A program made the translations under genes and the position numbers. A DNA stretch of 64,000 bases. It comes from Botryllus schlosseri. Lineage: Eukaryota. The stretch covers positions 17,672,001 to 17,736,000 of the forward strand of contig CM119372.1 of the NCBI GenBank assembly GCA_051294905.1, in the 5' to 3' direction. The notes beneath the pieces are model-generated. The model searched no databases. It saw only the letters and a list, made by a program, of their open reading frames with translations, and had not been told where the DNA came from. Positions 1 through 64,000 of this stretch are shown piece by piece. How positions within the stretch are numbered: position 1 is the first letter of the stretch; every line of letters starts with the position of its first letter.

Positions 1-486
1 CATTAATGTTATGTGTTTTCGGTTATTTATAACCGAATATGTACTCGTTAACGTTTGTTTTGTACAGTTACTACCGTATCTTGCCCGTCTACTAGTTGTT
101 TGTTTTTGTTATTATTACGTCATACAGACAAAATAGTTCTTACATTTCGAATTTGATTCACCCTATCACTGACATTTCGCTACTGATGCGGGTCAGTCGA
201 AAAGCTTTTAGCGAATAAATTACCAATATGAAGTTATTGTTTGGCGTAAATCTACTTTTGAAACTAACCACTTGGGTACATGTCCGGCCTTTCATTTTCT
301 ACTTGAAGTAATTTTCAGCTGTCTGGGAAATCATTACTTGTACTTGTCTATATATTTACAGCATTACTTCTACTTCTAGACGAGTAACAACGCTGACTAT
401 ACATTGACACCCTATGACTGTACAGCGCACGCAACATTATCAAAAGACCTAGTTTGAAAAAGTCAAATACATACTAAAATACGAAC

Positions 487-3400
487 CTGAACCAGTAGGT
501 CCGAGAAGGAGTATATTGCTCTTTTCCAAAACGATTTTTTGCTCGGAATCGTTCCCGATCGCTTCCGCGATTCCTTTCGGTTTCATCCTGCCCCCAGCGC
601 GGGGCCTGTTATCGCTAAACAGTTCATCGTGTACCGAACCCGTGTTTGGAGCTTTACCGAGGCTGTTGCCGGGTATAATACCGGTCATGTGCAGGATGTC
701 TGGAATGCCGCAAAGAGATGAGAAAATAGCACAGAAATGTGAGCAGTATCGAAATTGGGACATGCAGAGAAACGGGAGGAGAAACGTCACTTATCGATAT
801 ATTTGAACACCTCTAGGTCAACAACAGGCAAGAAAATGGTACCAACGCATTTTTGAAAGCCTAGTTCAAGATTAGGAGAGCAAAGTTCACCGCTTGTAAT
901 TCCTTTATGATGCTGTTTTGATACATGGTACAGCACAGAAACTCGTGTTGCCCTGAAGACATATTCACTCACCAGCCCTGACACATGTGTCATCACAATT
1001 AATCCATAAGGAGTCGAATTGTTTTTAAAGCCTACTAGCCTGATCCGTGATCCCCTCAAATTACTCATTACTGGAAAAATGCATATCCTTAATGATAACC
1101 GAAAATGAATTCACAAAACAGAATAAAAACATTCATTGGTTTGCAAACACGAATAGGCACATCATCTCAATACGCACTTGCATCATGGACAAAATAGAAT
1201 GAACAATAATGTGGACTACATTGCTTGCTTGTATCATAACAACATCAGCAGCACCATACAAGAGCTATGAATGTCATTCATGGCTTGAAATTTGTGTCAA
1301 GTGCCACAACCTAATCTAAGGTGTTAACATTGAATGGCCTACGATCCGAAACATGTTGATCAATGTCAAATGTCACAAACACAGACCAGGTCTACTGTAA
1401 GTTGTAAACATTGAACAGCCTACAGTCAAACAAAGTTTGCAGTTATAGTCCATTGATCCCCCGAAAGAGTCACAACCAGCTACTTCAACCACAACACAAT
1501 CAACAAAACATCGCAAATATCGATCTGAAATTATCAACCAAAACTGGTGGAATGTCAGTGTGACGCCAGTGGCTGGTCTGTTTAACACAATAACTTGGTC
1601 AAAGTACAATACAAACACACTCACCACTTGATGTGTAGCGCTGCGAGTGTCCTTCTTGGCCGTGAGAATGAGTTAATTTTGATGAGGTAGCGTTGTTGAA
1701 AATTCTTTTATAGTGGTTATATACAGCGACGGAAAGGACTTTTTTTGCGTGACTTTGACCAATTACATATCTGTCGAGATACTCGAGAATCTGTGAAATA
1801 TTAACGTCCAGTAAGATTTCGTTGATTTTGGTAAAAATACGTTGTCAAACATTAACAAGATTTTAAAACAATATCAAAATGGAATGGAACAAAAGCCCGG
1901 CCTTTTTCCACAAAAGAAACTTATATATTGTAAAGTCGATACAAAACAAACAGCTGCATTGACAGGCTATTGTCGTTGCAATACGTGTAACTGAAGTCAA
2001 ACTAAGCGTTACTCATTTTCACCATCAATATTGACAAGCCAGTCGAAACGCAAATTTATCAAAAGGAGACAAAACAAAAGCCCAGACATATCTCGGAGGT
2101 ACTAAAATACAGCTGCATTACAGTACATGTAACCAAGGTCAAACTATGCGTTATTTCTTGTCACCATAAATATTGACAAATCTGTTGATACCGATAGGAC
2201 GTAAATGATCACGTGCACGAAAGCTCTTTGTGTTTCACAAGCAATCCATCACACCAAGTTTCAACAATAGGACAAGCGTCAATTGAAATCTTGATGACCT
2301 GAGAGCACAGTACAGACCAGCAGAACACGGCACAGACCTGTTTAGGAGTAGGTGGAGGCTTGCTCTCCCATGTATTATCCTGACTTTTATGAATGTCGTG
2401 GCTTTTCTCGTCCTCATAAGCGACTTGAAAAAGCCTCCAGCATTTCTCGCAGGTTACAAATCTCGCGGCTTTACAAAGCAAGAATATGTGACAATTTTAT
2501 AAAAACATGACTGCTCGAAAAAACGAACTGTGATACGTACTGTTGTCTGTGCGTTGAGTTGGATGGCCGCATTCCGGACATGCTATTTGCGTACTTCCGC
2601 TTTCGGAAGAACCGTTTCCATTCGGCCCATTTTTTGAAGACGTTATTTTATCTTTTTTAGAAGATTTTTTATCCTTGTTGCTACCGTCTTTGCCTTGGCC
2701 GTCGTTACTTGACGATGACATTGTACGGTTATGACTATCATAATGTGAGTACGGGAATCGCTGCGACATCGCGTTTCGTAATCCGAAAGTCTCTAGATTG
2801 TCGTAGTGATCGTGACATGGATTCTTGAAAGGCACAGTGCTTGAATAGGAGCATAGAGACTTTTGAAACATATCTGTAACGAAATAAATTTATTCAAGGA
2901 GTCTTTTATTTGTAATTAGGGCATACTTGATATAATGTTGTTGATTCAGCCTGATAAATGAGTAATAGTACAAATGCATTATATAGCCTAAATAGTACGT
3001 GCAGATCACATTATACTCAATGTCATTTGCATCTTCTGATGAGTGGATTCTGTTACGACTTGTAGACTACTTCTAGCTCATCAGAAAACATAGTAAAGCC
3101 CGTCGCGATACTTCTTAGCAAACTGTAACCTAGCACTCAAATTCCGCAATACTTGTGCAAAAGTGATTGATCAAGAAGGTGTTCTGTGCTCCGTCAAGAG
3201 AGAGCAAAATACCGGTGTGTCATTTTACAGCAAGTTTTGGATATGTACTTTAGGAGATTTCACATTATAGGTGTTTGGAATCGGTGTCCTGTGCTCACAC
3301 TATATTTCATTTTTTAATTATTTTTTATTCAATTACTTTAACTTGGAAAATCGTCGCTGCTCCCCTGATATATCAGGCAAAAAGGCCAGCGATTCCAATC

Positions 3401-3540
3401 AGGAAGTGAAATAGGCCCATAGTATTATTGGGAATATACTCACTTTCATTTAATACTTTAGCTTTGCATTGCGACGTTGCACTGACAAGTTTTCCGACTC
3501 TGACAGAAATATTGCAGCTCGATCGTAGTGACACTGCCAT
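487..3540 (-). CDS. CLPX: Mitochondrial ATP-dependent Clp protease ATP-binding subunit ClpX, 5' portion (continues beyond left edge)
   Basis: Phase-compatible GT-AG exons 3540-3444, 2873-2541, 2468-2338, 1790-1625 and 699-487. They give [19 protein letters not shown] (presequence-like), a C4 zinc finger CPECGHP...[46 protein letters not shown], and the Walker A region [14 protein letters not shown](G), all typical of metazoan CLPX. Confidence 0.95.
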
Positions 3541-4401
3541 CGTGTAGTGTTGATCAAGCAGGGCTTCAGAAATGTTTATGTGGGATTCCTTTCGATTCCA
3601 GTACTCCCGAATTTATTCCCAATAGAAAAGGGATATAGTTAAACTAGGTACTTGTACGTGAGCTATAGTTTTATTTAGACTATTAAAAGCACACTGAAAA
3701 ATCAAAGAACAACAACAGCAGTTCAGGCGGTGCATTGGTTACGGTATCAAAATTAAATATCATTACTTCATTATCAAGACTCTAAAGGTCACACTTATAT
3801 GATTGCCCAAGTTAGTTAGGAATGTCGAGTAAAAGCAACAGTGTGTTTGTTTGTTATGAAGGATGGCGACACGATCAGATTCATTTTTCCAAAAGCAGAA
3901 CCATCGGAGTCATGCAAGCGGGTCACTACAACGACGTATTATTGATTCGCAATTTAACGATAAGGATAGATTCGAATCTAACAAAAGTTTGCAATTTAGA
4001 TCAGTTGAGCTTGAATACAGACTTGCTGCAGTACGTTCCTGATTACAGAGTGCAAAACAATAACATCACTAAAGGCATAACAAATTAATCCCTCCGGCTT
4101 TGACAAACGAACCTGTCGAGTTCAAGTAGAGCTCTTTATGACAAGATAAGATTAGAGGCAGCTAAGCTTTAGACAGGCAGAGACTGCGTGATCGCCAACT
4201 AGCGACTATCTTTTTTGTAGATTAGGGACTATTGAAAACCTGGTAGCTTACTAGATCTGGTGGTAAATTTTGATACAAGCCCTACTGCCTGAATGGCTTT
4301 AGCAGATATTGTTTTGCGGTGTAACATTCCATAGCGTACCTATCACTGAGCTATATAAACACTGGAGTGCGCTACTCGCGATATTTACGTTGTCACTAGA
4401 A

Positions 4402-4613
4402 ACAGTTGCATTGTGGGGAATAGGCTGGACGATTTAGTACAGGAGCTTATCGAAAAACGTCCAGTTTTAAAATATATTTGATTCGTATTGGGTTTGTAGT
4501 ATTTTATACGAATGGAGCTTTGAATGAATAATCATCGTAACATTCAGGATTTGTTTCAGCCCAATATCTCGTGTTTATATCTGTGTTATCTGTGTATTTC
4601 GACATGTCGAAGA
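4402..4613. repeat. Left arm of 212-bp inverted repeat (partner 9131-9342)
   Basis: The reverse complement of 4402-4613 matches 9131-9342 with only a few mismatches. Confidence 0.95.
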
Positions 4614-5518
4614 TATAAGTGGTTTCGATTGTTCGTGGTAAAATAAGGTTGTCTATGTGTCATCGTATGTATTTTTTGTGGTTATATTCCTGATGTAGAT
4701 TGCTTTACTCGTTGTATCCAGCATATTTTACGTGTACAGAAATAACCAAGCTGTCAAAAGATGTATAATGCCAGTTCAGTTATCTTTCAGATATATGTAT
4801 CTATAGGAAGTAAAAGCATCTACGATTGCCAGCTTGAAGTTATTATCGGAGCGTGCCTCAGAATTACCTATCCTGGATTCAAAATCTTCATACTGCAATG
4901 GAGCTGATGTGAATGCTGTAACTGCCAGCTACGTGGTGGCTGTGAATATTGCTGATGGAGAAAATTCAGCATCATGGGACATATCAAAAGGCACTGCTGA
5001 AATCAATTGAATGCCATTGTGGTTATTCTACGTATTTATTGGTTCAGCGTATTTAAATAAATCCAAAAAAGAGAAAGTAAAGATATGTCTGCTTCTGCTA
5101 TGTGTAGCGATGGGGTAGTAATTTCTGAGAAGTGACTGAATGAGTTCATTGAATGAGAGAAACAAGAAATGCATGGGTCCTTACTCAGATGTAGCTAGAA
5201 TTGCCCAATTCACAGTGAAATTGAGGCTATGTTGGTTACAGCAATCTGTGCACTGTGGGAGTTCATAATAAATATTAATTTTATCGAATCAATACGGCAC
5301 AAGATACAATCTAAATGGCGTACATGTATTTGATCATAATTACACCTATAGCTACCCATATACGTGTGTACATGAAGCTTGACTCGTTTTGCACTTACAT
5401 GAAACCAGAAATTAGATTAGATTCAAAACTAACTGGAGATGTGAACATTTCAACTCAGTTTTTCTGCCCACGATACTTGCCTACCTACTAGATGAAGCAC
5501 TCGAACCTGGCTTTAGAT

Positions 5519-7053
5519 CAGTGGTTCTTAACCTTGCCCCCAGCGCCCCCCAGGGGGCGCTGGCGATGTTGAAGGGGGGCGGAAACGCTCAGGGGGCGAT
5601 ATGGGGGGCGCTGGGCTCAGGGGGGCGGTATGGGGGGCGCTGGAGAAAAATGGCTTCGCAGTAGATGATGTGGTGATAGGACATATCCTTAATGAGTATT
5701 CAGAGCAAATTAACACCGAAAACTTCGTTACAGATAGCCTTCAAAATACATATAGGTTTAATTGTCCATGGGCGCCTAAATGACTGACACCGAATGTTCC
5801 TGTCTTGGAAATCTGAACCCCAGAAGACGAATTCCATCTGGCAGGGAAAAATTATATGTCAGTGAAGAAATACCAATCTGAAATCGTGTGCGTCTTTTAG
5901 TTTAGTACGATTGGGCGACAGGGATATTCCTGTTGGGCGATATCACCGTTGAGCGATTCTATATTTTTTGATATTGCAGACAGGGGGTCACGAAATAACA
6001 TCATGCAACGAGGTCATACCAACGGGTTCGCCTGCCCGAATATGTTTAATTATTGGTAACGGGCCCTACAGTTTCCAAGAAACCTCACAATGTTCGCTTT
6101 AAGTTTTGATGAGTCTGCGCACACTCAACAACTCACTGCGCTGACCCTTGGACAACAGTGCGTAACGACTAAAAAAAGGTAATAACTCCGGATTTGTTGT
6201 GCGCAACGTAGATTTTCTGTGCGCAGAGACCGTGTCAGCACTGCGCACGTGCGCAGCTTAGAGGGAACATTGCACCTAACTCAGCTCTACCGGTAAATGT
6301 GTTTACGTGAGCAGAGAGAGGATAAAAATTGATCTCAATTTACATGCAATTCCCGATGATATTGACCAATTCAATCATTAATTAGTGAAATTTTTCGCAC
6401 TTCGCGCGACTAGGCGAGAATAGCTCCCTCAGTAAATGTACACCCAATGTAGATACCTAGTAGGCTATCAGCAAATAGCGGACAGCCTAATGGGGGTCTG
6501 GGAGCGAAGTCCCCCGGAAGTTTGGTTTATCACCCGATGGGGGCCCATGACCAACGTTTTATGTTTGGGGAGGGGGGCTGACGAAGTGCTGTTACGGCCC
6601 TGGTAACGAATAATTGTACCTGCGGGAACGCCCGAATATGTTTAATTATTAATTACGTGCCCCTTATTTTCCTGTACAACAGCTCATCACTCAGTGCTAC
6701 TGGTAAATCTGATTACGTGGGCTGAGAGGATAAAAAGTTTATAGCGACTTATAAATGGAATTACCATGCATTATAGCAAATTTTGGTACCTAGGGCGACC
6801 AGGCCACACAAACTTTGCTGACCATCAAAATCACGATATGGGGTTCGTGGGGGCGAAGCCCTCAGAAGTTCGGTTTATCACGCTATGGGTGCGCAAGGCA
6901 ATCGTTTTTAGGGGGGTTGACGAAGTGCTGTTACGGCCCTCCCTCTTACTCATTGTCTTTATTACATTCCTTACAATATGAAGTTGAGGGGGGCGCTGGA
7001 GCACGATAATTTTTGAAAGGGGGCGCTGGACGAAAAAAGGTTAAGAACCACTG
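5519..7053. mobile_element. hAT-type non-autonomous element with nested MITE pieces
   Basis: TIRs cagtggttcttaacc / ggttaagaaccactg; perfect 8-bp TSD ctttagat at 5511-5518 and 7054-7061. Confidence 0.9.
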
Positions 7054-7339
7054 CTTTAGATCAACCATTTCTGTGGCCACACGAAATACCGCGCTGTACT
7101 GTCTCGTACCAAAATGCTGAACTTTCGTTTTCAGAAACACCAGCTACGGTTATGAGAAACGAATTTTTCTATTAAAATAACAACATAAAAACAGAAATAA
7201 ATTAATTAATTGTGATCGACTTTACGTCGCCTTCGGCGTAATTAACGGTGATCTGAAAGTCCAATGTGGGATAAGTTAGGGCTTAATATCTGCGAACGAG
7301 GTATAATAAACGAACCGATTCTGATCTTAGTTCCAATTT

Positions 7340-9140
7340 AATGGAATTTCTTCTCTTCTTACGCAGCACAGGCACAGTCACATTGAAGGCCACCCCACTG
7401 CGGGGCACAAAATTGTATGCCTTAGTGGAATAATACTGAAGCGTCATTGCAAATGATTGCAGTTGAGTATTTGACTCCTCTTCCACCAGCTTGTAGCTTC
7501 ATACGTTGCAAGAGCTCACTTGGTAGACCACTGAATTTTTGTGACACACGAATCGCTTATCAAATTGTTCTTCTTAATAGATGCAATGACCTCATCCAGA
7601 GTTTTCACTTTTCTTTCAGACGGTATGTTCTCATTCTGGCTGCAACCAACCTCTTTTTAATTTCTGCCACCCTACGGCGTTGCTGTTGAACGACTTTTCG
7701 AGGAGACGTGTGCGCACATTAGCTGTGGTCGTGAAGAACTACTTCAGGTTCAGCGGTTTGTGCTTCATAATGCCGTTTCTTATCTGGAACTGCAGAAGGT
7801 CTCACTCGTCGGTTGTTCGAAGCCTGAAATTTGTGAATTTTATGTTAACTAGGGCTAAAATAAAGGTATAGTAATTGGAACTAAAACTTCATAAATATAT
7901 AGTCACTGTCTAGTGCAGCGGTTCTCAACCGGGGGTCCGCGGACCCCTAGGGGTCCGCGAGACCTCTAAATTTTTAGTATGGTTGATATTCTAATTTTTT
8001 TTATTTTTTCTTTATTTGGGAAAGCATGAGGCAGTTTCCACAACAACTGCTAAAACCTCATGACTCATATCATCGTAATAATCGTCTGGCATGAACTATC
8101 GTAGTGTGGAAATTCATTTTCATTGCCAATTTTCCATTAAACTGTTGATACAAACATATTGCTGTTTAGAGACGTTTTGTTGCGGTTTGTGGAAAAAATA
8201 AAAATATGGAGATAGCAACGTCAATCAGGGTGACTTCGTACTGTCTGCGAAACCTTCTCGATTTGAAGTTGTCAGTCTCATCAAATTAGTGAACAGTTGA
8301 TTGAAATGAAAATTTCCGGATTATTTCCGTAATTTGTCCCAATGTAGGGATTGAAACCTCGCCACGAAATCCATTTTATCCTGTGATATACATAACCACT
8401 ATTTGAACAGCGTCTTGGAGGTACAGAACTTTAATATACAATTGAATAGTATATTCATATTGAAATGAACCCGAATATTTTTGGCTGACACCCGTCATAA
8501 ATTGGACAATGATATAGCCTACCTGCTCCTAAAGCTCGGCTATCAGATTTGGCGCATTCTTATTGCGGATGCCCTATCGACAAGGCTGGTTTTTTGATGA
8601 ACAAGGAGTGTTTCGTTGCTCAAACCCTGAAATTTATATCACCAGTTATATTGGTATGCGGCCTTGTCTTGTTAATGTTCAATTGTTCATGGTCGAAAAT
8701 GTTTGCTCGTAAATATATATGTAAACCCGAACAGAACAAATGGTTTCATGACAGTCTTTCTCAGGTTGGCAAACTTGGATCCATTCTTTGGCGCATAAAA
8801 TTTGTCTATACTTTTAGATTAGGATTTTACCTTGACGGCAGAAACTCTCTGCGGGCCGGTCAAAATGCCTATTCATTAATGCTGTGGCTTATCTGGACAT
8901 TGATTGAATGTGATGGTCAGGAGATATTAAAAATAGAAACTGATTCTACAAAGATAGTCTTGCTGCCCTGCATATTCTGCCATTCACTCACCGGTGAAAT
9001 GTTCTTGGATGCCGACGCTTTACCAAAGACTCTTCATCGCTAGTACTTCTCATATATGACTCCGTGGATATCTTTTTCTGCCTTTTACTGCACCCATAGG
9101 CGCAACAAACACTACCACCAAAACGAGATGTCTTCGACAT
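7340..9140 (-). pseudogene. Decayed THAP9/P-element-like transposase, N-terminal part, spliced
   Basis: The first exon reads MSKTSRFGGSVCCAYGCSKR...TFHR (THAP-like start) and ends at a GTGAGT donor. A downstream exon reads RVRPSAVPD...DHS*..SPRK...KNNLISDS..FSGLPSELLQR...QLQSFAMTLQYYSTKAYNFV, the THAP9/P transposase motif series. Stops and frameshifts are present and no catalytic core is visible. Confidence 0.75.
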
Positions 9141-9342
9141 GTCAAAATACACAGATAACACAGATATAAACACGAGATATTGGGCTGAAACAAATCCTGA
9201 ATGTTACGATGATTATTCATTCAAAGCTCCATTCGTATAAAATACTACAAACCCAATACGAATCAAATATATTTTAAAACTGGACGTTTTTCCATAAGCG
9301 CCTGTACTAAGTCGTCCAGCCTATTCCCCACAATGCAACTGT
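9131..9342. repeat. Right arm of 212-bp inverted repeat; contains the ATG of the THAP remnant
   Basis: Reverse complement of 4402-4613; the THAP start ATGTCGAAGA lies at its inner end. Confidence 0.95.
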
Positions 9343-9984
9343 AACATGGTGACAACGCAAATTTGCTTAGCCGGAGATGGCAGTAGTTCGGGGCTTGGTA
9401 CCTATTCATCACCGCAATGCATCACTAACATGAATTATATCGAAAACGAGTCACTCATTGTTACTGTTGTTTGGCATCTAGTAGTTATCCTTGTAGTATC
9501 ATAACTTATACCTATAGCAATAGCTATATAGAACAAAGATACCGTTCAAACAATTGCATATTTATAAACCATTGATGCAAATAAACAATTGCTTACTAAC
9601 GTTACGTTACTCTTTAAATCCACCCATACACCAATCGATTTTGGTCACGCTTAGATAATCAGATAGTTTTTATTCATTATGTTTGTTATGATTATGTATG
9701 ATGATTGGTGATGCAGCCAATTATTTTAAAAATATGAGGACAACCGCACGTCGTTTCGACACCCTTCTATCTTTCCATTATATCTCAGTCTTGTGGTGTT
9801 TTGATCTGATGAAAACTTCAATAACCTGATTAGTGATAGATTGATCAATCAAGTACCGGACTACCGGTATCGTCTATCAATCTAACATGCACCTCTGCCA
9901 ACTGATACTACTGGTAATAATGCCCGCCCGCCGTATAGCAGTGTTCCATCTTGATCTTCCTTGCTATTGCTACCTTTCTTTTAA

Positions 9985-10769
9985 AGGGGCACTGCACTTT
10001 AAAAATGATGTGGTCACAAATTGAAGGGCGATATTATGAAGGAAATAAGTCGTGCACGCCAAGGTGGTTTAGATACCGCGTTCAACGGAAGATATCCAGT
10101 CAGGAGATTTATGTCAAAATCGGGCCAAGTGTATTCTATTTCCTTCATAACATCGGCTGACAACCAGAGATGAGCATGGATTAGGATTAGGTTTTGAAAA
10201 AACAGGATTTGTGAAATTTTGTCGGATTTGGATTGGATTTGGATTAGACATTTTATTCAGAACGGATTAGGATTTGGATTGGATTTACCTATTTTCTGGG
10301 AGATTGAAATGTCGTGTGGCGAATGGCGACAAACTTTATTCAGATCAGTTATTAATGTACTTATGGTTACTAATTTATCTTGAATCAAGTGAATCGTTGG
10401 TTGTGAAAGAAAATTTTCGAATCCCTCCATTGCATAAATTAGTATTTTTTCTGAATTTCTACTTGAAATCGGATTAGGATTGGACATGGACTTGAATATG
10501 AAAAAGTTATGGATTAGGATTTGGATATGGATTTGAAGGTTCGGATTTGGATTGGATTAGGACATAGAAATTTCAAATCCGCTCATCTCTGCTGACAACT
10601 ATGTAAAGTTCGATCTCTGCGTGACTGCTGGAGCGTGATTCAACTGTGGAAATTTCAATACATTACAGCTCCATTATGGTGGCGTTCTGAAGAAAACGGC
10701 TGCGGCCAAAATTTTCTTTCGTTTTGCCCTTCAATTTGAGACCACATCATTTTTAGAGTGCTGTGCCTC
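9985..10769. mobile_element. TTAA-specific (Kolobok-like) non-autonomous element
   Basis: TTAA on both sides. Termini aggggcactgcactttaaaaatgatgtggtc and their complement match the family at 50921-51410. Confidence 0.8.
10165..10591. mobile_element. hAT-type MITE rich in ggatt(a/t) repeats, nested in the TTAA element
   Basis: TIR cagagatgagc / gctcatctctg; TSD ctgacaac at 10157-10164 and 10592-10599. The empty site is visible in the sister copy near 51170. Confidence 0.9.
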
Positions 10770-11043
10770 TTAAATGCTTTTATTACTCTTTCGTTCTCTT
10801 TATTAAATTCGTCCTTTTGTCCGGTCTTCTCAGGAATTTTTTCGTAAAAGCCGTCCAAAGACCAGCATCGCAGGAGGGTCAGAGGGGTAGCTAAGATATA
10901 CCTCTGATATTTCAAAACTTTCTTTATCTGAAACTCGTGTATGGAGTTTATGATTTTCTTGGAGTTAGAAAGTGATGCAGAAGGTTGAATGAAATACGGA
11001 GTAATGATCATCTGACTGAACTGTGATGCTTGTGACTCTATGC

Positions 11044-11345
11044 CAGTGGTTCTCAACCATTTTTTAGACACGCCCCCCTTTTTGATAGTGAAAAATTTCG
11101 CGCCCCCCCTTATCGTCATATCACCAAATCCCCCCGGGATGCTAGCAACCGCAACAGATTGTTTGAGTGCATATGGAAGGTTATGAGTGTTGATGAGAGA
11201 ATTATAAATATGAAATTTAGTCTGTATATAGAGAAACAACCGTGAACTGGAGGCAAATCGCGCGAAGCGCGAAAAATTTTTTCAGTTGACCGCTTCTTCG
11301 CGCCCCCCTTCAATGCTTTCACGCCCCCCAGGTTGAGAACCACTG
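11044..11345. mobile_element. hAT-type MITE just upstream of CDIPT
   Basis: TIR cagtggttctcaacc / ggttgagaaccactg; TSD ctctatgc. Related copies at 22253-22555 and 15712-15847. Confidence 0.9.
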
Positions 11346-11417
11346 CTCTATGCAGTCACTAATCCATGCATTTTTCATGTTTTAGACAATTTAACACAAT
11401 TCAACATTTGACTGAAG

Positions 11418-13858
11418 ATGAAGACGACAGCAAGAGATGTTTTACTGTTTGTTCCCAATTTAATAGGTATATTTACAATGTTCTTATAGGAAGCTGATAC
11501 CTGGCTCACCTGTTTTTTGTACTGCTAATCAATATATAAATATAAATATCAGAATGTGATTGTTTCATTATCAATTTTTATCAATTAAAAATAGCACAAG
11601 AATTATGATACAATGAAAAGAAAGAAGGTTTCGAGATGACTTGGTGAAGTCAATCACTCAAACTCTCAGAATACGGATTTTCCAAAATCTTCCTACATCA
11701 TGAAAACAGAAATTTTCCTTGGCAACCGCACCGGATGGAGCAATAAATTGGGAATATAGTGTTACAACAATGAATATGATATAATAGTTGCAACTGATCT
11801 CTGTCTCCGGTGACATGGGACAATGCCATAATATAGGCCTATGTTTGTACTGTATTCATACTATATTGTGTCATGCTCATGCTGATGGAATGTCATTTCT
11901 AACCCCATACCATGTTTTTAGCAATTTATGTAGTAAAGCATCTCTGGAAGGCTGCCTGCATTCTCAAAATAATTGCTTTGACTTGTTTTGTTGCCATATA
12001 TAACTTGTGGAGTTTTTCCTTCACTAGTCTTGTTGTTAATTCATTTCTCAAGTGAGAAATGATCAAGTATCATCCTTCCATCCAGGTTACGGCCGGATAA
12101 TCCTTGCACTGGTAGCGTTTTACGTAATTAAGACGGACTATGTGTTGGCATCGTCATGTTACTTGCTCAGTGGATTACTCGATGCTTTTGACGGACATGC
12201 AGCTCGATTACTCAATCAGGTACTGTAATTTGTAGGATTGTTTACCTTGCATACTTCTGCTGAGTTGATTGTAACCTGATTGCACAGGGAACAAAATTTG
12301 GAGCCATGTTGGATCAGCTAACAGACCGTGCTGCTACTGCTTGTCTTCTAGTAACACTTGCCTCTTTTTACCCTGACTACGCCTTTTGGTTTCAAATGAG
12401 GTTAACTTGCTATTGACTTCTATAAAATACTAGCCTGTTGGCTATTGTGGGTGCATATTTAACAGTCTAGCTCTGGATATAGTAAGCCACTGGATGCATC
12501 TTCACGTGTCATTGATTGGTGGTGTCAGTCATAAAAGCATTGGACTGGAAGGGAACCCAATTATGCGGTTGTACTACACTTCCCGGGTAAGCAATTGAAA
12601 TATATTAGACATATAAATGCGCTAACACTGTTTGCATGTACAGCCGGTTCTGTTCGTAATGTGCAGCGGGAATGAATTGTTTTTTGCAATGCTCTACTTA
12701 TTGAACTTTACAGAAGGACCGAAAGGTGGGCCTGGTCTATGTCTAGTAGAGTTATATCAGCCTATCGAAATTATATTAGTACTGATCTCGAGTGTATAAT
12801 GTGTATCGATGTAGCGACATTGCTGATGATGTGGTTTTGTATTCTCATCCAACCCATTTTACTCGAAGTTTCCATGTGATAAGTTGCAGAGGTGGTCTGT
12901 AACAAACTACTCAAGTGAACGGCTTTGGAAGCAAAAATATTTACTCTTTCCCACTACATTTTATCAAGTAGTGTAGGTTTAGTGGGATTTGCATCATTCA
13001 TGTGAAATCGCGATAGAAGGTTTGTGGTATCCAGAGTTAGTTGTGAAAATGGATCTTATTGTTTGGGAAGTTTTTTCTCCCACTGCCACAAGTTCTCCCA
13101 AACTCCCCTAACTTCTTGAGTACTTGTCATTATATGTTTGAAGTCATTTTATTATCTTCTATATTGCTACCTTTACCGTTACTTGAGAAGTAGAAGTTTA
13201 CAATTACTTGATAATATTACTTATACCGGGTCAGCAGCAATGAAGACTTTGACCACCCCTGATGAAGTGATGAAACAACCTTGGTAATGTAGGCATGTTC
13301 AATCTTGATAGAATTGAAAGAAAAACAAAGAATAAAGCCTCCATTATAACATTCTACTCAACGGAGGTGACCACTACCGATGTATCTACTTAAGCAGTGT
13401 CACGATATTCGTTGTATAATGGAGTCACCTGATCATCAGAATTTTATAAGTGGAATTGAATACGTAGCCTACCATGAAAATGTTCTGTTCAAGTAATAGG
13501 TCATGAGGTACTGTTACGCAAGTGGAGATAAGTCTTTGGGAACATGGTTTGCATTGAAGTTAGTTTTCACTGCAGCATCTGTCTGTATCTGTGTAAACCG
13601 TTAATGTCTGAACTGTCAATGTAACATTAAAATACCTGTGTAGAGATGTTACGCATATCGAGACCATCAAATTCGAATGGGATTGTGAACTCTGTGTCAA
13701 TTTCAGTTGAAATGTTCGATGTTGGTCTCGCAAGACTCGTGATGTATATCAGCGCACCGATAATGATCGTGAAAGCTGCAATAAGTCTTATTCACTTGGT
13801 TGATGCATCGACCAGGCTAGCTGCAATTGATGCCGAAGAAAGGTCAAAGGCTAAGTAA
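11418..13858 (+). CDS. CDIPT: CDP-diacylglycerol--inositol 3-phosphatidyltransferase (phosphatidylinositol synthase)
   Basis: Exons 11418-11466, 12086-12219, 12288-12400, 12466-12586, 12644-12725 and 13707-13858 are all GT-AG and in phase. They encode VLLFVPNLIGYGRI, the CDP-alcohol phosphotransferase motif LDAFDGHAARLLNQGTKFGAMLDQLTDR, LDIVSHWMHL, and LYYTSRPVLFVMCSGNELF. Confidence 0.97.
12887..13261. mobile_element. MITE in CDIPT intron 5
   Basis: Ends cagaggtggtc / gaccacccctg with an aagtag-rich interior; same family as 17151-17401. Confidence 0.75.
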
Positions 13859-14515
13859 TCAAAGTGATGCTGTGATGAGCTTTTGATAACAGTACTGAGT
13901 TGATTATGTTTTGGATAGGAACGAGATTTTGTTCGCGTTATAGGCCAATCAGCAAATCTTACCATGATTGCAATGCTGTGTGATGGCGTCTGTATTTCAA
14001 ATGTCTCATGATTTTGATTTTCTACTCTTGTTCTTCTACTTCACTTTTGTAGGTAGATACTTATTTCTGGAATCACGTTAACTTAAATCGTTTATTGTCC
14101 CTTTTACAATGCTCTTCAAAATATAGGCAAAAGCCTGTCAATGAAGGAACTGACCAGCTATATTCGAGTCCGTGAATTTCAATTGCAACAGATTTTTAGA
14201 TTTAAAATGAACATGGATGTGAATTAGGTCCGAATAAAGTTAAAAACTAGTTTCCATATATCAAGAATAAATCTCAACTACCTATTATTACATGGATACC
14301 AAATGTATTCAAGTGTATTTTTGCTTGTCAGCGAGTTTGATCATACATCGTACGACTTCAGTTCTCAAATTTTGTGCATATTTCTTATTGCATATTATAT
14401 TCTGCTCCGTTATCTTCTAATATGTCATCGTTATCTTGGTACTATGTCTCCATGTAACTGCAGCATGCTGTCAGTTTTCTGATTATATACTGTGATAAAA
14501 TCGATGCATATTATC

Positions 14516-14936
14516 TAGGGTTACCATATTTTGGGAATCTGAAAAGAGGACAGTTTTTCAGAATATTCAGACTTAGGCTACTATACTGGATTAAAATCCC
14601 GAAAAAATGATAAATTTCTTTGTGGCCGGTCAACTGAAAAGGGTCAACTTTCCTGCTCAAATCCCGAATTACCGGTTTTCTATAACATTTTACGTTGGTT
14701 GACTAAGTCATATTTCTGGGCCAAGTCTCGAAAATCCCGTCGGAACATCATTTGGCCGCTGATATCCAATATTCCAATATCTCGGTCCAATTTCCACGAA
14801 CACATGACCAAATTTCTCAAAATAGAGAACAAATTCTCAAAAAAGAGGACACTTTAGGCGTCCTCCGATGACACTTTCAAAAAAGTCAAAAAATAGGACA
14901 AATCCTCTTGAAAGAGGACGTATGGTAGTAACCCCA
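14516..14936. mobile_element. hAT-type MITE (tagggttacca family)
   Basis: TSD atattatc at 14508-14515 and 14937-14944. Related copies at 17663-17957 and 31805-32520. Confidence 0.85.
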
Positions 14937-15477
14937 ATATTATCAAGATACAAGAATACAAGATCAAAAAAAGACTTGTCGAGGTGATTGATAAGGTTCA
15001 GAATGCCTCTACAGCACGAACAGTGTATGTTAGGATCGTGTATTGTTTCGAGTAAGACGTTCGGGGTGAGGGAGTTTCATACTTTCATCACATTCTCGAT
15101 GCGCTTAACACTGACAAGCAAGTCCATCCTGTCGTTCAACCTAGATATTCCGTATAGGCTATGGAGTATAGAGAATGGAAAAAAGTTCATAGAATCACTT
15201 TGGTTCTCGATACATTGCTGCGCTGTGGTACGCGAAAATCAACTCACAAGAGACTGTGGTGTCGCAAGAGTAGTTCTACTCGTGTATTGTCATTTCTTAG
15301 GTAGTTTTGCTGACTAGTGCAATACAAATCGCGTTCTGAATTTGAGCTCTTTAAATTGAATGCCTCACTGAAGGTGTGCTTCCGAGGCACGCAAACAATA
15401 AGGTTTGAAGAACTGGATCGTTTGCAATCGGCCGCAGACATTCGTTCCGTGACGGTACTCGGTGTATTGCAGAAGCG

Positions 15478-18400
15478 ATGTCGGACTCGTTCGTTCTAGG
15501 ATATTGGGATTTCAGAGGAGTAAGTGTATGTTTATTTGGGTTTCTGTGCAACGGATAAGCCCGGCATAGTTCGCTTACTGTGTGACGAGAGATGAAAAAA
15601 TGCAACGTTACTGCGTAATATGAGGGCGCTGAAACAATGCTTTACAACAGAGAGAGAATTGCGTTCGTCGTGAACACGCGAAAAACAGCAGTTGGATACG
15701 ATGCTTAAAACCAGTGGTTGTCAAACTGGGGGGCGTGAATGCATCTGAAGGGGGGTGCGAAGCTGTGGTCAACTGAAAATATGTTTCGCTAACATTTTCA
15801 CAGTCATAAAGGGGGGGGGGGTGTCTAAAAAAGTTTGAGGAACACTGCTTTAAACTTGAAGAATGATGGGCATTGAGCAAGTTCATGGCCCAACGTCCAT
15901 CTCGTGCTTGTAGGGGCACAGTATTAACAATTTAATTTTGAGAGGATGACAACGTTTAATAGTCAAATTTAAAGTTTCGTCAAAGTGAAATTGTGTTGTG
16001 ACCAATTCGATGCCAGTCCGCTGACGGTATTGAGAATAAGGTATTATGATAACGTATGGCCGCTGGCCGGTATGGGTAAGAATAACAGAGTGCACCTAAA
16101 TTTTGAATCAACAGTGTCCAACGTGCCACCGTAAAAGAAAATCATGCAGCCGTACAGCATGCTATTATGATTTACTACAGTTAGTTGGCGCCGATGTTCC
16201 CTCTAATTTCTCACGAGTCTGTGCGCATTCACCAACTCACTGCGCGGTCCCTTGAAACGACTAAAAAAAGTCATCACTTCGGCTTTTTTGTGCATGGCAC
16301 AGATTTTTCTGTGCGCGGCGACTTTGTCAGCAGTGCGCGGCCGCGCAGACGGAACATTGGTTGGCACTCAGGTCGGCAAAAAACGAAACCACTGTTTCAT
16401 ATGGTGACAAATAAATTATTGTTATCCATGAGTCGACCTTGTGGGCCTTGTGCAAATGACGGCACTCGGCAGAGTAGCGCTTTTTAGCTAATAATCTCAA
16501 TTTGATATAGTGCGGCCCGCAAATGTATTTAGATGTTAAATGCGGCCCGCGAGCCCAAAAGTTTGCCCAGTGCCCACCCTTGGTGTAGGCTATAAGTGTA
16601 TATTGTATAAGTGTGCGCAAAGTGTGCTATCGCATAATAGATTTCACGCAAATGTCGGTATTGCCCTGTCTAGAGTTTGACGGTGTTCCTTACCGTGATA
16701 GATGTCCAAATTAGATATGTCATATTTGAATTACATGAGATCTAACTGTTTGCGAAGTCTCAAGGGTGACACTCTATGATAGGGCAGTATCAATTTCGTC
16801 CTCGAAGTATTCTAATAGGCATATAGGCTGATATGCCATCCAGTCTACCTGCGAAACAGATTTTACGCAAAGGCAAGTATTGCCCTGTATAGATTTGAAG
16901 GTGTTTCATAGCGGGGGAGACGTCTAGGCGAGATCTAGTATCTATTATTCGGATTATGCGTTTAACTCTGTGCGAAGTGGCGAGATAGGGCAGTGGTATA
17001 ATCCGCGGCTGCAACACCAATGGGTTGCGGGTTCGAGTCCGACCGAGGTGGACTTCAGAATTCCTCCACCTAAGTGTCGGCTCCTCCACGCCACCTCATC
17101 CGCGTAAGCACTGTCTTACAAAAAAGCCTAGAAGTAGGCCGTGTTATGAGCAGAGGTGGTCAAAGTAGTCATCGTCGCTACTCAAGTAGAAGTAGAAGTA
17201 ACGCCGAAATTTCTACTCAAGTAGAAGTAGGAGTGGTGGTTCACAAGTAAGTAAGTAAGTAGGTATTCTACGCCTATTTTTGCCAACAAAACTGAAAACT
17301 GTCAAGTAGAAGTAGTCTAAAATCATAACTACTTAAAAAGTAGTGTGAGTAGGCAAAATCTACTTCAAAAAGTAGAAGTACTTCGTTACTGACCACCTCT
17401 GGTTATGAGTCGGCAGTTACGGAATAAAAAATGAAGAATATCGGCCTGGTGTAAATGACCATAGTAGTCGTGAAACACCGTGAATACCTCGAAACAAACA
17501 AACAAACTCTGTGCGAAGTTTCAGGGCTGTTAGGCACGGTTGGGGTAGTAATTTCGTTATCGAAGTATAGGTAGGTGCGCGCAGCCTAGCGCATAACGGA
17601 TGTAGATTTTAACGGTGTTGCATACCGAGAGGAGCGAGTCGCTTTCGAATTGTATATTTGGATTAGGGTTACCACACGACCGCTTTTAAGATGGTTTGTC
17701 CTCTTTTTTCAATAAATTGAAATCGTCCTCGACAGTCGAGTCAAAGTGAAAACCTTTTCTTTTTTTAGTCAACATCACGCACTATCGTAAAAAAGCGGGT
17801 AATTTTGGAGTCGAGCCAAAGTGATGACCTTTATTTTTTTTCAGTCAACACATATCGTCCAATGTTAAAAATCACCTGTTTTCGTGTTCGGTGCTGGAGA
17901 TTTCAGAATTTTAGGAGAAATCTCTTATTTTTGGGATCTCGAAATATGGTAACCCTCATTTTGATGATATGATCTAACGCTGTAGCAAGTTGCAATATTA
18001 CCACTAACTGTATAGGGTAGAAAATTCGTCAGCGAAGTCGAGCTTCCATAAGTGTGATATGACATCTCACCTCCGGCAATTTCCAGTTTAATGTTTTGTT
18101 ATAAATAATCATGTGCAATGGTAGCACGTAGGACACATATATTTTAGCGATTTTGGTGTCAATTCTTGCTGTTACCCCACTTGAGTTTAGCTCAAACGTA
18201 CTTGACCATAAGCTAAATCAAAAACCAATGGTACAGCTACACGCATTCGCCAGTCACACCTCATTCAGGGACATCTTCTGATTAATGAAAGGTTCGGTAT
18301 CAGTCAAGATCTAGCATCAGCGTGTGGATGGTACGAATCGATTATGACATTTAAAATCGAAATATAATTAGGATTATTGCCATTGTTGAATCTTGCAAGT

Positions 18401-21400
18401 TTCAGCACGAATTAAACTCATTCCTAATTCAAGAAACACCATTTCTTTCAGGCGGTTTCGCACCTCCCCTCAGATGCTTTCAAGCCTGCTATCACTATCA
18501 CTATAGGCAGGGTTGCCATACCGTCCTTATTTCTAAGATTTGTCCTTATTTTGAAGGGCCACGTCTTAGAAAACTCGTCTGTCCTTATTTCTAAGAAATG
18601 TCCTTATTTTCGACTTGCGTCCTTATTTTGTCTTAATTTCAACCGCTACAAAACTTCGATCGTTTTCCTCTGGTATCTCCCTATCTATGTTGCATAATAT
18701 TCTAAAATTAAGCTTATTCGTCGAGATTTTATGACATCATAAATGAAAGGAAATCTCGTGACGTACACACCACAAGATTTGACTTCTAAGTAGTGATGAG
18801 ATAGCTAGGGCAGTGAGTAGTGGTACAGCAGTTTCGGCTGTACCTAGCTACCGCAGCGGACGTCATTTTAGCAGTAAACAGCATTGCCAGGTTACTGCTG
18901 TTTGGTCTACAGCAGAATAAGCTCAAGCTGTGGGGAAAGTTGCATTTATTACGTAGTGAGAAAAGGCGCAGTGCAGTCGACACATTGGTTAAAAAGTACT
19001 GAAGCAGTGGTTCCCAACGTGGGCGATATCGCCCCCCAGGTGTCGATTTAGCGGCCTAGGGGGGCGAAAATGGACAAAGGGGGCGAAAATAGCGAAGGGT
19101 GCAATAGGGGGGGGGGCGATGACGCGTTAAAACGGCTATAGTGGAGTCAAGTCGTAGAAATGACCTCTTATTAGTCAACCCACGTAAATTTAGTTGCCAA
19201 AGTGTAAAATTCGACAACGAGCCTAAAAGTGGACCTATTTTTAGTCGACTAGCCGATGATTACAGATTGTGTACCGATTTTTCGGTTCACAAAATCTGGG
19301 GGCGATGATCGGCGTTGAGCTTGAAAAGGGAGCGATGAGTCAAAAAAGGTTGGGAACCACTGTACTAAAGCTATAAATCATTGATAAATTTATCCAAATT
19401 ATATTGCACTTGTATTGCACGCATATAGTTTTAGCTACAAAGAAGGCGAAATCTGATTAGTTGAAATGAACAGGCGTAAAAACGGTTCTCGTGTCGATTA
19501 TGAGAGATAATTCAACGGTATCTAACGAAGATTGAAGGGCGAGTGTTTCGCACACAGCAATGTCTGCAATTGTGACATTAACCTGGAGGCCATAGAAGTG
19601 AGAGACCGCTACTTCAACTTACATTGATGTCCCAAAACACAAGAAGTGTGTCATGATGATTAATTTAAGCCAGTCGATAAATAATTTTTCCACAAGGTAG
19701 ATCAGCACCAACGTCCTCAGACTGCAAGGCAGCTGTTGCAGTGGGTACCTAGGCATTCTATATTGTCAAACACCAGCAATCATTCATCACCAACGATTAC
19801 ACATCGCAATTGTTCAAAGCAATATTCCCCGATTCCAGCATTGCAAATAAGATTTCTTCGGCCAGGACTAAGACTACAAGCATTGTTACTGGAGTTTTTG
19901 CTTCATACGCTCAAAAATGATTTCGTCTAAACTTGGTGTGCGGCCTTTTTCCATCTTGGTTGACGCCTCGCCTTAATGAGGTGATGAAATTTGGTTTATC
20001 AACCCAGAGGGGCAACACCAACGGTATTTAGGGGGACTGACGAAGTGCTGTTTCGGCACTAAATGAAGGTAGACCTAGAACTAAGCTGTCGCGAGATCCA
20101 TGACGCTCTTTCTAATAACAGAGAGTTGCTGTAGCAGATTGTTTCTGGTGAAAACTATGGAGTGTGATATGCCACGGCTCGTATAAATACAGTATATGTA
20201 CGAAAACGCTTTTCATGCTAATTTAATTTTTCGACTGTCCTTATTTTTTGGTCCATGTCGATGGCAACCCTGACTATAGGGCTGGGCACAATGATTCGAG
20301 TACTCGAATCTGAAGAGAGTATTAATGTTAATGATTCGATTTGAGTAGTAAAGGACGATTTTTAGAGTACTGAAATTATACTCTCGATCCACGCAACTGA
20401 AAGTTAATTTACTAACGAAAATTATAGTTTCGATACTATTTTCCACTGAGAAAGCCTTAAAACCATGATTGGCCGTATCGTAGCATCCGAGACATACTAC
20501 AAAGCTCCGAACGTTACTGGAAATACCACATTTTCGAAGTCATGATCATCCCACAACATTGTCAACCAGTGCAATGAATTCGTTATAGTCGAAAAATACC
20601 GAAGTATCTTCAATGTGACGTATAACAGGCATTATGGTCTTTGTGGTGGCACATAAGGTACATATTTGAACTCTGACATAGTACGTTCTGTTGTGACGTC
20701 ATAATGAGTGATACTCGACTCGAAGCGTACTACGTGATTCAGAATCGCATCACTCAGGTACTCGATTTTGCCCAGCCCAAGCTATCACCAGCACATCTTC
20801 CACAAATAACACGCATTTCTAGTTCTTTACTTCAGTCACGTTATGTTCCTTGATCGTGTATTAAATTGCGCATTTTTCTGGCAGTACGGGGAATCATGCA
20901 GATACATGCTAGAATACAGCGGATGTGCATACAGTGACAAACAAATCGAAAGGCCATCTCGTGAGTTATTCTAAACGCCTAGCTCCGTTAGTGGGCGGTC
21001 TTGTGAAAATATATTTTCAGGTGCCGATTACAGTCCGTGGAGGAATATCAGCGAAAATTTTGGACTCGACTTTCCCAATGTGAGTTAATCGACTTTTAGA
21101 CATCCAACCAAACGTAAAATAATGTGATGACCCGACTGGTCAGCTGCCGTATTTGATTGACGGGGAGAGAAGGCTAACAGAGAGCTTAGCAATATCCAAG
21201 TATCTTGGCCGAAAGTATGGGCTCGTGCCGAAATCCGAAGACGAAGTGATTCGTGCTGATATGTTAGAAGGTACAGCATTAGTCACGCCCATCTGCTCAA
21301 GTTTAATCATTCCTAATTCATTGGTATAGGTGTGATAGCGGAGATACGGGGCTCGTTTTACCGCATCTTCTTCCAAGGGTGAGCTTGAGCTAATACGATA

Positions 21401-24400
21401 CCGCAGATGGTGCCTTACGTTAACATGCGTATAATATTGCAACAGAGATGAAAAATATCCAGAATGCGCAGCCAATTTCAAGAAGGATACGTTCCTGCCG
21501 AAAGCGAGAAAGATTGTGAAGTTCATGGGTCAAAGACAATGGCTCGTAAGCGATGAAGTAAGTTCGGTAATCCGTTTTACCAATGTCCCAGTGGCTACAC
21601 TATATTTACTCGTACAGTCGACTCCGCTCACTTTTGGCCGAATAAATCGGTGAAACTGCTCTGTCCGAATCAAGCGGAAACTCACAGTATTACACATTAT
21701 TAGTGGGCCCGTACGCCCTTGTGGTGATTGCCAATTTTTGCTGCGTGGGTCATCATTGTTTCACGATAATCACTTATATTGTGTTAAAACGACCGAAATA
21801 CTGCTAATTATGTCACGTCTTAACGATAGGAATTGTGAAACTGTGTCCAATTAAGCTGAAAATTGTCCGTATTAAGATGATTTTTTTTTACATGCAATTT
21901 TTACTTTTGTTCCGTTCCCGAGCATTTAGAGCAGTGGTTCCCAACCTTTTTTCACCCACGTACCATTTCGAGGTTTTATGCAGTGCTCGCGTACCACCTA
22001 CATAACTTACGCGCGCTGAAGGCGGTCAAAAATGTTTCCGTCATATATGACGTCATAACGACGTATTTGACCTATGCGAGGCGTAATAGCAAATACTAAT
22101 AAACTATAGGCATTATCAGCCAGGGTTAATGGGATGCATGAAATTGTTATTTCACCACCAGTCACAAGAAGAACAACATAATGAAATAACAGCAAACAAC
22201 AAACGTCAATTGTTTTTATGCGATGGCTGCATTAGCTAATTTTCCACTAGATCAGCGGCTCTCAAACTTTTTTAGACACGCCCCCGTTTATGATAGTGAA
22301 AAATTTCACGCCCCCCTTATCGTCATATCACAAAATGCAACCAGAATGCTAGCAATCCTAACGAATAATTTGATGGCATGGAAGGTTATGACTGTTGATA
22401 AAAGAATTCTGAAATATGCAATTAGAACTACACACAGAGCAAAAACAATGTGATAAGGGTAAATCGCGCCAAGCGCGAAAAATTTGTTCAGTTGGCTGCA
22501 GCTTCGCGCCACCCTTTAGATGTTTTCACCACCCCCTCCAGTTTGAGAACCACTGCACTAGCTGGTCGATGCGGGGCATATGTTTCCTCACAGCGCGTCG
22601 AAAGTCCTGCATGGGCGCAACTAGTCGGTTTCGTTTCTTCGACTTGATATAGTCATCAGAGATAAAAATCCTTGCTCGCGCTCTCACGTAGAAGGGAAAA
22701 TTAGCAGCTGGGGAATAGCGTGAGAAGCTAGAGTCTATAGTTCGAGGAGGCCATGCTAAGCCAGCAGTTTATTGGAGAATAATCTTTGTGTTCAACCCCA
22801 CCTTAACTAATAACTACCTTCGGTCGAAAAAAAACAGAATCTACTCGCGTACCACCTGGAAGACCTTCGCGTAACCACTAGTGGTACGCGTACCACAGGT
22901 TGGGAACCACTGATTTAGAGTATTTGGTTTTGGACTTAAATAAAGCGGCTGCCAGGGTTATCCGGTGTCTGTGTTAAGCAGATTCGACTGTATAAACTTT
23001 TAAGTTTGTAATCGTAACAAATGCGAGTGACGGTGATATAAACCAGTAAGATTAGACTATTGTCCGTGGGTTTGAATTCATCCGGGTTCTTTTGCCGTTC
23101 CTCGTTGCACGCCATAATGACGATACAGTTGGTTTTCATTGACATCATCAATCTTCAATGTTTATGGTGCCTTGGGTGTTGCCACACGTCAAGTCTTCGA
23201 GTTAATGGGCATTTCAGGGAGTGATCACTACTTTAAACTGTTCCAAGATAAACGTTGTAGTTAGCCAGCACTTGGATTATTGGGTCGATGTAGTGTATTC
23301 CTGAAAGCTTGCTTATGTGATAATAACTCATTTCATCATTTTTTCTTTTAGCTGACGTATCTCGACTTTCTGTTCTATGCCCAGTTGTCCCAGCAGCTGT
23401 GTCTTTTTCCAAGATGTCTCGACGGCCTGGAACGTCTGCAAAAATATATGTCGGATTTTCAGGTAAGTCTGAATGAGCTCGGTGTATGATTTATACCAGC
23501 CTTCTTGCGGCTCTGATTGACCTCTAAATATGCCACAAAAATATAAAAGACGACAGTTGTTGTTTGTTTCTATGAATAGTTATAGTCAATTTCTGTTTAT
23601 GAATGCTAAAAGGAGCGATATTAGTCCAAGGCCGCTTCTGAAAACCGGGAAAAAAATTCTTGCAGACTATCATCAAACGTATCGATGAATACCCGTCAGA
23701 CAAGGATATATCTTGAGTTCTACTGGTCATAGACCTATTAATATATATCATGTGTGTGAAGAGTAAATTTCTACACAATTTTACTAACATCAAAATAACG
23801 GCTCATATAGTCAAGTATAAATTGCAATTAGTCCAATATTACTAAGCGTATAATCCCCTGCAAACTCGTGCAATAAGTGCTGGAATGTATGAAGAGCTAT
23901 CACATGACGACATAATAGTATGTTATAGTAATTACATGCATTTCAGTTTATATCAATGTGTAGCACTCGCCAATCCGTGTCTATCAATGATAAAATAACC
24001 GATAGAAACCAGATGCACATAGTAAGCCCCCCGGAAGTTACATCGATATCACCCTATGGTGGGCCCAGACAAGTTTTTTTTTTACGGGAGTTGGCTTAAA
24101 AGTGTTGTTTCGGTCCTTGCTACAACACACAACCACATATCTGCACCGACCGAGCAGTATATCAAGGTTGTCAACAGACACCGCCGCCGGGCCAAACAAT
24201 TTCATCCGCTCCGTGAAGAAGTCTGTTGCAGACCAGATGAGAATACCGACCCTACAGCAATCACCAGAGCTCAAATTAGAGATGACCCAATACTGTAAGG
24301 ATGGTGTAAACCTCTGGAAGGTTCAGGTTCGTGTGAATGCGAACCTTTTTGAAAGGTTATGTGTGAACGCGAACGTGAACCTTATGACGTCAGGTGACGT

Positions 24401-27400
24401 CATATTGCAAATTCCAACCCCATATTTCAGTGAAGCGATAGCCTTATGAACTGTAGTGTACAGTTATACAGATGTACACGACACCTAGCGACGACTCGGG
24501 CCACATAATGCCACAATGCTGAAGTAGCCTACATATTGACGTTTTAAACGTCGCCAAACGTATCAACTGGGGCAATCAAATGACGTAATAATCCCATAAA
24601 ATCAATATTTTCCGTCGTTTTGCCAACAATTTCGACGAGGACATGCAAGGGAATATTAGCTTACGCCTCAACGGTTTAGGCCAGACCAGACAATGTATTC
24701 GGCGTCAATTGCTACGTTGATATTGAGTAGAGTGTAAAACGGGTTTCTATACTTGCTGCCGATATACCCCATTAACAAGTTATACAGCAGTAGCCAACAC
24801 CCCAATCGCACGGATTTGGTTTTTATGATACCATAAACATATGAAATCAAGATTGACCCCGTATGCCTGCTAGATATTTTACATCAGACAACCCGGGCAT
24901 ACGCCGCATAGGCGCCGACTTTTATTTTTGCATGGGGTGGCGGCAGGCGCGTAGCCAGGGGGTGTCGAAACCCCTCCTTTTGAAAGGGAAAACCCCGTCC
25001 TTTTGATATTACCATTGTGATGCTAATATTGAGTTGCAATTCAACATGTCGTATTATCAGTGTTACGCGCGGCCGTGACCAGTAAGCGAGATTCGCCTGT
25101 GCACGCGACGCGATCTCCCGCTGAGATCATTGCGAAATTAGGTTATTGATAGCCGAGCGCTCGCATTCATTGCTGGACTGAGCAGTAACATGGCGCAACA
25201 ATTCTGGAACACGAAAGACAGACAAGAAGTATGATTACCGACAAGATAGCGTAATGGTTAAGCGTCCGGCTTCTTGATCAGTAGGTCGTGGGTTCGATCC
25301 CCGGCCGGGTCAGATTAAAGACCTAGTAACACTGGTATCCATGACTTGCCTGCTTGGCGCTCATGCATTACTGGGATAGCATGGAGGGGTGGTGCAAGAC
25401 TTAGAAAGCCATACAAGGCTATATCTGCACCTTCCTTGTCCAGCGGCATATGCACATCATACACTCATGGTATGCATATGCACAGATCGTGTGTATGTCT
25501 ATCATGAGTCGGTGTATATGCCGCAAAAACATCAAGGACAAAAATAAACTACGTCCTTTCCTTACAAACGCATGCGGCCAATCAGTAATTATCCCTTGCC
25601 GCCAACACAATGGGTTTTTACTTCGTATTGAGTAGCTCGCATCGCGACGCCGTCAACGAGGTCGCTTCGATTATATGATTAGTGATTACTAGGGCAAGTT
25701 TTTGCAATTTTTTTTACAGCTTCCGGCAGCTTCCTAAATACTCGTAAGATATGTAGAATGCTGTTTTAAGCTGTTCGAAGGAATCTTATAGTGCAACTTT
25801 TTGCAACTTTTGTCCAATTTTTCATGCAACTTTTTGCAACATTTTGCAACTTTTTCGATTGTTCATGAAAGTATTTTCGATTTTGGTGAAATACACGGCC
25901 AAATTCGACTGAAACACCGTAAATGAGCACCGAAGTAACGCTTTTACGGGTATTTCGGGAGCTGAGCCGGAAAATTGACCTTTTTTTTAGTCAACCGAGC
26001 AAAATGTGGTCAAAATGCAACTTCTGCAACTTTTTTCGAAAATAAATGAATAAATGCAACTTTCCACGGATTTAACTGCAACAAAAAATTGCCCTAGTAA
26101 TTACTAATCACGGATTACACTTTATTGGGGCGTTTTAAGCACTAGTTCGTCGTCGCCGACGAAGTTGAGTATTCAATTATTCACGCGCGTATCGGTTAAT
26201 GGTAAATGGTTGGCATTTACGCGATATCACGGACTCGATAATTGACAGCGCAGACGGCGGGCGTTCAAGCATTTTGCATGGGGTGGCCGCCACCCCATAA
26301 TTGTGTCATGGGGTGGTTGCGCCGCCCCACCACCCCGTAACTCGGCGCCTATGAGACAACGATATCCACTTCATTGATTGGTTGAATTAATAATCATTCG
26401 CTGATTACCTACACGTAGTGTAGGCCTATTTTGCTCTTGATGTTGTGTGACTGCGGGTCAAGCTCACAGCAGAGAGTCAATAAATAATAAATATTAAATA
26501 TTCCAGCTACTTTTGTAACAAAGCAAGTAAAATTTTTGAGATTGTCAAGGTGCATGCTCGTTTAGTGTTGATTTTTTCATTCTGCCAGCGTCATGTATAG
26601 TGGCCCGCAGTTGAAATGCAATAAATTTCAATCAAAGATGCTATAATGAAGTGAAAATGGTAACATATGAAAAAGGTTCACAGTGCAGAACCTATACGAA
26701 GGTTCGTTTGTGAACGTGAACCTCTAAATTTCTGAGGTTCACACACAGAACGCGAACGTGAACCTCACGTTCACATCATCCCTACCCAATAGTCTAGTTC
26801 AGAAGTGGGCAAACTGCGGCTCTTTGACACTTTTATTGCGGCTCTTTAATGATTGCCATTTTGCTAGAGAGGTTTAACCTGATTATAAATTGATGCATTC
26901 CATCACGTATTAACGATATGCGTATTGTTTTCGTGTTGTTTCTTTCTTATGGTTTACTTTTGTAAAATTTAGGGGTGGTGGCACTATCATGGTTATAACT
27001 TGACAATTGAACTCTCGAATCGAGTTCCCATAAACGTTCCATCCGCAACATTGGCGCGTGGTCGTCACTCAATTATAAATCATTGTGTTCAACAACGAGC
27101 TTGATAAATTAATCGAGGTAGCGCAGGTTACGATCATTTTCGGACTAACAATGGTGATTACCATTCGTATTGTAGAAGCTAGCAATAACTGCATAGTTTG
27201 GCCAAGAAAATGTCATTCAGAGATAATTTCAAGAAAAGAAAGTATGAGCAGGCAAATAGAACTTTTAAAACAGAATGGGAGCAGGAGTTTACTTTCAGTG
27301 ATAAACGTCATTAGGAAACCAAACACCAACATTTTGCCACGAGTTACCCAACGAAAACATATTTACGGAGTAATAACGACTACCGACCTTCCTCAAATGC

Positions 27401-28060
27401 TCAGCAGCACTTGAAGGAACTGCTCCACACTGCTTTGACGTCATATCAGCCTGATATCAATGACTTTGTGACCCAGGTGGAGAGTGGAGACGCACCGCAT
27501 CACCACACAATAATAAGCTTCATTCGATAGCCTACATTTCATTGTGACGCAATAAATTCGTATTTTTGAATTTTTGTTTTTTGGCTCTTACAACTAAGAG
27601 TTTTGATATGCGGCTCGCGCATGAAGCAAGTCTGCCCACCCCTGGTCTATTTAATTCACGACCTACGTTAGAAAATCCACTCCTGTATATTTTATACTAT
27701 CGATGCGCAAAGCATTGTTAGTGTGACGTCATAGTGTTCTTACCTCATTTTGAAGCCCGCTAGCAGTCGCTAAAGAGTCTCCGGAATTTGGCCCACCCTA
27801 TGTTAGTCGGTCTTGTTTGGTCAACCGACCACGAAGTGAGAGAAATTTACCATATTTTCAGGATTTTCCTCCGGTATTGCAAAAAATCTTTTCAGATTTC
27901 CAAAATATGGTAACCCTAATGTTACACTAACATTATCAACTTAATCTTTTAACAGAAGCTTCCGAGAATAGACGCGTATCTGAAATCAGGACGGTGTCTG
28001 CCAAATTTTCCCAAAAACGACCCTTATATCAGAAAAGACTTCGTTCTTGAGAATCTTTAA
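15478..28060 (+). CDS. GSTM: Mu-class glutathione S-transferase, copy 1 (divergent paralog)
   Basis: Exons 15478-15519, 20885-20960, 21021-21079, 21144-21270, 21330-21378, 21446-21557, 23352-23462 and 27956-28060 splice in frame. They give MSDSFVLGYWDFRG-YGESCRYMLEY...[34 protein letters not shown]...LTYLDFLFY...KLPRIDAYLKSGR. Confidence 0.92.
16979..17504 (+). mobile_element. tRNA-derived SINE (family A), interrupted by a MITE
   Basis: A-box-like TAGGGCAGTGG, B box GGTTCGAGTCC, (AAAC)n tail, and a 15-bp TSD aactctgtgcgaagt at 16964-16978 and 17505-17519. Confidence 0.9.
17151..17401. mobile_element. hAT-type MITE inside the SINE
   Basis: TIR cagaggtggtc / gaccacctctg; TSD gttatgag. Confidence 0.9.
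18508..20272. mobile_element. hAT-type non-autonomous element (cagggttgcca family)
   Basis: TSD actatagg at 18500-18507 and 20273-20280. A close second copy starts at ~63524. Confidence 0.9.
19005..19362. mobile_element. Nested hAT-type MITE
   Basis: TIR cagtggttcccaac / gttgggaaccactg; TSD tactgaag / tactaaag. Confidence 0.85.
21615..22990. mobile_element. Tc1/pogo-like MITE (TA-flanked) hosting two nested hAT MITEs
   Basis: TA|cagtcgactccgc ... gcagattcgactg|TA. Related copy at ~51882-52388. Confidence 0.65.
21932..22912. mobile_element. hAT-type MITE containing a further MITE at 22253-22555
   Basis: TIR cagtggttcccaacc / ggttgggaaccactg, TSD atttagag. The inner element has TSD cactagat / cactagct. 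Confidence 0.9.
25238..25550 (+). mobile_element. tRNA-derived SINE (family B, possibly MetaSINE-like)
   Basis: A box TAGCGTAATGG and B box GGTTCGATCCC, followed by ggccgggtca...aaagac...tggta...cctgcttggcgctca.gcatta. This resembles, from memory, a conserved central SINE domain; the 3' boundary is approximate. Confidence 0.7.
25690..26096. mobile_element. hAT-type MITE (tagggcaagttttt family, tgcaact repeats)
   Basis: Ends tagggcaa / ttgcccta; TSD gtgattac / gtaattac. Longer copy at 57440-58221. Confidence 0.8.
26800..27644 (+). mobile_element. Internally deleted hAT element with transposase C-terminal remnant
   Basis: TIR cagaagtgggcaaact / agtctgcccacccctg; TSD gtctagtt / gtctattt. The interior reads QHLKELLHTALTSYQPDI, like the end of Buster/Charlie-type transposases. 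Confidence 0.7.
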
Positions 28061-30553
28061 CGAGACTTTCCCGAGAAATCTTCGTTGAGATGCTGTCTCC
28101 ATTGCTGTCGCTTCTCTGTATGATAATCACGCTAAAATTGATTGATATCTGTGCTGTTCTAAGATTAACTGCAATTGTGTGTCGTTGTGCAATACACCGT
28201 GAAGCAATGTTGCGAGCGCTAAGTTACGGTTCGTTTATCATCTTTCGAAGCTTACATAAAGTTTACAAGCTATCAAGGTCGTGTGTATACCGTCAAAGGT
28301 AAACCCTTCATTGAGTTCTAGCTCATTTGAGCAAAAATGGCGTTCGTATGCGGGAGGATACCGATGATGGCCACTTTAATGAAAGATATTTCAAGTTATG
28401 TTGGGACGAGTGTGAGTTAGATTGGTTAGGGTTCGGCGTTAGAATCGTGTATGCCCGGCAGCACAGAAATTACTCAGGAACTAGTTTTAGATATCCCCTT
28501 GCTCAATGTTGTCGTGGAGAATGTGAAGATATACGTAAGGGCGACTGGGAGTACCAAGCCGCAAGCTCCCTGTCCTGCCGAAGGAATCAAGCTCCTGGTG
28601 TTAGTGCTACTGATGATCTACTTGCGACGGCTCTTCATTATGAACACTGTAAAAATTGTGGCTGATAGTTCTTTCGTAACCATTCTCGATGATGTTGGAC
28701 TTTTTCGTCCCGGATCACTTACGTAAGCGGCCTCAAATACCCACAAAAGGGCGAATTGAGACGTTCGCCGGCTAGTAATAGGCCATTTTCGAAACCTACG
28801 GCTGACAGTTGTCCTAAACCATAGCTTGATTCCTTGATTTGGGATATCGATGACTAAAATATCAGTTCCTTTACGGATTTGCGTAGCCATGGACCCGCCA
28901 CATTTTTCGTAGATCTTTGTATACGACCATATAGTAGAATATGTCGTGACGGATATATTTGACTTGATATTTTATTAGCACTTCGCGCGATTTATTGTCA
29001 CTCGAATTCTTACTTAGTATCGGTGCCCCCTCCAGAAAATTATAAGTAGCCCCAGTTTACCGAATTGAGTCCAACCATTTTCGTAATTATCAGAGAACGT
29101 GTCGTCAATCATGCGGCTTCGCGTCTGCACTCACAGAAAGATCGTCGGCGATGAAACCTTTGCACAAAATGACGGACGCATGTTCAACAAAATCTTCGAT
29201 ATTGATATGTCTAAGCACCGAATAATCTCGTCGCTACCAAATGAGCCCAGCAGTGTATTACGTCCAGCCTGATCAATTCTACCCATGCAGCTGCTCAACT
29301 TGGTATATCACTGGAGAAAATAGAGTCTGCGGCGCGGTTTCAATCCCTTCGGTTCAGATCACGAAAAAAACTTCAGGAATTTTTATTTTAACGACTGTTC
29401 ACTAATGTGCTGAGACTGACAACGACAAATCGAAAATATTCTGCAAACATTGCGTAGTTATCCTGATTATCAGTTTGCACAGTATAGAATATATTTAATC
29501 TCAGACTGCCATTCTGTTAATGTGAGTCCTGAAGTTTTAGCAGTTATGAAGAGAAACTTCCTTACGATTTCCCTAGTATAGAAAATTAAAAATTAGGTTA
29601 TCAATAATGATGCAAATTTAGAGGCTTTGCGGGCACCCTGAAAAGGCTTCGCAGACCCCCCGGTTGAAAATCACTGCATTACTCGAATCATGAGAATACC
29701 CGATTCAGATTCGGCTACCCGAACCATTGTGCCCATTTCGGAAGAAAACGTTTATATCCACTGGGGTATGAATGCATTTTCGGCCCACGGTGCACATGAG
29801 ATTCACGAACCATTGCGCGGGCCACTTGAATGTTGATGAGCTTTTACAGTCGTCCGACAGGAGTGAACCGGATTAGGTAACGGTGAAAACAAGACTTATT
29901 TTACTTCGCATCAAAATCGATAACAACCATATCATGAAACCTCAATGTGTAGTGATGTCCTAGCCGCGCGAGACGCGACATTTTTTCCTAGTTGAAGAAT
30001 GAATTTGGTCAATAATAATGTTACTTGCATATACTGCCGATCGCATCTGTATCTACATTAAAAATCTGTTTCTGAGTTCTTGTGCCTAATATATGTTGCG
30101 ATATTAACCCAATGGTGTCGTCGTAAGCCTGATTCGTTATCATTGTATTTGCCACCACCTATCTTTCTGGAAATTGATTTTCGGCTCTCGTTCATATAAA
30201 ATCGAACACGCGGATTTTCAAGACACGAACACGTATTTCAAGAGATGCAGTTGCAGAATTCACTTTGAAATTATGAAACTCTCCACAATTTTCACACATA
30301 GTATGATGTTATTTTAATGAAAAGTCAAATGGTTGCTGTAAATTACTAGCCTACTATCAATATGTTCACAAGACAGATCCCGGTTGCACCATGATTGAGC
30401 TAAATTTGAACAATAACTTATTTGGGGTTCCGCGGGGTTCCAAAAGGGGTCCGCGAATACAAAAAGGTTGAGAACCACTGAAGTAGTGACAGGTGATTTA
30501 TTTCGGCACTGAAAGTTGCGTATATACGCTCCGTGTCATCAAGACTGATGATT

Positions 30554-31032
30554 TAGCTTTCAATACAACATCCATTGTATAGTAAAATATTTATTCAACT
30601 CGAAGACTTTTCGGGTGCCTCTTTTCAATAGTTAACGGCACACTGAAGGGATTTAAACAGAATGAAAAGCAAAACCAGAAAGGCGAAGTATGACGCAAGA
30701 ATCAGAAATTACATACCATGAAGTCCGCAATGATTTTCTGTATAACTTACAAATTTCCCATTAGTGCGTTCTAATTCGTGTTTGTTATTGTTTAGTTTCA
30801 AATTGCTATGTTACTAGTACCGTACACTTCAAGCTTGTTATTGTTGCCATTGTTACATTGCGGACTTCATGGTATGTAATTTCTGATTGTTGCGTCATAC
30901 TTCGCCTTTCTGGTTTTGCTTGTCATTCTGTTTAAATCCCTTCAGCGTGCCGTTAACTCTTGAAAAGAGGCACCCGAAAAGTCTTCGAGTTGAATAAATA
31001 TTTTACTACAATGGATGTTGTATTGAAAGCTA
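30554..31032. repeat. Foldback element with ~178-bp near-perfect inverted arms and ~120-bp spacer
   Basis: 30554-30732 is the reverse complement of 30855-31032 with few mismatches. Confidence 0.9.
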
Positions 31033-31804
31033 TCTTCAAGTTCTGTACCACGAACCAACTGATGATTTATCAACGAAATTTATCGTTTCCGCTGTCGAAG
31101 CCTTAAAACAGCTATGGGTCAAACAGCAGACACACGTACTACGAAGCTGCAAATTACCTTTGACAGAAACATGTATCACAAAGCTGTGGTGTACAACTAC
31201 CATTACTCCTCGTGGAGTCGTGGTAGCATAAAAGGTACTTTCCAAATGTTCCCTGTCGTTATGACGTCAAGGGTCATACTCGAATACTGGACTCCACTCG
31301 AAGTCAGAATCGAATCATCTAGGCAGGCCTACTCGATATCGCCTAGCCTTACGCGCATTATTAACCCACGAAATTAGACCGCGGCGCAACGATCACATTG
31401 AATCGGTTATGACATTATAAGCCAGCGGTTGCTCGGCACTTTGATAAACATGAACTGAACAGCTAAATAGCAGTATTTAGTCGTCGTATGTTCGTGTGTG
31501 ACACCATAATTTGGATGTGAGGTCATTTTTATCACATGAGAAACATTGCCTCAGGATCAGTAAAGTCTTAATCCAACAGTGATGATAAATATAATACAGT
31601 ATACTTTGAATATTGAAGTAAATCGGACTGCACCATGAAGAGAATGCGCAAAAAGTAATTATATTTAGGACAATCTGTTTCACGCATGACACACCTTTCC
31701 CGCCTTAGAGGGTGTATAATAGACTTATTATACAATATTTGCGGAGAGGTAACCTATATTACGGTGAGCTATACATCGTAGCAACTATCGTGGTAAGAAT
31801 GTAG

Positions 31805-32520
31805 TAGGGTTACCATACGTCCTCTTTTTTAAAGGTGTCCTCGGAGGACGCCTTCTTGTCCGCTTTTTTGAGATTTTGTCCTCTTTTTTTGAGAATTTTG
31901 AAAATTCACGGCGAAATTCGACTGATATACAATACAATACAATACATTGGGTTATAATTTACATCTGAACAAGTTACACACAATGTACAATGCGATAAGA
32001 CACAATGCGATGTAACGAACTGATAGGAGAATGTCGAACGACACGCATCAGTAGCGATCCTTTACTCAAACATCCACCTCGGCCTAGAGTGCCCGATGTT
32101 ACAGCTCTTTTCGATGTTGATCTTTTTGAAGCCGCGCCCCTTTCTACAAGTTCTTGCCATTCCTTGCGAGTGCTTTCTTTCTTCGGGTCTTTTTCTGGGC
32201 TTTTTTTTGTCGCCGTTAGAACGGCGACAGCGGGGGAAGAGGAGCCAGATGAGCCTCCGACGGGAATCGAATCGGCTCCGCCTGCTTGGTAGGCGCTTAT
32301 ATCGTCACTACTACGCTATCTCCCCCGCCATAAATCGTAAATCGCCGTAAATCAGCACTGAAATAACCCTCCGCGGGTATTTCGGGAGCTGGGCCGAAAA
32401 GTTGACCTTTTTTTAGTCAACCGACGACGGGGTGGGAAAAATTTACCCCGCATTTGCAACTTTTAAAATTTTAAAATGTGTCGGATCCTCTTTTCAGATT
32501 TCCAAAATATGGTAACCCTA
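31805..32520. mobile_element. hAT-type MITE (tagggttacca family) carrying a retroposed insert
   Basis: TIR tagggttaccata / tatggtaacccta; TSD gaatgtag / gaatatag. Confidence 0.85.
31926..32335 (-). mobile_element. Short retroposed element with GC-rich head, LINE-type 3' tail and (TGTAT)n end
   Basis: The minus-strand tail ctaggccgaggtgg...gtcgttcgacattctcctatc...atcgcatt matches the LINE 3' end at ~60265-60400. It interrupts a host MITE segment that is seen intact near 25900-25950. Confidence 0.65.
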
Positions 32521-33602
32521 GAATATAGTGAGTAACAAAATTCGTCGGATTTTTGGAGGGGTTATGGTCAACGGAATGTATTTGATCAATGATCATTGAT
32601 CATATTTGTAGGCAAGATACGTCGACACTCGACAGTTATTACGCTATACACAACGCAACTAGGCTTGATGCTTGATGTGTTGGGAACGTAAATATTTACT
32701 CGTCATTTTACGCCACTACTACGCCATGGCCAAGTGAATGGTCATGGTCAGCGGAAATGTATATTACATTGTACGAAAGGTATCAAATAACGGTACGATA
32801 TTTTGTAATGCCGCACTGTTACTATCCAAAAGAAATTCGTGGTACGAATTGCGTTATTTTGTAGTAGGCCTATTGCACGGTACCGACTCCATAATGCAGA
32901 GTCATTATGATGAGCAGATGACAGCAGCCATACATGACGGATGCGTTGGGATATAATGGCGACAGAACGACCACGACCTGGACGATGCGGACTGAAATTA
33001 CAGTGAGAAAGTGTCAGCAGGTGTTAACGAATTTTATATATTCAATGTCTTGGCGAAGCTTTTGCTTCGTCGGTGATCGACATTCGTTCACCCATATTGT
33101 GATCTATGTGAGGCGCGTGCAATAGACACTTACGTGACCTTTGACACGAACAAATCAGGTTGCAGCAGGATGTAAACAAACATCAAGCCCGGGCAAACTT
33201 ACTATGAGCTCTTATGGAAAAGGGTTGAAAAATGAAGGTTTTTAGCAAAATGACATTTAATTGGGGATAGCTGGCTTTGGTGAATGGTAATAACGTTGAG
33301 CTAGTACGTATTTGCAGTGTTATAACCTAGAATAAACCTGAATGGTGGCAAGCAACCATCAGCACGGTATGTCCAAATGAATGGATTTCTGACAACTTTT
33401 CGGATGAAACAACTATTGCGGTGTTATCATTAGTCGTAAACAATACTATAGGATTGTCGTACCGAATAGCATGTATTAGAGGAATCTTGAGTCAGGATAG
33501 GTGGGGTATTCATTATGTGTGCTCGGTGTTATATGCGTTCTATTTAGGGAATCATATACGGAACAGTCTGTATCACTATCTAGCAAATTATACTGTTACA
33601 CT

Positions 33603-34105
33603 CAGGGTTGTAATGACTCGAGTCATGACTCGACTCGAGTCACGATTTTATGATGACTCGACTCATTTTCTTAAAATACGGAAATGACTCGACTCGAATC
33701 AATCTGTGTATTGACTTGACTTGGACTCGAGTCATTGTGCATGACTCGAGACTCTGACGGCCAAGACCGACATTTCATTGTAATTTTGAAGAATAGTAAA
33801 GTAACCACACTATTGGGATTTCGTCTATTGGTACTGATACTTGAAAACGCGACCAGAAACTGCTAAAAATGAGGAAAATTAGTATTATAAATGCGAACCA
33901 TTCGATATCACCAAACTGAGTTATAAAAAGTGGATTCAGCAAGATTTAGCAACTGATCAGTCGACACAATAACTTGGACTCGACTCGAGTCATGGTGGAC
34001 TCGGCCCTCTGATCGCTGACTTGGACTTGACTCGGTGGTGAATTGAAAATGACTCGAGTCAAAACTATAAACGTGTGATTGACTTGTGACTTGGTTACAA
34101 CCCTG
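33603..34105. mobile_element. hAT-type MITE with gactcgag subterminal repeats
   Basis: TIR cagggttgtaa / ttacaaccctg; TSD gttacact. Inverted copy at 44313-44813. Confidence 0.9.
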
Positions 34106-34239
34106 GTTACACTGGACACTTGTCTGCATATTCTATAATCAACATGTTACTATAATATATGTGTTAGGCAACATGATCCGACCACAGCTGAAATTGCCAT
34201 TTTTTGTTCTAGCTCATGTATTGAATCTATCAGGATAAA

Positions 34240-36330
34240 TGCCGGATAAACACAGCAGCTAAACTGCTAATAGCCTACCTACGGGTGAAACTTGGAGATT
34301 GCTACCCAGAACGTTCCTGGTGTGCGCTTCTACCTTTCCCAGAGCCAATAACATGCATGGGAGAATGTAAAATCTGGATAAAGGCATGTGGACTTCCTTA
34401 TAGTCATCTGAATTCTCATTTTATTGATAAAATGACGTATGTATTATTGTACCAAAAATATTGAATCGTCACATAATTTAGTAGATAGAACAATGAGTCC
34501 AAACTGATATGCAGTCACACCGCTTTCGTTGTTGATGCCACAATCGACTTGGTGTGTGTCTCATATTATTCCGCTCCAGTGTTGTTGCTTGATGGTGTAA
34601 AATGGATTGAAATTGTTGAAAGCAATATATTCAATGATAAGATGGATAGTTGATGACATTGGTAGGGGTCGACATGAGTCGCACGAGCACGCCTTGATGG
34701 GTGCCTGTACAGCAGTGTTGTTGCTCTGTAAAATAAACATATTATATATTTTATGCAGGCTTGATGGATATCCTTTATGACGCTGCAGAAAGAGGAAGTC
34801 GAGGGATAAAACGCAAGAAAATCAAATTTCTGGAAGAAGTATAGAAGCACAAAACAGGAAACTCTTCCAGGAAAATTACAAATTGACGGACAATTATTGC
34901 TAGTGAAGTTCAGCTCTCAAAGCACCATAGTGTCAAAAGATGTGGAGAAGCTGATGAAATTTTATACTGGACTACATTAAATTCTTTCTGAATTGCCCGA
35001 CTTATCCTACTGATGTCAAATTCCTATTATTGTAGTAAGCATAGTATTAAACCATTAGGTGAATCGTATGTAACTGCTTCATTAAATTTCGATTTGGCTA
35101 TGTAGAGATGTGGTTCTTAAAAATGCAGCATTTGCATCCATTCGCGAATTCTCAAATCTAGAATGATTATTGACTGTACTGAACTGATGAAGACAAACCC
35201 CGCCGTGCTCACAATATCTTTGTCTATAAATCACATACAACTTTGAAAGAATTGATGGATTGTGGTGTACTAACTTTTGTGCGAGAACCAGTGTTGGTAT
35301 GACTCGAGTCATGACACTTTGCTAAAATGACTTGACTTGACTCGGCATGTCAGAAATGTGGATTGACTAGTGACTCGGAGCAAAATTCATGAGTCAATTT
35401 CAAGTCCTCAAGTAATCGGTGTCAATAAAAACCACTGTATCTTGCACACTGTATGTTCGGACTGTTCACGAAACGCTGGTGAGAGTGACCAACCAACCCG
35501 TGAGAGTGACCAACCATTCAATGATCGAGCGTTTTACTGAGCCTTCATTGTTCTCTCACAAATATATTTTTATCGCAAACGAATCTTACAGCTTACGTTG
35601 TCGTAAACTAGTATACCGTAGTAAAGTAATTTAATAGCAAAATGTCTATTTCTGTTCTACATTTTTACCGTAACCAAATGTCTTGTTTTATTGAAATTGA
35701 TTGGAATATAGGCTAGTTTATATAGTCCTTAACCATTGACGAAGGCTCGAATTGTATCATATCAATTTGTAAATGGGTAATGTATTGCATCTTATCAATT
35801 CATTTCTCTATTCTCTATTTTGGATGTTAACTATAAACTGAGGCTATGCAATCACGTAGTTTAGCAGTTCTACGTATACGTGAGCGACACAGCGCCTTCT
35901 TGTGTGTATAACTCTGTATTCGTTCATTGGTGTGTGTGACTTGACTCGTGGCTCGACTTGACTCGAGTCAAAATGTGCAATGACTCGAAATGACTTGTGA
36001 CTCGAAGGTAGTGACTTGATCCCAACACTGGCGAGAACTATTCACATGGAGCTATGGTGCACTAAGAGATGCTATCATGGCAGAAAAGGGATTCGCAATT
36101 GAGCCTGAAATCAAGAAATTAAATCTAGATTTTATATTCCTGCACATGATTTGGCACATCGTCAAATGTCGGGGCCAAACTGTTCCGCAACAAGAAAGAT
36201 GACGAGACATCATATTCATATTAAACAACTGATCGGAAGAATCAAGGAGTGTGAAATTTTGTTCGGTGTCATAATATGCAGCATTGTCTATCAACTAACC
36301 GAATATGGACTAATTGCTTACTCTAATTCA
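34240..36330 (+). pseudogene. THAP + Harbinger-type DDE transposase pseudogene
   Basis: Fragments YPER...LLPFPEP...CKIWIKACGLPYSHLN...KMTYV (THAP), YKSHTTLKELM..LTFVRE/LFT, DAIMAEKGFAI (MADKGF-like) and QMS...ATRKMTRHHIHIKQLIGRIKECEIL. Many stops and frameshifts; split by the MITE at 35289-36030. Confidence 0.75.
35289..36030. mobile_element. hAT-type MITE (cagtgttgg family)
   Basis: TSD gcgagaac on both sides; inverted relative to the copy at 36472-37454. Confidence 0.9.
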
Positions 36331-36471
36331 AGATTAGAAATGAATGACGCAACATATTCAGCATTTGTGCAAATTCAGTTCCATTGTGAATATCATAATG
36401 ACTAATAGCATGCTACAGATCCTAATTGCATGGTGCCATGGTCAGTGTGTGCCAACAGTGCATGTCTATAC

Positions 36472-37454
36472 CAGTGTTGGGATCAAGTCACTACCTTCGA
36501 GTCATTTCGAGTCATTGCACATTTTGACTCGAGTCAAGTCAAGTCAATCGATTTTCAAAGGTGACTCGAGTCAGGTCAAGTCACTCGATTTTTGGAGGTG
36601 ACTCGAGTCAAGTCGAGTCAAGTCAAGTCAAGTCACGAGTCAAGTCACATTTCAAGTCAAGTTGCCTTTTCGATGTATGTATGAGGAATGATTACGTCAC
36701 TGCAATTTGCTAGCTGTCTGAAATACAGTTTGAGTGGTCATTGGTCATTGATTTCGAACCGATGAACGAATATAGAGTTAAATATACACGCAAGAAGGCG
36801 CTTTATCGCTCACATATACGTAGAACTGTGAAACTACGTAATTGCATAGCCTCAGTTTATAGTTACCAGCCAAAACAGAGAATAGGGAAACGAATTGATA
36901 AGATGCAATACGTTACCCATTTACAAATAGATATGATACCATTCGAGCCTGTGCCCATGGTTGAGGACTATATAAACTATATTCGACTTCAATTTCAATA
37001 AAACAATCGGTTTGGTTAAGGTAAGATGAGAACAGAAACAGACATTTTGCTATTCTATTACTTTACCACTAGAGTTACGACAACGTAAGCTTTAAGCTTC
37101 GATCACTTCGTTTGCAGTCAATCTATTTGTGAAAGAACAATCGAGGCTCGGTGAAATGCACGCTTATTGAATGATTGGTCGCTCTTAGTCACAGGGGTTA
37201 CACAAGCGTTTCGCGAACAATCCGAACATATCCAAGATAAAGTGATCTTTATCGACACCGATTAGGCTACTTGATGACTTGAAATTGACTCGTGAATTTT
37301 GCTCCGAGTCACGAGTCAATCCACATTTCTGATACGCCGAGTCAAGTCAAGTCAAGTCATTTTGGCAAAGTGACTCGAGTCAAGTCAAGTCATGCGAAAA
37401 AGGTGACTCGAGTCTGACTCGAGTCAAGTCATGACTCGAGTCATCCCAACACTG
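36472..37454. mobile_element. hAT-type MITE (cagtgttgg family) with (agtca)n/gactcgag arrays
   Basis: TIR cagtgttgggat / atcccaacactg; TSD gtctatac. Confidence 0.9.
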
Positions 37455-37459
37455 GTCTA

Positions 37460-38115
37460 TACATACTATATTCCAGTGGTGTGGTGTGCATTGAATCTCA
37501 TTTAGATGCCCAATTTGTTGAATAAACAGTTCTCCAGGTACAGATGTTGTAGGATTATTTGTGTTTGGTGTAATGTTATAAAATCGAAGACACCAGACAC
37601 GCCAAAATCTACCTAGAGGCAGGAGTTGATGGGTTGCGAGTACGGTCAAGAGATGGCTTGGCAATCACGATCGAGCTCACTGATGCTGACGCAAATCACA
37701 ATGTATGTCTTTCAGCCCTTGTAGCTTCAGGTGTTGGATTGTCTTGATCCTTGCATAACTGCATATGCATGAGAGCATATCAGAACCTAATCTGAAAATA
37801 AAACCATGGTTACAATATCTATTGCATGAGTCTCTGAAGAAATGCCTTTTTCCTTACTTACCCTGTCTTACAAGTGCAAGACGAATCAATATTAGATTTT
37901 CCGAGATATTTCCATCAGGTGTGGTATCTCACTTTTCTGCAAGTTTTTTCTGCGATAACATTGGCTGTTCACTAGAATATTGCTTCCACAATAAGAGTGG
38001 ATTGTCTCCTCAATCTTTATCCCTAAGTCGTGTACGCAGCTTCGTAGCTTTCTCCGCGGTGTTAGAAGAAAATACTGTCCCACTCAAATCCGAAAATCCG
38101 ATAGAATATCCATAG
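37460..38115 (-). pseudogene. Second gene of the ISL2EU-like element (SWIM zinc-finger-type accessory protein), decayed
   Basis: The minus strand reads VNSQCYRRK...KSEIPHLMEI, then IDSSCTCKTG followed by a GTAAGT donor. This resembles the CYRS..K...PH / CxCKAG signature of ISL2EU accessory proteins. No exonuclease domain is visible. Confidence 0.5.
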
Positions 38116-39734
38116 CTTTCAATCAATATATACCAAAATTGTACTGTGTGGCAGCGGCTATATTTTTCTAACATATATTTCTGAACAGGAGATATTATGC
38201 TTGGAGATTTTACTCGTGCCCTGAGCCTATGAAATCGTCAAGTATGCATTACCACAATCCGATAGTATAGTATACATCAATCGTTGCTTAATCCTAAAAG
38301 TTGTCAAAACTCCATGCATTTGGACACACCATGCTGATGCGTACTTGCCACCATTCATGTTCAAATTGTTCATTCTAGATTAAAACGCTGCATCTACATA
38401 CTAGCTCTGCGCTATTACTATTCATCAGGTCCAGCCATCCCCAATTCAATGTAATTTTGCTAAAAACCTTCATTTTTCAACCCTTTTCCATAAGAGCTCA
38501 TAGTAAGCTTGCCCGGGCTTGATGTTTGTTTACATCCTGCAGCAACCTGATTGGTTCGTGTCAAAGGTCACGTAAGTGTCTATTTCAGCAGCTTTCCTCG
38601 AAGTCAAGTTGCGGCATCTAAAGATTTTTCCGCATATATAGCTGCGATTTTGGCATGTCGGATCTCATTGACTTTTACAAGACTAATTGGTAAACATTTC
38701 AGTGTATCAACAGAGTTACTATTGTAGCTTATTCAGTAGTCGTTTTAGGGATTATTCTTGTTGCTGTGCGATCCGCAATATTATGCCGACACCAAGGACT
38801 ATACCAGTGCATGGTTCTTAACCTGGGTTCATACCATGCGCAGAGGTTCAAGGAGCGATTCTCATGGGTTTCCTGGAGGTCAAGACACACACCCAAATCA
38901 GATGACACGCCCTCCTTGGTCATTATTGGCTGCGGGAACTAGGCGCGATCAGTAGTCGAGTTGTTATGTTGCGGTGGTACGTCATGTGCAATTGTGCAGT
39001 GGCGTACGCGTGCGAGCCTAGTGTTCCACATAGAAATCCATCCTTGTGAATAGTTATTGGGGTAATTTATAATCTAAATATTAACTTAACACACGCTCAT
39101 TCGATTAAGATTATAAATTTGCTTTCTTCTCAGACTAGAAAGATCTGTTATCTTGGGAGCTTAATATAAAATATACTAGCCATGAGCAAAAAACTAATTT
39201 TGGGATATTGGAACATTCGGGCGGTAAGTATGCAGCGATAGCTTATAGAGAGGGATGGGATAGCAATGCCGGATTAATGTCGTTACAGTTTGCCGATCCG
39301 ATCCGTTTCGCGTTGGAATATACAAATGCGGATTACGAAGAGAAACTATAGGGGCAAGGTTGGCGGTGTAGAAAGTAACATGTAGTCTACACTCTGCGTT
39401 TTCTGCTTGGAATACATATTGATGTCATTAATCCTTAGGCGACCGAGACGTAAATCGAAACGGACAAATCGCAGATAATATAGACGCGTTGTATATACCT
39501 GCTACCCCTTCTTCTGTCCTTTACACCGGTGGCAAGTTTCCTGCCAGTCCGCTAAATAAACTAGAATCTTCTATTTCAATTACAAAATGCAAGAATTCGG
39601 AAGCTTGTTCATTAATTTGGGAGATAAAACCTCAAATTGTAAATTGATTTAGAAGTTCGGAACGTACTTTCTGCGTGGTGCCGTAATAGGCAGTTCATGG
39701 TCTACTTTCAGCGTGTACGTCACAATGCTTCAAG

Positions 39735-40320
39735 CATAGTGTCCTATATGGTGTCGACACAGGCAAATCTCACGCCTCAGTGAAATTGTATCACGTCACA
39801 ATTTCCATTTGGCTACAAGGAATTTGACGGTCATTTTTGACCGGCTTGCCGAGCATTAAATTTGGTAAAACGGGCATCAATCGAAAGCTGACTCTGCACT
39901 GATTACGAAAATATAAATTTTATTCCGCTCGTGGCCCTGGAACTCCCACAATCAGCCTCGAATTTTTCATTGTTATGGAGATTGGCATTCGGACTCAACA
40001 ATGCTGTCTGGCTCTTTTTCTCTTGAGCTACTCTCTCGTTTCGCCAGACAGCATTGTTGCGTCCCAATGCCAATCTCCATAACAATGAAAAATTCGAGGC
40101 TGATTGTGGGAGTTCCAGGGCCACCAGCGGAATAAAATTTATATTTTCGTAATCAGTGCAGAGTCAGCTTTCGATTGATACCTGTTTTACCAAATTTAAT
40201 GCTCGACAAGCCGGTCAAAAAGGACCGTCAAATTACCTGTAGCCAAATGGAAATTGTGACGTGATACAATTTCACTGAGGCGTGTGTTTTGCTTGTGTCG
40301 ACACCATATAGGACACTATG
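39735..40320. mobile_element. Foldback MITE with CATAG...CTATG ends and 7-bp TSD (P-superfamily-like)
   Basis: Near-perfect inverted arms of ~270 bp; TSD cttcaag at 39728-39734 and 40321-40327. Confidence 0.85.
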
Positions 40321-40920
40321 CTTCAAGCTATGTACAAAACTGTTCAATAGTAGCCTACAACTCGCTAAGAAAAGTTATATGTGAATAATCAAGGAGAAAT
40401 TTACAAAAACTTCGCTAAATGTGATTAAGCGACACCTATTATAATAGAGGCTCTAGCAAACAGCAAAGACGCTTCTTTCAACAGAGCCAAACAATCACGA
40501 ACAAGTTAGTGGTCTTGGCTGACTTCGCTAGCTTCTTGCAGAGACTTCAATAAAACCAAGTACTAATATATAATATCAAAAAGGTACAATTAAATGAAAT
40601 TTCCAATAATACTTTTGAATTACATACATTTGTCACCATTAAATTTAAATTGAATTCTGATTTTTGAAGGTTTGGTCGGTCCGTCAGGTCAAAAAGGCTG
40701 AGAACAACTGCTTTAAGCCTACACCATAAAATTCTACAGCATTGATTTAATAGCGGAGCTGAAAGATTTGGAAGATATAGTGTACTGGTGAATAAAAGTG
40801 TCCGAATGTTGAATCTGCTCCATTGAGTCGTTCTACGCTAACCGCGAGTCCCGGTTAAGTGCGAAAGTTTAAGAGTGTGCGATGAAAAGAAATGTAAATA
40901 TTTATACTTGCCTGCTCTCG

Positions 40921-41212
40921 GCTACACTTCCGCGATATCGTGAGTTGCGCAACACAACCGTCGCGACACCATTGTGTTGACTGAGCTCAGCTCCTCCCTC
41001 CTGACCTCCTCATCGCCGACCTCGTTGTGAATACAGTACCTCCAAAAGCCACAAGCTACAGCCGGCAGCTGAATCCTACGCTTAGGAACAGAAAAAAAAC
41101 GAAGAGGCCTAAGCCTAGGCCGAGGTTGGTGTCTGATTTCAAAGACTACTCCAAGTCGTTTCGACACCTTCCTATCTTTTCAGTGTATCGCAATTCTTGT
41201 GATGTAGTATGA
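40921..41212 (+). mobile_element. Short retroposed element with LINE-type 3' tail in GST copy 2 intron 2
   Basis: The tail cctaggccgaggttggtgtc...gactactccaagtcgtttcgacaccttcctatc matches ~60265-60350, ~42318-42370 and ~9750-9800. It is absent from the homologous intron of copy 3. Confidence 0.65.
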
Positions 41213-43298
41213 GGCTACAATATAGAATGGTGAGAATCCTGGAAATCGTCGTCGGTTCAACAGTTATATAGCACGTAGATATGGATCATTGGTACGAAAT
41301 GGATGTTCTAATGATGATGACCTCCGACCGCAATACTGCTGCATAGTGCATAACGATGTAGTCCAGGTTAAAGATTTTTTTGTCCGCTCATGACAAGGGT
41401 CGGAAGCCTTTCTCGTCAAAGGAGCCATATTTACCTTATACTTTCAATTGCCGGGGTCAATCTATGGTGACGTCACAATTAAATATTCGTGACGCAATGG
41501 CAAAAAAAGCAATAAAAACATGTTTTTTAATTTGTGTTTTAAATGCAACCCTTGTTATAGCGAATAATATGAAACGATATGTGTGTGTTCACCAGCAATA
41601 TAGACTGTTGTTAACTACAGATTGTGATTCCAGCACCAGACTTCGATCGATCGCAGTGGACAAAAGAAAAATATTCACTGGGTTTGGATTTCCCCAACGT
41701 ATGTTAAAAAGTTGACAATACAATATACATTACTTTGTAAATTCCTTCAAATACGTATTCCAACTCAGCTGCCATACATTTTGGACGGAGACTTGAAAAT
41801 GACTGAATCCACTGCATGTCTGAAGTACGTCTGTAGAAAGTACGGGCTAATGCCGAAATCCGACAAGGTCATGGCAAGAGCTGAAAATGTGGAAGGTAAG
41901 TGGACCTTATATGGGCCCACGTCATTTTCGTCTAAATCAGTGGTTCTTAACCTTGTTTCCATCGCCCGGGGGCGATTTTGATTTCGAAGGGAGCGGAAAC
42001 GCTCAGGGGGCGAAATGCGGGCGCAGGGATCATGGGGCGGTATTGGGGGGCGCTGAAGAAAAATGGCCACGCAGTAGATGGTGTAATAAGGACATATGAT
42101 TATATAGTGGAACAATAGTTCTATATATCCCTGAGTTCTCATTGCCAACTAACATTCAACAAAATCTGTCAAATCACAACGTTTTCCGTTGCGCTCATCG
42201 TGAAATATCCACCGACCATGTTTTCATGAATTCAGTGGTTTATTTCAATTCATGTAACATGAATTTGGCGTATTTTTGGATTGCCAATTCCCCATTATTA
42301 CATTCCCGTACCGCTAGCTACTCCAAGTCGTTTCGACACCTTCCTATCTTTTCATTGTATCGCAATTTTGTGCAATGTATAATGTATAATGTATGTGTAT
42401 GTGCAATGCATAATGTATGTATAATGTACAATACGTACACTAATATTGACTTGTTTCGAACTATACAGTTCTCCTGTGGCATTTTCGGTAAAACCAGAAA
42501 TTAGATTTGAATTACAATTAGAGCATAGAAACATGTCACAAATTAGATTAGAATTACATTACTGACGATTTCAATTAGACAACTAGAATTGACATATTTT
42601 TACAGTAAAACGCAATCCGTTCACCAACCACTGATTTGTTACATAGCTATTCTCGATGATTTGAAACGATCATTTTTCGGACAATTCTTCGTACCGTAAG
42701 TGAAGAAAGATCTCTCTCGACTGTCCTTGACCCGTGATAGGTTCCGCTTCGCGTGTTTTACCTGCATGCATTGATTGTTACCACTGTATGGTCAGTACTT
42801 TGACTTACGCCTCATACTTTTGTCTGTCCTCTGCGTATGTCCTTGGGGACGGATGGACCCGCGTATTTTAGCTTTCTTAGCTCATGATTTTACGGATTGT
42901 ATCAATAAAGAGCACGCCACCCACAGTGTATCCACGAACTTGTGACCCCAACGTGATGGACTTGATGGTGTTAGTGACCTTGTGGGTTTCCCTGGATCGC
43001 ATTGCGAAATTTCCTCTGAAGACTCCATCTCGTGATGACAGACACAAGTAAGAGGGGCATAGTCAAAGTAAACCATATAAACGTCACAATCAATCCAGGT
43101 AAAACACGCGAAGCGAAACCCAACCAGCAAGCTTTAAAATCTTACAGCGATGACAAATATGAGGAGACGAAGAAAGCATTCAAAGAGAATAAATATCCTG
43201 ACGTTATGAAGAAAATTGTCGCTTTCATGGGTGGAAATCAATGGCTTATCTCAAACGAGGTCATATGGTACTGCTGATTACATTCTACGTGATAAATT

Positions 43299-43808
43299 TA
43301 TCGTTGCATTTAAAACAAATGGTGTTACAAATACTTTGTTTAAAACATGTTTCAAACAGCACTTTTTTAAATGCCTTTAAAAAAAATCGTATTTTTTCAA
43401 GCGTATACTTATGCCATAATCATGTAAATACTTTTTGAAAAAACACGTGCGGACGATTTGCACCCGATATTGTCGTCGTATATGATATGGATTGTTGGAT
43501 CCCTCGAAATCGTCATCGGTTCAATAGTTGTAGAACGAAGATACTGATCATTGGTGCGGAATGAATGTTCTGATGATGACGACCGCCGACCGTAAAATGC
43601 TGCATAACGATGTAGTCCTGGTTAAAGATATTTTTGGTCCAATTATGACAGGGTCAGTAGCCTCTTTCATTAAAGGAGCCATATTTACCCTACATGATGT
43701 CACAAATAAAGAGCCGCGATTTCATGGTTGACAAATAAACAAACAAAAAAACATGTTTCAATCAGGGGCTAATATGTTTTATGCATGTTTGTTTTAAATG
43801 CAACCCTA
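43299..43808. mobile_element. hAT-type MITE in GST copy 2 intron 6
   Basis: Ends (ta)..gttgcatttaaaac / gttttaaatgcaacccta; TSD gataaatt / ggtaaatt. Same family at ~53229-53776 and ~41228-41551. Confidence 0.8.
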
Positions 43809-44312
43809 GGTAAATTGCCTTGTTAATATGTGTTACAGATATCCTATGTCGATTTTGCGTTTCACCCTCTGTTGGATTATGCGGAATGCCTCAACCCTGG
43901 TTGCACCAAAGAGTTCCCGAGACTTGTGCAATACGTCGAGGACTTCAAGGTTTTTTCTACTACATGCGCAATGTCAATCTATCACAGCTTACAAAGAGCG
44001 TTTGTATTTCTCAGGCACTGCCGGCCATCAAACGCTACATGTTGTCCGACAGGTTCAGCGCCTACCCAATCACTAACCCATTTATTAGATGGGGTTACAA
44101 AAAAGAATGCTGATCATAAATTCTGGGAGAGAACTGTACTTGTATGTGCATGTACAATCCATAGACCGTATGTGCCGATAGACTATGATTATATTCTGGT
44201 CATGACCTACAACTTATTGTCTTATTAGCACTCATAGCTGGTGAGTTTGGTAGACATCAGCGGACGATGTTGTATGATATGTCCGAACAGATGAAGCATA
44301 GATAGCTGAACA

Positions 44313-44813
44313 CGGGGTTGCAACCAAGTCACAAGGTTCCGAGTCACAAATCCATCTCATTTTTATCGTTTTGACTCGAGTCAAGTCGAGTCATTTTAAT
44401 TCACCACCGAGTCAAGTGCGAGTTCAAGTTAGTGAATAGAGGGTAGAGTCCGAGTCTAAGTCATTGTGTGTTCAGTTTCAAGTTCAATCCCGTTCAACCT
44501 AATTTTTTCAACTCTGATCGAGTGATATAATGGCTCACATTCAAAATATCGTAATATTCCTCAGTCCTTACAGTTTCTGGCCATATTTTCCAAGTATCAG
44601 AACTGATGGACGAACTGCCAATAATGTGGTGACTTTGCAATTCTTCGAAGTTACAATGAAATGTATGTGTTGGCCGTCCCAGTCTCGAGTAATACACAAT
44701 GACTCGAGTACAAGTCGAGTAAATACACAAATTGACTCGAGTCGAGTCATTTTACACATTGAAAAAATGACTCGAGTCACCAAAAAATTGTGACTCGAGT
44801 CATTACAACCCTG
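44313..44813. mobile_element. hAT-type MITE (gactcgag family)
   Basis: Inverted copy of 33603-34105; TSD gctgaaca / gctaaaca. Confidence 0.85.
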
Positions 44814-47758
44814 GCTAAACATAACAAATTTCGTAGGTTGAATAGCTGCGAATTGTGTTCAGGCATAAGCAGTCGTAGTAAAATACACGTACAATATTCC
44901 GTGAAAGTTTGAGGGACTCGAAGTCCAACAAATACCCGGCTGACACGATGTTTTGCGCTCGTTTGGAAGCGAACTATTGCTATTCAGGTCGCATGCACTT
45001 CCCACGTTAAATAACGTCTCGATACAGTTTCATGGTGGCGAATTTGAATTGAAAGAATTCGCAGGCATTGCTTCGAATTTAGCTCAAACGGCAATTGCAG
45101 AGCTTCGTGTCGAGATATAGAGATATACTTGCAGATCAGGGCGTAGGCAGAAGGAGAACTCACTATTCTTGTGCAATTGCATGGCGTATGTAATAAAGCT
45201 GAGTATGGCCATCTACGACGTTGTGATAATCGCAAGTCGCAGCCCGAGTCGCAATTTTCTCGTGACTCGACTTGACATGAGTGATTTCTTGACTATGAAA
45301 AATGACTCGACTTAAATCCGAGTCATTGCATGTGATACAAGACATTCGATAAGACTTGATTCAAGTTTTATCTCATCTTTTGATAGCCTTTCCCGGATTT
45401 CTGATATTTTCTCACACTGATTTGCGCTTCGACAATCCCATTACGACATGAAATTAAACTCTCCTTGTTACGAACGCAGAGCGAGAGCAGCTGAGCCCGA
45501 GTTCGTACACTCGTGACCTTTGGGTATCGTGTTCGTATCCAGGACCATAACAGCACTTTGTCAGCCCTCCTCAAAAGGCTGGTCTTGGGTGGTCTAGGGT
45601 GATAAACCAAACTTCTGGGGCCTTCGCCCTACAGACCCCCCTCTGCGCCGTACGTTATCACGAAGATAGAGTTCTTGTTCTCGGAGATCAGCGAACTATT
45701 GTCATCTCGTCGCAAAAATCGCGAAAAAAATCAAAGTCATGGTTGAATTCGGTCTATGAAATTGGAATTGTATATATTACTGTCAAATATTAACTACTAA
45801 TAGCCAGCGTGCTTATTGGCGTAGTGGTGTCTTTGAAAATTTAGGGCCTGTAATTTATACTTATCTGCGGGCGGGCCCGTTGTTATCAATTACTTTGTTG
45901 TGTGGTGTTATTTCCTGACCTCCCGTCTGCTATATAGCCAAACGATTTCGGAATCTCTGAAACGTACCAGACCTAAAAAAACTTCTTCCTTGCAACGCAC
46001 AAGACTGAAAGTGGCATTTCTTCGCGGGGCGCATAATTTTCTCTGCGAGTGTCATTTGTAATGTGGGGCTCAGATTGCCAGGAAAAGAATATTAGACGCC
46101 ACCCATTTTGGCGACTATGGACAAGGCAAAATTCGACATATATATATGTCGGTTTCGGCCAGCATGAGGCGGTCGTTTTGGGTCAAGGTTTTCTCGCCGC
46201 CGAGCCTTTTTGCAGCACTCTTCGCAGAGTAGTGAGCCGAAACGTCATTGTCAACGTCTTGGTGTGCATATCTCAATAAATTATGCGTTTTTTTCTTGGG
46301 TAGGAATACCCATATTAATGTGAAGACAGGAAGTTCTATATATATTTAATAATACTCTATTTTTTATGTTAATTTACGAAACAATTTTAGGCCTCCTTCG
46401 AGCTCGAGTCCTCCCAATTGTCTCCTACGGTCGTGATTCCATCCAAGGATCGGCAACCCCTGGCACGCGGAATAATTTTTCACGGCACGTCAAATGGCAC
46501 ACGGACATAATATTGTTATGTTCATGCATTTACGTTTCAGTGTCGTACAACTCTTTCTTTCTATAGGATTAGTAATTACAACCAATCATTATTTCCTCGT
46601 GTGTCGTGCTTGTATTTATACCCTGTGTTCTGTTGTCTCGTGGTCTTTCATTTAACTGTACTCTGGATCGTGTCGCTGCCTAAAGTTATACTGCTGATAA
46701 TATACTGATTTCTTATTGCAACCTCGTCGCATTGAGTTATTGTTCAAACAAGATCAAGGACATAACAAATATAATCATGTTTATCAAGGGAGAGTGAAAA
46801 AAGTTTTTCGTTCTAATCAAAAAAGGGGTTATTAAATCCCGACAAATGACCTAAAACTTCAACAAAAATTGATTTAGGGGGTTATCCTCATTTTCCAGTC
46901 GGCAATCACCCAATTTCTGCACGCGGTGGGGTAAAATTGCCTATCTCGTCCACCACTGGCTGTAGAGTCATGATTCTACCTCCAAAGCAGCCAAAACATC
47001 ATGTTTCTATGTCCTAAGAAGAAAGTTTTCTCCATTTTGAAGTGACAGCTCAAAACGAGTTAGAGCAACAACAACAACAACAAAATAACAGTAAAACTGC
47101 TATTTTTTCAAATTTTGGCGTTATACACTACAGCTTGCAACATAACAGTGCAGTTATTCACTCCAAATAAGCCAATGTGTTATTTTGAACAGATTGCGAC
47201 CGATGTTCCCTCTGATTCTTCACGAGTCTGCGCGCACTCACCATCTCACTGCCCGATCCTTTGGACAACAGTGCGTAACGACTAAAATAAAGAGTGTTTC
47301 TATGTGTCGGAGGTTTATCTGGGCTCCTCATCGCCGATCCCGCTGTAAATACAGCGCCTTGAAAAGCCCAGAAGAAGAGAGAGCCGAACTCTGGAAAGAT
47401 GGCAGCTAAGGACCAGAAAAACGAAGCAAGAGCGCGAAAGACAATGTGTTAATGCAATTAATGTGCTGGGCGCAAATAACCATATAGGCGAGAAGCGCCA
47501 ATGTTGTGAATAAAACAAACAAAACAAACTTCGGCTTTTTTTTTGCGCAGCTTAGATTTTCTGTGCGCCGAGACCGTGTCAGCACCGCGCAATTGCGCAC
47601 ACGCGCTGCTCAAAGTAAACATTGATTGTGACTATACTGTTGGGACATCGGGATCAAAATTCGAAATCCCCGCATCGAGGTTTATACTCCTTAATCCCGG
47701 GATTAGCAAAGTAGTGAAATGCACAGCTCATGCAAGCTACACAAACAACATGAATTCC

Positions 47759-48021
47759 TTGTTTGTTTGTTTATTGTATTCATGGTGTTAGTTGACCACA
47801 ATAATCATTTACACCATATGACATTCCTTATTTTTTATTCCGTAGCTGTCACATTGTAGCACGGCCCACCTCTAGGCTTTTCATGACACCGCTGACGCGG
47901 ATGAGATGGCGAGTAGGAGCCTAGATAAACCTTCAAAACTTAGGTGGGAATTCTGGAGTCGGACTCGAACCCACCACCCATTGGTGCTGCAGCTGTGGAT
48001 TATACCACTGGGTATCTCGCC
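47759..48021 (-). mobile_element. tRNA-derived SINE (family A)
   Basis: The minus strand begins ggcgagatacccagtggtataatcc...gggttcgagtccgac, as at 16979, and ends in an (AAAC)n tail. Confidence 0.85.
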
Positions 48022-49041
48022 ACATCTAATCCTTGTAATATTGACGCAAAAACATGAGCGCATCAATTGTGTCATCGTCTAATCCAGGGGTTGAACCTTT
48101 TTACTATTCACCGCCGCACTTCGATTACATCAGGGATATCTAGAACTTCTAGTTCTACTTAGTTCTAAATGTCCATGGATTACATATACAGCGTACGACA
48201 ACATTCCATTGGACAGTCGTAATGGACCACCTTGTCGCAAAACAGATATGTTATATTGGCATCAAGGCCACTTCGCATCGCGAAAGCCCTTCTAGTGTTC
48301 TGAGTCATCACTATTTTCTCGTAAAATACCTTGCGCATGAAAGTATTTTAGTTGTAGAAGCAGAACGCCCAGCACGCACGCTTACAATTCGAACCGAAAT
48401 CTAATGTACTAATGTTCTAAAAAGTTTTTGGCGTGGTTCGTCTAGTCGCGACGAGCGCGAAATTTTCTCACCGTCGTGCATGCTTCTCGTCGATAATATT
48501 GGTTGCTGCATATATTACTATCAAATATTCATCCATTCTCAGTTCAGGTGGTCAGATTTAGCGCTGATGGAATGGGTGCCTTCGAAAACTTTGGCGCATA
48601 ATATACGAGGATGTGTCTTCGAGTTGTTAATAATCCCTTGTTGCATGTTGCTATTTCTTGACGTGCCATCACGATCGTAGGTATAGTAAAAACATATGTT
48701 GCAGGGATCGCCCAAACGTACCAGAAAACCGTCATTCGCGAGATGCATACAATTTCAAATTGGTATTTCTTCATGGGCCGCATTCGTTTACTCTTCTGTT
48801 CGCATTTAATGAACGTGGGGGCTCAGATTGCAAGGACTCTATATCAAAATCGATTAATTGATTCTGTGGCCACAGGTTGACCATCCCTGGTCCAAACGGT
48901 TTCCTAATTTGGTATGAAGTCGCCTTGATGCCAATATAATATATATATATATATTGCGACAAGGTGGTCCTTTACGACCGTTCAATGAAATGCGGCCGCA
49001 CACTGTATATGTAACCTAGGAATATCTAGAACTATTGTAAT

Positions 49042-49876
49042 GAGAGAGAGAGAGAGAGAGTCTTTATTTTCATCGAACCAAAATACATAACAAACGGCAG
49101 TGAATGTGATACAGAAAATATGCATGCACAGTATTCGGTATTAGATAGGAATGATCGATAAGACCGTGAAGGTCATCTAGTCTGATCACACCAGCATCAA
49201 ACAGGTACACTTGACTCAGAACAGTCTGGCTGTAAAAAAATGTTTAGTTAGGAAAGGAAAATAGAAAAAAATTAAACAATGGTAGCAAATTATCAATGAA
49301 GCAATGTCTGGGCGAGGTAGGGCAACAGTGTTAGTGTAACGACAAGAGGTGATCAAGTAGGGCTTTTTTGAATCTATTATAAGGCAATTCACGGATATGT
49401 GATGGTAATGCATTCCAGATGATAGGTCCCGAGTAGTCGATAGATCTCTTAGTTAGGTTGCTATTGGGTTGGGGTAAGTAGACGTTTCCTTTAGACGAAG
49501 ATCTCGTGTAATGGGAATGGACATGTTTAGCAGGTATGAAAAAGTCATCAAACACAGGAGGGAGACTATTGGAAAAATATTTGTGAACAACTTTTGATAC
49601 TTCGAAGCGATACAGTTCATCAACTCGCAAAATTCGATGCTTACGGTAGTAAGGCGATAAATTGGTACGTAAAGGTACAGATGAGATCAGCCGTATCGCA
49701 CGGTTTTGCAGGGTTCGAATTCTGCACAAAAATGTTGTACATGCATTTCCCCATACTACGATTCCATATTGCAGATGCGAGTGGAAAAGAGAGAAGTAGA
49801 TGGTTCGTAGTACTGATCTGGAAACCAAAGATTGGAGACGGGTCATTATTCCCACACACCGAGCTGCGGCCCACAT
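49042..49876 (-). mobile_element. 5'-truncated CR1/L2-group LINE (ORF2 C-terminus and 3' UTR)
   Basis: ORF 49331-49876 reads LRTIYFSLFHSHLQYGIVVWG...LQNRAIRLI...HSHYTRS...YSGPIIWNALP, the typical C-terminal region after the RT domain. AATAAA and a (TC)n tail follow on the minus strand. Confidence 0.9.
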
Positions 49877-49948
49877 CGTCTACCACGGTAGGAAATTGGC
49901 CTGTGAACACTTTTGAATTGGTAACCCCTCTACACTACACATCCCATC

Positions 49949-49970
49949 CAGGGATATCTAGATATCCCTG
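49949..49970. mobile_element. 22-bp palindromic micro-element with 8-bp TSD
   Basis: atcccatc|cagggatatctagatatccctg|atcccatc. The same terminus cagggatatctaga starts a longer element at ~48131. Confidence 0.75.
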
Positions 49971-50677
49971 ATCCCATCGATCAAATATTGATACTGCCGA
50001 ACGTTAGTAGCTGGGCGACATCACTTTTATTTTAAAATCCTGGACTGCCTATATATGTTTTTCTTTCTTGATTGCCGACTATGCCGAGTCATCATGATAA
50101 CCATTCGACAGCACTCATGCATGACGTGCGCACTCTCGTGAGTGTGCTACACATTGTGTAGCCTAGCAGTCATTCACTCCAACCCACGTCCCAGGCGTTG
50201 TGTTTTATTTCAAATGGGGTAGTACGGTTTTGACTTCGCTTAAAGTAGCAGCCTACCAACAGAGCTACTACACGGTAGCTTATAATTAGATGCTCTGTAG
50301 TCGTTTTAGGACAAGTTCATATCAATTCCAATTATATACGTATATCGCATACATCTAAATTGATATATATATCATTGACCAACATCAAGGTACATAGATA
50401 GGATAGCTAGCATTGACTGCGTGTAAGGCAGTAAAGGCACCAGCAAGCAATGATCATTGAGATACGGAAAATGAATTTTAAGCTTGATGGCTTGTAGATT
50501 TCGCGTCGATGTGGTATATGAATTGCATCCTGAGGGAAATTTATATTCTTCAAATCAATCTCATATTATTGTCCTAAAAACGTGTCAGATCCCTTTAGAT
50601 TTTATGAATTTGATTTTTTCAGACTGCAAGGTCAGTAGTATACCGTTATTTTAGTAGTTTGACATAAAATACTAGCC

Positions 50678-53600
50678 ATGAGTAAAAAATTAACGTTAGG
50701 ATATTGGAACGTTCGGGCGGTAAGTATACGGAGATAACTTGTAGAGAGCGATGGGAAAGCAATGTCCTATTTTATCCGTTGAAGCTTGCCGACCCGATCA
50801 GATTCGCGTTGGAATATGCAGAAGCCGATTACGAAGAGAAGCGGTATGAAATGGGTCCAGGTAAGCGATACATTGTACAAACGAATATGTAGCCTATACA
50901 TTGCCGGCCTGTTATCTTAAAGGGGCACTGCGCTCTAAAAATGATGTGGTCTCAAATTGAAGGTAAAAACGAACAAAAATTTTTGGCCGCAGCCATTTCC
51001 TTCAGAACGCCACCGTAATGGAGCTGGAATTTATTGAAATTTCTACAAGACCAGCTGCCGCGGCTGCTTAACCCGTTACATGGCACGATGTCTTCATCGT
51101 CGCACTTGCTCGACGCGATAAGGCAGTCACGCAGAGAACGAAACTTAGACACATTTACTTCATAACATCGGCTGACAACTATCTAAAATTCGCTCTCTGC
51201 GTGACTGCCTGATCGCGTCGAGCAAGTGCGACGGTGAAGACATCGTGCCATGTAACGGGTTAAGCAGTCGCGGCAGCTGGTCTTGTAGAAATTTCAATAA
51301 ATTCCAGCTCCATTACGGTGGCGTTCTGAAGGAAATGGCTGCGGCCAAAAATTTTTGTTCGTTTTTACCTTCAATTTGAGACCACATCATTTTTAGAGCG
51401 CAGGGCCCCTTTAATATCAATAATCCACAGGCTAATGACACGCAAATCGAAATGAATAAGACATATATAATAATATAGACAGTTAGACACGTTATATATT
51501 TCTGCTATCGCTTCTTCTGTCCTTTGTATTGTCAAGTTTACAGCATTATTGATTTAATCGCGGCGCTGAAAGCTATTGAGAAATTGCGTAGCGCCGTTAT
51601 AATAGTTTACTGGCGAATGAAATTGTCCAAATATTGAATCTTCTTGGTTGATTCATTACCAAAATCGTAGGTCCCGGTTACGTTCAAATGTTGGAGAGTG
51701 TGCGATGAAAAGAAATGTAAATATTTATACTTTCCCGCTCCATGAGTATATAGGGCCTACTTATCTCCCGCCCCGGATTCGTGATTCAGCAAATTATATT
51801 TCGCTGTTAAATTCATGCATAACTGAATAATTTTTCAATATAAGGGCCTTGTATTAATCCTTCCATCGAAGGCTTCGAAGTGCACTCGACTCCGCTAAAT
51901 CCACACACTTTGGTTCGGCTTTTGGCCGAATTAAGCGGAGAAACAGCTTTGTCCGAATTGTTTGTTTCGTGGTCATACGTAATGTAACATAAATCATTAA
52001 AACACTGCATTGTTGCTTGACAAATGCGTCGCATCTGCGCTATACTGCTGTAATTGGCACTTATCGCATAAAACGGACGAGAGTTATTAGACGCATTGTG
52101 CAATAATTCGATACCAAGCGATTCCACAAAAAAGAGTACTGCGATTCTTCAAATACAGTAGTAAGCTATCCACTTTATTTCGCAGTTTGCTTTGTAAGTG
52201 ATTTCACTTTTACTGTTAAACTTCCCTGTGTCATTCTGTTCTACAAGACGAACACAATGTCACCGAAGTTAAAGCGACAATGTAGCTGGCTTATACGGTA
52301 TGAGTTAATTGTCGATTGATACTACATGTATCGTCATTGTTTGACCATAGACACTAGAGGTGTCCGAATTCAGCGGATTCGATTGTGTACGGTTTGACGC
52401 ACGCACATATATAAGTTATGCACTTTACTTTATGTAGCCCGAGCGCCGATAATCTAGGATGTGAAATAGAGATTATGACTCCCGACGTTAACTATGATTC
52501 CAGCACCAGACTTCGATCGCTCACAGTGGACAGAAGAAAAATTTTCACTGGGTTTGGATTTTCCTAACGTATGTTAAAAACTTGACCATACAATATAAAT
52601 GACTTTGATAATTCCTTCAAATGCGTGTCTCAACTCCATTTCAGCTGCCATACATTTTGGATGGAGACTTGAAAATGACTGAATCCACCGCTTGTCTGAA
52701 GTATGTCTGTAGAAAGTATGGGCTGATGCCGAAATCCGACAAGGTCATGGCAAGAGCTGAAAATGTGGAAGGTGAGTGGACGTTTCATGGGTTTTCACTA
52801 TTTTTCTTGTATGCAATCATGACTCTTTCTTTTCGATTCCCGACCAACTTCCTATGATTCTTATGGATTCCATCATATGACACTAATACCATTTCAGATA
52901 ATAATGAACTTTTCGTATATAGCTACCTTAAGAAATGAAACGGTAACTAACCACTGAACCACTGATTTGTTACAGCAATTCTCGATGATTTGAGAAGATC
53001 ATTTTTCGGACAAATTTTCGTGCCGTAAGTGGTGAAAGTTTTCTCTCGACTGGCCTCTGGCCCGTGATAGTTTTTGATTCGCGTGTTTTATCGGCATGGA
53101 TTGATTGTGACCTTCGTGGTCAGTACTTTGACTTACGCCTCGTGCTTTTGTGCATAATTTGGGGCGGACGCACGCGCGCATTTCGGCTTACTTCTCGACA
53201 TGCCGCTACGTATTGACGTATTGTATGGACGGTTGGATTTAAAACAAACGGTGTTTTAAAACACTTTGTTTAAAACATGTTGTAAACAGTGTTTTAAACA
53301 AATGCCTTTTTTAAAAAAAGTTTTTTTTTAACGTTATTTAATTATGCCGTAATTGTGTAATTACGTCCGAAAAAACATGTAGTATGAGCCTACGGACGAT
53401 TCGCACCCAAAATAGTCGACGTATACCATGTGGGGTGGATGGAATCCTCAAAATCGTCGTCGGTTCAACAATTTTTGCACGTAGATATAGATCATTGGTA
53501 CGGAATGGGTGTTCTGATGATGATGACCGTCGACCGTAAAAATGCTGCATAACGATTTAGTCCTGGTTAAACATACTTTTGGTCGGTTTATGACAGTGAT

Positions 53601-54419
53601 CGGAAGCCCTTTTTTCGACGGAGCCACATTTCAATTGTCAATGTCAATCCAATGTGACGTCAGAGTTAAATATTCGTGACGTCATGCCTTAAAAAAACAA
53701 TAAAATACATGTTTTAAACAAGGGCCTTGTTTTAAACATGTTTGTTTTAAATTGATTTTTTTCAAATGCAACCCTAACTGTGTCAATAAAGAGCCAGGTC
53801 GTGAAAATATCGACCTTGTGGCCTTCCTTGCATTGCATTGTGATATTTCCTCTGAAGACTATATTCGTTGATGACAGACAAAATCAAGAAGCGTACAGTC
53901 ATAGTACTGGCAATATAAACGTCAAAATTCAGGTAATACACGCGAAGCGGGAAGCTTAAAATCTTATTCACAGTGTTGACAAATATGAGGAGACGAAAAA
54001 AGCATTTAAAGAGAATAAATACCCCGACTTTATGAAGAAGATCGTTGCGTTCATGGGGGGAAATAAATGGCTTGTCTCAAACGAGGTGATTTGATATTGC
54101 TGGCTATATTTTTCGTAAATGACCTACTGTTATTATGAGTTACAGATATCGTACGTCGATTTCGCGTTTCACACTCTGTTGGATTATGCGGAATGCCTCA
54201 ATCCTGGTTGCACCAAAGAGTTCCCTAGACTTGTGCAGTACGTCGAGGACTTCAAGGTTTCGTTCAATCATATCCGCAATGTCACGCGAACGCCCTTATA
54301 GAGAGCGTATTTTTTTTCAGGCACTGCCGGCCATCAAGCGTTACATGTTGTCCGACAGATTCAGCACATACCCCATCACTGCTCCAATTGCGAGATGGGG
54401 TTACAAAAAAGAATGCTGA
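50678..54419 (+). CDS. GSTM: Mu-class glutathione S-transferase, copy 3 (intact)
   Basis: Exons 50678-50719, 50785-50860, 52504-52568, 52645-52771, 52976-53024, 53974-54085, 54146-54256 and 54321-54419. They give MSKKLTLGYWNVRA-LADPIRFALEY...[34 protein letters not shown] (mu loop)...ALPAIKRYMLSDRFSTYPITAPIARWG. Confidence 0.96.
50921..51410. mobile_element. TTAA-specific (Kolobok-like) foldback MITE in GST copy 3 intron 2
   Basis: TTAA at 50917-50920 and 51411-51414; near-perfect inverted arms of ~215 bp; AG...CT termini. Confidence 0.9.
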
Positions 54420-55578
54420 TCTTCAAGTATAGTTCTGGAAAAGAAAAGTACAATTCTTTGTGCGTATCAGCCAAACGATTAAATTCCGGACACGAGTTTA
54501 GTCTATTTTCTTCGCACATCTAATATGCAAGATCATAGTAGGTATTAGCGGACGGTGTTGTGTGATAGACAGCAAAACATGACAATCGGGGTGGTGTGAA
54601 CGTGAAGTTCACGTTCGCGTTTTGAGTGTGAACGTCAGAAATGTAAAGGTTCGTGTTCACTCTAATTAATATCAATGTAGCAATAGTCAGTTAATAGAAG
54701 CAGTCAATTATCGGGAGCAAATATAGAAATCCGTACACTCTGATCAATATAAATGTGTATAGCAATATAGTCACACGCCGAATACGTTGCCCGGTCTAGC
54801 CTAGACCGCTAAGACATAAGCTTATATTTCCTTGCAAGTCGTCGTCGACATTTTCGGCTCATCGACGGAAGATAATTATTTTATGGGATTATTATACCAT
54901 TTGGTTTTTCCAGTTGATACATTTGATGATGTTTAAAAAGTCAGCGTATACTCAAGCATTGTGGCAAAATGTGACCTGAGTCGGCGCTATCGGTACAAAT
55001 ACAAATCCGCATTTTTCAAAAAAGTCAGTTGAAGTCATTTTTACAAAGTGACTCGAGTCAAGTCAAGTCAACTGAAAAAGTTGACTCGAGTAGTCCAACA
55101 CTGTTACATTCTCCATGTAGCTTGAATACACCGAATTCGCAGTGTCGTTTTTGCATCTGCTAATAACTATTTCTGGTCCATTTCCCAGAACACTCTGAGC
55201 TAAAGGTGCGCAGTTTTTGCCTTCTCGGAATTTGTTTTCAATGTTCCAATGGTTACTAATATGAAAACGCAACACTGTTGTCAGATGGTCATATTGTGGC
55301 CCATGAAAATGTCATTCTCAGTCTTGAGGGAATATTTACATCAGGGTTCCCCAACCTTCCCACTCACGACCCATGTGAGAAGCCGGCGACTGTGTGCGCC
55401 GTAATAGTAATCGTGCAATTATACGAACCCGCAAACCTTCGTCTGGCGTCTATCAAGACTAGCAACGTATAGGTCTTTTGCAATGATTTATATCTATATC
55501 CACTCGAAGTAGTCAACTAGGGGTACGTGAAATTCGCGACATGTGAAATGCGTGTTTGTTTGTATGTATACTGTTAAC

Positions 55579-56786
55579 CAGGGCCGTAACAGCACTTCGT
55601 CAGCCCCCCCCAAAACTTTGGTCTTGGGCCCCCCATAGGGTTATAGACCGAACTTCTGGGGGGCTTCGCCCCCCAGACCCCCCCTCCGGCGATACACTGT
55701 TTACCGCTATTCATCTTTAACTTTGGGACTTTGTTTAGTGAATCAGTTTTTGTCGCCTAAGCGCGCGGAGCGCGGAAAATTTATGATTTCATCAGTCAGT
55801 ATGATCGGGAATTGCGTATTTGTTATCAATTTTTATCTTCTCTCTGCTCACGTAATCAGATTTGCCGGTAGAGCTGAGTGAGGTGTGTTTGAAAAGGTAG
55901 GACCACTCAATAATAATTAAACAGCACCTCGTCAGGCACCCATCACGTTGTTCGCGTTTGTCACGAAATTATCTGTACTGTATTGTGAGCCGAGCGATAG
56001 CGAGGCGCGAAAATTTTCGATAACTTATGATAAAATCGGTCAATCAGATCGGTGATTGCATATATATTATGCTATCAATTTATTGTCCTCTCTACTCACT
56101 TAATCAGATTTACCGGTTGAGCTGAGTGAAGTGTCTTGAAAACGGGAGGGCCCGTAAATATTGATTAAACATCTTCGGGCGGGCGGACCCGTTGATATGA
56201 CTTCGTTATGGTGTTACTTCGTGACTTCCAGTCTGCTATATCAAAAAATATAGAATCGCCAAAACGTAGGCTTCTAAACTAAGAGACGCACACGATTTCA
56301 AATTGGTATTTCTTCACTGGCATAAAATTTTCCCCAGCGGGATGGTAATTGTCTCGTGAGGTTCAGATTGCAAAGACAGGAACATTCGGCGCCAGTCATT
56401 CAGGAGCCTATGGACAATTAAACCTATATGTATTTTGTGTAGCCTATATAACGAAGTTTTCGGTCTGCATAAGGGCATAGACCTTTTCGGCCAAGCTTTT
56501 CTCGCTACCGACCGTTCTGGCACACTTCTTGGAGTCGCATGTTATATGGCCTAAAACTTGATTGTATGTCTCGGTGGGCCGTGGCGCGGTAATGGCCCAA
56601 TATCCAATAATATAGAAAAATGGCTGCTTGAATTCGCGCGCAGCGCGAAAAAATTTTGAAAAATTTGCATCAATTTTCAGAAAATACGCTGTGATTTATG
56701 CTAATTCACGAAATAATTTTGGGCCCCCTTCGAGCTCGGCCCCCCCCCCCAATTGGGGGGTTTGGGGTGCGGCAGTTACGGTGCTG
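55579..56786. mobile_element. hAT-type non-autonomous element (cagggccgtaac family)
   Basis: TSD ctgttaac on both sides. Internal modules are shared with ~5740-6940 and ~45550-46420. Confidence 0.85.
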
Positions 56787-57439
56787 CTGTTAACACATAT
56801 AGAACTACCGGCAACTTGTATTTTTCCTGAAAGGAAATTCCCGTCCTATTGATTTCTGGGCACCCGACTCTTCAATCTTCATAGCAGTGGCCAGACACCA
56901 ACCATTCTTTGTAGTAGCTGGCGCTATAATATGACACTTCGACTGATCTGATTGATACCTTGTATGGCGGGTTCACATTCCTCAGTTAGATAATGCAAGC
57001 CTTTTTGTATTTACTCACAATTACTTCCCGGACCAGATGAAATCGTCTGGCAGGCCGAATGCGACCCACGGGCCGTATGTTTGACACCCCAGCTCTACAA
57101 TGTTCTATTAATGCTACTCAAGATGTAGTAATTGCCCTTCCGACGTGAAATATTCAATTAGCATTCTAATATACTAACTGGTAATTATCAACATGGACGC
57201 TGCTGATACAGATATATATATTTCATCCATTATAGACTGTGAAATGGACATGACGAAAGAAAGAAATTTGGCATCGTTAATGCTATTGTTATATAAATTG
57301 GTTGAAATTTCAAATTGGACTTGGTCCACTGCTATACTGATCGAAATCGAGCCAACTTTTTTGTGCGACGTTTACATGGCCAACAAAACGATTTGATACA
57401 TGTCAGTCAAAGTTCATTAAATTACAATTTGGTTATTAT

Positions 57440-58221
57440 TAGGGCAAGTTTTTGCAGCTTTTTTTTACAGCATCCTACAGCTCCCTAGATACTTGGATTC
57501 TATGTACCATGGTCTTTTAAGCTGTTTGGAGGGATTTTATAGTGCAACTTTTTGCAACTTTTCTCTATTTTTCAAATCAATTTTTACCGCAACCTTTATC
57601 AAAAATTGCGTCGAAATGTGAAGGAGTGATTTAAAAACTTGCTATAAACTATTTCTATGGTTTATTCTCTTTGATTTGCATAACGAAGAGTTATATGATG
57701 AGGTAGCTGCATCTCACTGTGTTATCTATGACACAATGGCTTGCAAGCAAAAAGTTCAACTATACCCCGCCAAGCACGAGCGTGTTCGAACAATATGTAA
57801 ATAGATCGCTTTATTGACGCTCTCGTATAAATTTGAGGTATTTTTCCATTTCACGAACGCCCAGGCGGGACCACCGAAAATTAAATTTTCGCTGGGTCAC
57901 CTTATTCTGGCTATAGATTTTGGGGAGGGGGTTATAGCCATGCTGTTTGGCTTTTTTGGAGAAGTTATTCCCGCGTTGCGTAATTTTCTCTCTATATGCC
58001 GGTAAAATTGTAATTTTGGCGGTTTCGCCAGACCGTGCGTTAAATGGCAATAAAGTAACAAATTTGACAGCTCTGTAGGAACTAGGCTGTACAACGGAAC
58101 CTTTCGAGTATCTCATACCCTAAAAATTCAACAAAAATTGTAAATGCAACTTTTTACAGCAACTTTTGTTAAAAATAAATGCAGCTTTCTCGCGATTTTA
58201 GTGCAACAAAAACTTGCCCTA
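57440..58221. mobile_element. hAT-type MITE (tagggcaagttttt family)
   Basis: TIR tagggcaagtttttg / caaaaacttgcccta; TSD gttattat. Confidence 0.9.
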
Positions 58222-58493
58222 GTTATTATTTATGATCCTCATCAAGTGAGAGTATGAATCGCATTTGGTCGTTGCTCCATACGTGGTTTACCCAGCAGAA
58301 GCCGGGCAGGAAGCAGGGCGTGAAAAATGTGAAAGGGCGTGATGCTACACCCGAGAGAAATAATAATGCATCTTGGAAACTCGGAATTAGTTTGATTTGT
58401 GTTGGAACTTCGAAGTCTTAAACAACGTCACACCCTAATTTATTCGGTTTTAATTCGTGATCATTACGTCGAACCATCCATATATATTACCAT

Positions 58494-58756
58494 GGGCGCA
58501 GAACCTGTTTAGAGGTTATACTGCAACACCAATGGATTGCGGGTTCAGTCCAGCCGAGGTCGACTCCCGAATTCCTACCTAAGTATTCGAGGTTCATCTA
58601 GGCTCCTCCTCGCCACGTAATCCGCGTAAGCGGTGTGTTAAAAAGCCTAGAAGTGGGCCGTACTACAAGTCGGTAAATACGGAATCATAATAAGGAATAT
58701 CGGCCTGGGGTAAAATGACCAATGTAGTCGAAGCACCATGAATACCAAGCAACAAC
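58494..58756 (+). mobile_element. tRNA-derived SINE (family A), diverged
   Basis: The body aligns with 16979-17504 once the MITE is removed (ctgcaacaccaatgg.ttgcgggttc...aaaagcctagaagt.ggccgt...atatcggcctgg). Confidence 0.8.
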
Positions 58757-59894
58757 GATACATATCCTGTGATTATTGTGGGTATGCGTCATACTATATA
58801 ATTAAGTCATCAGCGTAATCTTGTCGGCCGATAAAACGGTGAGAAAAAATGATCGTAAAACGTAGGCTACTGACGAGAGGCTGAAAACGCGACCTCGTTA
58901 GAGACGTCGATTTCGGCATTCGCGCCACGAAACATCATCTCCTATCACGATTTTACGACCAAATGAACTTTCCTTTTCTAGATTAAATAGTATTTTCCTC
59001 GATAAGCGCCGTAAGCCGCATTCAGAATAATTTGATAAGTATTTTTAGTCGGAGCGTGTAATTGGACAATATATTATTGTGGCTGCCCGCGAATTGGAAT
59101 TTATTCCGGCCAACAATCGTTACTCCAATAATTCTTTGTCAACGTAAATCGGGAAATGCAGCAATGCAGCCAAAATCGCTGTTTCAATCAGAAAACAATT
59201 GTCGCGATGCGATAAGAATCCCATTGTGATGGCGTAAGAGTGAATTACTGATTGGCTGCGCGCTTTCTCGAAGTAATCATCATTCCCGTCTGCTTAACAC
59301 ATTATAATCCAGAAATGACGCGTTATTTGTCAGTGCGTAATCACGATGAGAACGTGGGGTTCACGTTCGCGTTCGGTGTGTGCACCTCGGAAACTTGGAG
59401 GTTTACATTCGCAAACGAACCTTTACACTGCAAAGCGTTCCTAGAAATACCAAGTTATTTCAAAATCTTCGGTTGAAATTGGTGAAATTATTTCCATATC
59501 AGCTTCGGATCACCCTCTGCATGGCACTGGTCGCATGTAAAGAAATTCGGCACTAAATTAAGAAGCACCTTGACACGCTCCAAAATTGTAGCTGCTGTGA
59601 TATAAAAGTTTGACTGAAATATTCAGTTTTTCCGTTGGTGAATATTTAGGACACTCTACACCAGGGGTGTCAAACTCAATTGGGGTTGCGGGCCGGCTTC
59701 AAACCTCCTGATCGCTCGCGGGCCGGCTTCAAACCTCCTGATCGCTCGCGGACCGGATCCAGCACTCATATGATATCAAAATGTTACCTCTCTACCCGTA
59801 CCCACGTTTTTCACTTAAATACTTTATTATCAAAGCCTATATATGTATTGGAAGGGATATCCCCTTTGGGCCCCCTCTTGGCTACGCCAATGGA

Positions 59895-60402
59895 TTGTAG
59901 AAAAGAACTTTAAAACCGTTTTGAGAAACATCCGAATCAAAAGCGCACAAGTACAACATACGCGCGTCCACGTCGTCCAAATATCATATGATCGACCGAA
60001 AAGATCATCGCTCCATCAAATATGCCGGACCTGATGTGTGGAACAGTATCCCGCCGGACATCCGACAGTCGACGAGCATGTCCACATTCAAGTCGAAATA
60101 CAAGCAATTACTACTAAATAAATACAGTCCATCCTCAAGATTACCGGACCACGACTGACCTATCGATCTCGCTTCCCATGACATGCCGCCCTATTTCTTG
60201 TCGCATTCTTCTTCTATACTATCTTCTTTACTTTCATTCAGTGTGCATGCATCCTCTTTACATCGCCTAGGCCAAGGTGGGTGTCAGATTCCATAGACTA
60301 CTCCTTGTCGCTTCGACATCTTCCTGTCTTTTCATTGTATCGCATTTTTGTGGTGTATTGAACTGATAAAATTGCTAATAAACCAATGATGATGATGATG
60401 AT
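59895..60402 (+). mobile_element. 3' end of a CR1/L2-group LINE
   Basis: Reads IKYAGPDVWNSIPPDIRQSTSMSTFKSKYKQLLLNKY, then a 3' UTR, AATAAA and a (GAT)n tail. Confidence 0.8.
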
Positions 60403-61898
60403 CCGCACTTTTCTGTTTGAAAATATTTGATCCGCACAAACCATAATCGAAAATCATTACACAAAATAAAAATGAATGACCAGCAAGTCGGCTACCGGCT
60501 TGTCAATGCCTCGGTTGCTGCTGAATATTTCTGGCAATTGCAGACTATTTCATCAAAACTTCTTGCCTCAAAGCTCCCCGCATTAGGCCATCAAGTGCAC
60601 AACCCCTTTTTCTCGTTTTGATGTAAATTAGCATAACAAAGCCCTTTTAGGCGAAATAAGTAGTGAGGTGTTGTACAGGAGCTTCTAAGGCTTTGGATAT
60701 CCAAGTCATTATACCGGCTTTCGAACCAGACTTTTGATTGCGTCATAATGATAATCCAAAAATTTTATTCATTCTAGCTGGTGAGAGATAAAATTATTGT
60801 AAAAGCTACGATTACCGCTGCGTGGTAAGTACAACAAGTTTTTACAAATGTTAGGGAGACAATGTACTTAATATCCTGTCAAGCTTATTTGAACTATTCC
60901 ACGTTATAAAAAGTAAAAATGTGCACAATTTCCACTCATCCGCACCACGTTTGTCATCCGCACGGACCGCACTGCATTTTTTTTGTCCATCCGCACAAGC
61001 GCGTACTATCCCACAGGTTGAAAAGCACTTCTGTAGAATATTGAGGCTCCTATGTGATATTTGTTTGATTCACACGTACAGTAGTGACAGTGGCGCTTTC
61101 GAACCACGCGCTCTTACACTATTAATACCTGTCGTATCCACTCGTCAATGTCTTCATCATTTGGACTGACTTCTTCGGGCTTTTTATATCATTACATATA
61201 GTATGTGCAAATGCAGTGCATACGCACTTAGGTCAGCGATGAGGAGTCGAGATATACCTCCGACGGACATACAATAGGCAGTAGAGCGCTTCAGGGACAC
61301 TTCTGTTGGTGTCTCTTATAGTTGTATAAGTAATCTTACGTGGGGAGTTACGCTTGTCGCCGCACGACGATATATCGTCGCCGTAAATGCTTTTTTGTGG
61401 CGATGTGCGCGGCATTCGAAAATCGAAATCCACGTTCGCCTCACTTTAAATCAACCACTTCCATATCTCCATTATACACATACATTCTTGATTGGGGGTC
61501 GGACACTTCAACAGCACTATATTGTAATGCTGCGGCCCACGGCGTCTCTACCAAGTCATGATATTGGCCGGCGATCACTCTTTTTAGTCGTTGACCCCTG
61601 CTCTATAGTTGGAACAAATCTAGTTACCTTCATGAGTTTCCTTATTCACTTTCTTGGTTGCCAAGTCATCATTATAACCAACCAGGCATCAGCAGTTATG
61701 CATGATGGATGATTAAGCGCATAGGCTTAGCATTCATTCACTCCAACCAGAACCCTCGTGTTGTAATCTATTTCAATCTAATTGTTGTAAGCTAGGGAGC
61801 GTCCAATTTCAGAAGCTATTGAAGTTATTTTCTCAAAGTCTAGTTGACGATGTCTGATGCTTTTTCGCATACACCTGCGATTTCGTCACGTCGTATAG

Positions 61899-63490
61899 CA
61901 GGGGTCGGCAACCTTTTGCTAGTCACGGGCCAAATTCCGAGTGCACAACTTTTTGGCGGGCCGGAATTTTTTTTAACACTATATTTGACGCTAACGTTGG
62001 TATAGTACCCTACATTGATGCAATCTCAATCATACAAATCACAAAAAGGGCAAAACACATGTATTTACACTTTAACAACGCAGGATAAATGTGACACTTG
62101 GCTCAGCTTGCTTTGTGAAAGGTTTTCAACTTCTAGTAACAAGTCAGATGAAGCAAGAATCAGACGATATTCTAAATGTGCGTTGGGATACGTGATCTTA
62201 GCTTGTTCTTCGCAAATTTCATTGTCGAAAACTATTGTTCAGATGCGTACGCGCTACCAAAAGTCGATGCCATTTCTTTTGCATTGTTGGTCAAGCTGGG
62301 ATAAAGATCCATTTCAATAACGGACTCTTTGTCAAAGTCGTGCAGCGATATGCTCATTCTATGAAATTTGTCATTCAATTCAACTGCATCGCATTTCAAA
62401 AGGGCCCATTTAAAATTTTCAGGCAATGCTATTGGCGTTCACATTAAACGGAGTACTGAGCAATAGTCAGAATTTATTTTGTACTGAACGAATGTCGTAA
62501 AGGCGGGTGGCGATTCAGTAATTAAATTTCCTATCACAGTTACAAATGTATAGTGCTGGTACTAGGTTTACTCTCCTCCAGTATAGGAAAGTGAGCATAA
62601 TTTTCTTTTTACTGTTGTGATTCCCAGAGTCGCAGTTCTGTTTCAAATGCGCCTCAACATCTCATGTATTCAGTTATTTCCCCATGAAGTTGCAAATTCA
62701 ATTTGTTTAGATGTGTCGTTTTACTACGAAAGCAAGATTAGATACCCATTTCGATGACAAGATTATGAGTCGGCGATGTTTGTATTTTCAAGAAAAGTTG
62801 CTAATTCGTTACTCGGTCCATACACTCGTGCAAACATAGCTGCTCGACTTAATGCGCGAACATGGCAGATATACAGGACATTACCATATTGATTATCTGC
62901 TTCTAGTAATATATGGGGTAGGCTGTCTGTCTGTCGGTGATTAAGTTTGTGACACCAAAATCAGCTTTCGCCACTGTGTCCAAAACACTATTCAGGTTTG
63001 TTGTCTTGGCGTACAATGTCCTATGGTGAATTAAACTGCAGATGCGGACGCTAGTTATCTATAATGAAACGGAAAGTTTGAGATTTTGACATTGCGTTTT
63101 TGAAGCAGACGAACGGCACCTTTATTGTCGCACACTATCAGAGTGGCAAACCCTTAAAAATATGGTATGCCTTTGGTTGCACGATACACCCGCTTAATAA
63201 GCACTGGTCTAGTCTACTCTACAGATATTCTCTATCTCCTACTTTTACTATGATATAGGCTACTAGTCAACCGCCTTCGCACCAGCTTTGACGTAACAAT
63301 AGACTAATACGACGTAGGATACTTATCGCAGCAATGCCGCATTCTTTCCAAGCAGTGCTGCATTGCAGATTGGAACTCATTACGAAACGGCGGGCCGTAT
63401 TCTTGTGGTAACTAATTACTTGGTCGCGGGCCGGACGATTTCGCTTGGCGGGCCGGATCCGGCCCGCGGGCCGTAGGTTGCCGACCCTTG
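61899..63490 (-). mobile_element. Internally deleted hAT (Buster/Charlie-like) transposon with transposase remnant
   Basis: TIR caggggtcggcaacc / ggttgccgacccttg; TSD tcgtatag. The minus strand reads LKCD..LNDKF...LYPSLTNNAKEMASTFGSAYASEQ*FSTMKFAKNKLRSR (hAT dimerisation domain). Confidence 0.88.
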
Positions 63491-63523
63491 TCGTATAGTA
63501 TTGACTTTGAAAAGAGTAATAGC

Positions 63524-64000
63524 CAGGGTTGCCATACCGTCCTTATTTCTAAGATTTGTCCTTACTTTGAAGGGCCACGTCTTAGAAAACTCAACTGTCC
63601 TTATTTCTAAGAAATGTCCTTATTTTCGACTTGCGTCCTTATTTTGTCTTATTTTCAACCGCTACAGAACTTCAATCGTTTTCCTCTGGTAGGCCTATCT
63701 GTGTTGCATAATATTCTAAAATTATGCTTTTTCGTCGAGATTTTATGACATCATAAATGAAAGGAACTCTCGTGACGTACACACCACAACATTTGACTTC
63801 CAAGTGGTGAGATAGCTATGAGCAGTGAGTGGTGGCATATAGCAGTTTCGTCTGTACCAAGCTACCGCAGCGGACGACTTCATTTTAGCAGTAAACAGCA
63901 GTACCAGGTTCCTGATGTTTGGTCTACAGCAGAATAAGCTCAAGCTGTGGGGCAGGCAGCATTTATTGTGTAGTGAAAAAAAGGCGCAGTGCAGTCGACA
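63524..64000. mobile_element. Left part of a cagggttgcca-family element, running off the right edge
   Basis: Aligns closely with 18508-18980. Confidence 0.9.

Follow-up and report, generated by a model that had tools for sequence, protein, structure and literature searches.

SINE superfamilies that share a central domain are described, in the sections of two reports devoted to them, as a tRNA-derived head, a body of ~70 nt, and exchanged tails that derive from LINEs (PMC5804259, PMC5786205), and the motif analysed here is built likewise. While the domain of such a superfamily spans taxa, the present motif has been seen in one species. The function of these central domains is stated as open in PMC5804259, which lists three untested hypotheses. 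Among the known domains, Meta resembles our motif in its length (66 bp), its place behind a tRNA head, and its variable tails, as far as the accounts in PMC4824008 and PMC7245038 describe it. The Vhc segment of V-SINEs is likewise a conserved part of the body, with a predicted stem-loop in the whole SINE RNA; in the portion of PMC4758252 that presents it, it consists of one 40-nt hairpin interrupted by an internal loop, whereas the motif here has a long-range helix and an inner hairpin, to which a crossing helix may be added. The HDV-like ribozymes of R2, RTE, and L1Tc/ingi are also carried by retroposons, and an order of segments compatible with their helices, P1-P2-P3-P4, can be drawn for the motif. 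However, those ribozymes sit at the very 5′ end of their hosts and cleave just upstream, according to the relevant parts of PMC3185411, PMC4035085, and PMC6765202, whereas the present motif stands behind a retained head.

In the 64-kb stretch of DNA analysed here (the window), the motif occurs in seven copies. We conclude, with a probability of roughly 0.7, that it is an inherited central body domain of several tRNA-derived SINE families and that it folds as described below. Short probes for V, Nin, and Meta gave no match in the SINE copies, a weak resemblance to Meta remains, and the motif is probably an undescribed structured SINE central domain; an entry for these SINE families may possibly already exist in a repeat library.

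Recurrence of the motif

The sequence-only reading of this DNA had located three copies of the motif and a partial fourth. All four are present in the sequence (c1 at 47.3 kb, c2 at 32 kb, c3 at 61 kb, and c4 at 41 kb), the partial copy c4 lacking the 5′ part of the motif, and a profile search added three more (c5 at 58.6 kb, c6 at 47.9 kb, and c7 at 17 kb; Table 1). With c1 as the sole query, 5 other copies were recovered at 14.1–20.1 bits, while the best score in 20 dinucleotide-shuffled windows was 5.6 bits. A covariance model made from 6 copies found the left-out c3 at 26.6 bits, and its next match scored 9.6 bits. The motif recurs above chance. Extrapolated from this one window, seven copies in 64 kb suggest that there are thousands of copies genome-wide, which would be enough for a proper covariation test.

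Exact patterns of the full motif gave 0 matches in viral contigs and 0 in metagenome contigs. Relaxed patterns of the 5′ half matched 21 metagenome and 13 viral loci, and the 3′ helix strand was present in 0 of these 34. We discarded these loci, whose model scores reached at most 25.8 bits, as chance matches, the score stemming from the very stretch by which they had been selected.

Table 1 Features of the SINE copies, the body domain, and neighbouring elements in the window
Feature	Position	Strand	Details
Copy c1, SINE	47295..47527	+	5′-truncated just behind the head; (AAAC)n tail
c1, body domain	47306..47372	+	GAGG 47310-47313; CCTC 47326-47329; hairpin 47341-47356; A-run before the last strand
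c1, long-range helix strands	47318-47325 with 47365-47372	+	8/8 paired
Host MITE split by c1	47200..47620	.	Sister copies 6090-6272 and 16191-16359
Copy c2, SINE	31975..32329	-	tRNA-type head; A box 32318-32306; B box 32273-32262; body 32262-32194; L2/CR1-group tail; 3′ end approximate
c2, hairpin, 9 bp	32229-32208	-	Inside the c2 body
Copy c3, body	61174..61264	-	Decayed long helix; extra insert of ~25 nt; no head recognised
c3, hairpin	61228-61215	-	C-G to G-C swap
Copy c4	41000..41206	+	3′ part of the body (to 41054; start approximate), then tail in common with the 60.3-kb LINE end
Copy c5, SINE	58495..58760	+	Decayed tRNA-type head; B box 58541-58551; body 58585-58651; (AAAC)-type tail; ends approximate
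Copy c6, SINE	47763..48021	-	A box 48012-47997; B box 47971-47961; body 47937-47871; (AAAC)n tail
Copy c7, full-length SINE	16979..17505	+	A box 16989-17004; B box 17030-17040; body ~17075-17132; (AAAC)n tail
LINE 3′ end	60000..60390	+	C-terminal ORF2 piece and 3′ UTR; candidate partner LINE of the c2/c4 tail

Heads, tails, and transcripts

Both an A box and a B box are found in c2, c6, and c7, while the head of c5 has decayed. The B box of c2 abuts the motif directly, and the c2 head is unlike the head of c5–c7. ARAGORN reported 0 genes and Rfam no intact tRNA in the window. Heads of the c1 type came from RNA reads: in a sample of ~6% of run X23 (17,087 reads placed at 80% likeness), 3534 reads extend upstream of position 47295 into one B-box head, and 1177 reads extend upstream of position 47298 into a second, different B-box head. 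The first of these two heads is also present in DNA contigs. Because the reads join c1-type bodies to B-box heads, c1 is truncated and not natively headless; its lack of a head is due only to 5′ truncation. The sequence-only reading had seen no tRNA A or B boxes and had therefore taken the family to be non-tRNA, a view that the heads of c2, c5–c7, and the c1-type reads overturn. Its broader inference of a structured RNA segment carried by retroposons stands in one of the forms it offered, that of a conserved SINE core.

The tails differ between copies, as had been noticed earlier, two copies having an L2/CR1-group tail and others (AAAC)n. The tail of c4 is 85% identical over 94 nt to a LINE 3′ end at 60265-60357, and the tail of c2 aligns to this same 60.3-kb LINE tail. 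From the look of its peptide and tail, we take this LINE to belong to the L2/CR1 group. The (AAAC)n-ending tail, which differs from that of c2 and c4, is common to c1, c5, c6, and c7 and looks by eye like tails tied in the literature to Nimb/I LINEs; the c3 tail ends in AAACAAA and has a weak likeness to that of c1. Copies c5, c6, and c7 belong to one family. Overall, one body is combined with several heads (that of c2, that of c5–c7, and the two derived from reads) and with two tail types, and similarity across families fades, by eye, within a few bases past the last helix pair. The description of these elements as tail-swapping retroposons is thus accurate, the same body being followed by either an L2/CR1-group or an (AAAC)n tail.

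RNA depth in run X23 was ~50 times higher at the c1 motif than at the c6 motif (4755+4731 versus 92+90), while the summed depth of DNA contigs in run X1, which is not a copy number, was similar for the two (209,180 for c1 and 259,097 for c6). One or a few loci may dominate the c1-type RNA. Run X21 was strand-biased at the c1 motif (100 versus 1941), as were the flanking MITE bins (49 versus 466), and loose-end agreement in this run was 0.93–0.99, which suggests one or a few dominant loci. A search of sequencing runs with 46900-48100 listed no RNA run of record. The reads suggest active transcription of the c1-type family. We did not take depth and strand bias as proof of Pol III transcription, because the MITE bins are biased as well, the library chemistry is uncertain, and few loci may dominate.

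Pairing within the domain

The long-range helix proposed for c1, in which TCTGGGCT pairs with AGCCCAGA, is present with all 8 of its pairs. The internal hairpins of c1 and c2 noticed in the sequence-only reading are also present; they had been said to differ completely, but their inner four pairs are homologous. For the structure alignment we used 6 of the 7 copies, omitting c3 for its insert, and c2 stands one column off in part of the long helix. Of 89 paired cells in this alignment, 83% pair, versus 30–49% in slid controls. The long-range helix has changed on both sides at 1 of its 8 pairs, which is G-C in c1 and c2 versus A-U in c5 and c6, while the inner hairpin has such double-sided changes at 2 of 4 pairs, with the swap in c3 making a third. 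The loose ends of reads carry the same hairpin stem with further loop sequences. The 8-bp helix is perfect in c1, c5, and c6, where the mean pair probability is 0.93–0.99; a bulge interrupts it in c2, and in c3, c4, and c7 it is broken, as is expected when copies decay.

By chance, a perfect 8-bp helix was rare, arising in only 11–34 of the 2000 shuffles of each run. Other controls temper these observations. The number of pairs with a change on either side of the helix was 3, against a shuffled mean of 2.1 (171/500), which is not significant, and sequence relatedness alone can beat this shuffle control. The double-sided changes amount to ~4 events in 7 genomic copies from few related lineages. 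Support for the two helices is real but thin, because these few events fall in related lineages and the both-side count is not above the shuffle. Folding z-scores of the whole motif on the + strand were modest, at -1.68 for c1, -1.18 for c3, and +0.98 for c4, and the reverse strand of c1 folds better (z of -3.22). Moreover, mutational palindrome correction may match hairpin arms too, for example in the perfect 9-bp stem of c2.

A possible pseudoknot

An H-type pseudoknot had been proposed for the motif from the sequence. The geometry is possible, but covariation lends no support, as the crossing helix never changes on both sides. In addition, the TCGG/CCGA part of the proposed crossing stem fails, CCGA being absent from c2, c5, c6, and c7; we rejected this stem as not conserved across copies. 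The part of the crossing helix that is common to most copies is GAGG with CCUC, the latter directly after the long helix. As a refinement of the main reading, the domain could be a selected H-type pseudoknot, in which a GAGG/CCUC stem 1 is stacked on the 8-bp stem 2, loop 1 consists of 4 U-rich nucleotides, and loop 3 holds the hairpin and ends in the A-run; such a pseudoknot would serve the SINE RNA as a nuclease block or as a dock for protein. The GAGG/CCUC layout matches textbook H-type geometry. Of the 5 copies in which the segment is retained, 4 have an intact GAGG, and CCTC is unaltered in 6 of all 7 copies. The odd letters of c6 are private to it, the family majority differing at 47933 and 47914, while the spacing between the stems is zero and the 4-nt loop and A-run occur in every copy that retains them. 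However, none of the 4 GAGG/CCUC pairs has changed on both sides, and the purine tract has several competing partners per copy. Given the 8-bp helix, a crossing helix of at least 4 bp also appeared in 19/33, 8/14, and 26/34 shuffles. The pseudoknot is therefore unproven, since double-sided changes are lacking and a crossing helix is common by chance, and we consider its selection, layout, and suggested role possible but doubtful. None of the SINE central-domain papers listed by a literature search aimed at pseudoknots mentions one, and we found no description of a pseudoknotted SINE body, which is what the present domain would be if the crossing helix holds.

A wider reading goes further: the motif would define a SINE superfamily not described before, and the first from a sea-squirt-like host; its fold would be an H-type pseudoknot under selection, and it may be a catalytically dead descendant of an HDV-like ribozyme of a LINE. 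Taken jointly, these propositions are rather unlikely. Were they true, the domain would protect or present the RNA of the SINE and would mark the module boundary at which heads and tails are exchanged, and the conservation of SINE central domains would have a concrete structural answer.

Comparison with known SINE domains

Rather than a new domain, the motif could be a strongly diverged derivative of the Meta domain of MetaSINEs. By eye, Meta begins with the 5′ strand of a long-range helix, which ends in G-Y-T; a pyrimidine tract follows, then a small hairpin, TT(A/G)AA, and the 3′ strand of the helix, and the order here is similar; however, the pyrimidine tract of Meta appears to pair downstream, which is impossible in this motif. 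The string ACCTAAG stands just upstream of the motif in c5–c7, as it does in three printed bivalve Meta sequences, but it is absent from c1–c4. SINEs with the Meta domain occur with partner tails of the Nimb and CR1-Zenon types, as reported in the relevant part of PMC11481361. Identity to Meta, judged by eye, looks like about half with many gaps, below the 61–86% given for members in the section of PMC4824008 that compares them. Two 19-nt Meta probes had 0 matches at up to 3 mismatches, a search that members near 65% identity would escape. Descent from Meta is unlikely on this evidence.

One 20-nt probe for V/Vhc, taken from the supplement of PMC5804259, gave 0 matches at 3 mismatches in the window. 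Two probes for Nin gave 2 chance-level matches outside the SINE copies (1.04 expected) and 0 matches, respectively. Probes this short, for V, Nin, and Meta alike, would overlook distant members. By eye, no match was seen to printed sequences of CORE, Ceph, and Deu, CORE and Ceph being represented by one sequence each. In the literature on tunicate SINE domains we found nothing describing this motif, although the consensus sequences of Mesc and Snail might affect its claim to novelty. Cics-1, which we take to be the name of a Ciona SINE, returned 0 literature matches.

The shared segment could also reflect recent common descent of the families, its pairings being an unselected leftover. The families indeed resemble one another closely in the core, there are few compensatory events, and several of the copies are broken. 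However, where the c1 type and the c5–c7 type have fixed differences, these lie in loops or bulges or affect both sides of a pair, and the heads and tails of the two types are wholly different. We regard a mere leftover as quite unlikely.

Comparison with self-cleaving ribozymes

A relation to self-cleaving ribozymes was weighed in two forms, the first being a disabled HDV-like relative that was captured from a LINE 5′ UTR. A defining feature of the HDV-like fold is P1.1, a pseudoknot of 1–2 bp, which accompanies the helices P1, P2, P4, and a 3-bp P3, as set out in the structural section of PMC3185411. The order GAGGU, short linker, UCUR, GGC-loop-GCC, ACCUC, hairpin, linker, and YAGA fits P1-P2-P3-P1-P4-P2 by eye. 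According to the passages of PMC5786205 on LINE 5′ UTRs, SINE bodies are documented to have come from these regions, which carry HDV-like ribozymes in several clades of LINEs. The 8-nt pyrimidine loop resembles HDV L3. Against such an origin, no G or GG is conserved in the interval from the 3′ strand of the putative P1 to the hairpin, in either the copies or the read ends, and hence there is no P1.1. The 3-bp P3, GGC/GCC, competes with the stronger 8-bp helix. P1 would have ~5 bp, and its 3′ strand, ACCUC, is the most variable part of the motif, intact in 2 of 7 copies. In an HDV-like ribozyme, the catalytic C lies in a short purine-rich J4/2 linker; here, an A-run takes the place of the linker before the last strand, and no C is conserved ahead of it. 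At E values of up to 10, no HDV-like family of Rfam was found in the stretches that contain c1, c2, c5, and c7. Over the window, Rfam had 0 matches at the gathering score, and the four stretches gave only unrelated ones far below it; the Rfam search that the sequence-only reading had recommended thus leaves the motif without a match. A disabled HDV-like relative is very unlikely.

The second form, an active self-cleaving ribozyme (HDV-like, hammerhead, or of a new class) that releases the element RNA, is extremely improbable. In its favour, the fold is compact, possibly pseudoknotted, and carried by a retroposon, and the start of c1, and probably that of c3, lies a short way upstream of the motif. 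Heads are retained upstream, however, in c2, c5, c6, and c7, and thousands of RNA reads extend from a head into the motif, where no accumulation of read starts is listed, an argument weakened by fragmented libraries and a possible antisense origin. The part of PMC5786205 on this point holds that, if a ribozyme behind an RNA head cleaved itself, the element would be truncated and lose its promoter. Self-cleavage seems unlikely, because the heads stay attached through retrotransposition and in RNA reads and because P1.1 is missing. Hammerheads have two conserved core strands around stem II. The hammerhead-like string UUGAAAA of c1 is complete in that copy only, with no GAAA after a second stem, and we rejected a hammerhead of the Penelope type, for which the motif has no conserved second core strand by eye and no Rfam match.

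Proposed role of the domain

As an inherited central domain of SINEs, the motif could work as follows. RNA polymerase III would transcribe the element from the A and B boxes that are seen in the tRNA-type head. The body would then fold into the 8-bp long-range helix, which closes the pyrimidine tract, the hairpin with its variable loop, and the A-run, and GAGG upstream may pair with CCUC beside the helix to form the H-type pseudoknot, for which we would give one chance in three. The LINE-derived tail, seen to be shared with the 60.3-kb LINE, would recruit the reverse transcriptase of its partner LINE, as in established SINE biology. Heads and tails may be exchanged around the domain by template switching, the mechanism proposed in the discussion of MetaSINEs in PMC4824008. 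The most likely job of the fold would be non-catalytic, that of a self-contained spacer that stabilises the SINE RNA and lets head and tail fold separately, and selection on source copies would preserve the pairing but let loops and flanks drift. Our confidence in this stabilising or insulating role is lower than in the domain itself.

Why SINE families keep a middle domain while swapping their ends is an open question. Here, RNA structure offers a directly testable reason, because coexisting families show paired changes in two helices.

Insertion sites of the copies

The window consists of animal DNA with many MITEs and contains CLPX-like and GST-like exons. A homolog search with one CLPX-like exon, meant to place the host, scored none of 71 candidates. 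Copy c1 is inserted in a MITE; no clear target-site duplication was seen around it, and empty MITE sites at c1 appear in reads as joints from 47287 to 47537. Around c6 there is a decayed target-site duplication of ~15 bp, identified by eye, and one contig of run X1 has a joint from 47761 to 48037. Copy c7, in which the 5′ part of the body is deleted, is flanked by exact 14-bp target-site duplications (16965-16978 and 17506-17519) and was itself later entered by a MITE with an 8-bp duplication (17143-17150 and 17402-17409).

Accessory segments and tails of the SINE families

Three tRNA-headed SINE copies (c5, c6, and c7) carry an extra segment of ~30 nt between the B box of the head and the body domain, the structured middle section of ~70 nt. 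The start of this extra segment may be reminiscent of the body in other animal SINEs, and a segment that follows the body in the same family could pair with the extra segment. The (AAAC)n-type tail, which these copies have in common with SINE copy c1, has a stem of its own in which c1 and c7 differ by paired changes (GGCGC/GCGCC versus GGTGT/ACACC), a pattern that a LINE recognition stem-loop would be expected to show. In reads of sequencing run X6 that diverge from the window before 47885, the 3' strand of the 8-bp long-range helix of the body is identical while the sequence beyond it differs, which reveals a further family; domain-bearing families thus outnumber those within the window.

Neighboring elements and genes

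The LINE tail of SINE copies c2 and c4 recurs in three short copies lacking the body domain. These copies probably represent ends of LINEs or SINEs that are heavily truncated. An open frame elsewhere resembles the C-terminus of ORF2 from a different LINE; a Pfam search of this frame gave no match. A MITE lies within c7, and c1 and c2 are each inserted into a MITE, so nesting of SINEs and MITEs runs both ways. Three long inverted repeats are probably foldback or MITE elements.

Features accompanying the SINE copies
Feature	Position	Strand	Remark
Extra segment, c5	58552-58584	+
Extra segment, c6	47960-47938	-
Extra segment, c7	17041-17074	+
Tail stem, c1	~47465-47500	+	approximate
Tail stem, c7	~17455-17482	+	approximate
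LINE tails without body	9739-9814, 42318-42379
LINE tail without body	11559-11651	-
Open frame	49331-49879	-	182 codons
MITE in c7	17151-17401		8-bp target duplication
Inverted repeats	39727-40328, 50914-51417, 30554-31032		near-perfect, 92-97% identity
CLPX-like exons	484-718, 2340-2887	-	zinc-finger cysteines, Walker A motif in peptide
GST-like genes	39147-44149, 50645-54463	+	duplicated

One gene is named CLPX-like from a reading of its peptide, and its zinc-finger region is interrupted by a short intron near 2525-2471. Among the GST-like genes, Pfam GST_C matches 43827-44225 (E = 0.0003), and c4 is sited among these duplicates.
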